Shown: positions 1 through 40,207 of the stretch, piece after piece
How the letters are laid out: the number at the start of each line of letters is the position of its first letter
Position numbering within the stretch: the first letter of the stretch is position 1
Translations under genes and position numbers: made by a program
Sequence record: SRR22947727_2090
Length of the DNA: 40,207 bases
Reading direction: 5' to 3' (one strand)
Notes under the pieces: model-generated
What the model saw: the letters and a program-made list of their open reading frames with translations, nothing else
Database searches by the model: none
What the model was told of the DNA's origin: nothing

Positions 1-1742
1 AGGAGGATTCTGGGTCCTCTCTACAGTCAGACGTTAATCCCTCTTTAGTCTTTGATACTTTGCAGGCTTTGAACAAGGTTCTCTCTTATATTTCAAACCC
101 TAATGAGTCTGGGGAGGATTGCGAATCCCTACATGGTATTGTTAGTAATGTCAGAGGATTCAGAGGCTCTACACCCAGAACCTTATTGAAGCTTCCGGGA
201 TCCTCGGAAGGTATGATCTTACCCTTTTCAGGTTTCTTGCCTTCTGTAATAAAAGGAAAGTTAAAAGATAACTGTCCAGACGCTATTGAGGATGTTCGTG
301 TAGGTGCAGTAAGTTCAAAGAGAGGTATTAATGCTAAGAAAGGAACAATGCATGAATCTTTAACTAAACTTCTATACTTACTTCACGTAGCTAGAACCTC
401 TAAGGGGGATGTTGAGTCTATTAAGGAAGACTTGAGGAAGACCATAAAAGAGAATAAAGAAGTTGTAGAGTCGTTAGTTGATTCTATGAAGAGTTCAAGT
501 GGCTGGGTATCAGTAGATGAGAGTCTGTCCGATGACTTGCTTAAGTTTGAGTATGACTTGTTTAATAAGGATAAGAAAAACGAAGAACTAAACAATTTCC
601 TTAGGACATACTACATGTCTCAAATGTCATTATTTAACCAAGTAAACGCTGACACTATGATACACTCAGGTAAGACCAGTCTTACTGGAGATAGAAAAGA
701 TAACGTATTTGTGTTTAAAGATGAAGAGTCTGCTAGATTGGCTGCTGAAAGGTTAGGAGTAACTTATACAAAGACTTCAAAATCTAAACTAATCAAAGGC
801 GCATCTAGTAGCTCAACTTCTAAAAGATCTCTTGAGGGTTATCCAGAAGAACTATACTCTATTGGGTTGGGACAAAAACTATACAACGAACTACACGGAT
901 CTAAGGCAGGAGAGCTTAACAGTATAACGAGAGCTAACGATGCTGCTATGGGAAACCTAGAAGGAGATACTAATGTTGTTGGTGGATTTACAGAAGAAAT
1001 GCAAAATAGATTCCCTAAAACCAATGCAACTCAATCTGTATTTAAAAGACTTAACAAGCAAGCTAAACTAATCAGAAATCTTCTAACTGAAAACAGTACC
1101 ACTAAAGGTCCTAACGGTAAAATTAATAAGTCTGACCCTTTAAGTATTGCTAAGAGTTGTATAAAATCTCTTGAATCTAGCTTATCTTACGATTCTATTA
1201 TGGAATCAAGAATAAAGGACATAGATATTTCAACTGATTATGGCAGAGCTAAACTATCAGAAATTATTGAGAGAGAAAATCAGTTATCTACTATAGACTC
1301 CTTACTTAAAGGAAGCAGTGGAGATACTAAGACTGCTACTACAATGATTCTTAGACTGGCCTTTTCTTGTGGAGGAAACAAGGATGATATCCTGCAAAGT
1401 GTATACACACAAGATGACAATAAGGTTCATACTTACTCACACAATTATGTATTCAATGCTATAGGAAAGGATTTAAAAAACGTATCTATAGTTAGGTCTG
1501 GATCTGGGTTTAATATTGAATACAAAGGTCTAAAAGTAAGACTTAATTTAGAAGCAACAGGATCTTCTAAAGGTATGAGTAAATCTACTAGAACATGGCT
1601 GGAGATGCGTAAAGATACAGTTAGGTTAGCATCCGAAGATCTACAAAAAACTATAAAACAAAACAAAAAGGAAGATTTGGGTAGTGATTTAGAAGAACTG
1701 TTTTATATTCAGAACAAACTTCTATCTAAGCTTCTAGGTTAG
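1..1742 (+). CDS. Large hypothetical protein, 5'-truncated (C-terminal part)
   Basis: The frame of the 560-aa ORF is open back to the window edge, so the TTG at 60 is probably not the true start. No family recognised. Confidence 0.8.
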   Translation, partial: EDSGSSLQSDVNPSLVFDTLQALNKVLSYISNPNESGEDCESLHGIVSNVRGFRGSTPRTLLKLPGSSEGMILPFSGFLPSVIKGKLKDNCPDAIEDVRVGAVSSKRGINAKKGTMHESLTKLLYLLHVARTSKGDVESIKEDLRKTIKENKEVVESLVDSMKSSSGWVSVDESLSDDLLKFEYDLFNKDKKNEELNNFLRTYYMSQMSLFNQVNADTMIHSGKTSLTGDRKDNVFVFKDEESARLAAERLGVTYTKTSKSKLIKGASSSSTSKRSLEGYPEELYSIGLGQKLYNELHGSKAGELNSITRANDAAMGNLEGDTNVVGGFTEEMQNRFPKTNATQSVFKRLNKQAKLIRNLLTENSTTKGPNGKINKSDPLSIAKSCIKSLESSLSYDSIMESRIKDIDISTDYGRAKLSEIIERENQLSTIDSLLKGSSGDTKTATTMILRLAFSCGGNKDDILQSVYTQDDNKVHTYSHNYVFNAIGKDLKNVSIVRSGSGFNIEYKGLKVRLNLEATGSSKGMSKSTRTWLEMRKDTVRLASEDLQKTIKQNKKEDLGSDLEELFYIQNKLLSKLLG

Positions 1743-1844
1743 GGTAGATAAAAAAAAATAAATCCCAATTAGTTACTTGAGATTTATGAAGCAAGATCTA
1801 TCATTAATAAAACAATATTAGATCAACTCTGGGTATAGCTTTTT

Positions 1845-2378
1845 CTACTTCTTATTACTAAAAAATGAATCACTGAAGAGAAGTAAATCTTCTAGCTTTA
1901 AACATATATACTTCTTACTTATAGCTAAGTAATCAATACTAGACGAATCAATTTTGTCTAGTATTGCTTTATTATAATCTAATATGCATAAGGTATCTTT
2001 GCGAGATTGTTTGAATATTACCATGAAATCTTTTTTAGCTTTCTTGGCATCAACAGAGGCTTGTTCTATAAACTTTTTTATCCCTGAGTTAGAACTAAAG
2101 AACCCTCCCAGATTCTCCTTGTCATACCCATTCTTAAGTTCTAAGACAAACCTAAAGTCCAGTGGGGTGATAAGATCCCCATATAACTTAAGATGTTCTG
2201 GCAGATCATGTGTTGTAGCGTAGGCTCCAGATCCGGGAGATCTAGAGAACTCCTTAGTGTTGAATCTTTCGTTTAACTTTTTAGCGATGTTCCTTTCGAA
2301 CGTGCTTCCTTTGGTTTTACTGTTGATTCTCTTCTTTTTTGGCTTAGAAAGTTTAGATAAATCGTAATTGTCCTTCAT
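1845..2378 (-). CDS. Holliday junction resolvase, Hjc-like PD-(D/E)xK nuclease
   Basis: NSKTKGSTFERNIAKKL, RSPGSGA, GDLITP and LELKN motifs typical of phage Hjc-type resolvases; AAGGAG upstream. Confidence 0.8.
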   Translation of the reverse strand: MKDNYDLSKLSKPKKKRINSKTKGSTFERNIAKKLNERFNTKEFSRSPGSGAYATTHDLPEHLKLYGDLITPLDFRFVLELKNGYDKENLGGFFSSNSGIKKFIEQASVDAKKAKKDFMVIFKQSRKDTLCILDYNKAILDKIDSSSIDYLAISKKYICLKLEDLLLFSDSFFSNKK

Positions 2379-2394
2379 AAATGGTCACTCCTTC

Positions 2395-2407
2395 AGCTAT
2401 TATAGCT
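2395..2407. promoter_or_regulatory. Palindromic bidirectional TATWATA element between divergent genes
   Basis: AGCTAT-T-ATAGCT reads CTATTATA on + and CTATAATA on -, within the 30-bp gap between the starts at 2378 (-) and 2409 (+). Confidence 0.55.
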
Positions 2408-2408
2408 C

Positions 2409-2786
2409 ATGGAAACTGCTACAAAGCAAAACAAACTTGATCTCGACAATTGGAAGATCAGAATTACCCAAAAAAGAAAAAATAGAATGAAACTACAATT
2501 TAATTTAGACAAAGACGAAGCACTAGCCTTCAAAAACTTCAGTGATATGTTCCAACCTCTACTTGCTGCCAAGAAGGGATTAGAGGTTGAGAAATACGGA
2601 CAAGACCAATTCATCCGTGACGTATTTATCCAAGGCTTTAATGCCATTAATATGGAGTTTACTTCTTTCATGAATCAGGCTATCTCTGAAAATGAGGAGG
2701 AGCTTAGAGAGCTAGGCGCGGAAGTCGTACATAATGAGGACGGTTCTGTTTCTCTAAAGGAGACAGAAACTTCTAATGAAGAATAA
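2409..2786 (+). CDS. Hypothetical protein
   Basis: 125-aa ORF with ATG start, first gene of a coupled run. Confidence 0.75.
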   Translation: METATKQNKLDLDNWKIRITQKRKNRMKLQFNLDKDEALAFKNFSDMFQPLLAAKKGLEVEKYGQDQFIRDVFIQGFNAINMEFTSFMNQAISENEEELRELGAEVVHNEDGSVSLKETETSNEE

Positions 2787-2946
2787 TAAGCAACTACTAG
2801 AGATTAAAGACTGGTTGGAGTCTTCCTTGGAAGGCAGTCAATCTAACTTGGAACTAGAAAAGAGAGGTAGTGTGGGTTTTTGGTCAGAGATGGCTAGAAT
2901 CGACCTTATAGAAGAACTTAAACAATTCATCGAAGAAAATGTATAA
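2776..2946 (+). CDS. Small hypothetical protein (56 aa; not in ORF track)
   Basis: MKNNKQLLEIKDWLESSLEG...FIEENV* fills the gap and overlaps both neighbours. Confidence 0.6.
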   Translation: MKNNKQLLEIKDWLESSLEGSQSNLELEKRGSVGFWSEMARIDLIEELKQFIEENV

Positions 2947-3271
2947 TCTAAAATACCTAACAAAAAGTTCGGACTTACGTAAGATCCTTTTTAACCAACA
3001 GAATACTAAAAGATCGTTTAGCATCTTATTTGTATCACCTTGGGACTCGTACTGCGAGACTCTGGTGGAGAGGTTGGAGTCCGAGTTTGGAAGTAAGGAT
3101 CGTGGGGAGCCCCTCTACATTGTAGATAGCTTCTTAATGCCTGATGCCTTCTCTCATTACAACACCCAGAAGGTCCCTCAGCTAGTACAGATTAGGAAGG
3201 ATTATACTTCTGTAGAAGACTACCTTCCTACCGTGTATCGGAAGCTTAGGTTTAAAGGGAGTCCCGTTTAG
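2939..3271 (+). CDS. Thioredoxin-fold protein with degenerate active site
   Basis: ILFVSPWDSYC (WCxxC position with the first Cys replaced) and a KVPQL cis-Pro-like segment. Confidence 0.55.
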   Translation: MYNLKYLTKSSDLRKILFNQQNTKRSFSILFVSPWDSYCETLVERLESEFGSKDRGEPLYIVDSFLMPDAFSHYNTQKVPQLVQIRKDYTSVEDYLPTVYRKLRFKGSPV

Positions 3272-3590
3272 TCTCGAACAAGTCTTCAATCTTTTGATTG
3301 TACTTCTTTTCCTTAGTATACATCAACTTTAGGTTATTTACAATAATTGTTGTAAAGTAGTTAAACGCTGTGCCTTTAGTTGGTTTAAAGTTCTTTATGA
3401 TCTTTAGTACTAAGGAAAAGCATTCTTGTTTTGCATCATCCTGATCAACCTTAAACTTAAATGAGGTTAGGATCTTGCCTATAAGGAGATCGAAAATCTT
3501 TACTAGTTCTTCTTCGTGAGAATCGGGATCCTCTTTGTATAATAGAATGAGTTCCTCGAACTCCTCGTTGTTGATGTAATATTTACCCAT
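3252..3590 (-). CDS. Compact late-transcription sigma factor, T4 gp55-like
   Basis: YYINNEEF start, DDAKQECF, and NFKPTKGTAFNYFTTII resembling the gp55 region-2 motif F.YFT.I. Confidence 0.65.
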   Translation of the reverse strand: MGKYYINNEEFEELILLYKEDPDSHEEELVKIFDLLIGKILTSFKFKVDQDDAKQECFSLVLKIIKNFKPTKGTAFNYFTTIIVNNLKLMYTKEKKYNQKIEDLFETKRDSL

Positions 3591-3603
3591 AACATATAAT
3601 AGT
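3591..3603. promoter_or_regulatory. 13-bp divergent intergenic TATAATA/TATTATA element
   Basis: The whole gap AACATATAATAGT lies between the divergent ATGs of the sigma-like gene and polymerase part 1. Confidence 0.5.
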
Positions 3604-4620
3604 ATGTATAAGCCCCTAGAAGATCTTTATTCTGATCTTGAGGTAGAGTCTGGCAACCCAAAATGTAAGGGTTGTAGTATTCTTAAAAAGAATAAACCTT
3701 GCCACTCCGTAATGGATTACGAGGAGATGGATCAGTGTGATATTCTGTTTGTAACAGACTCTTTAAGTTTTAGGTTTGGGGCAACTCACGGTGCTGACCT
3801 AAAAGCTACTAATCTTCTCAACGAAATGATGAGCGATGAGTTCCTTATTACTGGAGCAGTTAAATGTCCTTCAGTTAAAGAGGAAGATATGTCTACATCT
3901 GACAGGAAGATCTGTAGACAGCACATTTTGGATACCGTAGAAAGGGTACAACCAAAACTTATCTTCGCTTGTGGAAACCTAGCACTTAAACAACTGACTA
4001 AACAAAGTGGAATCCAGAAGAAGCGTGGAGCAGCTATTGAGTTAGAATTAGAGAGTGGGTTTAAGACTGTGGTTGTGCCGATCTTTCATCCTTATGCTGT
4101 TCTGAAAGAGCCTAAGAATGAGATGTTGTTCAATATTGATATACAGAACGCATACAATATCTACATTCTAGGTAAAAAAGGTACTAGTAACTTTGACTAC
4201 AGTGTGCTTATGTCTTTGGAGGATATAGCTTCTTTTATTGATAGGGTAGATAAAACGGTAGCGTGGGCAGTGGATACTGAGACGGAAGGTTTGGACTTCT
4301 TGAGACATGATATCACAACGATCTCAATCACTACTCCAGACGAGACTTGTGTTATCCCATTCAAGCATAAAGATAGTCCTTTCTTGGGGGAAATGGATAA
4401 GTTAGTAGCTATGATTAACCTGCTGTTCTCATACGACAATAGAAAGGTCTTTCATAACGTCAAATTCGATTTGCGTATGCTCTTGAGGCAAGGAGTACGA
4501 ATCCCTATCAAAACCTTATTCTGTACTCAGATGTTCCATCACCTATGGAATGAAAACCTACCCAAAAGCTTGATGGATATTATTAAGATCCACTTCCCTG
4601 AAGAACTTGACAAACTATAA
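3604..4620 (+). CDS. Split family A DNA polymerase part 1: UDG family-4-like domain plus 3'-5' exonuclease motifs I-II
   Basis: CKGC, AVKCP, CRQHI, IFACGNLA, PIFHP (UDG-like); AVDTETEGLD (Exo I); FHNVKFDLRML (Exo II). Confidence 0.85.
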   Translation: MYKPLEDLYSDLEVESGNPKCKGCSILKKNKPCHSVMDYEEMDQCDILFVTDSLSFRFGATHGADLKATNLLNEMMSDEFLITGAVKCPSVKEEDMSTSDRKICRQHILDTVERVQPKLIFACGNLALKQLTKQSGIQKKRGAAIELELESGFKTVVVPIFHPYAVLKEPKNEMLFNIDIQNAYNIYILGKKGTSNFDYSVLMSLEDIASFIDRVDKTVAWAVDTETEGLDFLRHDITTISITTPDETCVIPFKHKDSPFLGEMDKLVAMINLLFSYDNRKVFHNVKFDLRMLLRQGVRIPIKTLFCTQMFHHLWNENLPKSLMDIIKIHFPEELDKL

Positions 4621-4623
4621 GAC

Positions 4624-5100
4624 ATGTTAACCGTATCAAATCCTCAAAATACAGACTGGAAGAATATGCCCTTAGGGGATCTTTGTGAAGGAAATGCAAC
4701 AGACACGTACTTCACTTTGAAGATTTACGATCTTCTTATGGATCAGATGGAAGATACCCCTGTAATGAAGCTAGTAGATCGAGTTTTAATGAGAACTATT
4801 AGTAGGTTTGCTGAGGTTGAGTATTTAGGCTTAGATGTGGATACTTCTAAGCTTAGTATGATATCAGACTCTATTGATGACGCTAACATGGAGATTGAAG
4901 ATCGTATTTACTCTTTGGAAGCTGTTAAGCCTAAAGATGCTCTAACTGGTCACGATCTATTAGAGATCTTATACACAAGGGAGGGTGCCTTAGAGTTGTA
5001 CCCAGCAGGACATACAGAGAAGGACGCACCTTCAACAGCGGAGCCTGTATTAACTAAAATGTTATCCCAAATAAACGAAGAACTAGAGAAGAGATCCTAA
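4624..5100 (+). CDS. Split family A DNA polymerase part 2: Exo III region and first half of thumb
   Basis: GNATDTYFTLKIY (Exo III-like); FAEVEYLGLDVD (ME..G..vD equivalent); PSTAEPVL (ST.eevL thumb motif). Confidence 0.8.
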   Translation: MLTVSNPQNTDWKNMPLGDLCEGNATDTYFTLKIYDLLMDQMEDTPVMKLVDRVLMRTISRFAEVEYLGLDVDTSKLSMISDSIDDANMEIEDRIYSLEAVKPKDALTGHDLLEILYTREGALELYPAGHTEKDAPSTAEPVLTKMLSQINEELEKRS

Positions 5101-6260
5101 TGGTTTCAAAGTACGAAAAAAAAGCTAGAGACGAGAAGATTAGTCGCGCTGTCATAGGTAATAAGACTACTAAGTCTTTGAAGGAATCTAAAGCTTTTAT
5201 TACTGACCTACTAGAGCTTAGAAAGTCTACTAAACTTAAGACAACATACGTTACAGGTACACGGAGAGCTATTGAGAACAATGGTTATGACAAAGTATAC
5301 TTTGATTTCCGATTCGATGGAACGGTGACGGGAAGATTGTCTTGTGGTGGAGCTACTAAAGGAAGGAAGAACTCTGATAAAATGGGAGTTTCTTTCCACA
5401 CTCTACCTCAAACAGACGAGGATTACGAGACTGACTTAGTTAGCAGAAACATTAGAAGTCAGTTTGTAGCTCCCTCTGGTTGGTCTTTTTTGGCGGGAGA
5501 CTATAGCCAGATGGAGCTACGAGTTTTGGCTGTCCTAGCTAATGAGGGGTCAATGAAGAAAGCTTTCTTAGAAGGTAGAGATATTCACACATCTACTGCC
5601 TCATTAATCTTTGGTGTTTCTGAGAATCAGGTAACAAAAAAGCAAAGAAATATCGCTAAGACTGTTAACTTCCTTATTGTATATGGTGGGGGTGAGTACA
5701 ACTTGTCTGAGACTGCTGGAATTACTATGGTTGAGGCTGAGAATGTTTTCGTAAAATATAGAGAGAACTTCCCCAAGGTGTTCTCTTATATGGAGATTAT
5801 TAAGAAGCGAGTTATGCAGGACGAGTATGTCACCACATTATTTGGACGTAGAAGACATTTACCTAATGTTAGGTCTAACAACAAGAAAGTGGTAGCACAG
5901 GCTGTAAGGCAAGCTAACAACTTCACAGTACAGTCTCCTGCGTCTGACGTAATGCTTTGCGCTATCGATGGTGTATGTGAAGATATTGAAAACAAATCTC
6001 TACTTTCTAGAGTAGTCGCTACTGTTCACGACAGTGTTGAGATAATCTCACCATTTTCTACTACTATTCAAACACTTGAGCTAATGAGGAAACAGATGAT
6101 GAATCCTCCCGCATTAGAAGATTTAGGTATTGAGTTCGATGTACCTCTAGTTGTAGACCTAGAGGTTGGTGCTAGCTTCGGAGATCTTATGGATGTAGAG
6201 TTTGATGATTCTGGAAAAGTATCAAATGAGGAAGAAATTATGGAGTATCTTGGAGCATGA
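5100..6260 (+). CDS. Split family A DNA polymerase part 3: catalytic domain
   Basis: LELRKSTKLKTTYV, GTVTGRLS; motif A DYSQMELR; motif B RNIAKTVNFLIVYG; TLFGRRR; NFTVQSPASD; motif C VHDS. Confidence 0.92.
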   Translation: MVSKYEKKARDEKISRAVIGNKTTKSLKESKAFITDLLELRKSTKLKTTYVTGTRRAIENNGYDKVYFDFRFDGTVTGRLSCGGATKGRKNSDKMGVSFHTLPQTDEDYETDLVSRNIRSQFVAPSGWSFLAGDYSQMELRVLAVLANEGSMKKAFLEGRDIHTSTASLIFGVSENQVTKKQRNIAKTVNFLIVYGGGEYNLSETAGITMVEAENVFVKYRENFPKVFSYMEIIKKRVMQDEYVTTLFGRRRHLPNVRSNNKKVVAQAVRQANNFTVQSPASDVMLCAIDGVCEDIENKSLLSRVVATVHDSVEIISPFSTTIQTLELMRKQMMNPPALEDLGIEFDVPLVVDLEVGASFGDLMDVEFDDSGKVSNEEEIMEYLGA

Positions 6261-6421
6261 AAAAGTTTAGAGTTACAAAAAAGTATGTGTCTTACCGAGA
6301 CTCTATCGTAGAAGCAGAAAGCTTAGAGGATGCTTGGGAGGATGAACTAGTTCCCATTGGGGAAGAGGTAGTCACGGATGAGTGGTCTGAGTATGTTACT
6401 AAAGTAGAGGAGATTGAATAG
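6257..6421 (+). CDS. Small acidic hypothetical protein (54 aa; not in ORF track)
   Basis: ATGA overlap with the polymerase stop; MKKFRVTKKYVSYRDSIVEAESLEDAWE... Confidence 0.6.
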   Translation: MKKFRVTKKYVSYRDSIVEAESLEDAWEDELVPIGEEVVTDEWSEYVTKVEEIE

Positions 6422-6615
6422 TGTCAAGTTGGATGTGTACTTTTGGTAGTTGTGTAGAGTGTGACTATGAAATAGTAGTCACACAAGGTAGGCACTTACC
6501 TGATGGAAAAGATTACAGATGGTACTGCTCTAATCTAGAGTGTACAAACCATACAAACGTGGAAGAAACTTATGATGACGAGTACCCTACGTTCCTTACG
6601 AGAGAAGACAAATGA
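6421..6615 (+). CDS. Small Cys-containing protein (possible zinc ribbon)
   Basis: CVEC...CSNLEC; stop overlaps the thyX start. Confidence 0.55.
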   Translation: MSSWMCTFGSCVECDYEIVVTQGRHLPDGKDYRWYCSNLECTNHTNVEETYDDEYPTFLTREDK

Positions 6616-7268
6616 TTAAATGTTTAGATAAAGGGTATGTTCAATATATCGAACATATGGGATCAGACCTATCCGTAGTTAACGCTGCTAGATGCTCATT
6701 CGGCAAGGTGAAAACTGAGTTCGATGAAAAGGATGAGAAGCTTATCAAGTACCTAGCTAGAGAAAAGCACATGCTACCTTTTAGACATCCTCAGATCTCA
6801 CTTAGAGTTAAAATGCCAATTTTTGTGGCAAGACAACTTATGAAGCATACCGTAGGTATGTCTTGTTCAGAAGTATCTCGTAGATATATTTCAACTGATC
6901 CTGAGTTTTATGAACCCGAAGTTTGGCGTAAGAAACCAGATGCTAGTATCAAGCAAGGATCAGGAGATAATTTTGATGAATACCAACAAGGTAACATTAA
7001 TACGTTCTTAGAAGAAAGAGACGAGCCTTTAAATACTTATAAGTATCTTCTTGATAAAGGAGTAGCACCAGAGCAAGCTAGAATGGTTTTACCTCAATCC
7101 ATGTATACTACAGTATATTGGACAGGATCTTTACTAAGCTGGAATCATCTTTACAAACAGCGTACAGATAGCCACGCTCAACAAGAGACACAAGAATACG
7201 GTAGAGCTATTGGAACTATCATGGAAGAACTATATCCAGTAAGTTGGTCAGCTATTCTAACAACATGA
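6612..7268 (+). CDS. thyX: FAD-dependent thymidylate synthase
   Basis: GSDLSVVNAARCSF, HMLPFRH, PIFVARQLMKH...SEVSRRY, EQARMVLPQS, HAQQE. Confidence 0.95.
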   Translation: MIKCLDKGYVQYIEHMGSDLSVVNAARCSFGKVKTEFDEKDEKLIKYLAREKHMLPFRHPQISLRVKMPIFVARQLMKHTVGMSCSEVSRRYISTDPEFYEPEVWRKKPDASIKQGSGDNFDEYQQGNINTFLEERDEPLNTYKYLLDKGVAPEQARMVLPQSMYTTVYWTGSLLSWNHLYKQRTDSHAQQETQEYGRAIGTIMEELYPVSWSAILTT

Positions 7269-7426
7269 AATGTATTATGTGCGGAGAACCCGCTACAGAT
7301 TATATCAACTGGATTTTTACAGAAAGCGCAGAGGACGATAAGCAGTTTCCTTTGTGTGATAAGCATCACACTAATTGTTTAAAGGCTTACAAAGAAATTC
7401 AAGAGGAGAAAGAAGATGAAAAATAA
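7265..7426 (+). CDS. Small zinc-finger-like protein
   Basis: MKCIMCGEPA...LCDKHH; ATGA overlap with the thyX stop suggests a start at 7265. Confidence 0.6.
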   Translation: MKCIMCGEPATDYINWIFTESAEDDKQFPLCDKHHTNCLKAYKEIQEEKEDEK

Positions 7427-8447
7427 AACACTAGTTATTGGCGACCTACACTTAGCCAATAAAATCCCAGGATTGTTGGAGGCTCAGTGCGCGTGTGTAA
7501 AAAGGATTAAGAAAGAGCATGGTTGTAATATCATTGTTTTACTTGGAGACGTATTTGAGAACAGAAGACCTAAATCATCTGTTATTCTATCAGCTAAGAA
7601 CCTTGTTAGGTATCTAGTCCGTCCCAACGCAGCCCACGCCACACATAATAATGTTCACATCCTTAGAGGAAACCACGACTCGGAGAATAAGAATGATGAC
7701 GGCATCTCAGCTATTAGCTTACTTGGAGAGGATGATTTTGGTGTTTTTAAACATACTAAAACTACAGAGAACTATACCAACACATTCATTCCACACTATG
7801 AAGATGAAAATAAAATTAGAGAGGATTTAAAAAATGTTAAAAAGGGTTCTAGAGTGTTTGGGCATTTTGGCTACTTTGGTAGTCTTAACTCCGCTGGTGA
7901 TAATGATTTCAGTTTGGCTCTTTCTGATTTTCCTAATCGTACTTATCTTGGACATATCCATACATATAAGAGAGAAGGGAACGTTACAATCGTGGGCACT
8001 CCATACACGACTAGTTTTGCGGAAGCTGGTAAAGACTCTTACGTTGTGCTACTCGGATCTGACGGGGAAGAAGAGAGAATTCTAGTTGATCATGGGCCTA
8101 GACACTTGATCATTGATATCGATGAGATAGAAGATAACCTTGAGTTCATTAATGATACTAATTACTTTACACTTCTCAGAGTAGTAATTCCAACAGCACA
8201 CGACGAGCGTGAAGATATTGGAAGTATCTTAAGCAAAGTAAATGTCGGATATGTTGAGGTGAAATACAAGCCTGTCATCTATGATATACACCAGCTTAGT
8301 GACTTAGACCCAGACAACCCCATCATTGAGGTTACGGACACTCTAGTTGAGGAATACATTAACCACAGTGAAACCTTGCTCTTAAAAGAAGATTTAATGG
8401 CAGGACTACAGACTATCCATGAAAGTAAACAAAATAGAAATCAATAA
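7416..8447 (+). CDS. Mre11/SbcD-like recombination nuclease (gp47-like)
   Basis: Metallophosphoesterase motifs GDLH, LGDVFE, RGNHD, GHIH; adjacent to the SMC ATPase. Confidence 0.92.
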   Translation: MKNKTLVIGDLHLANKIPGLLEAQCACVKRIKKEHGCNIIVLLGDVFENRRPKSSVILSAKNLVRYLVRPNAAHATHNNVHILRGNHDSENKNDDGISAISLLGEDDFGVFKHTKTTENYTNTFIPHYEDENKIREDLKNVKKGSRVFGHFGYFGSLNSAGDNDFSLALSDFPNRTYLGHIHTYKREGNVTIVGTPYTTSFAEAGKDSYVVLLGSDGEEERILVDHGPRHLIIDIDEIEDNLEFINDTNYFTLLRVVIPTAHDEREDIGSILSKVNVGYVEVKYKPVIYDIHQLSDLDPDNPIIEVTDTLVEEYINHSETLLLKEDLMAGLQTIHESKQNRNQ

Positions 8448-9975
8448 CTTCTATTCTATTAAGGACATGACCCTAGACTTTGATCAGTTTAAGGGTCTTG
8501 TTCTGTTAGAGGGAAATAATGTTGACGTAGGTGGGTCCAACGGGTCCGGAAAAAGCTCCATCTTAGATGCTGTTGTTTGGGGTTTATTTGGTAGGACTGT
8601 ACGTAAGTCTACCGAAGAAGCTCTTGTAAACAACCAAACAAAGAAGAAGCTCTCGGTTACTGTCCACCTTGAGGGTGGGACGGTGATTACAAGGTCTAAA
8701 AGACCTACAAAATTGACCTTTATCTACCGTGGAGAGGACCGAACACAAGACAAAGCTCTAGAGACTCAAAGAGAGATCGAGAGGCTTTTAGATGTTAATT
8801 ATAAGGTCTTTTTAGCTTCAACGGTTTTCGGACAAGAGAACAACGTAGACTTCATTAGCTCTTCCGCTGATGACAAGAGAACTATTATTCGAAACTTTCT
8901 CGATCTTGAGAGTATTTTCGGTTTGCGAGAGACAGTGAAGTTCTTAAAGTCTCAATATTCACAGGAGAGGAAAGCAACCTCTGCGGTAATTGCATCTCTG
9001 ACAAAGCAGGTTAGCGGGTTAGATAAAAAGATTGAAGAGGCTACGACCCTCAAGGCCAGCGCGGAATCCGAGTACTCAGTAGAAGTATTAACCAAAGACT
9101 TTGAAGAGATCGCTAAGGTCCATGATGAGATTGATGATTTAAAGCAGACCATAAATAAATGGAGCAAGTCTTTGTCTCTTGCTAAAAAGAGAGTTAAAGA
9201 GTATAATGATTTTGAGGGATCTTGTTTTGAGTGCGGTCAACCCGTAGAGGATAAGAGATCACCTAAGGATTTAGCTAAGTTTACTAAAGAGGTTAAATCA
9301 TGGGACACTAAGATTAACAATGCTGTCGAAGCTCTTAGTAAAAAATCTAACTCAATTTTACCTCTTAAAGAGATTCACAAAATAACTAAGTACCAATCTA
9401 TCTGTGGAAAGATAGACTCTTATAAAGAGAACAAAGAGGAACTGCTTGTAGATTTAGATGGTCACTATAAACAGACTCATGGCGCAGAGAAAGACTATGA
9501 GATTATGCGATTCTGGGAGAAAGCTTTCTCTGAGGCTGGACTTGTTAAGTATGTGATACGAAATATCTTAGGATATTTCAATAATAAGGTTAACTATTAT
9601 CTAACCTATCTCGCTAACGGGAAATATAAAGTGGCTTTTGATGAGGAGCTTTCGGAGACTATCCTCTATGATAATAGAGAAGTTCACTTTATGTCTTTGT
9701 CAGGTGGAGAGAAGAAGAGAGTTAACCTAGCAGTTATGTTAGCACTTCAGGGATTACTCTCACTGTCGAACAAGGCTGAAGGTAACTTATTATTTTTTGA
9801 CGAGTTAGATACGAGCTTAGATTTTACAGGCATGGAAGGTCTAAGTGAGTTGTTAAAAGTTCTAAAGAAGGATAAAACTATTTTTGTGATTACTCACAAT
9901 CAACATCTAAAAGAGTTAGTGTCTCCTTGTTCTGAGCTTATTATAACGAAAGAAGATGGAGTATCCTTTATTTAA
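8419..9975 (+). CDS. Rad50/SbcC-like recombination ATPase (gp46-like)
   Basis: Walker A GSNGSGKSS, zinc hook CFEC, signature LSGGEKKR, Walker B FFDE, H-loop VITH. Confidence 0.95.
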   Translation: MKVNKIEINNFYSIKDMTLDFDQFKGLVLLEGNNVDVGGSNGSGKSSILDAVVWGLFGRTVRKSTEEALVNNQTKKKLSVTVHLEGGTVITRSKRPTKLTFIYRGEDRTQDKALETQREIERLLDVNYKVFLASTVFGQENNVDFISSSADDKRTIIRNFLDLESIFGLRETVKFLKSQYSQERKATSAVIASLTKQVSGLDKKIEEATTLKASAESEYSVEVLTKDFEEIAKVHDEIDDLKQTINKWSKSLSLAKKRVKEYNDFEGSCFECGQPVEDKRSPKDLAKFTKEVKSWDTKINNAVEALSKKSNSILPLKEIHKITKYQSICGKIDSYKENKEELLVDLDGHYKQTHGAEKDYEIMRFWEKAFSEAGLVKYVIRNILGYFNNKVNYYLTYLANGKYKVAFDEELSETILYDNREVHFMSLSGGEKKRVNLAVMLALQGLLSLSNKAEGNLLFFDELDTSLDFTGMEGLSELLKVLKKDKTIFVITHNQHLKELVSPCSELIITKEDGVSFI

Positions 9976-10032
9976 TAAAGAGCTTTGTAGTTTTTATATT
10001 TTTGTTTAGTATATTATCACTAACAACTACTA

Positions 10033-10040
10033 TATAAATA
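10033..10040 (+). promoter_or_regulatory. TATAAATA, T4-late-type promoter sequence upstream of the RNR gene
   Basis: Exact TATAAATA in the AT-rich intergenic region. Chance occurrence is possible. Confidence 0.35.
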
Positions 10041-10163
10041 CTGCAAGAATTGAATAGAAGTAGTACTTTATTCATAATTACACACAATTTACACCTAAAA
10101 CATACACTAGGTAATACACAGATCCTTACTGTACAAAAATAAGGACGGAGTTATAGAGATACT

Positions 10164-12068
10164 ATGAGCGCATTTGAAGTTAACGGTTACGGTTTAGAAG
10201 TTTACAATTTGAAGTACCCTTATCCGGGAGAGAAAAGCTGGTCTGACAGAGCTAAAGTTGTTGGTAAGTTTGTAGCTTCTGCTGAGTCTGATGAAGACAT
10301 GACTAAGTATGAGAAAAAATTTAACTCTTCTCTTTTAGCCGCTGATTTCATTCCCGGAGGAAGAATTATTTTCGGTGCTGGTAGGAATATGGGAAACCAA
10401 AACATGCTTAATTGCTTTGCTTTGGCCCCAGAAGACACGGTTGAGTCAATTGGTAAGACTGTCCAAGACATGTACCGCATTTCTTGTGCAGGTGGAGGTG
10501 TTGGTCTTAGTTTCGGAAAGATTCGACCAAGAGGTGATGATATTCAAAACATCCCCAACAGTGCTCCCGGATCCATTTCTGTTATGAAAATGGTAAATGA
10601 GGTTGGAAACCATGTTAAGGCAGGTAAGAACCGCAGAACTGCACTTCTAGGATCCCTCCCTGTTACACACCCAGATGTTCTAGAATTTCTAAGCATTAAG
10701 CTTGACCAACAACAGCTTACTAATTTTAATATTTCTGTAGGTATCACTCAAAGGTTCATCGAAGCTTGTCAGAATGATGAAGACTGGTATTTCTTCTTCA
10801 ACAATAAGCAATACTACACCTTCGAAGTCTCTACAACCGATGGTCGTAAAGTAAAGACTGTAGCACTAAACGAAGAAGACGCTATCGCAAGAGCATCTGG
10901 TTTCCAAAAAATTGATTGGAACGATGAGTTTGTCTCTGCTGTACAAGTACCTTACAAAGCCAAAGATCTTTGGAACTATATTTGGAAACACGCAATTAAA
11001 AGCGGAGATCCGGGTATCTTAAACATTGATTACATGAAGTCTCACACTAACGTTAATTACTTTGAGGAGATCGAAGTGACTAACCCATGTGGCGAGATCC
11101 CTCTCCCTGCCTACGGTAACTGTTGCCTTGGACATGTTAACTTAAACCACATGGTTTTAGAAGACGGATCCGATGTAGATTGGAAGAAGCTAGCAAGAAC
11201 GGTTCGTTCTGGTGTTAGGTTTCTAGACAATGTACTTACTATCAACGGTTTTCCTTTGGAGGAGTGCAAGAGTGCTGGACACAGATCGAGACGTATCGGA
11301 CTCGGTGTGACAGGACTGCATTACATGCTTATTAAGCTTGGACTACGTTATGGAAGTCCAAAGTCTCTTGAGTTTGTTGAGAGGTTATTCACTACCATCC
11401 GCAACGAAGCCTACATCTCAAGTGCTTACTTAGCCAGAGATAAGGGATCCTTCGCAGCGTTTGATAGAGACAAGTACTTAGCACAACCTTTTGCTAAAGA
11501 ACTACCTGCAAGAATTCGTATGCTTATCAGACAGCACGGAATTCGTAATGCTGTAAGTCTAACTCTAGCTCCTGTAGGAACTACGTCTATTGTTTTCAGA
11601 ACTTCTACTGGTGTTGAGCCTATTTTCTCGCCTATGTATTTCCGAAACCATATTGTAGACGGTCTAGTTAAGGAGACAGTTGTTATGGACCCTCTATTTA
11701 AGGAATACCTTGAAGCAGGTAAAGACGTATCACACTTTGTCGGAGCTTATGATGTAAATCCTGAAGAACATATTGCTATGCAGGTAGCTATTCAAAAGTA
11801 CATCGACAACAGTATCTCTAAGACTATTAATCTACCTGAGAACTATAACGAACTATCGGATGAAGACTTCGCTGAGTTTTCAGACTTTGCTCTAGAGGCT
11901 AGTAAAGAACTTAAAGGTTTGACGATTTACCGAGCCGGAAGTAAGGGAAATGAGCCATTGCGAGCCATTCCTACTACTTCAGAGAATATTGAAAAGCACT
12001 TAGGACTTGCAGTATCTGAAAACGCTACTGCTGACTCTTGTTCTCTAGATGGTGGAGACTGCGGATAA
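10164..12068 (+). CDS. nrdJ: Class II (B12-dependent) ribonucleotide reductase
   Basis: FIPGGRI, NCF, TNPCGEIPL, RRIGLGVTG, APVGTTS, SISKTINLP and C-terminal Cys pair (CSLDGGDCG); no beta subunit gene follows. Confidence 0.88.
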   Translation: MSAFEVNGYGLEVYNLKYPYPGEKSWSDRAKVVGKFVASAESDEDMTKYEKKFNSSLLAADFIPGGRIIFGAGRNMGNQNMLNCFALAPEDTVESIGKTVQDMYRISCAGGGVGLSFGKIRPRGDDIQNIPNSAPGSISVMKMVNEVGNHVKAGKNRRTALLGSLPVTHPDVLEFLSIKLDQQQLTNFNISVGITQRFIEACQNDEDWYFFFNNKQYYTFEVSTTDGRKVKTVALNEEDAIARASGFQKIDWNDEFVSAVQVPYKAKDLWNYIWKHAIKSGDPGILNIDYMKSHTNVNYFEEIEVTNPCGEIPLPAYGNCCLGHVNLNHMVLEDGSDVDWKKLARTVRSGVRFLDNVLTINGFPLEECKSAGHRSRRIGLGVTGLHYMLIKLGLRYGSPKSLEFVERLFTTIRNEAYISSAYLARDKGSFAAFDRDKYLAQPFAKELPARIRMLIRQHGIRNAVSLTLAPVGTTSIVFRTSTGVEPIFSPMYFRNHIVDGLVKETVVMDPLFKEYLEAGKDVSHFVGAYDVNPEEHIAMQVAIQKYIDNSISKTINLPENYNELSDEDFAEFSDFALEASKELKGLTIYRAGSKGNEPLRAIPTTSENIEKHLGLAVSENATADSCSLDGGDCG

Positions 12069-12071
12069 AAA

Positions 12072-12350
12072 ATGAACAAGTCTTTTGATTATTGGGGTAA
12101 TCCTTTTCATTGGGAAGATATGGATTATGTTAACGAACTCTTAAGTCTTTACGAGCAACGTAGGTTCTTATATCAGGATATTTATATTGAACACAGGATT
12201 AAAGAGCTTCTTGCAGAAGGTTATACAAAGTCAGAAATTTGTATTGAGGCTTGCAATAAGCCTGAAGGAGAAGGTTATAGTTGGAGTGTTACTACAAATG
12301 CTCCTATACGGGAAAAACTACCAAAAGAAGGAGATGACTGGGAAGAATAA
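12072..12350 (+). CDS. Hypothetical protein
   Basis: 92-aa ORF, TAATG-coupled to the next gene. Confidence 0.65.
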   Translation: MNKSFDYWGNPFHWEDMDYVNELLSLYEQRRFLYQDIYIEHRIKELLAEGYTKSEICIEACNKPEGEGYSWSVTTNAPIREKLPKEGDDWEE

Positions 12351-12805
12351 TGGAGTATAAATGGAAATGTTGGGATTGTGATATCACCGTAACAAAAGAC
12401 TATGCTATGGGAAAGTCTCCTATAAGAACTAGATGTACTGAATGTAATAAACTTATTGAGAAAGACCTTAGTACTGTAACTTTTCATATGAAAGGTGATT
12501 GTCATACTAATGTTGCAAGAGGTAAGAAATTCATTAAGGAAGGTCTGAATAAACAAGAAGGAGATGCACTGCTAAACAGAGCTATTGCTTCCACAAAAGA
12601 GGCTCTAGCGGATGACGGTCAGAAATACAAGTCTTACAATATCGATTACGAAAAACTAGCAAAGCACGGCAAAGCTACTAAGCTTACCCCAGAGCAGACA
12701 AATAAAAAGCGAGAGCTTACCAAGAAACGGACCCAAGAGGTCTATGATAATGCTGAGAAACAAGGCGAACAACTTAACGTAAACAGAAAAAAAGATCAAC
12801 ACTAA
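12350..12805 (+). CDS. Zinc-ribbon protein (FmdB-like N-terminus) with basic tail
   Basis: YKWKCWDC...CTECNK...VTFHMKG. Confidence 0.65.
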   Translation: MEYKWKCWDCDITVTKDYAMGKSPIRTRCTECNKLIEKDLSTVTFHMKGDCHTNVARGKKFIKEGLNKQEGDALLNRAIASTKEALADDGQKYKSYNIDYEKLAKHGKATKLTPEQTNKKRELTKKRTQEVYDNAEKQGEQLNVNRKKDQH

Positions 12806-14094
12806 TGGCATACGATTTCAGCGATAACATCCAACGAGGAATTATCAACCTATTTAAATCCAATCAGGATTTTTACCTACAGATTGTAAACTTAGTTAAG
12901 CCTGAGTACTTCGAATACCCTTCACATATGAAGATGTTCGAAGTAGTTGACGCTCATTACAAGAAGTACCACAAGCTACCTACGGATGATTTTGTCATCC
13001 AAGATATTAAGAAAAAGCTTGGGGCCAAAGAAGACCTTAGTGATTACACGGATGAGCTTGCCTACATCAACAACCTAGACTCTGCTGCAACAGAAAACCC
13101 AAGCTATCTTCTGGATATCATCGAAGGGTTTGCTAAGAAAGAAGAGATGAAGTCTGCTATCGCACAAAGCATTGAGCTTATTCGAGATGACAGGACCGAA
13201 GAGGTTGAAGCTTTAGTACGTAAGGCTCTACTAGTTTCTAGAGATATTGATACTGGTCAAGACTACTTCAAAGACTTTGGAGAAAGGTTTAACCGAGTAT
13301 TTAACGAAGAGAAAACTAAAAAACATAAAACTGTACTTCCTTCGTTGGATAAATCTCTAGAAGGTGGGCTAGGCGATAAAGAGCTTGCCATGGTCGTAGC
13401 TCCTCCCGGAGTTGGCAAGTCTCTTTACCTAGTTAACCAAGGCGTAACTGCCATGACTGAGGGTAAGAAAGTTCTTTACATTTCTTTGGAGATGAGTGAA
13501 GATAAGATCGCACAACGATTCGACTCAATCATGACTCTTATCCCACAGAAGAGACTAAAAGATCCTTCTTCCCAGCTAGATCTTAAGTCTAGGTTCAAGG
13601 CTTTTAAAGAAGCATATCCCGGATCTGATCTTGTGATTAAAGAGTTTCCTACCTCACAAGGAACGGTTAATACTATTCGAAACCTTCTAGTTCAACTAAA
13701 AAACTACGATGATTTTGAGCCTGACCTTCTTATCGTGGATTACCTAGAACTTCTTCGTCCTACGAGAGAACTCCAAGCGGAACACTTAGCTCAACAACGA
13801 ATTGCTGAAGAGCTACGAGGCGTTGCAATGGAGAATAACTTACTATGCTGGACCGCTACTCAGACCAACAGAATGGGTCGAAAAGTAAAGGTTATCACAG
13901 ATGCCGAGCTTGGTGATTCTTACGGTAAAATCCGAACTTGCGACTTTGCGGTATCTCTAAATCAAACAGAAGAGGAGTATGATGCTGGTACTATGCGTTG
14001 TTATGTTATGAAATCACGTAACGGAACTCCTAGGTTTATTGTCCCTATGCAGCTAAACTACACAAACCTCATTATGGGTGAATTAAGTGAATAA
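12805..14094 (+). CDS. Replicative DNA helicase, DnaB/gp41-like
   Basis: Walker A APPGVGKS, YISLEMS, LIVDYLEL, TATQTNR, KSRNG. Confidence 0.95.
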   Translation: MAYDFSDNIQRGIINLFKSNQDFYLQIVNLVKPEYFEYPSHMKMFEVVDAHYKKYHKLPTDDFVIQDIKKKLGAKEDLSDYTDELAYINNLDSAATENPSYLLDIIEGFAKKEEMKSAIAQSIELIRDDRTEEVEALVRKALLVSRDIDTGQDYFKDFGERFNRVFNEEKTKKHKTVLPSLDKSLEGGLGDKELAMVVAPPGVGKSLYLVNQGVTAMTEGKKVLYISLEMSEDKIAQRFDSIMTLIPQKRLKDPSSQLDLKSRFKAFKEAYPGSDLVIKEFPTSQGTVNTIRNLLVQLKNYDDFEPDLLIVDYLELLRPTRELQAEHLAQQRIAEELRGVAMENNLLCWTATQTNRMGRKVKVITDAELGDSYGKIRTCDFAVSLNQTEEEYDAGTMRCYVMKSRNGTPRFIVPMQLNYTNLIMGELSE

Positions 14095-14452
14095 CTTACC
14101 TACCGAGATTAACTTTGGTTGGGCCAAATTCGAGGTACAGTACCTTAAAGGGCCAATCTACACTAAAAATGACGAGACTGAACAAGTTTTCGGTGATGTA
14201 TGTTTTGATGAGTATATAGTAAGAGTAGACATTAGCCAATCTGAAGCTTGTATTCAGGAGACATTAATACATGAACTTGTACATATTATCCTAGAGATGA
14301 GTTGCTTAGGAGCAGAGACATATGGTGAGATGGATAATGAGTCTAAGACTACTTTAATCTCACGAAATATAATGCTTCTTTTAAGGCTGAACTCAACACC
14401 CTTACTGGAGTTGTTTGATGGAAATAAACTTAAAAAACATAAAGAAGAATAA
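14087..14452 (+). CDS. Small HExxH metallopeptidase-like protein
   Basis: ETLIHELVHII motif preceded by beta-strand segments. Confidence 0.65.
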   Translation: MNNLPTEINFGWAKFEVQYLKGPIYTKNDETEQVFGDVCFDEYIVRVDISQSEACIQETLIHELVHIILEMSCLGAETYGEMDNESKTTLISRNIMLLLRLNSTPLLELFDGNKLKKHKEE

Positions 14453-14804
14453 AAAGGATCCTAAGTACACTGTACTTTGTAGAAGGTTAGCTGGTTATTG
14501 GATTGCTGTTGGTTTGCCAAAAGACTATGACATTGTTCAAGTAATAGGCGGCTCAAGAATTTACAAGATGAATTCAGAGTTCGGTGTAACTACTCCAAGT
14601 GTTTCTAATAAATCTAATTGTTCAGAAAAAAGTCTAGTTGGAGACTTTCTTATAGTACATCCTGATTCATCCCTAACCACATTAAAGAAGAGCCAATATC
14701 TTGCGTACTTCCCCAAACAACCCGTGGTAGAAAAAGAAGGAACCGTAAACAGTAACGTTCTAAAAGATAAAGAATATCTAACTAATCTCAAGAAGAACTC
14801 CTGA
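14418..14804 (+). CDS. Hypothetical protein
   Basis: ORF fills the gap between neighbours; first ATG at 14418. Confidence 0.65.
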   Translation: MEINLKNIKKNKKDPKYTVLCRRLAGYWIAVGLPKDYDIVQVIGGSRIYKMNSEFGVTTPSVSNKSNCSEKSLVGDFLIVHPDSSLTTLKKSQYLAYFPKQPVVEKEGTVNSNVLKDKEYLTNLKKNS

Positions 14805-14822
14805 CTCAGCCTATAATAAGGC

Positions 14823-15257
14823 ATGAACGAGTTAGACAGACTACTAGAGGATTTTGGGTGGGATAGTTATCTTGAGGTCAGCAATGACCTTACTGAGTTT
14901 AACGAAGATACTATCGATGACGATATTATTAAATTCTCTGCCATTTATTCATCATACTACGCTATGATGGTTACGGCTAAGATGATTAATGATGGGGACT
15001 GCACAAACCTTTCTGAGCATATGGCTCAAGTTCGATCTGACTCGAAACAGAACTCAACTAAAAAACTCACTGCGAGGGATTTAGATGACCTTGTTGAAAT
15101 AGACGAGGAAACCAAACGCCTGACATCTGTTTGTCGGGAATCATCCTATAAGTATAACCTACTTAAAGGTCTAATAAAATCTATGGAGGCTAAGAAGGAT
15201 ATGCTCATCCAGTCTTCCAGTAATAGAAGAGCAGAAACTAAACTTTACAGTAACTAA
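14823..15257 (+). CDS. UvsY-like recombination mediator
   Basis: Helical 144-aa protein ending LKGLIKSMEAKKDMLIQSSSNRRAE, directly upstream of the SSB; CTATAATA 5 nt before the ATG. Confidence 0.65.
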   Translation: MNELDRLLEDFGWDSYLEVSNDLTEFNEDTIDDDIIKFSAIYSSYYAMMVTAKMINDGDCTNLSEHMAQVRSDSKQNSTKKLTARDLDDLVEIDEETKRLTSVCRESSYKYNLLKGLIKSMEAKKDMLIQSSSNRRAETKLYSN

Positions 15258-15262
15258 AAAAA

Positions 15263-16084
15263 ATGACTATTGATCTCAAAGCACTACGCGCACAGTACGA
15301 AACCCTTGTCTCCAAAGACGGAGACTCAGACTCTAGTACTACCAAAATCCCTTACATCACACTAAAAGAAGGAAACAACATTGTTCGAATCCTTCCCGGA
15401 AAAGATGATGATGACTTTGTAGCAGAAACTGCTATCCACCGTGTCCCTCAGGATGGTCAGACTTATGACCGTTCTGTTCATTGCCTAAAGACTCACGGAG
15501 AGGATTGTCCTCTTTGTAATCTCTACTACGCTCTTTGGGATGGTGTAAATAATGGCACTACCCAAGACGAAGCTGGAGATAAGAAGCTTGCTAATAAGAT
15601 TCGTGCTCGTAGTCGTTTCTACTTCAACGCTCTTGATCGTGGAGATGAGAACAAGATTAAAGTTTTCTCTGTTGGTGTTAAAATGTACCGTACCATCGTT
15701 GGGTCTATTCTTGACGAAGATTACATCACTGAGGATGACGAAACTCTAATCGATCTAAACAACGGTCACGATTACAAAATCCAGAAAGTAATGGAAGATG
15801 GTTGGCCTAAGTATGAAGGTTCTATGCCTCGTCCTAAGATTACTCCCGCAGCAGAGAGTAAGAAAGAGATTGCAGAAATCATGGATAGTCTCCACGATAT
15901 TCAAGCACTTGTAAAGCATGAAGATTACGCTGAGGTTAAGCTTATGGCTGAATCAATCGCTGTTACTGGACGAGTCGCTGCCATGAGTAAGTCTACGACT
16001 ACGGAAGGTAAGCCTTCTAAAAAAGTTGAGGAAGAGGAAGTTTCTAACGAAGATTACCTAGCTAAGATGAAAGGTAACCAGTAA
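15263..16084 (+). CDS. Single-stranded DNA-binding protein, gp32-like
   Basis: NIVRILPG, zinc ligands H...CLKTHGEDCPLC, GHDYKI, acidic C-terminal tail. Confidence 0.88.
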   Translation: MTIDLKALRAQYETLVSKDGDSDSSTTKIPYITLKEGNNIVRILPGKDDDDFVAETAIHRVPQDGQTYDRSVHCLKTHGEDCPLCNLYYALWDGVNNGTTQDEAGDKKLANKIRARSRFYFNALDRGDENKIKVFSVGVKMYRTIVGSILDEDYITEDDETLIDLNNGHDYKIQKVMEDGWPKYEGSMPRPKITPAAESKKEIAEIMDSLHDIQALVKHEDYAEVKLMAESIAVTGRVAAMSKSTTTEGKPSKKVEEEEVSNEDYLAKMKGNQ

Positions 16085-16339
16085 ATGGGTATTACTACCG
16101 AAACGTTCGGAGAAGATTCTTCTTTTATGAATATCTTAGAAAACCTAGGATGGGATATGACGTTCTTCTTTTATAAGAAAGATCCTTTCGATGTATTTAT
16201 GTCAGAGGGTAAGGCTCTAGTAGGAAAGAGTGAAGAAGGTCTTATGGGGTTGGACTCCAAGTATGGGGCCACTTCAAAAGGGTATACTGTGGCTGTGTAT
16301 GATCGTAAGCAAGACGATTTCTTCTTCAAACCTGCCTAG
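16085..16339 (+). CDS. Hypothetical protein
   Basis: 84-aa ORF abutting the SSB stop. Confidence 0.65.
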   Translation: MGITTETFGEDSSFMNILENLGWDMTFFFYKKDPFDVFMSEGKALVGKSEEGLMGLDSKYGATSKGYTVAVYDRKQDDFFFKPA

Positions 16340-16385
16340 AAATAGAATCTAAAACCGCGCTGCTATCTAAGCGCAAACCCCCCTT

Positions 16386-16428
16386 GAACCCGATACTTTT
16401 TCTCACGAAAGTATCGGGTTCTTTACTT
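16386..16428 (+). terminator. Rho-independent terminator
   Basis: Perfect 14-bp stem GAACCCGATACTTT/AAAGTATCGGGTTC followed by TTTACTT. Confidence 0.8.
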
Positions 16429-16447
16429 CTAGGACCTATAATATTTT

Positions 16448-17692
16448 ATGGAAAACAAAATAAATAAGGAGGATCCCGCCGTAGTGCCTAAAGAGAAATT
16501 AAAAATTCTCGTCAGTGCATCTAATGGCGGGGGATAATTATGCTCATATTACCGACTTTTAATGCCTTTTGAAAAAATAGCACAACTGTACCCTGACGAA
16601 GTAGAAATTAGATTCGATTTGAATCCTCTTGGTTTTGATACTAAGTATGGAGCTATGAGTCCCGGATTAGAAAATGGGGGATGGTTACCTGATTGGGAGT
16701 TTACTGATATGAAATGGGCAGACGTTGTAGTCACAAACAACCTGTCTAACTTTGGTCCTCAGTACAGTGCTAGGATAGTAGGAAAAGCTAAAGAGTTTGG
16801 GAAGTTTGTAATTTATGATACAGATGATTTACTTACAAATCTATACGAAGGTCACAGACTTTACGAAGTATATAAAAATAGGGAACTCGACAAGGTGGCA
16901 GCATTTCTTTATAACCATGCAGACTTGGTTACAGTAACACAAAGAAAGTTTGCTGAAAGAATATCTGAGCACTGCAACAGTACATTAGCTGTAGTAAAAA
17001 ACTCAATCGACTACCAGCTTCCTTGTTGGAATATGCCTAAAGTTACTCCTCACAAAAAGAAGTTGTGTAGGTTTGGTTGGGCTGGAGGAATTCACCACGA
17101 ACAAGACGTAAAGTATTTCTCAGGAGTACCTCATTTAGTAAACCAAAGAGTTGGAAGGGAGAATTGTAGGTGGGACTTTTACGGACACCCACAACCTCAA
17201 CAACAAGACTACGAGTGGCAAGCTGACGTATGGAAGAACTACCAGCGTATCATTATGGCAGGATTCAAAGGAAACAAGAACTTCGGAATCCATTACGCAG
17301 AACATCCTAACATGTATGGAAAGTTCTTCACTAATATGGATGTAGCTCTAGCACCTCTTGAGCCTAATGAGTTCAATGATTCTAAGTCGGAAATTAAGTT
17401 AGCAGAGTGTGGTCGCTATGGAGTACCTCTGGTAGCCTCAAATGTTGGGTGTTACGACGAGTGGATCAAAGACGGTGAAACAGGCTTCTTAATCGACCCT
17501 TCTGAGGGACGTAGTGCGTGGGTGAAGGCTCTTTCGAGGATTGCTAAGGACAAGAGCTTACGCGAGCGTATGGGAGAGAATCTGCGTAAAATCGTCAATG
17601 AGCACTTTGACGCTAACAAAACAGCTAGAGGACGTTTGGACCTCATTAAGGACCAATACAAGCAGTGGAAACTGAACATAACAAAGAGTTAG
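16448..17692 (+). CDS. GT4-like (GT-B) glycosyltransferase interrupted by an in-frame TAA at 16535-16537
   Basis: The ATG at 16448 is in frame with the 16562 ORF: ...KLKILVSASNGGG*LCSYYRLLMPF. Motifs YDTDDLL, FGWAGGIHH, FNDSKSEIKLAE, PLVASNVG. Confidence 0.8.
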
Positions 17693-17693
17693 T

Positions 17694-18488
17694 GTGAAAA
17701 AAGTAAACATCATCAGTGGTTGGTCAAATCCCGGTGGAAGTACTATTCACCATATCAACCTAACGAACATGCTAAATGAAGGGAAGTACGATTGTACTTT
17801 CTATGGTCCCCACGAATGGCACCTCTCTCAGTGTAAATCGGATAATATTAATGAGCTACTAGGACAAGATCCCGCACTTGCAGCAGATGTTACAATCTCA
17901 CACTTCTGCCAGCTTAGGGAGAAGCCTAAAGGTAAACACATTCTCAGTCTTCATGAGACTAACCTATTTCCACTAAAACAATTAGATCTAAGTCAGTGGG
18001 ACCTAGTTCATTATGTTAGTAACAGACAAAGAGCTTGGCATAACGTAAATCATCCTTATGTTGTTATTCCGGGAAGGACTAATAAGTTTAAGTGGGAAGA
18101 TCCTCAGAATAAAGTAGCTGGTGTTGTTGGAAGTATAGACTCCCACAAACAAACCCACATCTCTATTAAACGAGCTTTTGATGCTGGTTATAAAAAAGTA
18201 AAACTATTTGGTGAGATTACTGAGTTGGAGTACTTTAATAGAGAGATTCAAGGTCAACTACACACAGGCAAAGTGGAGGTGATGAATCATGTTGATGATA
18301 GGGAAGTTATGTACGGACAAATAAGCGCAGTGTTTTCTTCTTCTAAGAGAGAGTGTCTACCTACAATCCAAGGAGAGTGCCTGTACGCAGGTATCCCTTT
18401 CTTTGGGTTAGAGAGTAACTTAGCAAAAGAATCAGACTACGAGTTTGATGATAGTGTAATTTTAAAGAAATGGGAAAGTGTTTTATAG
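17694..18488 (+). CDS. GT-B fold glycosyltransferase
   Basis: SNPGGS N-terminal motif, GSIDSHKQTH, SSKRECLPTIQGEC...GIP (E-x7-E-like). Confidence 0.7.
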   Translation: MKKVNIISGWSNPGGSTIHHINLTNMLNEGKYDCTFYGPHEWHLSQCKSDNINELLGQDPALAADVTISHFCQLREKPKGKHILSLHETNLFPLKQLDLSQWDLVHYVSNRQRAWHNVNHPYVVIPGRTNKFKWEDPQNKVAGVVGSIDSHKQTHISIKRAFDAGYKKVKLFGEITELEYFNREIQGQLHTGKVEVMNHVDDREVMYGQISAVFSSSKRECLPTIQGECLYAGIPFFGLESNLAKESDYEFDDSVILKKWESVL

Positions 18489-18490
18489 GT

Positions 18491-19165
18491 ATGATAATAG
18501 GAAATGGTTTAGTAGCAAAAGGATTTAAAAAGTTTAACCATACTAATTATCTAATTCTAGCTTCTGGTGTTTCTGATTCTTTAGAACATAGGTCAGAGGA
18601 GTTTACTAGAGAGGAGACTTTAGTTTTAAACGCTATAAAGGAACACCCTAAGAAAAAAGTAATTTATATTAGTACTATACTTATTGATTTTAGAAATGAT
18701 CCCTATTACCTTCATAAGCGTAAAATAGAGAATATTATAAAAACTAAGGCCAAGAAGTATTTAATTTTTAGAGTACCACAGCTTGTAGGAACAGAAGGGA
18801 ATTCTAATAATATGGTAAACTACTTTAAAGATAAAATAAAAAAAGGCCAAAAACTATTAGTACATGAAGGTGTACTTAGGTCGTTGCTTAGTGTGAAAGA
18901 CTTAGTTAAGATAGTGACACTTCCTTGTATATTAAAAAGAACAGGTACGATGTTTATTTCTGGTGTGGAGTTTGTTGAAGTGTCTACTATATGTAAGTTA
19001 ATAGCTAAAGCCTTGGGGAAACCTTTACATGTAGAGTTTCGGGCAATGTATGAGGACTCAAAGTGGACTACCCTAAATTCCTCTTACATAAAGGAAGCAC
19101 TTTGTACCTTAAAGATAAACTCTGAGGGATACACAAAAAACCTAATCAGTGAGTACATTTACTAA
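18491..19165 (+). CDS. Short NAD-dependent epimerase/dehydratase-like SDR
   Basis: MIIGNGLVAK, ASGVSDS, YISTI, YYLHKRKIE (YxxxK); likely ATG at 18491. Confidence 0.75.
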   Translation: MIIGNGLVAKGFKKFNHTNYLILASGVSDSLEHRSEEFTREETLVLNAIKEHPKKKVIYISTILIDFRNDPYYLHKRKIENIIKTKAKKYLIFRVPQLVGTEGNSNNMVNYFKDKIKKGQKLLVHEGVLRSLLSVKDLVKIVTLPCILKRTGTMFISGVEFVEVSTICKLIAKALGKPLHVEFRAMYEDSKWTTLNSSYIKEALCTLKINSEGYTKNLISEYIY

Positions 19166-19899
19166 TGGAACTAAAAATACTAGTAGGATTTTACAACGCA
19201 CAAGACTATATTGCTCGATGTTTACAATCTATTAAGAGCCAAGAGTACACAAATTTTACTTGTTATATTACTCATGATTTATCTACGGATAACTCTAAAG
19301 CTATTGTTGAAGATTTCATAAAAGATGACTGTAGGTTCTTACTTTCTAAGGATTACCATAAAAAATTGTACCAAACAGGTAACTTTGATAGGACTATTAG
19401 ATACAATAATAATATACAAGATAATGATGTTCTTATAGAAGTGGATGGGGACGATTACCTCCCAGATACTAAAGTATTTTCACGTATAGCTAAGACTTAT
19501 GAGGATCCTAATATTTGGATTGCAAATGGAAGCTTTATGTACTCCAATGGTGCCAAAGGGTTCTCCAAGAGACAAGAAGGTTTTGAATGTTTGAGGTCTT
19601 CTAGGTTTACAGCTACACACATTAGAACGTGGCGAGCTTTTTTATGGAGAGGAATCAAAGAAGAAGACTTAAAAACCCCAGAGGGGGAGTACTGGCAGTG
19701 GAGTGGGGATTTATGCTTTATGTACCCAATGCTTGAGATGGCAGGTGAGGAGCATTACTTCTATATGGAGGAAATTAACTATATCTATAACGGTGATAAT
19801 CCTATAAATGAGCATAAACTGGATATGTTTATGGTAACTTCAGATGCACAAAGTATTAGATCTAAACAACCTTACAAACCCCTCACTAGGCTATCATGA
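19165..19899 (+). CDS. GT2 family glycosyltransferase
   Basis: FYNAQDYIARCLQSI, DLSTDNS, VDGDDYL (DxD). Confidence 0.88.
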   Translation: MELKILVGFYNAQDYIARCLQSIKSQEYTNFTCYITHDLSTDNSKAIVEDFIKDDCRFLLSKDYHKKLYQTGNFDRTIRYNNNIQDNDVLIEVDGDDYLPDTKVFSRIAKTYEDPNIWIANGSFMYSNGAKGFSKRQEGFECLRSSRFTATHIRTWRAFLWRGIKEEDLKTPEGEYWQWSGDLCFMYPMLEMAGEEHYFYMEEINYIYNGDNPINEHKLDMFMVTSDAQSIRSKQPYKPLTRLS

Positions 19900-20654
19900 T
19901 TACTTGTAACCTAGTTGGACCGGGACAAGCTAACTGTGGATTAGGGAATCAGTTATTTCAAGTTGCTTCTATCCTAAGTTATGCTAAAGACAACGACCTC
20001 CTTTACAGCTTCCCATGTTTAACAGATTCTAAGTACGGTAGTTATAAAAATAACATATTTAGAAATATAAATACTAACCACTCAGGAGAATCTGACTATT
20101 ATTATAAAGAACCAACTTTTGAATATTCTGAAATACCTATAAAGGAGTCTATACATGTCCATTCAAGTTATCTCCAAAGTTTCAAGTATTTTCAAAGCAA
20201 TAGGGACTACATTATAAAAATGCTTGAAATGTCCTCTGTAGATAGAAAATATTTGATAGATAAGTACAACCCAAAAGAGTATGTGTCTCTCCATATTAGA
20301 AGAGGTGACTACTTAAATTATGAAGTCTTCCACACAAACCTAAGTAAGACTTCTTACTACTCAGAAGCAATACTAAAGTTTCCTACTGAAGAATTTCTTA
20401 TTTTTAGTGACGATCCATCGTGGGCAAAAGAACAATACCCTAATTGTAGGGTTGTTGAGGAGGAAGACTATTTGGAAATGTATTTAATGTCCCTTTGTAA
20501 GTCTAACATTATAGCAAACTCTACATTCTCTTGGTGGGGAGCATGGTTAAATAAAAATATAAACAAGAAGGTAATTGCCCCTATTAAATGGTTCGGACCT
20601 TCTTATAACTACTCAACAAAGGACTTACTACCTCCAACATGGAGTATTTTATAA
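19896..20654 (+). CDS. GT11 alpha-1,2-fucosyltransferase-like enzyme
   Basis: GLGNQLFQ, LHIRRGDY, IFSDD, IIANSTFSWWGAWL. Confidence 0.92.
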   Translation: MITCNLVGPGQANCGLGNQLFQVASILSYAKDNDLLYSFPCLTDSKYGSYKNNIFRNINTNHSGESDYYYKEPTFEYSEIPIKESIHVHSSYLQSFKYFQSNRDYIIKMLEMSSVDRKYLIDKYNPKEYVSLHIRRGDYLNYEVFHTNLSKTSYYSEAILKFPTEEFLIFSDDPSWAKEQYPNCRVVEEEDYLEMYLMSLCKSNIIANSTFSWWGAWLNKNINKKVIAPIKWFGPSYNYSTKDLLPPTWSIL

Positions 20655-21380
20655 ATGAAAAGACTAGAAACACACAACGAGAGTTATAAAAACTTTCTAA
20701 AAGATAAAAGAGTTGCAATAGTAGGACCTTCTGAATCCGCATTTTTTAATGAAAATGGTGAGTACATAGACAGTTTTGATGTAGTTGTTAGGGTTAATAA
20801 GGGGATAGAGTTAGTACAAGGTAAAGAATCTTTTATAGGAAGTAGAACAGAGATACTTTATAATTCCTTAGACTTTAGTGTTATAAGTGGAGGTACTTTG
20901 GATAGGGTGGACGATCAGGTTAAATTTATCTGTTGTCCTTATTCCTTAGAAGAACACACCTATAATGATAATTTTATTGCGTCTGTATTTGATAAATTCA
21001 ATATTAGATTTATAGATACGGAGATATACAATAAAGTAAAATCAGATACTCAAAGCAGGATTAATTCAGGCTTTGGAGCAATAGTAGATTTATTACAACA
21101 TGATATAAAACAATTGTTTATTACTGGAATTGATTTTTACAGGAGTTTTTATCACAAAAGTTATTGCAAGGAAAGGAATAGATCCGCAACAGTTAAAGCT
21201 CTTGAAGAAGAACTGGAATTTAAGAAACACAACGACTCAAATCATCACAACCCAGACAGGCAGTATGCTTATTTTAAAGAAGTTATTAGTAATGATACAC
21301 GGGTAATAATGGATCCATTTTTAACTCGAATAATTCAAGATAGTAACTATGATAATTGGGACACAATACCAAGGGGCTAA
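20655..21380 (+). CDS. GT29 sialyltransferase-like glycosyltransferase
   Basis: L-motif-like RVAIVGPS...GEYIDSFDVVVRVN...GSRT; S-motif-like NSGFGAI...LFITGIDFY; VS-like HNPDRQ. Confidence 0.72.
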   Translation: MKRLETHNESYKNFLKDKRVAIVGPSESAFFNENGEYIDSFDVVVRVNKGIELVQGKESFIGSRTEILYNSLDFSVISGGTLDRVDDQVKFICCPYSLEEHTYNDNFIASVFDKFNIRFIDTEIYNKVKSDTQSRINSGFGAIVDLLQHDIKQLFITGIDFYRSFYHKSYCKERNRSATVKALEEELEFKKHNDSNHHNPDRQYAYFKEVISNDTRVIMDPFLTRIIQDSNYDNWDTIPRG

Positions 21381-21391
21381 GAATCTACATT

Positions 21392-22180
21392 ATGAAACAC
21401 ATAGATAATATGGTAAAGTACAATGGTCTGACAGGGCTAAAAACCTCATTAGAGGACGAAGGAGCGTCACATAGAGATATGAACGATATCCTAAGTATTT
21501 GTAATAAAAAAGAACTGTACTGTACAGTAAAGATAGGAGGGTGCGAGGCTAAAACAAATATTCTAACCTGTAGGGATTTTGATGTTAACGCTATTGTGGC
21601 TCCTATGGTGGAGACTCCTTACGCATTTAAAAAATTTAAAATGATGTGTAAAGAGGTATTCCAGAATGAATTATATTTATACGACTTCTATGTAAATATA
21701 GAAACTGAAACAGCCATCAAAAATTTAGATAAAATTCTGAAGTTAAATGAGGGATTCTTAAAAGGAGTAGTTTTTGGAAGATCTGATATTGTAGGAAGTC
21801 TTAACCTTCCTAAAGATTCGGTAGAGGATGATGAAATATTTAATCTTATACAACCTGCATTAAAGATGGCGAAAGAAAATAATTTAACTACAGCTTTAGG
21901 AGGAAATCTAACATCCAAAAGTGAATCTTTTATAATGAAATTGTTTAATGGTGGTTTGTTGGATAAGGTAGAAACTCGTTTAGCGATTTGTACACTAAAT
22001 GATTTGAAGGGTGATTATACCTCATTTGTAGACAATGCGATAGAGCTAGAAAAACTAGTATTACAAAAAAGAATAGACAGGCTAGAACGAGAAGTATCTC
22101 CTTGGAAAGACAGATACAAAGGCATCGGCTCTAGAGCCTCTATCATGAAAGAAGATTTAAAAGACTTGGAGTTATTGTAA
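21392..22180 (+). CDS. HpcH/HpaI aldolase / citrate lyase-beta family protein
   Basis: VKIGGCEA, IVAPMVETPYA, NIETETA, VFGRSDIVGS; first ATG at 21392. Confidence 0.8.
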   Translation: MKHIDNMVKYNGLTGLKTSLEDEGASHRDMNDILSICNKKELYCTVKIGGCEAKTNILTCRDFDVNAIVAPMVETPYAFKKFKMMCKEVFQNELYLYDFYVNIETETAIKNLDKILKLNEGFLKGVVFGRSDIVGSLNLPKDSVEDDEIFNLIQPALKMAKENNLTTALGGNLTSKSESFIMKLFNGGLLDKVETRLAICTLNDLKGDYTSFVDNAIELEKLVLQKRIDRLEREVSPWKDRYKGIGSRASIMKEDLKDLELL

Positions 22181-23076
22181 TGAAGATATTAATTACGGGA
22201 GGTACTGGTTTTATAGGAAAAAAATTAGCTAACTTACTAAAAGAGAAGCATGAAGTACATATTCTTGATAAAAATCCAGACCATGAAGTGACTCGAAAAT
22301 TTAAGGCATTCTATTTTGATATGTCAGAAAAACATTTCTTCGATGGTTTAGATGAAGACTACGATCTAGTATTTCATTTAGCAGCACAGTCCGGAGGTTA
22401 TTACTCTCTAATACACCCTCAGGATGATTGCGACTGGAACTGCAAAGCAACAGTTAACTTAGTTGAATTTTGTTTAAGGATTAAACCCAGAAAAGTAGTA
22501 TTTACCTCATCAATGGCTGTATACGGGAACGCTAGTAATGTAACAGAACATGCTCTTACGAACCCAATAAGTTTTTATGGAGTAAGCAAGTTAGCCTCAG
22601 AAAATTATATAAAACTTTTAAAAGAGCATTCAGATATTACCTATAGTATCTATAGATTATTTGCAACATACGGGTCAGACCAAGATCTGAATAATTTACA
22701 TCAAGGGATTGTAAGCATTTACCTAAGTTACGCTATAAAGAATAAAGAAATACCTATTACTGGGAAGAAGGATAGAGTAAGATGTTTAGTGCATGTAGAT
22801 GATGTTTGCTCCGCTTTGGAGCAATCTATAACTAACCCTAAAACAGATAATAATACTTATAACGTGTTAAATGAAGAGGTTTGTACTCCAAAAAGTATTT
22901 CTGATACTATTTCAAAATCTATGGGAGAAAAGATTAAGATTGTAGAAAACGAAGGATATTCTGGGGACCAAACATTCATTACAGGGGACAACACAAAATT
23001 AAAAAGTACCGGATGGTCCCCTACACTAAACCTAGCCCAAGGTATATCAGAATTTTACAGTAAGGTAAGGGGGTAA
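22180..23076 (+). CDS. NAD-dependent sugar-nucleotide epimerase/dehydratase
   Basis: ITGGTGFIG, FHLAAQS, SSMAVYG, YGVSK. Confidence 0.92.
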   Translation: MKILITGGTGFIGKKLANLLKEKHEVHILDKNPDHEVTRKFKAFYFDMSEKHFFDGLDEDYDLVFHLAAQSGGYYSLIHPQDDCDWNCKATVNLVEFCLRIKPRKVVFTSSMAVYGNASNVTEHALTNPISFYGVSKLASENYIKLLKEHSDITYSIYRLFATYGSDQDLNNLHQGIVSIYLSYAIKNKEIPITGKKDRVRCLVHVDDVCSALEQSITNPKTDNNTYNVLNEEVCTPKSISDTISKSMGEKIKIVENEGYSGDQTFITGDNTKLKSTGWSPTLNLAQGISEFYSKVRG

Positions 23077-23078
23077 CA

Positions 23079-23750
23079 ATGACTAAGTTGACTGTAGTTA
23101 TACCTGTAAGATCTGGATCTCAAAGAGTAATAGACAAAAACTTTAAACCTTTTGCAAACTCTAGTCTTTTAGAGATAAAAATTAATCAAGTTAAACAATT
23201 ACCTGTAGATAAGATTGTAATAAATACGAATAGTCATGAGGCAATAAGAATTGCTAAAAAACATAACGTAGAATTTTTTGAAAGAGATCCGTACTACGCA
23301 AGCTCTGAGTGTAGTAACAGTGAGTATCATGAGTATCTTGCAAAAGTCACAGATGCAGAAAATTTATTAATAGCACAGGTAACATCACCACTAATCAAGA
23401 CTGAAAGTTATTTAGACGCAATACAAAAGTTTTTTAAATCCGGTTGTGACTCAATAATGTCTGTTCAGAAATGTCAAAACTTCTTACTTAAAAATGGTAT
23501 TCCCGTAAATTATACTTTAGATAACATGCCTAATTCGCAGGATCTGGAGCCTTATCAAGTCCCTACCTTTGGAATCGTAATATGTAAAAGAGAGAAGATG
23601 TTAGAACAAAAAAATTATATTTGTGGTAATTGTAGCTTTTTAGAGTTGGATGAAATTGAATCTATAGACATTGATACTCCTTTAGATTTTAAGTTAGCTG
23701 AATTTATATATAAAACAAAGATTCTAAACTTTGACGGAGGGAAAAAATGA
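23079..23750 (+). CDS. CMP-ulosonic acid synthetase (NeuA/KdsB-family cytidylyltransferase)
   Basis: IPVRSGSQRVIDKN, QVTSPL, PNSQDL, IDIDTPLDF. Confidence 0.88.
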   Translation: MTKLTVVIPVRSGSQRVIDKNFKPFANSSLLEIKINQVKQLPVDKIVINTNSHEAIRIAKKHNVEFFERDPYYASSECSNSEYHEYLAKVTDAENLLIAQVTSPLIKTESYLDAIQKFFKSGCDSIMSVQKCQNFLLKNGIPVNYTLDNMPNSQDLEPYQVPTFGIVICKREKMLEQKNYICGNCSFLELDEIESIDIDTPLDFKLAEFIYKTKILNFDGGKK

Positions 23751-24163
23751 TTCAAATTAGATCGAAACTATCAGGCGAAGTCATCCATATGGTTTATACC
23801 GAAGATGACTTCACATCGCAACGAACAGAACTAGTACATCCTACTAACTTCATTCAGTGCTCTTATCTAAAGTTTAATGAGGGTTTCACTTTTAGACCAC
23901 ATAAGCATATCTGGAAGGAGCCTACTTTTAACAAAATGATTGCCCAAGAGAGTTGGGTAGTTATCCGAGGATCTGTAGAGGTATCCTTCTTTGATTTGGA
24001 TGGTTCAGACTTAGCTAAAGTAGTACTAAAAGAGGGAGACTCATCCTTCACTTTAGAGGGTGGGCATAACTACCTAATTCTAGAAGATGATACCGTGGTA
24101 TACGAGTATAAAACAGGTCCTTACACAGGACAAGAGAACGACAAAGAGTTTTTAGACCAATGA
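23747..24163 (+). CDS. Cupin-fold protein (WbuC-like)
   Basis: RPHKH, QESWVVIRGS, GGHNY, EYKTGPY. Confidence 0.75.
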   Translation: MIQIRSKLSGEVIHMVYTEDDFTSQRTELVHPTNFIQCSYLKFNEGFTFRPHKHIWKEPTFNKMIAQESWVVIRGSVEVSFFDLDGSDLAKVVLKEGDSSFTLEGGHNYLILEDDTVVYEYKTGPYTGQENDKEFLDQ

Positions 24164-24687
24164 AATTACACTTAGGTTGCGGAAAGAGAGATTTTGGTGA
24201 GGGTTGGCACAGTATTGACTGCGAGCCATTCCCTCATGTGGAGAGTTACAGCATAACACATTTACCCTTTGAGGATAACTCTTGTGATTTGCTATACGCC
24301 TCCCACGTTATTAATTACTTTGACAGAAATGAGGTTATACTACTACTTCAAGAGTGGAGGAGAGTTCTAAAACCTAATGGGATTCTTAGGTTAGCTGTTC
24401 CTAACTTTGATGCTATGGTAAATTTATATATGGAAGGGCACGACTTACAGAAGTTCTTAGGTCCTTTGTACGGAAGAATGAACGATGATTTAATTTACCA
24501 CAAAACAGCGTATAACTATACTCACTTAGCTGAGTTATTACTAACTTGTGGTTTTAGCTCTGTTTCTAGATATGACTGGAGAACTACTTGTCATGCAGAG
24601 TTTGATGACCACTCTCAAGCGTATATTCCTCATATGGATAAGGACAGAGGTACACTAATTAGCTTAAATTTAGAGGCAAGAAAATGA
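24160..24687 (+). CDS. Class I SAM-dependent methyltransferase-like protein
   Basis: LHLGCG, LPFEDNSCD, ASHVINY, RRVLKPNGILRLAVPN. Confidence 0.85.
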   Translation: MKLHLGCGKRDFGEGWHSIDCEPFPHVESYSITHLPFEDNSCDLLYASHVINYFDRNEVILLLQEWRRVLKPNGILRLAVPNFDAMVNLYMEGHDLQKFLGPLYGRMNDDLIYHKTAYNYTHLAELLLTCGFSSVSRYDWRTTCHAEFDDHSQAYIPHMDKDRGTLISLNLEARK

Positions 24688-25283
24688 GTTTTAAAGTAGT
24701 AGAGGAGTTTGAGAACAAAATAGCAGAGTTTTACGGAGCTAAGTACGCAGTAGCAACAGATAGTTGTACTCATGCTATTGAGTTATGTTTACGTGCTGAG
24801 AAAGACCCTCCGAGGCTCATGTTTCTTCCAGCACGTACTTATATCTCAATACCCTTCACGTTAATGAAGCTAAAACAAGAGTTTGTTTTTGATGATTATG
24901 GCTGGGAGGATTATTACTGGATAGGCAACACTAATATTATAGATGCTGCTGTCCTATGGAAAAGAAACTCTTACAAGAATGGGACTCTAATGTGTTTAAG
25001 TTTCCAGTTCCAAAAACACCTAAGCTTAGGTAGAGGAGGAATGATTCTAACTAATAATAAGAAAGTTGCTGAGAAGCTTAAAAGAATGTCCTATGATGGG
25101 AGAGAGCCAAACACACCTTGGAGAGATCAGGATATTTATGAGGTAGGGTATCACTATTACATGACTCCTGAAATAGCTCAGTTAGGTTTAGAAAAGCTCC
25201 CTGAGGCTATCGAAAGAACTCCAAGACAGTGGGTAGTTACGGATTGGCCGAAACTAACAGACATGACAGTATTTAAAAAATGA
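24684..25283 (+). CDS. Compact DegT/DnrJ/EryC1/StrS PLP-dependent aminotransferase-like protein
   Basis: EFENKIAEFYG, AVATDSCTHAI, IIDAA, SFQFQKHL..GRGGMIL, GYHYYM; only 199 aa. Confidence 0.82.
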   Translation: MSFKVVEEFENKIAEFYGAKYAVATDSCTHAIELCLRAEKDPPRLMFLPARTYISIPFTLMKLKQEFVFDDYGWEDYYWIGNTNIIDAAVLWKRNSYKNGTLMCLSFQFQKHLSLGRGGMILTNNKKVAEKLKRMSYDGREPNTPWRDQDIYEVGYHYYMTPEIAQLGLEKLPEAIERTPRQWVVTDWPKLTDMTVFKK

Positions 25284-26239
25284 AAAAAGCACTAATCACA
25301 GGAATCGCAGGACAGGACGGAAGCTACTTATCTGAGTACCTTCTATCTTTAGGGTATGAAGTTCATGGAGTTATTAGAAGAAACTCTCTACCTGAAAATC
25401 AAGATAGCAGACTAAAAGGGTTAAACATTATTACCCATTACGGAGATCTTCTAGACCCCCTATCTCTTAATAGAATTGTGTCTGAAGTAATGCCTGACGA
25501 AGTTTATAACCTAGGCGCACAAAGCCACGTTAGAATTAGTTTTGATGTTCCTGCATTTACTATCCAAACTAACGCATTAGGAGTACTAAACTTATTAGAA
25601 GCTTGTCGAACGTTTGTTCCTAACGTTAAGTTCTACCAAGCTAGTTCTTCTGAGATGTTTGGAAACACAGTTGATTCTGATGGATATCAAAGGAAAACTA
25701 CTCCTATGAATCCTACATCCCCTTATGGTTGTGCTAAAGTAATGGGTTATAACTTAGTCCGTCACTACCGAGCAGCTTATGGTATGCACACTTGTAATGG
25801 AATCTTATTCAACCACGAATCTCCTAGACGAGGATCTAACTTCGTTACCAACAAGATCGTTAAGACTGCGGTAGAGATTAAGAAGGGGTTACAGACTGAG
25901 TTATCTCTTGGAAACTTGGATGCTTCCCGAGATTGGGGCCACTCTAAGGATTATGTAAGAGCTATGCATAAAATCATTAACCATGATGTTGCGAGTGATT
26001 TCGTAGTAGCTACAGGAGAAAGTCGTACCATACGAGATATGTGTAAGATTACTTTTGAAAAGCTAGGACTTAATTATGAGGACTACGTAACTGTAGACCC
26101 TAAGTACTTCCGTCCTCAAGAGCTAGACTTTCTTCGGGGTGACTCTAGTGAGATTCGAGAAGTCTTAGGTTGGAAACCTACTTACACTTTTGATGAGATG
26201 GTTGGTGAGATGGTAGACCACTGGATGGAGGTAGTATAA
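25280..26239 (+). CDS. gmd: GDP-mannose 4,6-dehydratase
   Basis: ALITGIAGQDGSYL, NLGAQSHVRISF, YQASSSEMFG, GILFNHESPRRG, RDWGH. Confidence 0.95.
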   Translation: MKKALITGIAGQDGSYLSEYLLSLGYEVHGVIRRNSLPENQDSRLKGLNIITHYGDLLDPLSLNRIVSEVMPDEVYNLGAQSHVRISFDVPAFTIQTNALGVLNLLEACRTFVPNVKFYQASSSEMFGNTVDSDGYQRKTTPMNPTSPYGCAKVMGYNLVRHYRAAYGMHTCNGILFNHESPRRGSNFVTNKIVKTAVEIKKGLQTELSLGNLDASRDWGHSKDYVRAMHKIINHDVASDFVVATGESRTIRDMCKITFEKLGLNYEDYVTVDPKYFRPQELDFLRGDSSEIREVLGWKPTYTFDEMVGEMVDHWMEVV

Positions 26240-26586
26240 TGGAAAACTTATCACTTAACGAATATCAAAAAGAATCAGCAACATTTGCAATCTATCCCAA
26301 GGAGGACAATCCTCCCGTGTACCCTTACCTAGCTCTAGCAGAAGAGGCTGGGGAGGTGAATGGTAAACTAGCTAAGGCTATTCGTAAAGGAGATTTGGAC
26401 TACGGACCAGTCCCGTTAGAACTAAAAAGTGCAATCCTAGACGAGTGCGGAGATGTTCTCTGGAACCTTTCCCAGATCGTCAATGACCTAGGCTATAACT
26501 TAGAGGACGTAGCTCGACTCAACTTAGATAAGCTGAGAGACAGAAAAGAACGTGGAGTCATTGATGGTAAAGGAGACAAACGATAA
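26239..26586 (+). CDS. MazG-like NTP pyrophosphohydrolase
   Basis: LAEEAGEV, DECGDVLW, NLDKL.DR..RGVI.G.GD.R. Confidence 0.9.
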   Translation: MENLSLNEYQKESATFAIYPKEDNPPVYPYLALAEEAGEVNGKLAKAIRKGDLDYGPVPLELKSAILDECGDVLWNLSQIVNDLGYNLEDVARLNLDKLRDRKERGVIDGKGDKR

Positions 26587-26796
26587 ATGCCAATTTACGA
26601 TTACGAGTGTGAGAATTGCGGAAAGACTTACGAGATCGACCAGACGATGACTGAAAACTATGAGAACCCTCCAGAGTTTTGTCCTAACTGTGACCCAGAG
26701 TGTGAGGGAGATCCTACTCTATTTAAACTTTTTAGTAAAATCAAACCTAGTTTCAATCTCAAAGGAGACGGGTACTATAAAGGTGGTTGGAACTAA
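26587..26796 (+). CDS. FmdB-family zinc-ribbon protein
   Basis: MPIYDYECENCG...CPNC...FNLKGDGYY. Confidence 0.85.
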   Translation: MPIYDYECENCGKTYEIDQTMTENYENPPEFCPNCDPECEGDPTLFKLFSKIKPSFNLKGDGYYKGGWN

Positions 26797-26838
26797 TATG
26801 CTAAGCAGTACCTGTTGTTAGGTTAGTGCGAGAAATAA

Positions 26839-26885
26839 ACTTGCGATAAAGTCAAACATTTTTGATGACTTGCCATAAAGTCAAA
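26839..26885. repeat. Two 18-bp direct repeats (putative operators) upstream of the recA-like gene
   Basis: ACTTGCGATAAAGTCAAA (26839-26856) and ACTTGCCATAAAGTCAAA (26868-26885). The second lies in the palindrome TGACTT-N6-AAGTCA; TATAAT follows at 26888. Confidence 0.7.
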
Positions 26886-26899
26886 ACTATAATATATAC

Positions 26900-27898
26900 A
26901 TGAACCCCGAAGCATTAAAACAACTCAAGAACGTAAATATTCTCTCTAAGGAGTCCCAAACCTCAGATTACATTTCAGTAGGATCTTACGCTCTCAATCA
27001 CGATATTACTGGCGATTTCAATAAAGGAATTCCAGTCGGAAAAATTTCTGAATACTACGGAAATGCTTCCACCGCAAAAACAGTTTTTCTCACGCACATT
27101 TTAAAAGATGCACAGAAAAAAGGTTTTTACACAATGTTAGTTGATTCTGAAAATGCATACTCGGCTGATTTTGCATCCACACTAGGATTAAATCCTGACA
27201 AACTTATTTACTGTGCGCCAGAAACTCTTGAGGATTGTTTTGAAACCATAGAAGAAACTATTTTAGAAATCAGAAAGGTTGACAAAAAAACTCCTATCGT
27301 AGTCGGATATGATTCTTTAGCAGTAAGTCCATCTAGATCTGAATATGAAGCTGCACCCGATAAAACTAGCCCGATTGATGGTGCGAAAAGAGCATTAGCA
27401 ATCGGACAACTTCTTCGTAAGATCAACCCAAAAATTAAAAAGTACAATGTATCTCTAGTGATTATTAATCAGCTTAGAGAGAAGGTTGGGGTAATGTTCG
27501 GGTCAAACGAAACGAAGGCTAGTGGAGGAAGGTCATTAGAGTTCTACCTAGGCGTAAGCTCCAAAACTCTTTCCAATAAAACTTCTGATTTAATCAGAGA
27601 TGAACACAAGCAGGTAATTGGCATTAAAGGAACTGTACGTAATACCAAGAACAAAGAAGGTCTTCCTTTTAGAGAGTCCCCTTTTAAGTTAATGTTTGAT
27701 AAAGGTCTAGATCCTTGGGTAGGGGTTGTAGAAATCTTAGAGTATAAAGGTCTGGTTGCTAAAGATGGTGGTTGGTATGTAATTAAGGAGAATAACGTTA
27801 AGTTCCGTAAGAAGCAGTTCCCCGAACTTATTGTTGACCTAGAAAATAAGGATTTTGCTGGTCTAAGAAAGCTGTTTGACCTTAAGCTTCTTAAGTAG
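26900..27898 (+). CDS. RecA/UvsX-like recombinase
   Basis: GIPVGKISEYYGNASTAKT, VDSENA, YDSLAV, IINQLREKVGVMFG, SGGRSLEFY, KNK. Confidence 0.92.
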   Translation: MNPEALKQLKNVNILSKESQTSDYISVGSYALNHDITGDFNKGIPVGKISEYYGNASTAKTVFLTHILKDAQKKGFYTMLVDSENAYSADFASTLGLNPDKLIYCAPETLEDCFETIEETILEIRKVDKKTPIVVGYDSLAVSPSRSEYEAAPDKTSPIDGAKRALAIGQLLRKINPKIKKYNVSLVIINQLREKVGVMFGSNETKASGGRSLEFYLGVSSKTLSNKTSDLIRDEHKQVIGIKGTVRNTKNKEGLPFRESPFKLMFDKGLDPWVGVVEILEYKGLVAKDGGWYVIKENNVKFRKKQFPELIVDLENKDFAGLRKLFDLKLLK

Positions 27899-27959
27899 TA
27901 AGAAAAGTTTCTTAGAGTTTGTTGAAGACTTTGCTGGGTGTACAAGGTATAATAAGGCT

Positions 27960-28253
27960 ATGAATCAAGAAAAATTTCTAAAAGCTCTCACTAAAAGACT
28001 CAACGACCACTTCGAAGTAATCGGAACTGAGACAGGGACTACTCGCCCAATACACACTCGGAAAAAAGATTCGAAGAAAGTATTGACCAAGGCACCTAAG
28101 TCTGATATAATAGAGCCATCGAAGAGCACGAAGCTCTACGAGTCCATCGAGGACTACACTAAGAAGACTGGTAAGAGATTTCGTATGACTAAGGAAGACT
28201 CTGCCCTTAACCTAACCCGTGAACAAGCGTTCGAAAAACGATTCAACAACTAA
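27960..28253 (+). CDS. Hypothetical basic protein
   Basis: The ATG at 27960 lies 6 nt after TATAAT, so it is a more likely start than 27876. Confidence 0.6.
   Translation: MNQEKFLKALTKRLNDHFEVIGTETGTTRPIHTRKKDSKKVLTKAPKSDIIEPSKSTKLYESIEDYTKKTGKRFRMTKEDSALNLTREQAFEKRFNN
28083..28111 (+). promoter_or_regulatory. Sigma70-type promoter inside an ORF, upstream of the DUF932 gene
   Basis: TTGACC-17 nt-TATAAT. Confidence 0.65.
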
Positions 28254-28255
28254 TT

Positions 28256-29044
28256 ATGCTTACTATCAAAAACGAAGAACTCATCCGTACCTTTGCTCCC
28301 GCTGCTTTTGCAACTACCCCTGACCCTGTTCAGGTTTCTAGTCGTTATAAGTTCCTTCCTACTACCGATATTATGGAAGTACTCCAAGAGGAGGGTTGGG
28401 TAGCTCACGAAGCTCAACAGGTTAAGTCCCGTAAGTGGAGTGCAGAACACGCCAAGCACCTTATTCGTTTCCGTCACGAATCTCTCTCAATGAATGAGTT
28501 TGGTGTTGGAGACTCTTTTCCTGAGATGCTTCTTATCAACTGCCACAATGGTCTAGGAAGCTACCAACTTCGTGCAGGACTCTTTCGTATGGTTTGTTCT
28601 AACGGTATGATTGTTTCTGACGCTGAGTATGGAAACGTAAGTCAGCGTCACATTGGTTTCAGTGCAGAGGATGTTATTAAGTCCTCTCGTAAAGTTATCG
28701 AGGATGCTTCCACCTTGTCTAACGTAGTAACTGCTTGGGAGTCTATCGTTCTCAACAAAGAACAATCGAAGGAGTATATTTCTAGGGCGGCTGAGATTCG
28801 TTTTGGTGACAGTGTAGATCGTAATATCCTAACTAACCTTAACCGTGCTCGTCGTTCTGAGGATGTTGGGGATACTTTGTGGCGTAGCCATAACCGTGTC
28901 CAAGAAAGTCTTATGCGTGGAGGATTTGTTAACGGTACTACCAACCGTCGAGCACGGGAGATTACTAACATCAACACTAATCTCCAGATCAACACGGATC
29001 TCTGGGCTCTTTCTACTGAGTTTGCACAAGCAGTCCAAAACTAA
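28256..29044 (+). CDS. DUF932 family protein
   Basis: SSRYKFLPT, KHLIRFR, LINCHNG, AGLFRMVCSNGMI, RRSED, LWRSHNRVQE. Confidence 0.88.
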   Translation: MLTIKNEELIRTFAPAAFATTPDPVQVSSRYKFLPTTDIMEVLQEEGWVAHEAQQVKSRKWSAEHAKHLIRFRHESLSMNEFGVGDSFPEMLLINCHNGLGSYQLRAGLFRMVCSNGMIVSDAEYGNVSQRHIGFSAEDVIKSSRKVIEDASTLSNVVTAWESIVLNKEQSKEYISRAAEIRFGDSVDRNILTNLNRARRSEDVGDTLWRSHNRVQESLMRGGFVNGTTNRRAREITNINTNLQINTDLWALSTEFAQAVQN

Positions 29045-29071
29045 ATAACCAAAAATAAACTTTATTACAAC

Positions 29072-29108
29072 AAGGTCCTACTTTACTAGATAAAGTAGGA
29101 CCTTATTT
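29072..29108 (+). terminator. Rho-independent terminator
   Basis: 13-bp stem AAGGTCCTACTTT/AAAGTAGGACCTT followed by ATTT. Confidence 0.7.
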
Positions 29109-29115
29109 AATACCT

Positions 29116-29454
29116 ATGGAAGAAGATAAAGAATTATTTCGAGTTCCCTTTAAACTTAGGAAAGATGGAACTTATATTACAACAACACAGTTAAAAATGT
29201 ACTTAAGTACTAAAGAAGGAAAAGAGGCTTTTATGGAAGCGTCTGACGATTTTTTTGAGTACCTAGATAGGTGCCGAATTTATAATTTGGTATACGACGA
29301 GAACGAAAAAGATGCTAAATCAGCACGTTTATTTTGGGATCACAAGAACGAGTGTGTTGCTGTTCAGTGGCCTAAAGGAGGCAAGGTATCTGAGATGGTT
29401 AAGAGTTTAGTTGCATCAGAAGATGATGAAGATGAGGATTTTTTCTTTTACTAA
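29116..29454 (+). CDS. Hypothetical protein
   Basis: 112-aa ORF, TAATG-coupled to the next gene. Confidence 0.7.
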   Translation: MEEDKELFRVPFKLRKDGTYITTTQLKMYLSTKEGKEAFMEASDDFFEYLDRCRIYNLVYDENEKDAKSARLFWDHKNECVAVQWPKGGKVSEMVKSLVASEDDEDEDFFFY

Positions 29455-29648
29455 TGAGTAAGTCTAATAAAAATGATTCTTCTCCTAGGGAACGATTTAA
29501 AAAGTCTAAAAGTAAGAAGTTGGATAAAGGTTGCCGAGAAATAGGCCAGAAACGCTATAATAAGAGGACAACATCGTCCAATGACGATGAGTATGCGTAT
29601 CTTGATGACGAAGATACGTTTGAAAAGTTTTCTAAAAAACGCAAATGA
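29454..29648 (+). CDS. Small charged hypothetical protein
   Basis: 64-aa ORF with TAATG overlap. Confidence 0.6.
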   Translation: MSKSNKNDSSPRERFKKSKSKKLDKGCREIGQKRYNKRTTSSNDDEYAYLDDEDTFEKFSKKRK

Positions 29649-29788
29649 ACATTTATCTAGACTTAATGGTGGAAACGCCTTTCTTTCCGAATCCTATCTC
29701 TTTGTACCAATACGAAGAACTTTTGAAAAATTACCTAGTGTTTCCCCTATCTACTTTAGAGGATAACAACTATGGTAGCAGAATATAA
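29645..29788 (+). CDS. Possible 47-aa protein (not in ORF track)
   Basis: ATGA overlap with the previous stop; MNIYLDLMVETPFFPNP...; fills the gap. Confidence 0.35.
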   Translation: MNIYLDLMVETPFFPNPISLYQYEELLKNYLVFPLSTLEDNNYGSRI

Positions 29789-30110
29789 ACCAAAAGGTAA
29801 CGCATACTTTAACGAAGTTAGAGTTCAGAAGCAGATCAAGAGTATTCTTGAAGAGAACAAGCAAGACAGACTAAAAGCTTTAGAGGCTTACGAGTACTTT
29901 AAAGATCGTTTAGAGACTGACGAGGGAGATCCAAACCCTGAGAACCAACGAGCGATGTTGGACAGTCTTAAGATTGCTCAGACTGCTAGAAATAACTCGG
30001 TAAAGCTTATTACTATACTTAACAAAAACTTTGAAGGTGAGAAGTCGCCTTCTAACAAAACTAAAACAAAAGACAAGGGTTCCGTTAACCCACTTTTTAC
30101 AAAGACCTAA
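29772..30110 (+). CDS. Hypothetical helical protein
   Basis: 112-aa ORF ending just before the ATG of the next gene. Confidence 0.7.
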   Translation: MVAEYKPKGNAYFNEVRVQKQIKSILEENKQDRLKALEAYEYFKDRLETDEGDPNPENQRAMLDSLKIAQTARNNSVKLITILNKNFEGEKSPSNKTKTKDKGSVNPLFTKT

Positions 30111-30111
30111 T

Positions 30112-31455
30112 ATGGCAAAAACACCTGATTCGTGCAGGACCGTTGTTCCCGATCTAGATATAGTTGTATCTATCAAAAGGCTAAACGACGAGGAATTTCT
30201 TAGTTACTACAAAGAACTACTTCTCTTGATGGGAAACCCCGATTTGGGGATTATTTCCGTTCAGAATTATAAGCAAATTATAGTTAGAGATTTTCTTATT
30301 TCAGAAGGAGATAAATGCGATTTTGAAGATGACAATTTTATTGATTCGTTGTACTCCGCTATCACTATTGTATACCCAGTGTTTCTACTTGAGTATATTT
30401 GCGGAGATCTTAATGCTATCGGTTACGTTAATACTGTAACTAAATCAAAATTTGATGAAGCAACAGTGTCTAGTTTTGTTGAGTCTAAAGGGTTTTTCGG
30501 TAATACTCTTACAAAGTCGGAAATTACTGGAGAGTTAGAGATTTCTCTACCTCCTATAACAAGTAGAGGAGAACTTGACGAGTTAGACGAATTCCTTAGA
30601 AGTAAGATCATGGGACAAGACCATGTTATTGATGATGTTCTAGTAAACCTTAAGGTAATGGCAGCAGGACTGTCTAAGCATTCGTCTTTCTTTTTTATTG
30701 GACCAACAGGTGTAGGTAAGACTGAACTGTCTAAGCTATTAGCTGAAAAGCTAAATACTAACTTCTTTAAGATTAACTGTGCTGAGTACGCTTCGGCTCA
30801 CGAATACGCTAAACTAATCGGAAGTCCTCCCGGATATGTTGGACACTCTGAAAAGAGTCTTTTGTTTGAGAAAGCAGAAAAGTCTAATCAGTGGGTATTT
30901 CTTTTTGATGAGATTGAAAAGGCACACCACAAGCTGTATAACTTTCTTCTATCCTTACTAGACTCTGGAACCTGTACTGACAACCTAGGTCGAGAGTTAG
31001 ATTTCTCTAACTCAATTTTTATCTTTACTTCTAATCTTGGTGTTAAAGAAATCAACAATACTTCTGTTGGTTTTGGAAGTGATGTTAAGAGTAAAGAAGA
31101 AGAAGCGACTTACTCTCTTGAAGCAATAAAGAAAGAGTTCAACCCAGAGTTCATTAACCGTGTAGATAGTTTTTCAACTTTTAACTCTTTGAGTCCAAGT
31201 ATTGTAGAGAAGATTGCTAAACTTCAACTGGCAGACTTACCTATTAAGGTTAATAAAACTTTAGTTAAGTATGTGGCTGAAAAAGGTTACTCTAAGGACT
31301 ATGGAGCTAGAAACATTAATAGATTTATTAAAAAGAACGTGACTCCTTTAGTAGCCGATGCTATACTAGACGGAGTTATGCCTAAGAAAGGCGGCTACTA
31401 CAATATGAGAGTAACTAAGGAAGGGATTAAGGTAGTAAATACCGCTAAAACCTAG
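30112..31455 (+). CDS. ClpA/ClpB-like AAA+ ATPase (single D2-type module with an unrecognised N-terminal domain)
   Basis: IMGQDHVI, GPTGVGKTEL, KLIGSPPGYVG, LFDEIEKAH, IFTSNLG, PEFINRVD, YGARNI; ATG at 30112. Confidence 0.9.
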   Translation: MAKTPDSCRTVVPDLDIVVSIKRLNDEEFLSYYKELLLLMGNPDLGIISVQNYKQIIVRDFLISEGDKCDFEDDNFIDSLYSAITIVYPVFLLEYICGDLNAIGYVNTVTKSKFDEATVSSFVESKGFFGNTLTKSEITGELEISLPPITSRGELDELDEFLRSKIMGQDHVIDDVLVNLKVMAAGLSKHSSFFFIGPTGVGKTELSKLLAEKLNTNFFKINCAEYASAHEYAKLIGSPPGYVGHSEKSLLFEKAEKSNQWVFLFDEIEKAHHKLYNFLLSLLDSGTCTDNLGRELDFSNSIFIFTSNLGVKEINNTSVGFGSDVKSKEEEATYSLEAIKKEFNPEFINRVDSFSTFNSLSPSIVEKIAKLQLADLPIKVNKTLVKYVAEKGYSKDYGARNINRFIKKNVTPLVADAILDGVMPKKGGYYNMRVTKEGIKVVNTAKT

Positions 31456-31481
31456 CCGTAGCTTAAAAGCTTTTAAATTTT

Positions 31482-31523
31482 AAGGGACTCGGTATTGACC
31501 TGCTGAGTCCCTTTTGGTATAAT
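31482..31523 (+). promoter_or_regulatory. Sigma70-type promoter nested in a terminator-like hairpin
   Basis: TTGACC (31495)-17-TATAAT (31518); stem AAGGGACTCGGTA/TGCTGAGTCCCTT with TTGACC as the loop. Confidence 0.75.
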
Positions 31524-31576
31524 AAGACCCATGTGAGAGAGCGAATAGAGGCTCTAGAATATTCCTCACTTTTGTA

Positions 31577-31605
31577 GTGACAACTAACCCTGATTTTGAT
31601 ATAAT
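31577..31605 (+). promoter_or_regulatory. Sigma70-type promoter, leaderless gene
   Basis: GTGACA-17-TATAAT, with the ATG 7 nt downstream. Confidence 0.65.
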
Positions 31606-31612
31606 AGAAGAC

Positions 31613-31801
31613 ATGAAGACCAAGAACAATCGAACCAAGTTTGGACTATTTAGTAGTGAATCAGACGCACAAGCAATGTGTGAAGTTCGTTCTAAGGAGA
31701 TCCGATTTACTGACTCTACATTTTACACTACGAAGGTAGCTCGAAACAAAGCTGGGAAAAATAGTTGGTTGGCTTACTGCTTGACCAAGAAGAAAAAGTA
31801 A
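31613..31801 (+). CDS. Small basic hypothetical protein
   Basis: MKTKNNRTKFGLFSSESDAQ...; start re-assigned from 31577 using the promoter position. Confidence 0.65.
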   Translation: MKTKNNRTKFGLFSSESDAQAMCEVRSKEIRFTDSTFYTTKVARNKAGKNSWLAYCLTKKKK

Positions 31802-31811
31802 TAAAGAACAC

Positions 31812-31887
31812 TCCCCGATAGCTCAGTTGGTAGAGCGACTGATTTGTAATCAGTAGGTTGCAGGTTCGAATCCTACACCCTGAGCCA
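31812..31887 (+). pseudogene. Chimeric or pseudo tRNA with Thr (TGT) anticodon and non-pairing acceptor stem
   Basis: 76 nt with intact D and anticodon arms, TTCGAAT loop and CCA; acceptor strands TCCCCGA/ACCCTGA pair at only 3 of 7 positions. Confidence 0.75.
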
Positions 31888-31941
31888 AACAAATTTATGC
31901 TTTTTGTGATTAACACACCGTGTTAATAACTATATACTAGT

Positions 31942-32334
31942 ATGGGACATAGTAAAAAAACCAGGAAGCGTGAGTTGCGAGAATGCCCCAAGCACGGTTT
32001 AACCGAGTTTGTTGAGGCCACGAAAAAGAAAGACGGGACGTTTCGTTATAGATGCGCCAAGTGTAGAGTAGATGCTGTATCAAAGAGGCGCAAAGAACTA
32101 AAACGATTAATCGTAGAATACAAAGGCGGAAAGTGTCTGGATTGTGGATTAGAAACAGATAAGTATGGTCTTTATGATCTTCACCACAGAGATCCCAACG
32201 AAAAAGATTTTTCGTTAGGACAAGGAGGTCTAACCAGATCCTTGGAAAAGCTCAAAGAAGAAGCTGACAAGTGTGATCTTCTGTGTTCTAATTGTCACCG
32301 ACTTAGGCACATACTGTTAGAGGAAGAAAAATAA
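31942..32334 (+). CDS. HNH endonuclease (free-standing, homing-like)
   Basis: CPKHG...CAKC; YKGGKCLDCG; DLHHRDP; EADKCDLLCSNCHRLRH. Confidence 0.88.
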   Translation: MGHSKKTRKRELRECPKHGLTEFVEATKKKDGTFRYRCAKCRVDAVSKRRKELKRLIVEYKGGKCLDCGLETDKYGLYDLHHRDPNEKDFSLGQGGLTRSLEKLKEEADKCDLLCSNCHRLRHILLEEEK

Positions 32335-32377
32335 ACCACACAAAGCCCTTGACCTATCGGGTCTGGTGTGGTATAAT
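32335..32377 (+). promoter_or_regulatory. Sigma70-type promoter of the tRNA cluster within an inverted repeat
   Basis: TTGACC (32349)-17-TATAAT (32372); flanking ACCACAC/GTGTGGT and GCCC/GGGT. Confidence 0.75.
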
Positions 32378-32393
32378 GAGTATCACAAATTAA

Positions 32394-32478
32394 GGGGGAG
32401 TGGAGGAATAGGAATACTCAAGAAGCTTAAAACTTCTCGCCGAAAGGATTGAGGGTTCGAATCCCTTCTCCCCTACCA
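32394..32478 (+). tRNA. tRNA-Leu(TAA)
   Basis: GGGGGAG/CTCCCCT acceptor, AGAAG-CTTAAAA-CTTCT anticodon arm, long variable arm, encoded CCA. Confidence 0.92.
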
Positions 32479-32485
32479 AACAAAC

Positions 32486-32562
32486 GCACTCGTAGCTCAG
32501 CAGGATAGAGCAACGCACTTCTAATGCGTAGGCCGCAGGTTCGAATCCTGCCGAGTGTACCA
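32486..32562 (+). tRNA. tRNA-Arg(TCT)
   Basis: GCACTCG/CGAGTGT acceptor, ACGCA-CTTCTAA-TGCGT, encoded CCA. Confidence 0.95.
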
Positions 32563-32582
32563 AACAAAATTAAATAATTATC

Positions 32583-32714
32583 ATGACACATAAACCTAAT
32601 CCCAAATTTTTACCTCCTAAGAAGTCTGCCGACGAGTACGAACGAGAGATTGCCGCCCTAAAGGCAAGAGTCGAGGAGTTGGAAGGGTCCACCACGGAAG
32701 GCAAGGATGACTAA
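32583..32714 (+). CDS. Small coiled-coil peptide (43 aa) inside the tRNA cluster
   Basis: MTHKPNPKFLPPKKSADEYEREIAALKARVEELEG... Confidence 0.55.
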   Translation: MTHKPNPKFLPPKKSADEYEREIAALKARVEELEGSTTEGKDD

Positions 32715-32727
32715 CTTTTAAAAGTAG

Positions 32728-32804
32728 GGGCGCATAGCTTAATTGGTTAAAGCTGCAAACTCATAATTTGTCGATTCTAGGTTCAAGTCCTAGTGCGCCC
32801 ACCA
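32728..32804 (+). tRNA. tRNA with CAT anticodon, probably Ile2 (lysidine type); elongator Met not excluded
   Basis: GGGCGCA/TGCGCCC acceptor, GCAAA-CTCATAA-TTTGT, A73, CCA; no initiator features. Confidence 0.85.
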
Positions 32805-32815
32805 AACAAACAATC

Positions 32816-32889
32816 GCTTCATTAGTTTAATGGTAAAACCTAAGATTTCCAATCTTACATCATCAGTTCGATTCTGATATGAAGCTCCA
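32816..32889 (+). tRNA. tRNA-Gly(TCC)
   Basis: GCTTCAT/ATGAAGC acceptor, TAAGA-TTTCCAA-TCTTA, U73, CCA. Confidence 0.92.
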
Positions 32890-32897
32890 AAACAAAT

Positions 32898-32973
32898 GCC
32901 GAAGTAGCTCAGTTGGTAGAGCATTTGATTTGTAATCAAAATGTCGCAGGTTCAACTCCTGTCTTCGGCTCCA
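32898..32973 (+). tRNA. tRNA-Thr(TGT)
   Basis: GCCGAAG/CTTCGGC acceptor, TTTGA-TTTGTAA-TCAAA, CCA. Confidence 0.95.
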
Positions 32974-33003
32974 TTTAGAAAAAAAAATAAATCTGAATTT
33001 TTT

Positions 33004-33043
33004 AGAGAGTCCCCTTGACAAGGGCTCTCTTTCTTAGTATAAT
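33004..33043 (+). promoter_or_regulatory. Consensus sigma70 promoter centred in a palindrome, leaderless gene
   Basis: TTGACA (33015)-17-TATAAT (33038); AGAGAG..CCCTTG-A-CAAGGG-CTCTCT; ATG 6 nt after the -10 box. Confidence 0.85.
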
Positions 33044-33049
33044 GGGGGC

Positions 33050-33247
33050 ATGAAATACAACTGCCCTAACTGCCTAAGCCTCGACCTCACTATGACCCTA
33101 ACCGTGTTGGACGTAAATCCCAACAACGTTAGAGTAGACCTTGGCGAAAATGACTATAATTATGGTCGTATTATTTGCCAAGATTGCAACTTGTGTGGTC
33201 CTGCTGACTACTTCCTTACTCCAAAAACTAACACTTACCAAAACTAG
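33050..33247 (+). CDS. Small zinc-ribbon protein
   Basis: CPNC...CQDC. Confidence 0.65.
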   Translation: MKYNCPNCLSLDLTMTLTVLDVNPNNVRVDLGENDYNYGRIICQDCNLCGPADYFLTPKTNTYQN

Positions 33248-33251
33248 TCTT

Positions 33252-33536
33252 ATGAACATTCAAGAAATCTGCCGTGCTATCGTTTCCACTCCTCTTACCC
33301 GTGAAGACCTTGATGCTATCTATAATGCTGCTAAGCTAGCCAGTGATAGCCTTGCAAGTATCGCAGGAATGAGTTTCAAGGTTGGAGATGATGTTTACTT
33401 CGATGCAAAGACCCGTGGAGTTATTCAAGGAGAGATCGTTAAGATCAACCGTAAGTCCATTAAGATCTCCGCTAACAATGGTAGCCAATGGAAAGTCCAT
33501 CCTGAGTTTGTCCGCAAAGGTTTCGCACAAGGTTAA
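33252..33536 (+). CDS. Small protein with SH3/KOW-like C-terminus
   Basis: FKVGDDVYF...GEIVKINRKSIKI...WKVHP; ATG at 33252. Confidence 0.65.
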   Translation: MNIQEICRAIVSTPLTREDLDAIYNAAKLASDSLASIAGMSFKVGDDVYFDAKTRGVIQGEIVKINRKSIKISANNGSQWKVHPEFVRKGFAQG

Positions 33537-33539
33537 GTT

Positions 33540-33941
33540 ATGGTAAAAGAAATACATCACGATGATTACGATGGTCCTGAAATTATTTCCTGCCTTCACT
33601 TAGTCGAGCTTTGGCTAGGAGAAGGTGCTGGGGACGGAGTTACTTACAAGGATGGTAAACTCGTTTCACGCACTAAACTAACTGAGAAAGATGCAGAAGC
33701 ATTTATCGCTAAACAGTTATTTAAGTACACCGACTGTGGTGTATCTTTTAGTGCGGACTCTACAGGAATCCACATTGCAGGATACGCAGAAGGTTCAGAA
33801 CAGGAACTGCCTGTTTATTCTTTAGAGTGGGAAACCTTTACTGTAGGGACATTTGAATACACAGTAAAAAAAGCAGACCGAGAAGGTTGTTACGAGTGGG
33901 AATATGTAAACGGTACGCTTGAAGCAGAAGGTTATGAGTAA
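33540..33941 (+). CDS. Hypothetical acidic protein
   Basis: 133-aa ORF, TAATG-coupled to the next gene. Confidence 0.7.
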   Translation: MVKEIHHDDYDGPEIISCLHLVELWLGEGAGDGVTYKDGKLVSRTKLTEKDAEAFIAKQLFKYTDCGVSFSADSTGIHIAGYAEGSEQELPVYSLEWETFTVGTFEYTVKKADREGCYEWEYVNGTLEAEGYE

Positions 33942-34375
33942 TGGCTACACAAAAGAATCTAGATAAAACTTACATGAAGATGGCTATAGAGTTATCTAAA
34001 CTGTCATACGCAAAAAGAAAAAAGGTTGGTTGTCTTATCGTAAAAGACACTCAAATAATTTCTGAAGGATTTAATGGAACACCTAAAGGGTTTCCTAATC
34101 ATTGTGAGACTCTTTCAGACTCCGATGAACTCTACACAAAACGAGAAGTACTTCACGCAGAATCAAATGCTATTAGCAAAATAGCTAGATCTACTAATAG
34201 TTCCGAAGGTGCTACTCTCTATGTAACAACTGCTCCTTGCTACGAATGTAGTAAACTTATTATTCAAGCGGGAATAGTAAGAGTAGTCTATAAAGACTTC
34301 TACCTAGATCACGGACTGAGTTTACTAGAATATGCTGGGGTAGATACTACTTCCTATAAATCCTTAGGTCTTTAG
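33941..34375 (+). CDS. dCMP deaminase
   Basis: KVGCLIV, GFNGTPKG, HAESNAI, TAPCYECSKLIIQAGI. Confidence 0.93.
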   Translation: MATQKNLDKTYMKMAIELSKLSYAKRKKVGCLIVKDTQIISEGFNGTPKGFPNHCETLSDSDELYTKREVLHAESNAISKIARSTNSSEGATLYVTTAPCYECSKLIIQAGIVRVVYKDFYLDHGLSLLEYAGVDTTSYKSLGL

Positions 34376-34381
34376 GTACTA

Positions 34382-34783
34382 TTAGCAGTTCCACTTCTTT
34401 AAAGAAAGGCTGAGACGATCTTTACCAGTATTATTACTAGCTTTTTGTCTCTTACGCATACCTGACATTCTAGCACAGAAAGATTTTCTACGGTTTGCAG
34501 CCTTACTACCTTTCTTTAGCTTAGAAGGCTTAGTGGTGACAGCAGTTTTTAACTTAGATCCGGGATTTTCAGCACGGTAAGAAGCTACTCCTTTTTTGTT
34601 TAAACCCCCTTTAGGGTTTTTCCCTTCGCTTCTTTGCCAAGAAGCAGTCTTTCTTTCGATTAGTATCTTACCTACTGCGAAGTAGGCTTCTTTGATGCAT
34701 GAACCTTTTGCGTAGGGGGTTGATCCTTTTTTAGGCTTATAGCCTGTCCAGCATCTGGTTTTTTTATTTTTTGGGTTTTTCAT
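34382..34783 (-). CDS. Conserved basic phage protein (DUF6321-like)
   Basis: CWTGY; WQRSEGKNPKGGLN; RRKSFCARM; C-terminal KWNC. Recognised as a pattern common in aquatic phages; family name from memory. Confidence 0.65.
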   Translation of the reverse strand: MKNPKNKKTRCWTGYKPKKGSTPYAKGSCIKEAYFAVGKILIERKTASWQRSEGKNPKGGLNKKGVASYRAENPGSKLKTAVTTKPSKLKKGSKAANRRKSFCARMSGMRKRQKASNNTGKDRLSLSLKKWNC

Positions 34784-34817
34784 TGATATTCACTGTCTCC
34801 TGTGTTATTATATAGGC

Positions 34818-35309
34818 ATGAACATATTCGTACTAAGTAAGTACCCTCGTATTGCCGCAGAGATGCACTGTGACAAGCATTGCGTCAAGATGATTCTAGA
34901 GACTGCACAGATGCTCTCTACTGCCCATAGGGTTTATAATACCCCTCAGGCTGAGAATCTTTATAAGCAAGCCCATCTAAACCATCCTTGTACAAAATGG
35001 ATTCGAGAGTCTGGTTCTAACTATCGTTGGGCTTGGTCCTTGTACCATGAGCTTCTGCTTGAGTTCGAGAAGCGTAGAGGTAAGAGCCACAAGTCTGGGG
35101 AGCTTCGCCATGACCTAGCCCATACTCCTCATGGGATGCCTGAGGTTGGCCTTACTCCCTTCGCTCAAGCCATGCCTGACGAATACAAGCATGAGGACGC
35201 TGTGGAGGCTTACAGGGCTTACTACATGGGAGATAAGGCAGCAATAGCTGAGTGGAACTGGGGTCGATCTGCCCCTGATTGGTATAAAATAAACTCCACA
35301 AAGTCCTAG
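34818..35309 (+). CDS. Pyrimidine-dimer DNA glycosylase / endonuclease V superfamily protein
   Basis: MNIFVL, CDKHCVKMILETAQMLSTAH, NHPCTKW, FAQAMPDEYK, AYRAYY. Confidence 0.8.
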   Translation: MNIFVLSKYPRIAAEMHCDKHCVKMILETAQMLSTAHRVYNTPQAENLYKQAHLNHPCTKWIRESGSNYRWAWSLYHELLLEFEKRRGKSHKSGELRHDLAHTPHGMPEVGLTPFAQAMPDEYKHEDAVEAYRAYYMGDKAAIAEWNWGRSAPDWYKINSTKS

Positions 35310-35341
35310 AGATATGAATACGACTGCGATATAATAGAGCA

Positions 35342-35549
35342 CAAAGTCGTAAAGAGACACTAGATCTTTTACATTGCGACTGGAAGGATTTCATGCAGGA
35401 CTTGGTTACTAAATCCTATTTATAATAACCTGTTTACCTGTGGAACTCTGGGCAAGAATAATAAACATTAGGAAAAAATCTTGCCATTAAAACAACTTTA
35501 AGATGGGCTATAACAAGCTGCTCTGATTAGACACAGCATCTTAATTAAA
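35342..35549 (+). ncRNA. Putative structured non-coding RNA (four successive helices)
   Basis: No credible ORF; TATAAT at 35330; stems AGTCGTAA/TTGCGACT, AGGATTT/AAATCCT, GGCAAGA/TCTTGCC, TTAAGATG/CATCTTAA. Confidence 0.45.
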
Positions 35550-35638
35550 GCTCTCTGACCCCTTTACTTGTCTTATATGCAAACGTTGTAAAAGAAAGGG
35601 TGGTGCAACTAGAGGTTCAATTCCTCCAGAGAGTACCA
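35550..35638 (+). ncRNA. tRNA-like RNA with acceptor stem, T arm and CCA but no canonical D or anticodon arms
   Basis: GCTCTCTG/CAGAGAGT + A + CCA; GAGG-TTCAATT-CCTC; followed by AACAA like most of the tRNA genes here. Confidence 0.7.
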
Positions 35639-35652
35639 AACAATAAATAATT

Positions 35653-35934
35653 ATGAAGATTATGAAAAAAATGAATAAAAAAATTGAAGGAACAGAGATG
35701 GTTGACAATCCTGAACATTACAATCAGGGTAGTTTAGAGACGATTGAAGTTATCGAGGCTAGTTTAGGAGGTCCTACATCGGATAAAGTTAAAGGTTATC
35801 TAACAGGGAATGTTATTAAATACTTATCTCGCTGTGACTACAAAGGAAAGCTCCTAGAGGATCTTAAGAAAGCTCAATGGTACTTGAATCGCCTTGTAAC
35901 TAATTTTGAAGACAATACACCTGATCCCTCCTGA
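35653..35934 (+). CDS. DUF3310 family protein (T7 gp1.7-like nucleotide kinase domain)
   Basis: VDNPEHYNQG.LETIEVI, GNVIKYLSR, EDLKKAQWYL. Confidence 0.88.
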   Translation: MKIMKKMNKKIEGTEMVDNPEHYNQGSLETIEVIEASLGGPTSDKVKGYLTGNVIKYLSRCDYKGKLLEDLKKAQWYLNRLVTNFEDNTPDPS

Positions 35935-35999
35935 ATGGTGTAAGCTGGCATTGAAGTCCGGAGACTGCAAAAAATATGAAGATTTAGACGAGAGTTCTC

Positions 36000-36028
36000 T
36001 GGACATGAGCCTTCAAGTTTAGTATAAT
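36000..36028 (+). promoter_or_regulatory. Sigma70-type promoter
   Basis: TGGACA-17-TATAAT. Confidence 0.6.
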
Positions 36029-36094
36029 AGGAGCATCTAAGGAGAGGACTTTTCGATACCAGCCTTACTATTTTTTTAACCAAAAACTAACCCT

Positions 36095-36769
36095 ATGCAA
36101 AACAAAATTATTTATATTATACAAGGAGATAACCAATCCTTGTGTGAAGACCTCTCATTCTTTCTTTGGGAAGGTGCGGGAGCTACTGTTTGCAGTACCT
36201 CTCACTTTGATACCACTCCGGAAAAGGCTTCTTATGAGTGTTGGCATTCTTTTTGTATTTCTGTAGAACAAAATGTTGAAATTATTGTAGTTGACGATCC
36301 AACTACAGCCCTTGGCGATGTCAAACGTTACGTTGAACTTGGAAAGTTAAACGGTTATAGTATTAAAATTCTTAATGTGTCTTCTTTTGATGAAGAATCT
36401 CCAACAGATATTAAACTAAAGGAAACCTTAGTATCTCCTGTTTATATTTCTGGTCCTATTACAGGGGTTTTTGATGGAAACAAAGCTGAGTTTAATGAAG
36501 CCGCTGAAACTTTAATGAATTTGGGCTTTGATGTTGTGAACCCTCGACTTATTCCTATTCCAGAAGGAACAACTCCTGACTCAGAAGACTTTTGGAATGT
36601 TATGATGAAAGAGTCTTTGAAGTCTATGATGGAATGTAACTCTATCGTTTTGCTGGAAGGTTGGGGAAACTCTGTTGGTGCTGTTGTTGAACGAGACTTA
36701 GCCCTTACCTTAGATTGGCCTATTGTAGACTTAGAATTACGAGAAGAAGTAACGTGGGTGATAGACTAG
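36095..36769 (+). CDS. DUF4406 (nucleoside deoxyribosyltransferase-like) domain fused to a degenerate kinase-like N-terminal domain
   Basis: VYISGPITG, N...F..AA..L, VVNP, LLEGWGNSVGAVVE; N-terminus IYIIQG...IIVVDD...YVELG...GY. Confidence 0.75.
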   Translation: MQNKIIYIIQGDNQSLCEDLSFFLWEGAGATVCSTSHFDTTPEKASYECWHSFCISVEQNVEIIVVDDPTTALGDVKRYVELGKLNGYSIKILNVSSFDEESPTDIKLKETLVSPVYISGPITGVFDGNKAEFNEAAETLMNLGFDVVNPRLIPIPEGTTPDSEDFWNVMMKESLKSMMECNSIVLLEGWGNSVGAVVERDLALTLDWPIVDLELREEVTWVID

Positions 36770-36792
36770 AAAAATAAAACACGGGTATTGTC

Positions 36793-36821
36793 TGGACTTT
36801 AGAGTTCCAGTCTGGTATACT
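36793..36821 (+). promoter_or_regulatory. Probable sigma70-type promoter
   Basis: TGGACT-17-TATACT. Confidence 0.5.
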
Positions 36822-36863
36822 AGCATTCATACGAGTCACCCAAGAAAGAAGTATTAATAAAAT

Positions 36864-37049
36864 ATGAAAACCGAAGAAGAATATTTCCGAGAAAAGTATC
36901 CTGAAAGAGCTAAGAAGGCTGATTCAGGTTCTCGCAAACAAGCCATTTTTAACCACTGTAAGATTTGCATTGGGGACGGGTCTGCTAAAGACTGTTCCGC
37001 TAAGTCTTGCTTTCTTTACCCTTATCGCTGCCAAAACGCAACCAAATGA
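36864..37049 (+). CDS. Small Cys-rich protein
   Basis: AIFNHCKIC...C...SCFLYPYR. Confidence 0.65.
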   Translation: MKTEEEYFREKYPERAKKADSGSRKQAIFNHCKICIGDGSAKDCSAKSCFLYPYRCQNATK

Positions 37050-37177
37050 ACCCAACACTATTACAAATCACATTACTAGAGGCCTGTATGCCTCTTATCG
37101 CTGTATTTCTGGTCTTCTTGATTAGTTTTGCTATCGGTACTTACGTCGGACACAAAGCCTTGGAAGCACAAAAATAA
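37046..37177 (+). CDS. Small single-pass membrane peptide (43 aa; not in ORF track)
   Basis: ATGA overlap; MPLIAVFLVFLISFAIGTYVG hydrophobic stretch. Confidence 0.55.
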   Translation: MNPTLLQITLLEACMPLIAVFLVFLISFAIGTYVGHKALEAQK

Positions 37178-37178
37178 A

Positions 37179-37313
37179 ATGAACCTTTTTCTAGCACTTG
37201 TTGCCTCCAACGACCATACGTGGGCTACACCCGGCCAATACCTCGTCGCCGCAGGGTTTGGTTTCTTCATTGGATTTTGTTTTGCCTACGGAGGAGAAGA
37301 CGGTTGGGATTAA
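37179..37313 (+). CDS. Small membrane peptide (44 aa)
   Basis: ATG one base after the previous stop; YLVAAGFGFFIGFCFAYG. Confidence 0.5.
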   Translation: MNLFLALVASNDHTWATPGQYLVAAGFGFFIGFCFAYGGEDGWD

Positions 37314-37498
37314 AATCAGCTAAAATACAACTAGTCCTTGAGTGGGAGATCACTAAAAAGGATTGGTTGGAAGAGATTCAACACCTAAACGATATGGATA
37401 AGTTGGATAGCGTTATTACTAAAGACGATGTTATCCACACACTTTTTGCTTTAAATGATATGGCATACCCTGTAGTGAAGAGGACTAGCATTAAATGA
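37304..37498 (+). CDS. Small hypothetical protein (start uncertain)
   Basis: C-terminal part of the 37220 ORF (KSAKIQLVLEWEI...); ATGA-coupled to the next gene. Confidence 0.45.
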   Translation: MGLKSAKIQLVLEWEITKKDWLEEIQHLNDMDKLDSVITKDDVIHTLFALNDMAYPVVKRTSIK

Positions 37499-37836
37499 CA
37501 GTATCTAATACTGTTCTTAGAGCCGCTATTAAAGAGTCTGAGAAAAGCACAGGAAAGTTCAAACACTCTTCTGTCTTGTACAAAGGAAGAAATAGAGTTC
37601 TTGTCGCAGCACATAACGTAATGCGTACAGAACCTAACTTTGGAAGTGGAGAATACCAACAACTTCATAGTGAAGGAGCGGCTATTAAAAAAGCAGTTAA
37701 GTTGGGTTTGAATCTAAAAGGACTGAAAATGTACAACTATAGGAAAGGTAAGGAAGGGGCTCTCCTCTCCAAACCTTGTCCTTGTTGTGAACAATTACTA
37801 GAAGTATACGGAATTGAGGTAACTTACAGCGAATGA
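37495..37836 (+). CDS. Second zinc-dependent deaminase-fold protein
   Basis: FKHSSVL, LHSEGAAI (HxE), SKPCPCC (PCxxC). Confidence 0.75.
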   Translation: MTVSNTVLRAAIKESEKSTGKFKHSSVLYKGRNRVLVAAHNVMRTEPNFGSGEYQQLHSEGAAIKKAVKLGLNLKGLKMYNYRKGKEGALLSKPCPCCEQLLEVYGIEVTYSE

Positions 37837-38426
37837 CTGAGTTTGAGAAAGAGTATGGTGGTATGAGTGAAGAAGAGTACCAACATACGGATAAAAAGTT
37901 TGGAAAACTGATGTTTCGCATCTCTTATATGATCACGGGAGACGGGTCAGTGTGTTCTTTCGAGGACAACCTACAAGATTTGTGGATTTCAGCTATGGAT
38001 GCTCTTGTAGGATTCAAAAGACAAAATAACGGAGTTAATGGATCCTTTGATGATTTTAAAGATTCTTCGGCTTGGGCATCTTATCTAAAGACTGTTCTTT
38101 GGAACAAGAAAAACAAAAAAGGTGTTAAGGCTACTAAGTTCAAAGAAGCTTTCAAAGGTTCTGTTAGTATCCAAGAGCACGGAGAAGTCCTTAACATTGC
38201 AAAGGACACATCCCCAGACAACCCTCTTAAGTCTTTTCAGGATAGGTATTTCCATAACTTAAATGAAGAGGAATCTAAAGCACTAGACTTAATCGTAAAC
38301 AATCCAAGAATGATCACACGTTCTGGTAAAGTAGATTGTGCTAAACTATCAAGAGGCATGGATACGTATTGGGATAAAGCTAGACTAATTGTTGATGGCT
38401 TGAAAAATAAAATGGAGAATAAGTAA
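37833..38426 (+). CDS. Divergent sigma-factor-like protein
   Basis: Region-2-like EDNLQDLWISAMDAL..F...WASYLKTVLWN and a C-terminal LNEEE...HTH-like segment. Confidence 0.55.
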   Translation: MTEFEKEYGGMSEEEYQHTDKKFGKLMFRISYMITGDGSVCSFEDNLQDLWISAMDALVGFKRQNNGVNGSFDDFKDSSAWASYLKTVLWNKKNKKGVKATKFKEAFKGSVSIQEHGEVLNIAKDTSPDNPLKSFQDRYFHNLNEEESKALDLIVNNPRMITRSGKVDCAKLSRGMDTYWDKARLIVDGLKNKMENK

Positions 38427-38430
38427 AAAT

Positions 38431-38985
38431 ATGAAGAAACTACTACTAACAACCTTGTGCGCCTTTGTAGGGTGCAATGTCGAAAACACAAAACCAGACT
38501 CTGGAGAAGTAAACTCGCCTCCTGTAGAGACTTGTGATTTTGTTGAGTCCTTTGTTGACCATCAAAGTCCAGAGACTGCACAATTTGTCACCACCTTACC
38601 TGTCTTTTCCGAGTACAGTTTGTGTGGTAACAACACCCACATGTACCTAACTGAAACTATTTTTCAGGTAGACCAAGACCATTACCTATTTCCTCTAGTA
38701 TCTCTAGAGGATACAGTAGCAGTTAATTTTGTGGTAGATACAGAGAGCAACCCTCTGTACCTCGAATACCACACTCCTACTATTAAATTCCATGTTGTTT
38801 ATGATGGTGGAGATCCAATCCAAGTTGCTTATTTCGTCGGAGCTATCACAAATGTTACTGTTCTAGATTGGCAGGTTCCAATGCTAGGGGAGTATCAGAA
38901 TGATTTGATTGTTGAAGTAAGCTCTTTTGTAAACTACCCTTTTAACGCAAGTTCTTCCCAAGATTACACTCTTAAGTTTTGGTAA
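38431..38985 (+). CDS. Putative lipoprotein
   Basis: MKKLLLTTLCAFVG-C signal peptide and lipobox-like motif; beta-rich acidic mature part. Confidence 0.6.
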   Translation: MKKLLLTTLCAFVGCNVENTKPDSGEVNSPPVETCDFVESFVDHQSPETAQFVTTLPVFSEYSLCGNNTHMYLTETIFQVDQDHYLFPLVSLEDTVAVNFVVDTESNPLYLEYHTPTIKFHVVYDGGDPIQVAYFVGAITNVTVLDWQVPMLGEYQNDLIVEVSSFVNYPFNASSSQDYTLKFW

Positions 38986-39005
38986 ATAAGAAAAAAGGAC
39001 CAAGT

Positions 39006-39125
39006 ATGGAAGAATCAGGAGCAGAATGTAAGATGTGTGGTCGTAAGTTTGCACCAATTAAAGTGTTTTTTGGTTTTTGTAAAGAATGTTTAAGGATCAA
39101 AGAAGATCGTAGAGGTGCAAAGTAG
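39006..39125 (+). CDS. Small zinc-finger peptide (39 aa; not in ORF track)
   Basis: CKMCGRKF...FCKEC. Confidence 0.5.
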   Translation: MEESGAECKMCGRKFAPIKVFFGFCKECLRIKEDRRGAK

Positions 39126-39126
39126 T

Positions 39127-39306
39127 ATGAAGGAGGGGAAACTTGTCCTAGAAAACCGATTACTGACTTGCTTGTCCAACGAGGATCTGGTAAGATGTAT
39201 TCGTGAGTATGATACTAAACTGGCCGACGAGGTTCAATCTCGAATCGGTTATTACTTTAAGGAGCTAGAATGGCTCTCACAACAATTGGAGAAAAAAAAT
39301 GACTAA
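39127..39306 (+). CDS. Small hypothetical protein
   Basis: ATG at 39127 in the 39115 ORF; overlaps the groES start. Confidence 0.55.
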   Translation: MKEGKLVLENRLLTCLSNEDLVRCIREYDTKLADEVQSRIGYYFKELEWLSQQLEKKND

Positions 39307-39595
39307 GAAGAAACAATATTTACGTCCTACGACAAACCGCATTATGATTAGTAAGCCTGAGATTGAGACTGTATCTCAGGGTGGAATCTTACTTCCGGGA
39401 AATGAAAACAAGAAGAACACCGACACTTTTGGAACAATCACCATGGTTGGTCCTGATTTTGACATGAAGGGTGTTGAGGTTGGTGATATTGCTCTGTTTG
39501 TAGCTTACTCAGGAACTACTCTAGAGCATAATGGAGAAGAGGTAACAATCCTATCTCCAGACGATATCATCGCAGTACTTTCGGAGCGAGAGTAA
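39299..39595 (+). CDS. groES: Co-chaperonin GroES (Cpn10)
   Basis: LRPTTNRIMI, SQGGILLP, GTITMVGP, VEVGDIALF..YSGT, DDIIAVL. Confidence 0.9.
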   Translation: MTKKKQYLRPTTNRIMISKPEIETVSQGGILLPGNENKKNTDTFGTITMVGPDFDMKGVEVGDIALFVAYSGTTLEHNGEEVTILSPDDIIAVLSERE

Positions 39596-39744
39596 TGGGA
39601 GACTGGAACAAGTGGTGTTCTGGGGATAAATACGGAGAGGAGGAGGCTGTAACAGACATGATCATTCGAGTTTTAGATAAAATGACTATTGAGATTGGAC
39701 TCCTTCAAGAAAGGATTTCACAGTTAGAGGGTAATGATGATTAA
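39595..39744 (+). CDS. Small hypothetical protein (49 aa; not in ORF track)
   Basis: TAATG overlap with groES; C-terminal coiled-coil pattern. Confidence 0.5.
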   Translation: MGDWNKWCSGDKYGEEEAVTDMIIRVLDKMTIEIGLLQERISQLEGNDD

Positions 39745-39958
39745 AAAATTGATTGAAAAGTTACAAGCTCTAGGAGACTCTTTTGATGTAGAGCGTATTA
39801 GTTGTGATCAGGAGATGCTCATGTTTGCTCTTAAGAGGCAACTAAACCAAGAAGAGGTTGACGCTCTCCCTTCTGGGTTTGAGTATACTTGTGGGCTAGA
39901 CACAGCGACAGGGAAAACTTTCCCAAATATCGTCATTTTCCCTTGCCTCTTGCTCTAA
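39734..39958 (+). CDS. Small hypothetical protein
   Basis: 74-aa ORF. Confidence 0.55.
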   Translation: MMIKKLIEKLQALGDSFDVERISCDQEMLMFALKRQLNQEEVDALPSGFEYTCGLDTATGKTFPNIVIFPCLLL

Positions 39959-39971
39959 GGATTGGTATAAT
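39943..39971 (+). promoter_or_regulatory. Sigma70-type promoter
   Basis: TTGCCT-17-TATAAT. Confidence 0.6.
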
Positions 39972-40028
39972 AGACCCATCGACCTTGACTACTCCGTTCA
40001 CCTCTGTTTTACGTAAGACTATATTTAA

Positions 40029-40207
40029 ATGAATCAAGATAAACTAGAAGAGATTTTACAACTCCACAAACTTTGGCTTGCAAGTGATAAGGATGGTAAG
40101 CGTGCTAACTTGTTTACTGCTGACTTGAGAAATAATTCCTTGATAAATGCTGACTTGACAAAAGCTATCTTGTGTACTGCTAACTTGACAGGTGCTAACT
40201 TGTCATA
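40029..40207 (+). CDS. Pentapeptide-repeat protein, 3'-truncated
   Basis: MNQDKLEEILQLHKLWL...GKRANLFTADLRNNSLINADLTKAILCTANLTGANLS, with A(D/N)Lxx repeats. Confidence 0.85.
   Translation, partial: MNQDKLEEILQLHKLWLASDKDGKRANLFTADLRNNSLINADLTKAILCTANLTGANLS

Follow-up and report, generated by a model that had tools for sequence, protein, structure and literature searches.

Background

The S-SBP1-type PolA of T7-like cyanophages is encoded in pieces, and is reported in the available excerpt of Czernecki et al. 2023 (PMC10201439) as the first split among PolAs. Intein-less split genes are also described, in the excerpted text of PMC2677866, for the PolB gp43 of some T4-like Aeromonas phages and for NrdA of phage Aeh1. 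The PolB of PhiKZ consists of DNAP-N and DNAP-C, which according to the accessible part of 10.64898/2026.09.30.755723 form a non-covalent 1:1 complex. In the OM43 phages MEP401/402, PolA is encoded by two genes, with a small ORF of no known function between them in MEP401 (partial text of PMC10580990), and a split DNA polymerase is mentioned for an uncultured cyanophage lineage (partial text of 10.1101/325100). A literature search covering sources other than subscription journals found no PolA in three pieces.

Here we analysed positions 3604-6260 on the plus strand of a 40,207-nt stretch of DNA from sequence record SRR22947727_2090, hereafter called the window. In this marine phage DNA a family A DNA polymerase is spread over three adjoining plus-strand ORFs, parts 1, 2 and 3. 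We consider it likely that the three separately translated genes make up one replicative, non-covalent, three-subunit PolA that originated by two successive gene fissions.

Gene organization

The sequence-only reading of this DNA described three abutting ORFs carrying the PolA motifs in order, and its coordinates and junction letters proved exact (Table 1). Junction 1 stands in the context CTA TAA GAC ATG, with an in-frame spacer of 3 nt. Junction 2 stands in the context TCC TAATG, where the 1-nt overlap puts part 3 in the -1 frame, and a run of eight A residues (A8, approximately 5113-5120) lies just 3' of the part 3 start. Both stop-start spacings had been called common in this genome; this agrees with the ORF list of the window, where 1-nt overlaps occur at five further sites (12805, 19165, 22180, 26239 and 33941).

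Table 1. Features of the polymerase locus, in coordinates of the window. Conservation refers to the 37-sequence alignment.
Feature	Position	Strand	Description
Part 1	3604..4620	+	338 aa ORF; family-4-UDG-like domain and N-terminal two thirds of the 3'-5' exonuclease domain
Part 1 C-terminal end			...FPEELDKL-stop; F331, L335 and L338 (nearly) invariant
UDG-like domain	3823..4119	+	aa 74-172 of part 1; Pfam PF03167
Exo I motif D224-T-E226	4273..4281	+	aligned to the Klenow Exo I region; both residues 37/37
Exo II motif N285-V-K-F-D289	4456..4470	+	N285 36/37, D289 37/37
Junction 1	4618..4626	+	TAA GAC ATG: part 1 stop, one codon, part 2 start, same frame
Part 2	4624..5100	+	158 aa ORF; end of the exonuclease domain (Exo III), exo-pol connection, first half of the thumb
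Part 2 ends			starts MLT, ends INEELEKRS; M1 and L2 invariant, T3 36/37
Exo III region G23-N-A-T-D27	4690..4704	+	aspartate kept; Gly at the tyrosine position
Junction 2	5098..5102	+	TAATG: part 2 stop and part 3 start overlap by one base
Part 3	5100..6260	+	386 aa ORF; basic N-terminal extension, remaining thumb, palm and fingers, motifs A, B and C
Part 3 N-terminal extension	5100..5195	+	aa 1-32; without counterpart in Bst Pol I (alignment begins at aa 33)
Motif A D134-Y-S-Q-M-E-L-R141	5499..5522	+	D134, Y135, M138, E139 and R141 invariant
Motif B R183...K187...F191...Y195-G196	5646..5687	+	R183, K187, F191, Y195 and G196 invariant
Motif C H310-D311-S312-V-E314	6027..6041	+	H310, D311, S312 and E314 invariant

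Domain content of the three parts

Profile and structure-based matches are colinear over the three ORFs. In part 1, the Pfam UDG domain scored 34.3 bits (E 2.9e-8) against a cut-off of 24.3, and the PDB family 4 UDGs 1l9g, 1vk2 and 4zbx match aa 67-185. The exonuclease domain DNA_pol_A_exo1 (PF01612) follows at aa 206-316 with 43.7 bits (cut-off 23.6), covering profile positions 8-113 of 173 only. A Pfam search of part 2 gave no match. Part 3 belongs to family A by its match to DNA_pol_A (PF00476) at aa 19-361, with an E of 1.7e-76 and 258 bits against a cut-off of 34.3. This match covers profile positions 60-380 of 381, and alignments to Klenow and Bst place profile positions 1-59 in part 2. 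The PHROG DNA polymerase profile, phrog_17, runs over parts 1, 2 and 3 at positions 543-783, 793-889 and 927-1242, respectively.

In the Klenow alignment, aa 198-316 of part 1 correspond to chain residues 6-127, and profile positions 9-147 of part 2 to residues 160-294 (E 8e-9). Aligned to the Bst large fragment, aa 40-148 of part 2 correspond to chain residues 167-269 and aa 33-362 of part 3 to residues 274-578; part 3 matches Bst and Taq Pol I with an E of about 1e-43, and its AlphaFold2 model has a mean pLDDT of 79. Break 1 cuts the exonuclease domain between Exo II and Exo III, at approximately Klenow residues 472-475, and break 2 cuts the thumb, after approximately Klenow residue 617. The residues that mark family A polymerases, i.e. 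the Asp of motif A, the R/K/F/Y-G of motif B and the H-D of motif C, are invariant in all 37 sequences. Parts 1-3 are thus colinear pieces of one UDG-like/3'-5' exonuclease/family A polymerase.

We suggest that the UDG-like domain and the carboxylates of Exo I and Exo II would come from part 1, and the Exo III aspartate and the exo-pol connection from part 2; part 2 would also contribute one half of the thumb, and part 3 the other half along with the palm and fingers. With the motifs distributed in this way, two chains would build the exonuclease metal site and two chains the thumb. The tight junctions, a 3-nt spacer and a 1-nt overlap, would probably couple translation and give similar amounts of the parts. 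The fold, together with purifying selection on all three parts (see below), suggests assembly into a heterotrimer. A complex prediction for parts 1 and 3 with part 2 as partner, run without the custom alignments, scored 0.86, and a control with part 3 replaced scored 0.74, an outcome that speaks neither for nor against binding.

Catalytic residues

The Klenow alignments assign Exo I (D224, E226) and Exo II (N285, D289) to part 1 and D27 of Exo III to part 2. D27 pairs with Klenow D501, and G23 of part 2 pairs with Y497. The four DEDD carboxylates, D224, E226, D289 and D27, are invariant (37/37), as are G23 and N24. The claim that the proofreading site is shared by two polypeptides is borne out by these residues, three of the carboxylates being on part 1 and one on part 2. 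The claim that part 2 carries Exo III holds for the aspartate and not for the canonical YxxxD, whose tyrosine position is taken by Gly23. Compared with the PF01612 family, the DxE of Exo I and the Nx3D of Exo II are both found in part 1 (N285 in 36/37), and the Yx3D of Exo III is not found on the same chain. The glycine went unnoticed in the sequence-only reading. All 109 proteins that start at break 1 have Gly at this position, compared with Tyr in 15 of the 16 proteins in which the part 2 region is internal.

Motif C reads HDS, where Bst and Taq have HDE, such that Ser follows the Asp. Given this motif, and a glycine in the Exo III of every split form, neither the exonuclease nor the polymerase should be assumed to be fully competent.

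Family 4 UDGs have a motif A reading GEAPG, a motif B beginning with HP and four cysteines binding an Fe-S cluster. In the UDG-like domain of part 1, C21, C24, C88, C104, H162 and P163 are invariant in the 37-sequence alignment, and the motif A position reads L-F-(L/V)-(S/T)-D-S.

The apparent lack of the family 4 motif A and the Exo III glycine (109/109 against Tyr in 15/16) would also fit a real split with altered function. The exonuclease would then be weak or inactive and parts 1 and 2 mainly a structural or DNA-binding scaffold, or the parts would form sub-complexes rather than an obligate trimer. We regard this as improbable. Invariance of all four carboxylates in 37/37 sequences is not expected of a dead site. 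In addition, no piece is likely to fold or act by itself, since half of the thumb is absent from part 3, and part 1 is missing the last helices of its domain.

Conservation of the split

Both junctions are kept in three other viral contigs, L002 and L003 with 98% nucleotide identity and L004 with about 80%. The layout of junction 1 is the same as in the window, with GAT for GAC in L004, and the TAATG of junction 2 is kept in all three. Between the window and L004, synonymous codon differences outnumber non-synonymous ones in part 1 (127 vs 39), part 2 (57 vs 16) and part 3 (150 vs 52).

Contigs from three DNA runs, belonging to three studies, cross the junctions without indels and differ by substitutions alone; the best-matching of these runs may be the source sample. 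Junction 1 is bridged by contigs of all three DNA runs, and junction 2 by those of two DNA runs plus a 149-nt contig from an RNA library. This single contig, from an oligo-dT library, is the only trace of expression and may be DNA carry-over. Together with the junctions kept in L002-L004, the contigs confirm the earlier view that the split is not a sequencing error.

A check on whether related phages share the breakpoints had also been proposed, and a wider comparison shows that they do. The best 80 of 122 confirmed viral-contig matches, with identities as low as about 40%, include 72 loci with both part 1 and part 2, and in all 72 these parts are separate ORFs. The same is true of parts 2 and 3 (72/72); no unsplit form occurs among these loci. 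It should be noted that these counts are of contigs and not of lineages, since some loci are near-duplicates. For each junction the remaining eight loci have no neighbouring part, mostly because the contig ends; in L044 no part 1 was found within about 2 kb upstream. Standalone homologues of part 2 number 43, with lengths of 139-162 aa and identities down to 43%.

The spacing at the junctions varies in these loci. At junction 1, a TAATG-type overlap of 1 nt is found in 28 of the 72 loci, a 3-nt spacer in three and directly abutting ORFs in one; in the other 40 loci, parts 1 and 2 are separated by 150-2400 bp of other genes, often on the opposite strand. At junction 2, the overlap is 8 nt in 49 loci, with a GTG start and part 3 in the +1 frame, 4 nt in 13, 1 nt in four, 23 nt in three and 29 nt in two, and one locus is interrupted. 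Seventeen loci have part 3 in the -1 frame. The M-L-T start of part 2 and the ATG or GTG start of part 3 are found at constant aligned positions in the relatives, and the residues following the start codon of part 3 are conserved.

In the relatives, inserted genes are concentrated at break 1, a hot spot missed by the sequence-only reading. Junction 1 gaps of 486 nt and 542 nt are without long ORFs in the coordinate-filtered list, but the Rfam search described below gave no sign that they are introns, and several of them seem to hold a minus-strand, glycine-rich gene that was clipped by the coordinate filter.

Recoding, splicing and error

Under programmed recoding, junction 1 would be passed by stop-codon readthrough and junction 2 by a -1 frameshift, giving one full-length chain and ORF breaks in appearance only. 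In its favour, junction 1 is in frame in the window and its three close relatives, with one sense codon between stop and ATG, and the A8 run of the window lies just past the part 3 start. However, the A8 run is missing in L004, and the frame relations vary between relatives: junction 1 is a 1-nt overlap in 28/72 loci and filled with inserted genes in 40/72, and junction 2 is +1 in 49 and -1 in 17. No single readthrough or frameshift fits all of these layouts, and recoding is therefore unlikely as a shared mechanism. The constant aligned positions of the M-L-T start residues of part 2 and of the start codon of part 3 also speak against recoding, and we consider a full-length recoded chain very unlikely. 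As junction 1 is in frame (TAA GAC ATG), low-level readthrough giving a fusion of parts 1 and 2 may occur in this phage's own lineage.

Rejoining of the pieces by a group I intron, by trans-splicing or by split inteins has precedents. Related polA genes of Herelleviridae contain group I introns and homing endonucleases (SPO1 gene 31), and split-intein 'fractured genes' are described from marine metagenomes in the excerpted text of PMC2677866. In the window, junctions of 3 nt and -1 nt leave no room for an intron of the SPO1 kind. Nor is there room for intein halves, since the end of part 1 and the start of part 2 lie within a few residues of each other on Klenow. This agrees with the earlier observation that intein termini and intron-length gaps are absent; there are no extra residues at break 1 compared with Klenow, and the extra residues at break 2 (10 + 32) are conserved helices. 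The intein halves of a fractured gene (Dassa et al. 2009), which as a rule flank a free-standing homing endonuclease gene, were not found here. In the relatives with inserts, an Rfam search of 18 loci gave no family at the gathering score, and a Pfam search of 18 inserted ORFs gave no homing-endonuclease domain. We also compared the breaks with the SPO1 intron site and rejected a match, as that intron immediately precedes motif A, some 130 residues downstream of break 2. Splicing at the RNA or protein level is thus a highly improbable explanation.

The comparative data refute a sequencing or assembly error or a decaying pseudogene, for which the unusual layout alone would speak: independent assemblies and many contigs show the same breaks, both ends of every piece are conserved, and synonymous changes dominate in all three parts. 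The layout is common to many related uncultured phages, and for this reason we take the three-gene split to be a genuine design.

The thumb insertion at break 2

At break 2, about 38 residues have no counterpart in Bst; the extra residues there number 42, 10 at the tail of part 2 and 32 at the N-terminus of part 3. The part 3 extension is conserved in the 37 sequences, with V18, K22 and L27 invariant and R8, K12 and I14 nearly so; it is predicted to form a helix at 4-20 followed by a second at 24-61 (pLDDT 55-73). As MAFFT misplaced the part 2 tail in alignment A5, we measured the insertion between two anchor motifs. The spacing is 67 residues in the window (21 + 46), 76 residues in P0133 and 28-42 residues in eight other unsplit forms.

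P0133 is a two-gene relative, and thus has an insertion of similar length in one continuous chain. In its model (pLDDT 87), a helix at 149-168 is followed by a loop at 169-182 (pLDDT 65-72) and a second helix at 183-197, and this helix order recurs in the part 3 model. Based on these models, break 2 falls in the low-confidence loop of the thumb insertion, a tolerant place. The tails noted earlier at this break are present and conserved; their interpretation as docking handles added after the split fits poorly with the similar, unbroken insertion of P0133.

Order of the two breaks

A profile search of 1.84 billion proteins found two-gene forms, eight proteins of 480-563 aa whose first residues, (M/V)L(T/S), lie at break 1 and which extend into the polymerase domain. 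Two of these, L088 and L089, were checked for context: both have a separate upstream part-1-like gene (330-332 aa) and the same synteny as the window. More distant relatives, e.g. P0156 and P0170, are single genes. A tree built on the polymerase part unites all 45 split forms in one clade (SH-aLRT 100), and within the same tree the 37 three-gene forms are one group (SH-aLRT 80).

Since the two-gene forms share the MLT start of part 2 and extend unbroken into the polymerase, break 1 is older than break 2. The relative age of the breaks was not noted in the sequence-only reading. We suggest that both fissions took place within a clade of uncultured marine phages: break 1 would have come first, in the loop between Exo II and Exo III, and break 2 later, in the loop of a lineage-specific helical thumb insertion.

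A search for longer homologous proteins gave 434 candidates, none of them significant, which is a weak result; fused and two-gene forms turned up afterwards in the profile search. No stop interrupts the sequence ...ELENSL-MLTV... in P0163, a database fragment of 141 aa, which thus represents either a fused form or a mis-assembly.

Going further, one could speculate that the three-subunit PolA is obligate, with a proofreading centre that would exist only when parts 1 and 2 meet and an Exo III tyrosine that was lost at about the time of the fission. The supply of subunits, or an exchangeable partner, could then determine how strong proofreading is. The basic helix of part 3 would be a built-in DNA or partner contact, located approximately where the T7 polymerase has its thioredoxin-binding loop, and accessory gene cassettes would preferentially insert into the gap between parts 1 and 2, within an essential gene. 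We regard this extended scenario as a doubtful one.

Comparison with known systems

Searches of phage records gave few relatives. The polymerase region had no match by blastn, and part 2 had none by tblastn. The nearest phage records by tblastn are polymerases of Herelleviridae and actinophages, with 29-34% identity. A tblastn search with part 1, part 2, P0009 and P0149 against 50,697 phage records found no relative above 31% identity; the OM43 phages MEP401/402 and the uncultured cyanophage lineage are therefore either not close relatives or outside these records. Like MEP401, the L088 locus has a small ORF between the pieces. Both of those systems have two pieces, compared with three here.

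The split gp43, NrdA and PhiKZ PolB resemble the present locus in that an essential replication enzyme is encoded in pieces without covalent joining, with genes between the pieces in some cases, like those in 40 of the 72 relatives. They differ in belonging to other enzyme families and in having two pieces, and their intervening genes are homing endonucleases, of which none were found among the 18 inserted ORFs searched here.

The domain order UDG-like, 3'-5' exonuclease, PolA is shared with the UDG-PolAs of SPO1, other Herelleviridae and N4-like phages, as given in the available excerpt of PMC10201439. The gene set of the replication module, with a DnaB-like helicase, SbcC, SbcD and RusA, is also similar. 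In contrast to the enzyme described here, the UDG-PolAs of SPO1, Herelleviridae and N4-like phages are single chains, and SPO1 has its group I intron elsewhere.

Like the S-SBP1-type enzyme in the excerpted account (PMC10201439), this family A phage polymerase is the product of adjacent genes that contain neither intein nor intron, is explained by gene fission and is presumed to reassemble non-covalently. The S-SBP1-type has a single break at the exo/pol boundary and belongs to a T7-like cluster, whereas here there are two breaks, inside the exonuclease domain and inside the thumb. The nearest known polymerases are UDG-PolAs, the subfamily to which this enzyme belongs, and its history would be older and in two steps.

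Gene callers, and surveys of viral plankton that use polA as a marker, will miss or mis-size polymerases of this kind. With one-, two- and three-gene forms all at hand for comparison, the clade offers a natural test case for the fission tolerance of the polymerase fold, for a proofreading site assembled in trans and for stepwise gene fission. In the first description of split PolAs, in 2023, one cut separated the exonuclease domain from the polymerase domain; here, an essential replicase is maintained as three pieces throughout a wide clade of abundant marine phages, with one cut through the exonuclease catalytic centre and one through the thumb.

Gene layout and domain organization

The UDG-like/3'-5' exonuclease/family A DNA polymerase is encoded by three neighbouring genes, parts 1, 2 and 3. 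In brief, part 1 carries a UDG domain (Pfam, aa 74-172) and, at aa 206-316, a match to the PolA 3'-5' exonuclease profile over its first two thirds (Pfam, profile 8-113 of 173), part 2 has no Pfam match, and part 3 covers positions 60-380 of 381 of the DNA_pol_A profile (Pfam). Matches to phrog_17, the polymerase family of PHROG, run colinearly through the three products (family positions 543-783, 793-889 and 927-1242). In alignments to solved structures, part 1 aa 198-316 corresponds to Klenow chain 6-127 and part 2 profile positions 9-147 to Klenow chain 160-294. Break 1, which separates part 1 from part 2, therefore comes after Exo II and before Exo III, close to Pol I residues 472-475. Part 2 aa 40-148 aligns with Bst large-fragment chain 167-269 and part 3 aa 33-362 with chain 274-578, and thus break 2, between parts 2 and 3, falls in the thumb; approximately 38 residues at this break (the part 2 tail and part 3 aa 1-32) have no Bst counterpart. 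The ORFs, the profile matches and the structural alignments bear out the three-piece anatomy and motif placement of the sequence-only reading.

Part 1 bears Exo I (D224, E226) and Exo II (N285, D289). In the alignment of relatives, the C-terminus of part 1 (...F..EL(E/D).L), both ends of part 2 (start M-L-T, end ...EEL..R.) and a basic stretch that opens part 3 are conserved. Four cysteines (C21, C24, C88, C104; C-x2-C ... C-x15-C) are invariant in the UDG-like domain, a spacing which we take to fit the [4Fe-4S] cysteines of family 4 UDGs, although the domain does not retain the motif A of these enzymes. Motif C of the polymerase reads H-D-S-x-E, invariant in 37 sequences, and H-D-E in Bst and Taq.

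Features of the split polymerase locus and its flanks (window coordinates)
Feature	Position	Strand	Remarks
112-aa divergent gene	3252-3590	-	just upstream of part 1
Part 1 ORF	3604-4620	+	338 aa
Cysteines of UDG-like domain	3664-3675, 3865-3867, 3913-3915		in part 1
Junction 1		+	between parts 1 and 2; CTA TAA GAC ATG; in frame
Part 2 ORF	4624-5100	+	158 aa
Exo III region	4690-4704		motif G-N-A-x-D
Junction 2		+	between parts 2 and 3; TAATG; part 3 in -1 frame
Part 3 ORF	5100-6260	+	386 aa; abuts part 2
A8 run	5113-5120		five codons into part 3
Motif C	6027-6041		in part 3
Insertion of ~355 bp	6257-6615		after first thyX codons
Small ORF in insertion	6257-6421		uses old thyX start ATGAAAAAGTTT
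Small ORF in insertion	6421-6615		Phage_zn_bind domain (PF23895)
thyX	6612-7268		new start

Spread of the split layout among relatives

A part 2 search among proteins of similar length gave 43 matches (139-162 aa, down to 43% identity, contigs up to 129 kb); the same search among longer proteins gave none, which is weak evidence. A viral-contig scan based on the part 2 alignment gave 122 confirmed matches, and in the best 80 of these 122 loci we called ORFs and matched them to the three window proteins. Parts 1 and 2 are separate ORFs in 72/72 loci having both, as are parts 2 and 3, where the counts are of contigs and not of independent lineages (several pairs are near-identical, and loci L005-L007 repeat L002-L004). 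At each break, the other eight loci do not have the neighbouring part, mostly at contig ends; one of them, L044, has no part 1 within approximately 2 kb upstream. The sequence-only reading had left it to related phages to say whether the breakpoints are shared, and they are. No relative with more than 34% identity to any part was found among 50,697 phage records, a set from which the closest ones to the window may be missing.

Alternatives to separately made subunits

Recoding, where one readthrough or frameshift event joins the parts, could not serve all layouts seen. Junction 1 is interrupted by 150-2400 bp in 40 of the 72 loci, often by ORFs on the opposite strand; elsewhere it is a 1-nt overlap of the TAATG type (28/72), a 3-nt spacer (3/72, the small clade of the window itself) or directly abutting (1/72). 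At junction 2, 49 of the 72 loci have an 8-nt overlap with a GTG start and part 3 in the +1 frame, and the others overlap by 4 nt (13), 1 nt (4), 23 nt (3) or 29 nt (2) or are interrupted by 585 bp (1). These layouts are too varied for any single readthrough or frameshift, whereas separate initiation suits all of them. The A8 run inside part 3 is not retained in L004, a relative's contig. The 585-bp interruption (L080, 3990-4574) is the sole insert at break 2 among the 72 loci and has no ORF of at least 50 aa in filtered ORF calls.

Rejoining through introns or inteins, of which the sequence-only reading had seen no trace, fares no better: the junctions of the window leave introns no room. We found no Rfam family in 18 relatives' loci with inserts and no homing-endonuclease domain (Pfam) in any of 18 inserted ORFs; a family 2 glycosyltransferase and a 2OG-Fe(II) oxygenase are each encoded by one of them, and the other 16 match nothing in Pfam. 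Break 1 has no surplus residues over Klenow, and the 42 at break 2 are conserved and predicted to be helical, which is at odds with intein halves. The polymerase gene of SPO1, a distant relative, has a group I intron just before motif A, approximately 130 residues past break 2.

Sequencing error, already doubted from the sequence itself, and decay are ruled out by conserved junctions, bridging contigs without indels and mostly synonymous changes. The nearest virus record (G001) matches the full 2657-nt stretch at 98% identity, and three viral contigs have the same three ORFs and junction layouts as the window. The most distant of the three, L004 (approximately 80% nucleotide identity), shows selection on the genes, with synonymous versus non-synonymous codon differences from the window of 127 vs 39 (part 1), 57 vs 16 (part 2) and 150 vs 52 (part 3). 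Of 23 listed runs, 19 contain some or all of the stretch, and these are mostly marine metagenomes; 13 contain half or more of the sampled words. Among the contigs of four runs, junction 1 is bridged by one from run X1 and both junctions by a single contig each from X2 and X3, all with substitutions and no inserted or deleted letters; these are assembled contigs and not raw reads, and the best-matching run may be the source sample of the window. A 149-nt contig from an oligo-dT RNA library spans junction 2, which is no proof of transcription.

The most likely reading is a polymerase of three separate chains. Each subunit would be translated separately, the tight junctions probably coupling their translation, and we infer that the subunits bind each other and work as an active enzyme. 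The usual fold of a UDG-PolA would be restored in this way, its exonuclease site shared between parts 1 and 2 and its thumb between parts 2 and 3.

The proofreading site

A part 2 profile search against 1.84 billion representative proteins gave 872 matches (E <= 0.001), and the Exo III region could be aligned in 128 of the best 150 of these 872. Most of the 128 (99) are standalone proteins of no more than 200 aa that begin at break 1; eight are 480-563 aa long, with the same M/V-L-T/S start, and continue into the polymerase domain; two start at break 1, are of intermediate length and apparently truncated; in 16 the part 2 region is internal to a longer protein, and three are other forms. Where Klenow has its Exo III tyrosine, glycine is present in each of the 109 proteins starting at break 1, and 15 of the 16 with an internal part 2 region retain tyrosine. 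Exo III had been assigned to part 2 in the sequence-only reading; its aspartate, D27, is indeed there, but its tyrosine is replaced. All four exonuclease carboxylates stay invariant in the alignment of relatives, and no residue compensating for the glycine was identified. The residues suggest that the site still binds metal and is probably active, with altered chemistry.

The exception among the 16, P0163, is a 141-aa database fragment in which the end of part 1 (...ELENSL) passes straight into MLTV... without an intervening stop codon; either its lineage has re-fused the two parts, or the fragment is an artefact of assembly or gene calling.

Break 2 and the thumb insertion

Between a P-S motif in part 2 and a K..TY motif in part 3 there are 28 and 34 residues in two fused (single-gene) relatives, 34-42 in six two-gene forms, 76 in the two-gene form P0133 and 67 (21 + 46) in the window. 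An AlphaFold2 model of P0133 (mean pLDDT 87.3, TM approximately 0.71 to Bst Pol I) has in this stretch a helix (149-168), a lower-confidence loop (169-182), a second helix (183-197) and a long helix (200-237), and the model of the window's part 3 has matching helices at 4-20 and 24-61. As MAFFT misaligned the part 2 tail in alignment A5, we infer from helix order and anchor motifs that break 2 runs through the loop of a thumb insertion already present before the split, and the tails would therefore be its two halves. They had been read as added tails that might serve as docking handles; they are better seen as halves of an older insertion than as additions made after the split, and may nevertheless hold the chains together.

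History of the breaks

We examined the loci of two of the eight long forms. L089 encodes a 330-aa part-1-like gene, TAA AAC ATG and a 525-aa part 2+3 gene. L088 encodes a 332-aa part-1-like gene, a 92-aa ORF and a 563-aa part 2+3 gene, with the same flanks as the window, a minus-strand sigma-like gene and thyX. Distant relatives with a single gene are Rhodobacter phage RcKickapoo (1247 aa), MW202777 (825 aa) and P0156 (809 aa). The RcKickapoo gene (L085, 1499-5242) is longer by approximately 280 residues that separate its part-2-like region from the motif-A region and may represent an intein or an inserted domain.

For a quick maximum-likelihood tree of the polymerase portion we used 37 three-gene, eight two-gene and 13 fused forms, the last hand-chosen from the fused matches; the choice omits P0161, P0169, P0181, P0182 and P0186, among others. 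The 45 split forms make up a single clade (SH-aLRT 100), and one branch (SH-aLRT 80) sets the 37 three-gene forms apart, the window and L007 forming the deepest branch of the three-gene group; the tree is provisional, given its long branches and quick search. Only two state changes are needed, and in the simplest history a fused gene acquired break 1 and then break 2.

Insertions and genomic setting

Insertions are frequent in the gap at break 1, a hot spot for them (for example in L008, L012, L016, L019, L024, L053, L062, L063 and L082). Many inserts have minus-strand genes for proteins that are very basic, of low complexity and of varying length; these have no Pfam match and share a short N-terminal motif, approximately N-x-Y-E/D-R-I-G-E-S-I-W-N-T-Y-R, sometimes repeated. 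Others encode the GT2 glycosyltransferase (L078), the 2OG-Fe(II) oxygenase (L080) or small membrane-like ORFs. The insertion in thyX is seen relative to L001, 98% identical to the window in the polymerase genes, and L004; it is a fresh case, in this group of phages, of a small cassette landing where two genes meet.

Over its 40 kb the window forms a block for replication and nucleotide metabolism, encoding RusA, ThyX, SbcD, SbcC, RNR, a DnaB-like helicase, SSB, a UvsX-like recombinase and sugar-modifying enzymes, with no structural genes among the 26 ORFs scanned. The 112-aa gene, whose product may be a phage sigma-like factor, matches Sigma70_r2 weakly (E 2.7e-4, below cut-off), and L088 and L089 have a similar gene on the minus strand upstream of part 1.

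Comparison with known split polymerases

The three-gene split phage polymerase is real, conserved and so far undescribed. Full-text searches of literature outside subscription journals and supplements turned up no three-gene PolA and no break inside the exonuclease site. The closest likeness of the window's helicase and polymerase is to Herelleviridae (31-35% identity). In Czernecki et al. 2023, UDG-PolAs are described as single chains, and T7-like cyanophages as having exo and pol split in two genes, the first such case in PolAs (PMC10201439). Polymerases split in two genes are also mentioned for OM43 phages (PMC10580990) and an uncultured cyanophage lineage (10.1101/325100), and PolB and NrdA split without inteins are cited for T4-like phages (PMC2677866). 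The split PolB of PhiKZ was shown to be a 1:1 complex (10.64898/2026.09.30.755723).

Follow-up and report, generated by a model that had tools for sequence, protein, structure and literature searches.

Nonulosonic acids are made, activated and transferred by a common logic. In the bacterial pathways (NeuB/PseI/LegI, then NeuA/PseF/LegF, then a sialyltransferase or Maf protein) and in the animal NANS-NANP-CMAS pathway, a C3 unit and an aldose give a 2-keto-3-deoxy acid, which is optionally dephosphorylated, activated with CMP by a CTP_transf_3 enzyme, and transferred by a GT29, GT42 or Maf enzyme. This is the logic that we propose for the module described here. The Kdo pathway likewise has a synthase (KdsA), then a small cap-less HAD phosphatase (KdsC), then a CMP-synthetase (KdsB). 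The HpcH/HpaI class II aldolases combine pyruvate with an aldehyde to give a 4-hydroxy-2-oxo acid, chemistry that would yield a 2-keto-3-deoxy acid. Known HpcH/HpaI-type members either have catabolic roles or supply siderophore precursors, and we know of none that feeds a nucleotide-sugar pathway. In Acinetobacter baumannii, the prophage proteins EpaA/EpaB alter existing Pse made by host psaA-F; phage-borne like the genes described here, they include a CTP_transf_3 domain and oxidoreductases and change a surface nonulosonic acid of the host, but are reported without an aldolase, phosphatase or transferase (PMC12053666).

The window, which is the whole 40,207-nucleotide stretch that we analyzed, comes from a marine phage and contains four genes on the + strand, head to tail, at 20655-23750. 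They encode a sialyltransferase-like protein, an aldolase-like protein, an SDR and a cytidylyltransferase, and the junctions are overlaps of 1-4 nt or gaps of 2-12 nt. All four ORFs are intact and adjoining, confirming the gene set of the original prediction. A scan of 54 ORFs of the window (16 + 38) found no member of the NeuB, DAHP_synth_1/KdsA, Epimerase_2/NeuC or HAD families, and the originally noted absence of NeuB, KdsA and NeuC from the window holds. In contrast to the nonulosonic acid pathways, an HpcH-fold enzyme is present in place of a NeuB-family synthase, and there is no UDP- or GDP-HexNAc hydrolyzing 2-epimerase (NeuC) in the window. Six related loci (L001-3 and L083-85; ORF calls) have the same gene order, which is also visible at the DNA level in L082; nucleotide identity between the window and the related loci with this order is 64-85%. 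In these seven loci the aldolase is part of an aldolase-HAD protein of 377-389 aa, whereas the window aldolase is 262 aa. The likeness to the Kdo pathway is seen in the relatives, as aldolase-HAD fusions or adjoining genes. The gene set is recurrent across many uncultured marine phages and bacteria, and we found no paper describing an aldolase-based CMP-ulosonic acid module.

Transferase, cytidylyltransferase and SDR

The first gene (20655..21380, + strand, 241 aa) encodes a sialyltransferase-like glycosyltransferase, a GT-A variant between GT29 and GT42. The match to Pfam PF00777 (Glyco_transf_29) was marginal, its 22.9 bits (E 6e-5) falling just short of the cut-off of 23, and PF00777 is carried by the distant members among 51 homologues. 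This marginal call was rescued by a family profile (A2), for which CMP-sialic-acid sialyltransferases made up 16 of the 17 PDB matches at E<=10, the best being ST3Gal-I, matched over motif L at 1e-9, and Cst-II, matched at 3e-8 across profile positions 18-203. The protein shares with GT29 and GT42 enzymes a motif L-like stretch (VGxxxS...G..ID..D.V.R.N) and a motif S-like stretch (SG...ITG.DFY), and its catalytic His (H198) is invariant and aligned with H188 of the GT42 enzyme Cst-II. The fold agrees: the top Foldseek matches of the AF2 model (pLDDT 89.7) were Cst-II, ST3Gal-I, ST6GalNAc2 and ST8SiaIII, with TM scores of just about 0.4-0.56 to GT29 and to GT42 (Campylobacter Cst-I/Cst-II) alike. 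In contrast to the animal and viral GT29 sialyltransferases, the protein looks soluble: it has neither stem nor membrane anchor, and the disulfide cysteines of GT29 are missing. The label GT29 was thus too precise, since the score is just below the Pfam cut-off and the match to Cst-II is longer than that to any GT29 enzyme, but the broader sialyltransferase-like assignment stands, as do those of the other three proteins, by Pfam. The transferase is predicted to use a CMP-activated acid sugar.

The fourth gene (23079..23750, + strand, 223 aa) encodes a NeuA/PseF-type cytidylyltransferase that scored 54.1 bits with Pfam CTP_transf_3 (cut-off 22.6) and retains the motifs PxRxGS..KN, QxTSP and DIDxxxD in alignments. 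As in the nonulosonic acid pathways, its relatives of solved structure are CMP-Neu5Ac synthetases, which accounted for all five PDB matches at E<=0.01. It differs from the enzymes of those pathways in that PseF, its best NCBIfam match and the sole NulO-type equivalog among those matches, gave 61.6 bits, far under the cut-off of 205.7. KdsB models gave 16-26 bits, which together with the lack of a DAHP_synth_1-family protein in the window distinguishes the module from the Kdo pathway. We predict that the enzyme is a CMP-ulosonate synthetase; its substrate could be a non-ulosonate, because the score is far under every NCBIfam equivalog cut-off.

The SDR (22180..23076, + strand, 298 aa) is of the extended, GalE/nucleotide-sugar epimerase type. 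It matched Pfam Epimerase (132.8 bits) and GDP_Man_Dehyd (124.7 bits), and its best NCBIfam scores, to GalE (107 bits) and LegB (84 bits), were both far below cut-offs. The best PDB matches were UDP-glucose and UDP-GlcNAc 4-epimerases. It could act on the CMP-sugar or in the preparation of the aldose.

Neighborhoods of the aldolase family

The aldolase is linked to genes for CMP activation and sialyltransferase-like transfer. We surveyed 161 loci (80 viral, 80 metagenomic and L001) and called the aldolase in 158; these loci are non-independent, a simple script was used to call their ORFs, and the HMMs derive from the loci themselves. A NeuA-like cytidylyltransferase was within six genes of the aldolase in 75/158 loci and within two genes in 49. 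As a control in the same loci, a cytidylyltransferase was within two genes of 31% of aldolases (49/158), compared to 5% for GMD (5/98), 13% for DegT and 0% for a TPP (acetolactate-synthase-like) enzyme. Of the 136 distinct sequences in the aldolase tree, 69, spread over several clades, showed the association. A sialyltransferase-like gene, either GT29-like or MptE/Maf-like, was within six genes in 32/158 loci, 30 of which also had the cytidylyltransferase; the two exceptions were L082, in which the gene is kept at the DNA level, and L111, in which the contig ends. Related SDRs, assigned by HMM, were within six genes in 63/158 loci.

A second module type has a TPP enzyme. The TPP enzyme was within six genes of the aldolase in 64/158 loci, and no locus combined it with the cytidylyltransferase (0/158); both partner types act on alpha-keto acids. 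Dereplication at 70% identity gave 58 clusters, of which 34 had the cytidylyltransferase, 22 the TPP enzyme and 55 either; a single cluster had both, though in separate loci. The cytidylyltransferase was present in every one of the 13 clusters with a sialyltransferase-like gene. The survey of co-occurrence proposed with the original prediction lends independent support to the reading of the genes as a synthesize-activate-transfer set: across many unrelated loci, the aldolase is linked to cytidylyltransferases, sialyltransferase-like transferases and a HAD-like phosphatase.

NeuB was rarely near the aldolase. It was present in 13/158 loci, never within two genes of the aldolase, and was missing from the window and the other 145 loci. 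Bacteroidota genomes with the aldolase had NeuB elsewhere in four of five cases, and the term NeuB-independent is therefore limited to the locus level, not the genome level; all five genomes have the TPP/DHQS module type and not the CMP type.

It is possible, but we think unlikely, that the donor is made by the host, such that the cytidylyltransferase and transferase use a nonulosonic acid or Kdo from the NeuB or KdsA of the host or another phage, and the aldolase and SDR remodel or recycle it, for example by cleaving and re-forming the acid like sialate lyase, or by epimerizing it as EpaA/EpaB do with pseudaminic acid. There is a precedent in phage CTP_transf_3 and reductase proteins that are reported to convert host Pse to 8-epi-Pse (PMC12053666). 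The NeuB genes in the four Bacteroidota genomes and 13 loci, the loss of a phosphatase domain from the window, and the fact that the absence of neuB/kdsA covers the window, one part of the phage genome, are also consistent with this explanation. However, 63 of the 75 loci with both aldolase and cytidylyltransferase had no NeuB within up to 20 kb, and L103 has a minimal aldolase-HAD-cytidylyltransferase triplet with no other sugar genes nearby. In L013 and L089, extra cytidylyltransferase copies are beside the NeuB genes and another is next to the aldolase. Lastly, where the aldolase is fused to a phosphatase or DHQS-like enzyme, synthesis from a phosphorylated precursor is a better fit than remodeling.

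The aldolase-like protein and its chemistry

The second gene (21392..22180, + strand) encodes an HpcH/HpaI-fold, class II (metal-dependent) aldolase-like protein of 262 aa from an ATG; the ORF is open from a TTG at 21356 (274 aa), and homologues use the ATG at 21392. It matched Pfam PF03328 (HpcH_HpaI) with 30 bits (cut-off 25), and its nearest Atlas clusters are 90-92% PF03328. The top Foldseek matches of the AF2 model (pLDDT 92.8) were the pyruvate aldolases HpaI, HpcH, YfaU and GarL, plus SbnG. The protein has in common with the HpcH/HpaI class II aldolases (HpaI, HpcH, YfaU/RhmA, GarL) and SbnG the fold, the Pfam family and two acidic metal ligands: E104 and D132, invariant across 21 sequences, are aligned with E153 and D179 of YfaU. 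It differs from them in its low identity (about 15%, with TMq of about 0.6 to characterized HpcH aldolases) and in the invariant motifs of its own family, SxEDEG, KIGGCEA (with an invariant Cys) and GRSD. An equivalent of the HpaI catalytic Arg could not be assigned, and hhalign against a canonical HpcH neighbor gave a probability of only 10.9%. With E<=0.001 as the threshold, 1538 of 2108 candidate proteins fall in the family, and its representatives among 1.84 billion number 1282 (E<=0.001), 930 (1e-10) or 509 (1e-30). To our knowledge, no member has a known enzyme activity. The protein is predicted to be the synthase of a 2-keto-3-deoxy (ulosonic) acid.

The partners of the aldolase suggest that the product of the family is a phosphorylated 2-keto-3-deoxy acid. 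A HAD-like gene, identified as HAD from motifs and sub-threshold matches, was found in only 21/158 loci (fused to the aldolase in 7, separate in 14), within two genes in 19. A DHQ-synthase-like (DHQS-like) gene was found in 39/158 loci, 5 of them with aldolase-DHQS fusions, and no locus had both (0/158). DHQ synthases take a 3-deoxy-ulosonate 7-phosphate, and both HAD phosphatases and DHQS handle a phosphate ester. The HAD-like domain of the relatives differs from that of the Kdo pathway in more closely resembling polynucleotide-kinase-type HAD domains.

A different chemistry, in which the HpcH-fold protein does something other than ulosonate synthesis, seems to us quite improbable. It might instead attach a C3 branch to a keto-sugar nucleotide or serve as a lyase, a 2-oxo-acid decarboxylase or an enzyme that uses PEP; its product might also be a non-sugar acid or a phosphonate-type compound, which would go on to be activated by the cytidylyltransferase. 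The family has diverged far from the aldolases that have been assayed, with EDEG and GGCEA motifs unlike HpaI, and its fold matches also include pyruvate kinase and PEP-binding domains. Additionally, the 64 loci of the second type pair the aldolase with the TPP enzyme, a FabG-like reductase and a DHQS-like enzyme, without a cytidylyltransferase, an outline that we take to be reminiscent of branched-sugar or phosphonate routes, and a GalE-like SDR adjoins the aldolase in both module types. Nonetheless, SbnG and class II aldolases of pyruvate or hydroxypyruvate make up the ~30 best fold matches, and both metal ligands are conserved. Pfam PEP_mutase had no match to the protein; judged by eye, the EDEG of the family follows strand 1, a different place from that of the EDK of PEP mutases. 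The solved-structure matches of the cytidylyltransferase are CMP-sialate synthetases only, and the transferases of these loci are all of CMP-sialate-using kinds.

Loss of the HAD-like domain and the proposed pathway

An in-frame deletion of 345 nt (115 codons) has removed the HAD-like domain in the window lineage. When the DNA was aligned to L001 and L002, the junction lay at 22125..22154 (+ strand). By blastn, L002 4890-7094 corresponds to window 19937-22141 and L002 7452-9019 to window 22154-23719. The deletion spares the last 7-8 codons of the aldolase gene together with the SDR start codon that overlaps them. A 311-nt contig of run X1 spans 21898-22208 without gaps, although its origin may be the source sample. 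The original description of the module as self-contained may not hold for the window, since the domain is kept in the six closest relatives and the absence of neuB/kdsA has the window as its scope; without the domain, the window pathway may be incomplete or altered. Among the 75 cytidylyltransferase-linked loci, 54 had no HAD gene within six genes, and the phosphatase is therefore often dispensable or supplied elsewhere. That the four genes are decaying remnants of the intact module of the relatives, as this lineage-specific deletion might indicate, is very unlikely given the exact reading frame, the preserved C-terminal residues and SDR start, the four intact ORFs, those 54 loci, and a second HAD-less relative, P0003 (253 aa, 76% identity).

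The module is flanked by other genes of the same glycan island, all on the + strand. The upstream part (16562..20654), whose gene order is syntenic with L001-L003, has genes for a GT4 (16562-17692), an unassigned 264-aa protein (17694-18488), a short SDR-like protein of 231 aa (18470-19165), a GT2 (19165-19899) and a GT11 fucosyltransferase-like protein (19896-20654), with families from Pfam. The downstream part (23747..26239) probably makes a separate 6-deoxyhexose. It encodes a WbuC-family cupin (23747-24163; 46.7 bits, cut-off 42), a methyltransferase (24160-24687) and a conserved, short DegT-like protein of 199 aa (24684-25283), both by Pfam/NCBIfam, and a GDP-mannose 4,6-dehydratase-like protein (25280-26239; gmd 388 bits, cut-off 415). 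The short DegT form is found in 13 loci (median length 200 aa).

In the synthetic pathway that we favor, the metal-dependent aldolase-like enzyme would form a 2-keto-3-deoxy acid (C7 to C9 possible) by joining a C3 2-oxo acid, most likely pyruvate but possibly PEP or oxaloacetate, to an aldose, free or phosphorylated. For a phosphorylated acceptor, the free acid would be released by the HAD-like phosphatase; the window would have to rely on an enzyme of the host or use an aldose without phosphate. The cytidylyltransferase would then make the CMP-sugar, and the GalE-like SDR would, probably at the nucleotide level, epimerize, oxidize or reduce the sugar. Adding the sugar to a glycan made by the adjoining GT4, GT2 and GT11 would fall to the GT29/GT42-like enzyme with the conserved His, with the host envelope or the virion as the presumed target.

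Based on the families, folds, conserved metal ligands and catalytic His, and gene linkage, we believe, with moderate confidence, that the module is a probable new route to a CMP-ulosonic acid, non-homologous to the known ones and without a NeuB/KdsA-family synthase, and that the window contains a phage-borne version of a widespread, previously undescribed module.

The four-gene module and its phage setting

The window contains four intact ORFs on the plus strand (20655-23750) that encode a sialyltransferase-like protein (20655-21380), an aldolase-like protein (21392-22180), an SDR (22180-23076), and a NeuA/PseF-type cytidylyltransferase (23079-23750), with neighboring genes abutting or overlapping. 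The original prediction had placed these proteins with GT29, HpcH/HpaI, SDR epimerases, and NeuA, and had noted that the window has no gene for NeuB, NeuC, or KdsA. Three of the placements held in Pfam (HpcH_HpaI, Epimerase, and CTP_transf_3), and the fourth, Glyco_transf_29, was marginal by Pfam alone (22.9 bits, cut-off of 23). We scanned 54 ORFs of the window and found no member of the NeuB, NeuC, KdsA, or HAD families. Based on the intact ORFs, the Pfam placements, and the absence of the synthases, we conclude that the observation is confirmed.

The window is the part of an uncultured marine phage devoted to replication and nucleotide metabolism, and the module is in a glycan island within it. 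The window encodes a split family-A DNA polymerase, ThyX, an SbcCD-like pair, ribonucleotide reductase, a DnaB-like helicase, a gp32-like SSB, a RecA-like recombinase, MazG, a ClpX-like ATPase, two deaminases, and Cpn10. The exonuclease and UDG-like domain of the polymerase (3604-4620) is separated from the polymerase domain (5100-6260) by a 158-aa ORF that belongs to no family, all within 3604-6260. Both deaminase genes are of the dCMP/cytidine deaminase family (33941-34375 and 37495-37836) and are in the same replication region as ThyX and MazG. The island is 9.7 kb (16562-26239), contains 13 co-oriented and tightly packed sugar genes, and is flanked by the gp32-like gene and MazG; the four-gene module corresponds to island genes 6 to 9. 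A half-length DegT/LegC-like protein of approximately 200 aa is encoded at 24684-25283, at 9581-10183 in the related locus L001, and in 13 loci altogether. Its Pfam match is limited to profile positions ~163-237 of 360, and because the short form recurs at the same length, it is not a simple pseudogene.

Searches of INPHARED cultured phages with blastn, using 20655-23750 and 26900-31455, gave no match, and neither did tblastn of cultured phages with the window aldolase. The RecA-like protein is less than 35% identical to that of any INPHARED phage, and therefore no cultured relative could be used for comparison. The nearest viral contig (G001) is 95-97% identical to positions 1-17683 and reaches no further than the island's first gene, as expected if the island is hypervariable among co-occurring strains and breaks assemblies. 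In the records behind G001 and the related loci L001 and L002, NeuB and KdsA turned up solely in the bacterial bin of L001, on contigs other than that of L001 itself, which argues neither for nor against a phage neuB. As to the host, the binning of L001 with an Altibacter MAG gives a weak hint at most.

Family placement of the four proteins

The aldolase-like protein is a divergent member of the HpcH/HpaI family. It passed the cut-off of Pfam PF03328 (HpcH_HpaI; 30.0 bits versus 25), as did its relatives from L001 (32.6) and P0007 (25.1). The AF2 model (pLDDT of 92.8) is a TIM barrel of the phosphoenolpyruvate/pyruvate-domain type, and in Foldseek the first 34 ranks were HpaI, HpcH, YfaU, GarL, SwHKA, and SbnG (E of 3e-8 to 4e-6, TMq of 0.56-0.61). 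That is, the best structural matches were class II pyruvate/hydroxypyruvate aldolases and SbnG, with pyruvate kinase and PEP-binding barrels lower. Identity to solved HpcH/HpaI enzymes is only approximately 15%, and the motifs SxEDEG, KIGGCEA, and GRSD are invariant and peculiar to this family. Residues E104 and D132, which do not vary among 21 sequences, align with the divalent-metal ligands E153 and D179 of YfaU. In HpaI, R70 is the catalytic arginine that polarizes the pyruvate carbonyl. An hhalign comparison to an HpcH enzyme covered only residues 57-162 with a probability of 10.9% and gave no reliable alignment over the strand with this arginine; invariant K47 and R130 are candidates for its role by position only. 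As to its chemistry, the safest inference is that the protein would bind a 2-oxo acid through a divalent metal. A PEP-mutase reading is unlikely, as there was no match to Pfam PEP_mutase and, by eye, the motif is at a different position.

The transferase resembles sialyltransferases of two families. The window protein fell just short of the cut-off of PF00777 (Glyco_transf_29), and its counterpart in L001 scored 17.6 bits; more distant relatives passed (e.g., L006, 63.4 bits). A word-based search reached 51 members of the family, the distant ones carrying PF00777. We compared a profile of 21 members to all PDB sequences, and 16 of the 17 matches at E≤10 were sialyltransferases that use CMP-sialic acid. 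Sialyl motif L, which binds the CMP donor in GT29, is present (profile positions 17-69 align with residues 97-147 of ST3Gal-I, E of 1e-9), and it is through this motif that the GT29 enzymes ST3Gal-I, ST6Gal-I, ST6GalNAc-II, and ST8Sia-III match the profile, in alignments that end after motif L or near profile position 122. The similarity to the GT42 enzyme Cst-II extends over profile positions 18-203 (Cst-II residues 2-191, E of 3e-8) and includes the GIDFY region and His188, the catalytic base of Cst-II. The only invariant histidine of the family, H198, was aligned to this GT42 residue, not to one of a GT29 enzyme. There is also a stretch resembling motif S (SGxGAI...ITGIDFY). With the AF2 model (pLDDT of 89.7), Cst-II took Foldseek ranks 1, 2, and 4, and Cst-II and ST3Gal-I were nearest with a TM of only 0.4-0.56. 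Based on the sub-threshold PF00777 score, the motif L match, the long Cst-II alignment, and the modeled fold, we call the protein sialyltransferase-like, between GT29 and GT42, and do not file it as a member of GT29.

Two variants were seen among the relatives. In L006 (9194-9895) and L104, the aldolase gene is separated from a GT29-like gene with a strong score (63 bits) by a Sulfotransfer_2-family gene, and the glycan of this lineage may be sulfated. In the metagenome locus L106, a GT29-like protein of 523 aa (5774-7345) is paired with a cytidylyltransferase of 516 aa (8473-10023). Each is about twice the usual length, which suggests that extra fused domains flank the aldolase-HAD pair.

The cytidylyltransferase is predicted to be of the sialate-activating kind and an orthologue of no named enzyme. 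It passed Pfam CTP_transf_3 (54.1 bits versus 22.6), and all five solved structures that matched at E≤0.01 are CMP-Neu5Ac synthetases. In alignments with PpNeuA and mouse CMAS, it keeps the PxRxGS..KN loop, QxTSP, and the C-terminal DIDxxxD; the loop binds CTP in CMP-ulosonate synthetases. No NCBIfam equivalog cut-off was reached: the best model was PseF (61.6 bits versus 205.7), and the KdsB models scored 16-26 bits versus 155-281. Seven related cytidylyltransferases were likewise below the equivalog cut-offs, and the eighth protein tested (from L116) was a true KdsB. It is the combination of structure matches restricted to CMP-Neu5Ac synthetases, conserved motifs, and sub-threshold NCBIfam scores that leads to this placement.

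The SDR is a GalE-like extended SDR. Pfam Epimerase matched residues 3-229 with 132.8 bits, and the top PDB matches were UDP-glucose and UDP-GlcNAc 4-epimerases (E of 3e-25 to 1e-20), with no equivalog cut-off reached.

Gene linkage of the aldolase family

The aldolase family is large. A single-protein search gave no match among viral contigs and only L001 among genomes, and alignment-based searches were needed to find the loci. Among 2108 word-sharing candidates, 1538 proteins belonged to the family at E≤0.001, and a library of 1.84 billion contained 930 representatives at E≤1e-10. The aldolase was present in 135 of 160 matched IMG/VR stretches, in at least 559 stretches of JGI metagenomes (559 of 596 among the matches listed), and in eight of 401 sampled Bacteroidota genomes, including the bin that holds L001. 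For one family member (P0024), NCBI names a Candidatus Pelagibacter bacterium as the source.

We called ORFs in 161 fetched loci and assigned domains by HMMs built from the same loci; these domain calls were used instead of single linkage clustering, which merges the aldolase with the DHQ-synthase-like protein (DHQS) via fusion proteins. The original prediction had proposed a survey of co-occurrence, and in the 158 aldolase loci a NeuA-like cytidylyltransferase was within six genes of the aldolase in 75 and within two in 49. An acetolactate-synthase-like TPP enzyme was in 64 loci, and no locus had both. Because the loci are not independent and ORF calling is crude, we repeated the counts after merging aldolases of at least 70% identity. 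Of the resulting 58 clusters, 34 had the cytidylyltransferase, 22 had the TPP enzyme, and 55 had one or the other; the single cluster with both had them in different member loci. The adjacency of aldolase and cytidylyltransferase is specific. In the same loci, a cytidylyltransferase was within two genes of 31% of aldolase genes versus 5% of GMD and 13% of DegT genes.

Sialyltransferase-like genes (of the same family as the window protein, or MptE/Maf-like) were in 32 loci, 30 of which also had the cytidylyltransferase; of the two exceptions, one is a missed ORF (L082) and the other a contig end (L111). Three gene orders recurred on unrelated contigs: GT29-aldolase-FeS-125aa-cytidylyltransferase, Maf-aldolase-cytidylyltransferase-HAD, and aldolase-HAD-cytidylyltransferase-SDR-Maf. 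NeuB was in only 13 of the 158 loci, always more than two genes away from the aldolase, and two loci (L013 and L089) have extra copies of the cytidylyltransferase gene elsewhere in the locus, beside their NeuB genes.

Two further genes, where present, always follow the aldolase directly (e.g., L008:10710-12253, L012:10720-12187, and L134:7603-9110). One encodes a 4Fe-4S protein of ~365-390 aa whose C-terminal domain is LdpA-like, the other a protein of 117-133 aa that belongs to no family. This pair was in 43-50 loci, both those with the cytidylyltransferase and those with the TPP enzyme, and is not in the window.

A second conserved module is built on the same aldolase family. Besides the aldolase it contains the TPP enzyme, a FabG-like reductase, DHQS, and in most cases a GalE-like SDR, and it has no cytidylyltransferase (L041:9974-14903, L175:6157-11488, L176:5426-10501, L179:41-6995, and approximately 34 other loci). 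Both viral contigs and Bacteroidota chromosomes carry it. In three of five fetched Bacteroidota loci the aldolase was in a TPP-FabG-DHQS module, and a fourth had part of the module only, with no called aldolase, DHQS, or FabG gene; NeuB was elsewhere in four of the five Bacteroidota genomes examined. The product of this second module may be a carbocyclic or chain-shortened sugar.

The aldolase is also associated with a small HAD-like domain, a putative phosphatase that is fused to it in seven loci and encoded beside it in 14. The motifs D21-F-D23-G-V (DxDxV), K102, and D110-D111 were invariant in 11 sequences. All Pfam matches were below threshold (HAD_SAK_2 in six of the 11, best E of 0.017; Hydrolase_6 in three; NT5C in two), and the best PDB match was 1xpj (E of 0.022). 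Neighbors of the domain in the Atlas bear the names polynucleotide kinase or capsular biosynthesis protein; in two neighbor clusters of lower rank, only 13-27% of members had Hydrolase_3/HAD_PNKP.

The window has lost this domain. The six closest loci (L001-3 and L082-84, 64-85% nucleotide identity to the window) and L085 encode an aldolase-HAD fusion of 377-389 aa. In the window, 345 nt are missing in frame, removing the HAD-like domain and leaving the last aldolase residues and the overlapping start of the SDR. Contigs from four sequencing runs confirmed the presence of the sequence, one of them, from run X1, bridging the deletion junction; X1 may be the source sample. No RNA run was among those listed as containing the sequence. 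A 98%-identical protein of 262 aa is in ENA (P0001). The pathway in the window phage may be different from, or weaker than, that of its relatives. There was no nearby HAD gene in 54 of the 75 cytidylyltransferase-linked loci, and thus the phosphatase may be dispensable.

The partners of the aldolase point to its product. DHQS genes were in 39 of 158 loci, including five aldolase-DHQS fusions (580-608 aa), and never occurred together with the HAD-like domain (0 of 158); in the aldolase clade with the TPP route, each locus had either DHQS or HAD. DHQ synthases use a 3-deoxy-ulosonate 7-phosphate and expel its phosphate, and alpha-keto acids are substrates of TPP enzymes and NeuA-type synthetases alike. 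Given these partners and their substrates, we read the aldolase product as a 2-keto-3-deoxy acid. The HAD enzyme would hydrolyze the phosphate of a 3-deoxy-ulosonate phosphate. The aldolase would make a 2-keto-3-deoxy acid, often phosphorylated, which would then be either activated with CMP and transferred or processed by the TPP enzyme and DHQS. The simplest reading, based on gene linkage and established enzymology, is that the acid meets one or the other of these two fates. C7, C8, or C9 products are compatible with it. For the module in the window, we lean slightly toward an aldolase-based route to a CMP-ulosonic acid.

Relation to known pathways

To our knowledge, every described route to a sialic-acid-like sugar or to Kdo begins with a PEP-dependent synthase of the NeuB or KdsA type, and genome surveys take these genes as markers. 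The module has the same logic as the NeuB-NeuA-sialyltransferase and KdsA-KdsC-KdsB pathways, but its first enzyme is not homologous to theirs. Phage genes that alter a nonulosonic acid are described in a report on prophage EpaA and EpaB, which turn host Pse into 8-epi-Pse and thus remodel an existing sugar, in contrast to the synthesis proposed for the module (PMC12053666). Literature searches outside subscription-only papers turned up neither this module nor any CMP-sugar pathway with an HpcH-type enzyme. The SugarBase preprint reports new CMP-linked higher-carbon ulosonic acids and, in the passages covered, names no aldolase or HpcH-type enzyme (10.64898/2026.04.20.719630).

We tentatively propose, as a joint reading that is possible but somewhat doubtful, that the family is a third, convergent ulosonic acid synthase family on the class II pyruvate aldolase fold, distinct from NeuB and KdsA/DAHPS. 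It would make an as yet undescribed acid sugar activated with CMP, perhaps a heptulosonic acid or another ulosonic acid that is not aminated, with which marine phages and bacteria (such as SAR11 relatives) would decorate their surfaces via GT29/GT42- or Maf-like transferases. Other lineages would divert the aldolase product, in a mutually exclusive manner, to the route with the TPP enzyme and DHQ-synthase-like protein, perhaps toward a carbocyclic or chain-shortened sugar.

If an enzyme of the aldolase fold does the work of these synthases, surveys that use NeuB and KdsA as marker genes overlook an entire class of acidic sugars on cell surfaces. Nor is the aldolase family rare, with approximately 930 representatives at E≤1e-10 and matches to at least 559 stretches from metagenomes and 135 from viruses. 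The module consists of four small soluble proteins and is directly testable, and its enzymes would serve chemo-enzymatic synthesis of CMP-ulosonates from cheap pyruvate. The family is located in the hypervariable glycan islands on which recognition between phage and host depends in abundant marine microbes. A phage with the complete set of genes could coat its host, or its own particle, with an unusual acidic sugar.

Follow-up and report, generated by a model that had tools for sequence, protein, structure and literature searches.

A tRNA-like phage element with an 8/4 acceptor/T stack and no D arm in the slot of a canonical tRNA-Ile(UAU) gene

The DNA analysed here is a stretch of 40,207 nucleotides (sequence record SRR22947727_2090), which we call the window. 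An element of 89 nt, as read from the sequence, runs from 35550 to 35638 on its plus strand and sits in an intergenic gap of 343 nt. The gene upstream of the gap (34818-35309) encodes a protein of 163 amino acids that has a weak match to Pyr_excise, and the gene downstream is a DUF3310 gene, whose candidate start codons at 35653, 35671 and 35698 are located 14-59 nt past the element. An earlier note on this DNA had described the element as a tRNA mimic that does not form a cloverleaf. Here, we analysed its architecture and its surroundings, and we compared it with the corresponding sequences of related phages. The observation is confirmed, and the interpretation given to it at the time is partly supported. 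Judged by these comparisons, the element is a tRNA-derived, tRNA-like phage RNA gene, and the most useful result is the pair of alleles found at this locus, one a canonical tRNA and the other an 8/4, D-armless form.

Results

Genomic setting

The promoter-like site listed in Table 1 has a counterpart, TTGCAAT...TATAAT, in the same position behind the homologous gene of the nearest relatives, and transcription of the element likely starts there. A scan as far as 36200 gave no terminator-like site. Together with the promoter-like site, this suggests that the leader of the DUF3310 transcript probably contains the element. The leader of the window has a deletion of 13-14 nt relative to that of L001, one of the nearest relatives. 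In these relatives, as compared over L001:2200-2300, a putative small ORF of 32 codons opens right after the promoter-like site (ATGAAGCACGAA...), and the deletion, in the region 35336-35350 of the window, takes out its start codon. A minus-strand ORF at 35541-35708 (55 aa, low complexity) was set aside as a gene, because it runs into the first part of the plus-strand gene and is not the same in the relatives at this place.

Architecture of the element

From 5' to 3', the element reads GCTCTCTG-AC-CCCTTT-A-CTTGT-CTTATAT-GCAAA-C-GTTGTA-AAAGAAAGGGTGG-TGCAAC-TA-GAGG-TTCAATT-CCTC-CAGAGAGT-A-CCA, and it is followed by AACAA. It can be divided into a top half, which consists of the acceptor stem and the T arm, and a body that lies between the first strand of the acceptor stem and the T arm. 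The acceptor stem, in which GCTCTCTG (35550-35557) pairs with CAGAGAGT (35627-35634), has 8 bp and no mismatch, and its first pair is G.T (G1.U). The discriminator A (A73) is at 35635 and the encoded CCA at 35636-35638. The T stem is made of 4 bp, with a G-C closing pair, and carries the canonical loop TTCAATT. Acceptor and T stems form a stack of 12 bp that is split 8/4: the G8:C pair is present, and a 7/5 reading would require an A-C mismatch. Position 8 is G in the element and T in all five tRNAs of the window as well as in the L001 allele. The earlier note had claimed the 8-bp and 4-bp stems, the loop, the discriminator, the CCA and the 8/4 register, and all of them are found. Its remark on the AACAA trailer holds as well, since AACAA or AAACAA follows the CCA in four of the five tRNAs that ARAGORN calls in the window.

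The D-arm position is taken by a pyrimidine-rich connector, ACCCCTTTAC (35558-35567), that forms no hairpin, so that the stem of 3-4 bp and the GG-bearing loop of a D arm are both missing. It is followed by a homologue of the anticodon arm of tRNA-Ile(UAU). The 7-nt anticodon loop, CTTATAT, is at 35572-35578, with the anticodon TAT at 35574-35576, and it is closed by TTGT/GCAA. The loop is canonical, while the stem comprises 4 bp and a C-A mismatch instead of the canonical 5 bp. The next region, 35583-35611, has 29 nt, against about 5 nt plus the stem end in a class I tRNA, which places about 25 extra nucleotides before the T arm. The earlier note saw one long irregular hairpin in place of the D and anticodon arms; it was right about the absent D arm but missed the intact tRNA-Ile(UAU) anticodon loop. 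It also proposed that CCCTTT (35560-35565) pairs with AAAGGG (35595-35600) and that GTTGTA (35585-35590) could alternatively pair with TGCAAC (35604-35609) in a pseudoknot. The letters are complementary in both cases, and the latter pairing could give a variable arm of 6 bp with a loop of 13 nt; the ensemble probabilities are about 0.35 and 0.00, respectively. No single fold of the region 35583-35611 is statistically supported.

Table 1 Coordinates of the element, of its putative transcript and of L114-type genes in related phages.
Feature	Position	Strand	Basis or remark
Promoter-like site TAGAGA-17 nt-TATAAT	35307-35335	+	consensus scan, 10/12 matches; just after upstream stop
Leader, about 210 nt, promoter-like site to element	35336-35549	+	232/240 ungapped positions as in L001
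Acceptor stem, 5' strand GCTCTCTG	35550-35557	+	pair probabilities 0.93-1.00
Connector ACCCCTTTAC, 10 nt, in D-arm position	35558-35567	+	sequence; no D-arm-like hairpin
Anticodon-arm homologue TTGT/CTTATAT/GCAA of tRNA-Ile(UAU)	35568-35582	+	TGTCTTATATGCA identical to canonical arm of relatives
Extra region, 29 nt, anticodon-arm homologue to T arm	35583-35611	+	holds AAAGGG strand and possible GTTGTA/TGCAAC helix
T arm GAGG-TTCAATT-CCTC, 4-bp stem	35612-35626	+	pair probabilities 0.99-1.00
Acceptor 3' strand CAGAGAGT, discriminator A, encoded CCA	35627-35638	+	sequence; GTACCA common to L001 allele
AACAA trailer	35639-35643	+	seen after other tRNA genes of the phage
L114-type gene in L114	3483-3584		
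L114-type gene in L115	2826-2929		
L114-type gene in L180	10142-10243		
L114-type gene in L181	8516-8617		
L114-type gene in L179	12080-12187	-	
L114-type gene in L178			5' end cut

Chance controls, folding and tRNA detection

We searched the window and 300 dinucleotide-preserving shuffles of it for modules that combine a TTCRANY loop and NCCA with an acceptor/T stack split 7/5 or 8/4. There are six of them in the real window, namely the five ARAGORN tRNAs and the element, and not one of the 300 shuffles has any. The tRNA top half of the element is not due to chance.

The whole element folds with -25.2 kcal/mol (z -2.7). For the body, 35558-35611, z is -0.31 and 72 of 200 shuffles are equally stable; the power of these tests, the pair probability of the GTTGTA/TGCAAC helix included, is low, as z was +0.20, -0.32 and -1.95 when the bodies of three true tRNAs were treated alike. 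The minimum-energy fold hides the anticodon loop inside a long hairpin. Forcing the anticodon hairpin costs 4.6 kcal/mol, a cost that discriminates poorly, because the same folding model gives no cloverleaf for the canonical tRNA-Ile of L001 either.

An absence of any full canonical hit had been predicted for this non-cloverleaf element, and the detectors agree. ARAGORN made no call there by default, nor with -i and -mt at default thresholds. Its tRNA modes with relaxed score thresholds returned implausible models only, and its tmRNA mode gave no call, the relaxed threshold included. With Rfam, the tRNA model RF00005 had no match in 35450-35700 up to E 10 (gathering score 29 bits), the tmRNA model had no match at the element up to E 10, and none of the 4227 models was matched by the element at its curated threshold. 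One sub-threshold match spans the element (35550-35636), to Plastid-ycf2 on the minus strand; it reaches 17.9 bits, where the gathering score is 65.7. We rejected it because this model also scores the antisense of a true tRNA-Met at 53 bits and thus mirrors a tRNA top half. A tmRNA was rejected as well, as the earlier note had done: besides the missing tmRNA calls, the pair at position 3 is U-A and not G3.U70, and there is no tag reading frame.

Occurrence in public sequences

Contigs from four public runs, which belong to three studies, have no difference from the window across 35550-35638. Three are labelled seawater metagenome, and one is possibly the source sample. The sequence of the element is real and not an assembly artefact.

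Scans of viral_contigs with four to five exact or gapped patterns of the element, which detect near-identical sequence only and would let a distant family escape, gave no diverged relative; most patterns had no match, and one matched eight unrelated stretches. No diverged relative was found in a structural scan of 165 loci, and the matches of blastn and nhmmer in 85 and then 165 loci were confined to the flanks and an anticodon block of 13 nt. A 20-mer made of T arm and acceptor sequence had three matches in genome_contigs (185,579 species genomes), none of which is tRNA-like. By this sequence search, the 3' half of the element gives no sign of copying from a host tRNA or an att site. In a phage collection of 50,697 records, blastn gave no match at E 1e-5. 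The best match with E up to 10, which has 33 nt and 91% identity and lies antisense to a CDS of a T5-like phage, was judged to be a chance match as the reading frames differ. In the nearest record, G001, the region is absent and there is no tRNA.

One of the eight stretches matched by a pattern, L171:1674-1729 on the minus strand of a giant-virus metagenome contig, resembles a tRNA-Ile(UAU) gene in which about 25 nt are inserted directly behind the anticodon loop. The insert is similar to the introns of eukaryotic tRNA-Ile(UAU) genes, and the gene is unrelated to the element.

A canonical allele in nearly identical phages

Public contigs were searched with the 163-aa upstream protein, which gave 80 viral and 80 metagenome loci. 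The nearest relatives are L001, L086, L087 and L088, of which L087 is the same contig as L001. Their flanking proteins are 95-98% identical to those of the window, and their flanking DNA is about 93-97% identical. The intergenic DNA of these relatives aligns to that of the window through 35551 and resumes at GTACCA. Exactly in the slot of the element, all four have a canonical 77-nt tRNA-Ile(tat), located at 2425-2501 in L001, where it scores 56 bits against the Rfam tRNA model.

In the comparison with L001, 232 of 240 ungapped positions are identical in the 5' flank and 275 of 295 in the 3' flank, and 50 of the 100 alignment columns match between the element and the L001 allele. The two alleles have in common the first 2 nt, a 13-nt block TGTCTTATATGCA, GTACCA, and GTTCAA in the T loop. 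The block TGTCTTATATGCA, which covers the anticodon loop together with the inner pairs of its stem, is identical in L001, L086, L087 and L088, and it is also the best match of the element among 104 ARAGORN tRNA calls (identical copies merged) from 176 loci and the window. Five of the seven acceptor pairs differ from those of L001 on both sides, and so does the T stem. All 12 stem pairs of the element are nevertheless intact.

The earlier note had reasoned that a normal cloverleaf in relatives would make the element a decayed copy. The cloverleaf is there, but a decayed copy does not fit the half-matching alignment and the intact stem pairs. Slow decay by point mutation was rejected, because a flank divergence of 3-7% predicts about 90% identity with mismatches in the stems, and the helices are perfect instead. 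On the strength of this alignment, the element is a replacement or remodelling of the canonical tRNA-Ile(UAU) allele and not the product of decay. Stems that differ in sequence and yet pair point to an origin by replacement or recombination with another gene of tRNA type.

tRNA genes and recombination in this phage

With 14 of the 104 ARAGORN calls and six distinct sequences, tRNA-Ile(tat) is a regular member of the tRNA set of this phage group. ATA accounts for 98 of 480 Ile codons in the 22 long ORFs of the window, which fits the A-ending bias that is served by the other tRNAs of the phage. Neither ARAGORN nor Rfam found another tRNA-Ile in the window.

A tRNA chimera is located at 31814-31889 on the plus strand. 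Its 5' half is of Asn type, as in L086:1304-1390 and in L003, and its 3' part, with the anticodon and the T arm, is of Thr(tgt) type, with the junction inside D-arm sequence that the two share. The acceptor strands do not pair, the CCA-AACAA end is kept, and the Rfam match covers model positions 8-63 only, with 49 bits. This sequence is clearly that of a dead tRNA, 3.7 kb from the element. Furthermore, the window and L086 form a mosaic across all of the 6.5 kb compared. We infer that tRNA-gene recombination clearly occurs in this phage.

Other irregularities were noticed in the same comparison. The Asn-type tRNA at L086:1304-1390, in a lineage that has the canonical tRNA-Ile, keeps its acceptor stem and its D and T arms intact, and a 9-nt insertion enlarges its anticodon loop to 16 nt; ARAGORN labels it tRNA-???(gtta). 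The ORF that follows the chimera, at 31942-32334, has HNH-like motifs that were seen by eye in its translation, and Pfam gave no hit. In a comparison of 32994-33941 of the window with L086:4221-4713, a block of small ORFs (33050-33542 in the window) precedes the dCMP deaminase gene in the window and follows the DUF3310 gene in L086. The two copies are 76% identical, and gene order is thus shuffled between phages that are otherwise 92-98% identical.

Irregular tRNA-like genes elsewhere in the phage group

Six loci of related marine phages, L114, L115, L178, L179, L180 and L181, contain irregular tRNA-like genes of one family, which we call L114-type (Table 1). The acceptor stem and both the D and the T arm of these genes are normal, and their end is ACCA; they score 38 bits with the Rfam tRNA model and get no ARAGORN call. 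A conserved insert of 34-38 nt replaces the 7-nt anticodon loop. In L179, the acceptor and T stems are wholly different in sequence and are still paired, and L114 and L115 differ by one compensatory pair in the closing stem. In L114 and L115, the homologue of the 163-aa gene is immediately followed by the irregular gene, in the slot that the element has in the window, while in L180 and L181 it directly abuts a tRNA-Ile(UAU). The conservation of this family indicates that maintained, non-canonical tRNA-like RNAs exist in this phage group.

More distant phages have an element of 91 nt that is nearly identical in five contigs (L038:786-876, L041:788-878, L045:1359-1449, L048:1726-1816 and L151:870-960). 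One of its stems is acceptor-like, and its T arm, which carries TTCGATT, has 5 bp; ACGG-TGCA-CCGT may form a hairpin, and another stem, of 7 bp, encloses a loop of 13 nt. ARAGORN made no call for it, and an Rfam search of two of the five loci, L038 and L045, with an E limit of 0.1 left it unmatched.

Discussion

We lean towards the reading that the element is a remodelled, non-decoding derivative of tRNA-Ile(UAU); whether it is under selection or is a by-product is undecided, with a neutral by-product slightly ahead. The tRNA-Ile(UAU) gene of this phage was rebuilt by replacement or recombination with another gene of tRNA type; the inner 80 nt were exchanged or remade, and the helices were kept. 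Transcription would start at the promoter-like site and take in the downstream DUF3310 gene. A stable, CCA-ended RNA of about 89 nt would then probably be excised by RNase P and the 3'-end enzymes, since these enzymes, and EF-Tu as well, are known to read mainly the acceptor/T helix (established knowledge; PMC5389517). Moreover, RNase P is described in a review as accepting many tRNA-like substrates (PMC11143913). Decoding of AUA would most likely have been lost, as far as the architecture tells: in the absence of a D arm the usual D-loop/T-loop elbow cannot form, and with an anticodon stem of only 4 bp this makes ordinary decoding unlikely.

The case for a by-product consists of the single clone, the dead chimera 3.7 kb away and the mosaic locus. 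A maintained RNA is suggested by the 8/4 register and by the conserved L114-type family in related phages. The G8:C pair of the element, as opposed to the T8 of the window tRNAs and of L001, suggests that the parent was probably already of the 8/4 type, or else that the stack is under selection. A freshly broken 7/5 tRNA is not expected to show an 8/4 register with G8, and this counts toward a selected, non-decoding tRNA mimic. With its tRNA-like top half and a tRNA-Ile-type anticodon loop held on a stalk, such an RNA could bind a host or phage factor as a decoy or sponge; nucleases that target tRNAs, modification enzymes, the CCA enzyme and sensors of uncharged tRNA would be candidates. The perfect 12-bp stack with its deliberate-looking register and the exactly kept anticodon loop would suit such a role, as would the L114-type genes, with their covarying acceptor and T stems in the same slot, and the phage T5 annotation of a 'tRNA-like stable RNA with unknown functions'. 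The mimic is nonetheless a doubtful alternative in our judgement, because the element is a single allele with no diverged relative in the viral_contigs patterns or the 165-locus scan, its body fold is not separable from shuffles, no candidate partner gene lies near it, and the same genome holds a dead tRNA chimera.

Two other readings give the element an active part in gene expression. It could be a working tRNA-Ile(UAU) of unconventional build, in which case an 8/4 tRNA that lacks the D arm and has a long extra arm would still be charged and read AUA. The loop CUUAUAU, A73, the CCA, the T loop and the 12-bp acceptor branch are all intact, ATA is in regular use in a window that has no other tRNA-Ile, and the GG in the linker 35601-35611 could perhaps replace G18 and G19 of the D loop. 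Against it, the D arm is wholly absent, the anticodon stem has four pairs and a C-A mismatch, and the tRNA detectors do not accept the element even at relaxed settings. No D-armless elongator tRNA is known to work with the bacterial machinery. According to Mukai et al. (PMC5389517), 8/4 tRNAs were translation-competent in E. coli, and 8/4 tRNA-Ser and tRNA-His are reported in marine phage tRNA clusters, but the six allo-tRNA(UAU) species tested there were inactive in E. coli translation. D-armless tRNAs are functional in mitochondria, as reviewed in PMC7609411, and this weighs against a loss of decoding. Taken together, we hold a working tRNA to be quite improbable. We give the lowest probability to an mRNA processing signal, in which RNase P or 3' trimming would part the leader of about 210 nt from the DUF3310 message. 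Its position would fit, with the promoter-like site on one side and, 14-59 nt beyond its end, the candidate starts of the next gene on the other; many tRNA-like structures are cleaved by RNase P in the account of the review cited above (PMC11143913), and the t-elements of plant mitochondria offer a parallel (PMC1920247). The canonical tRNA of the relatives would do the same job, however, which leaves the remodelling unexplained, and this reading overlaps with that of a remodelled derivative.

The remodelled, non-decoding derivative remains the reading that we prefer. A bolder and improbable possibility is that the element gives rise to a maintained, processed 8/4 RNA that displays a working tRNA-Ile(UAU) anticodon loop on a D-armless body, either as a decoding tRNA or as a mimic of the top half. 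If this were true, it would either be an elongator tRNA that lacks the D arm and decodes with the bacterial machinery, the first of its kind, or belong to a wider phage habit of making top-half mimics; in the latter case, phages would convert their own tRNA genes, alongside the L114-type family in the same slot.

The locus offers a natural pair of alleles in nearly identical marine phages, an ordinary AUA-reading tRNA-Ile and an 8/4, D-armless form. This pair permits a clean comparison of how far the lower half of a tRNA is needed in processing, charging and decoding. It could also show whether phages make non-decoding mimics of tRNA genes, an idea that has been raised for the T4 and T5 RNAs and for allo-tRNA(UAU). 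Even as a mere by-product of recombination, the element would document the reshuffling of tRNA clusters at conserved tRNA segments in these phages.

Comparison with known systems

Phage T4 encodes the stable tRNA-like RNAs C and D. In phage T5, RNA1 (NC_005859, 30501-30644) has 144 nt and carries the annotation quoted above. The element resembles these RNAs in being phage-encoded, in its location near tRNA genes and in its tRNA-like tail and top half. It differs from them in that the T5 and T4 RNAs are longer and known to be expressed, while expression of the element is a prediction. There is no sequence similarity between the element and the T5/T4 RNAs, as blastn against the phage collection gave matches at chance level only.

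The D-armless tRNAs of mitochondria, as presented in PMC7609411, have a short connector in place of the D arm, and their acceptor, anticodon hairpin and T arm are recognisable, as in the element. Unlike the element, they are shorter, have co-evolved factors and have no long insert. The mitochondrial mode of ARAGORN does not accept the element.

The canonical phage tRNA-Ile(UAU) of L001 (2425-2501) shares with the element the slot, the anticodon, the 13-nt core of the anticodon arm, G1.U72, C2-G71, the type of T loop and the encoded A73-CCA. Compared with this tRNA, the element has no D arm, a stack of 8/4 instead of 7/5, an anticodon stem of 4 bp with a mismatch, and about 25 extra nucleotides. 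The Rfam tRNA model matches the L001 allele and does not match the element.

The closest described kind is that of the (8/4) allo-tRNAs (Mukai et al., Nucleic Acids Res 2017, PMC5389517), and the likeness that the earlier note had drawn to them, and to stable CCA-ended phage RNAs, is apt. The split of the stack (8/4 or 9/3) that defines allo-tRNAs is found in the element, while their D-arm and anticodon-stem features are not. As characterised in that report, allo-tRNAs have a D arm like that of tRNA-Sec, with a long stem and a tetraloop, and a 6-bp anticodon stem, neither of which is present in 35558-35583 of the element. The settings also differ, when compared by description: allo-tRNA(UAU) is placed in soil Acidobacteria near toxin-antitoxin or transposon genes (PMC5389517), and the element lies in an operon of a marine phage of lytic type. 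The same source gives UAU as the most abundant anticodon group among the allo-tRNAs and describes irregular structures for it. The element resembles them in the 8/4 split of its 12-bp branch, in its UAU anticodon and irregular body, in a region that could form an extra arm, and in that translational activity is doubtful (PMC5389517).
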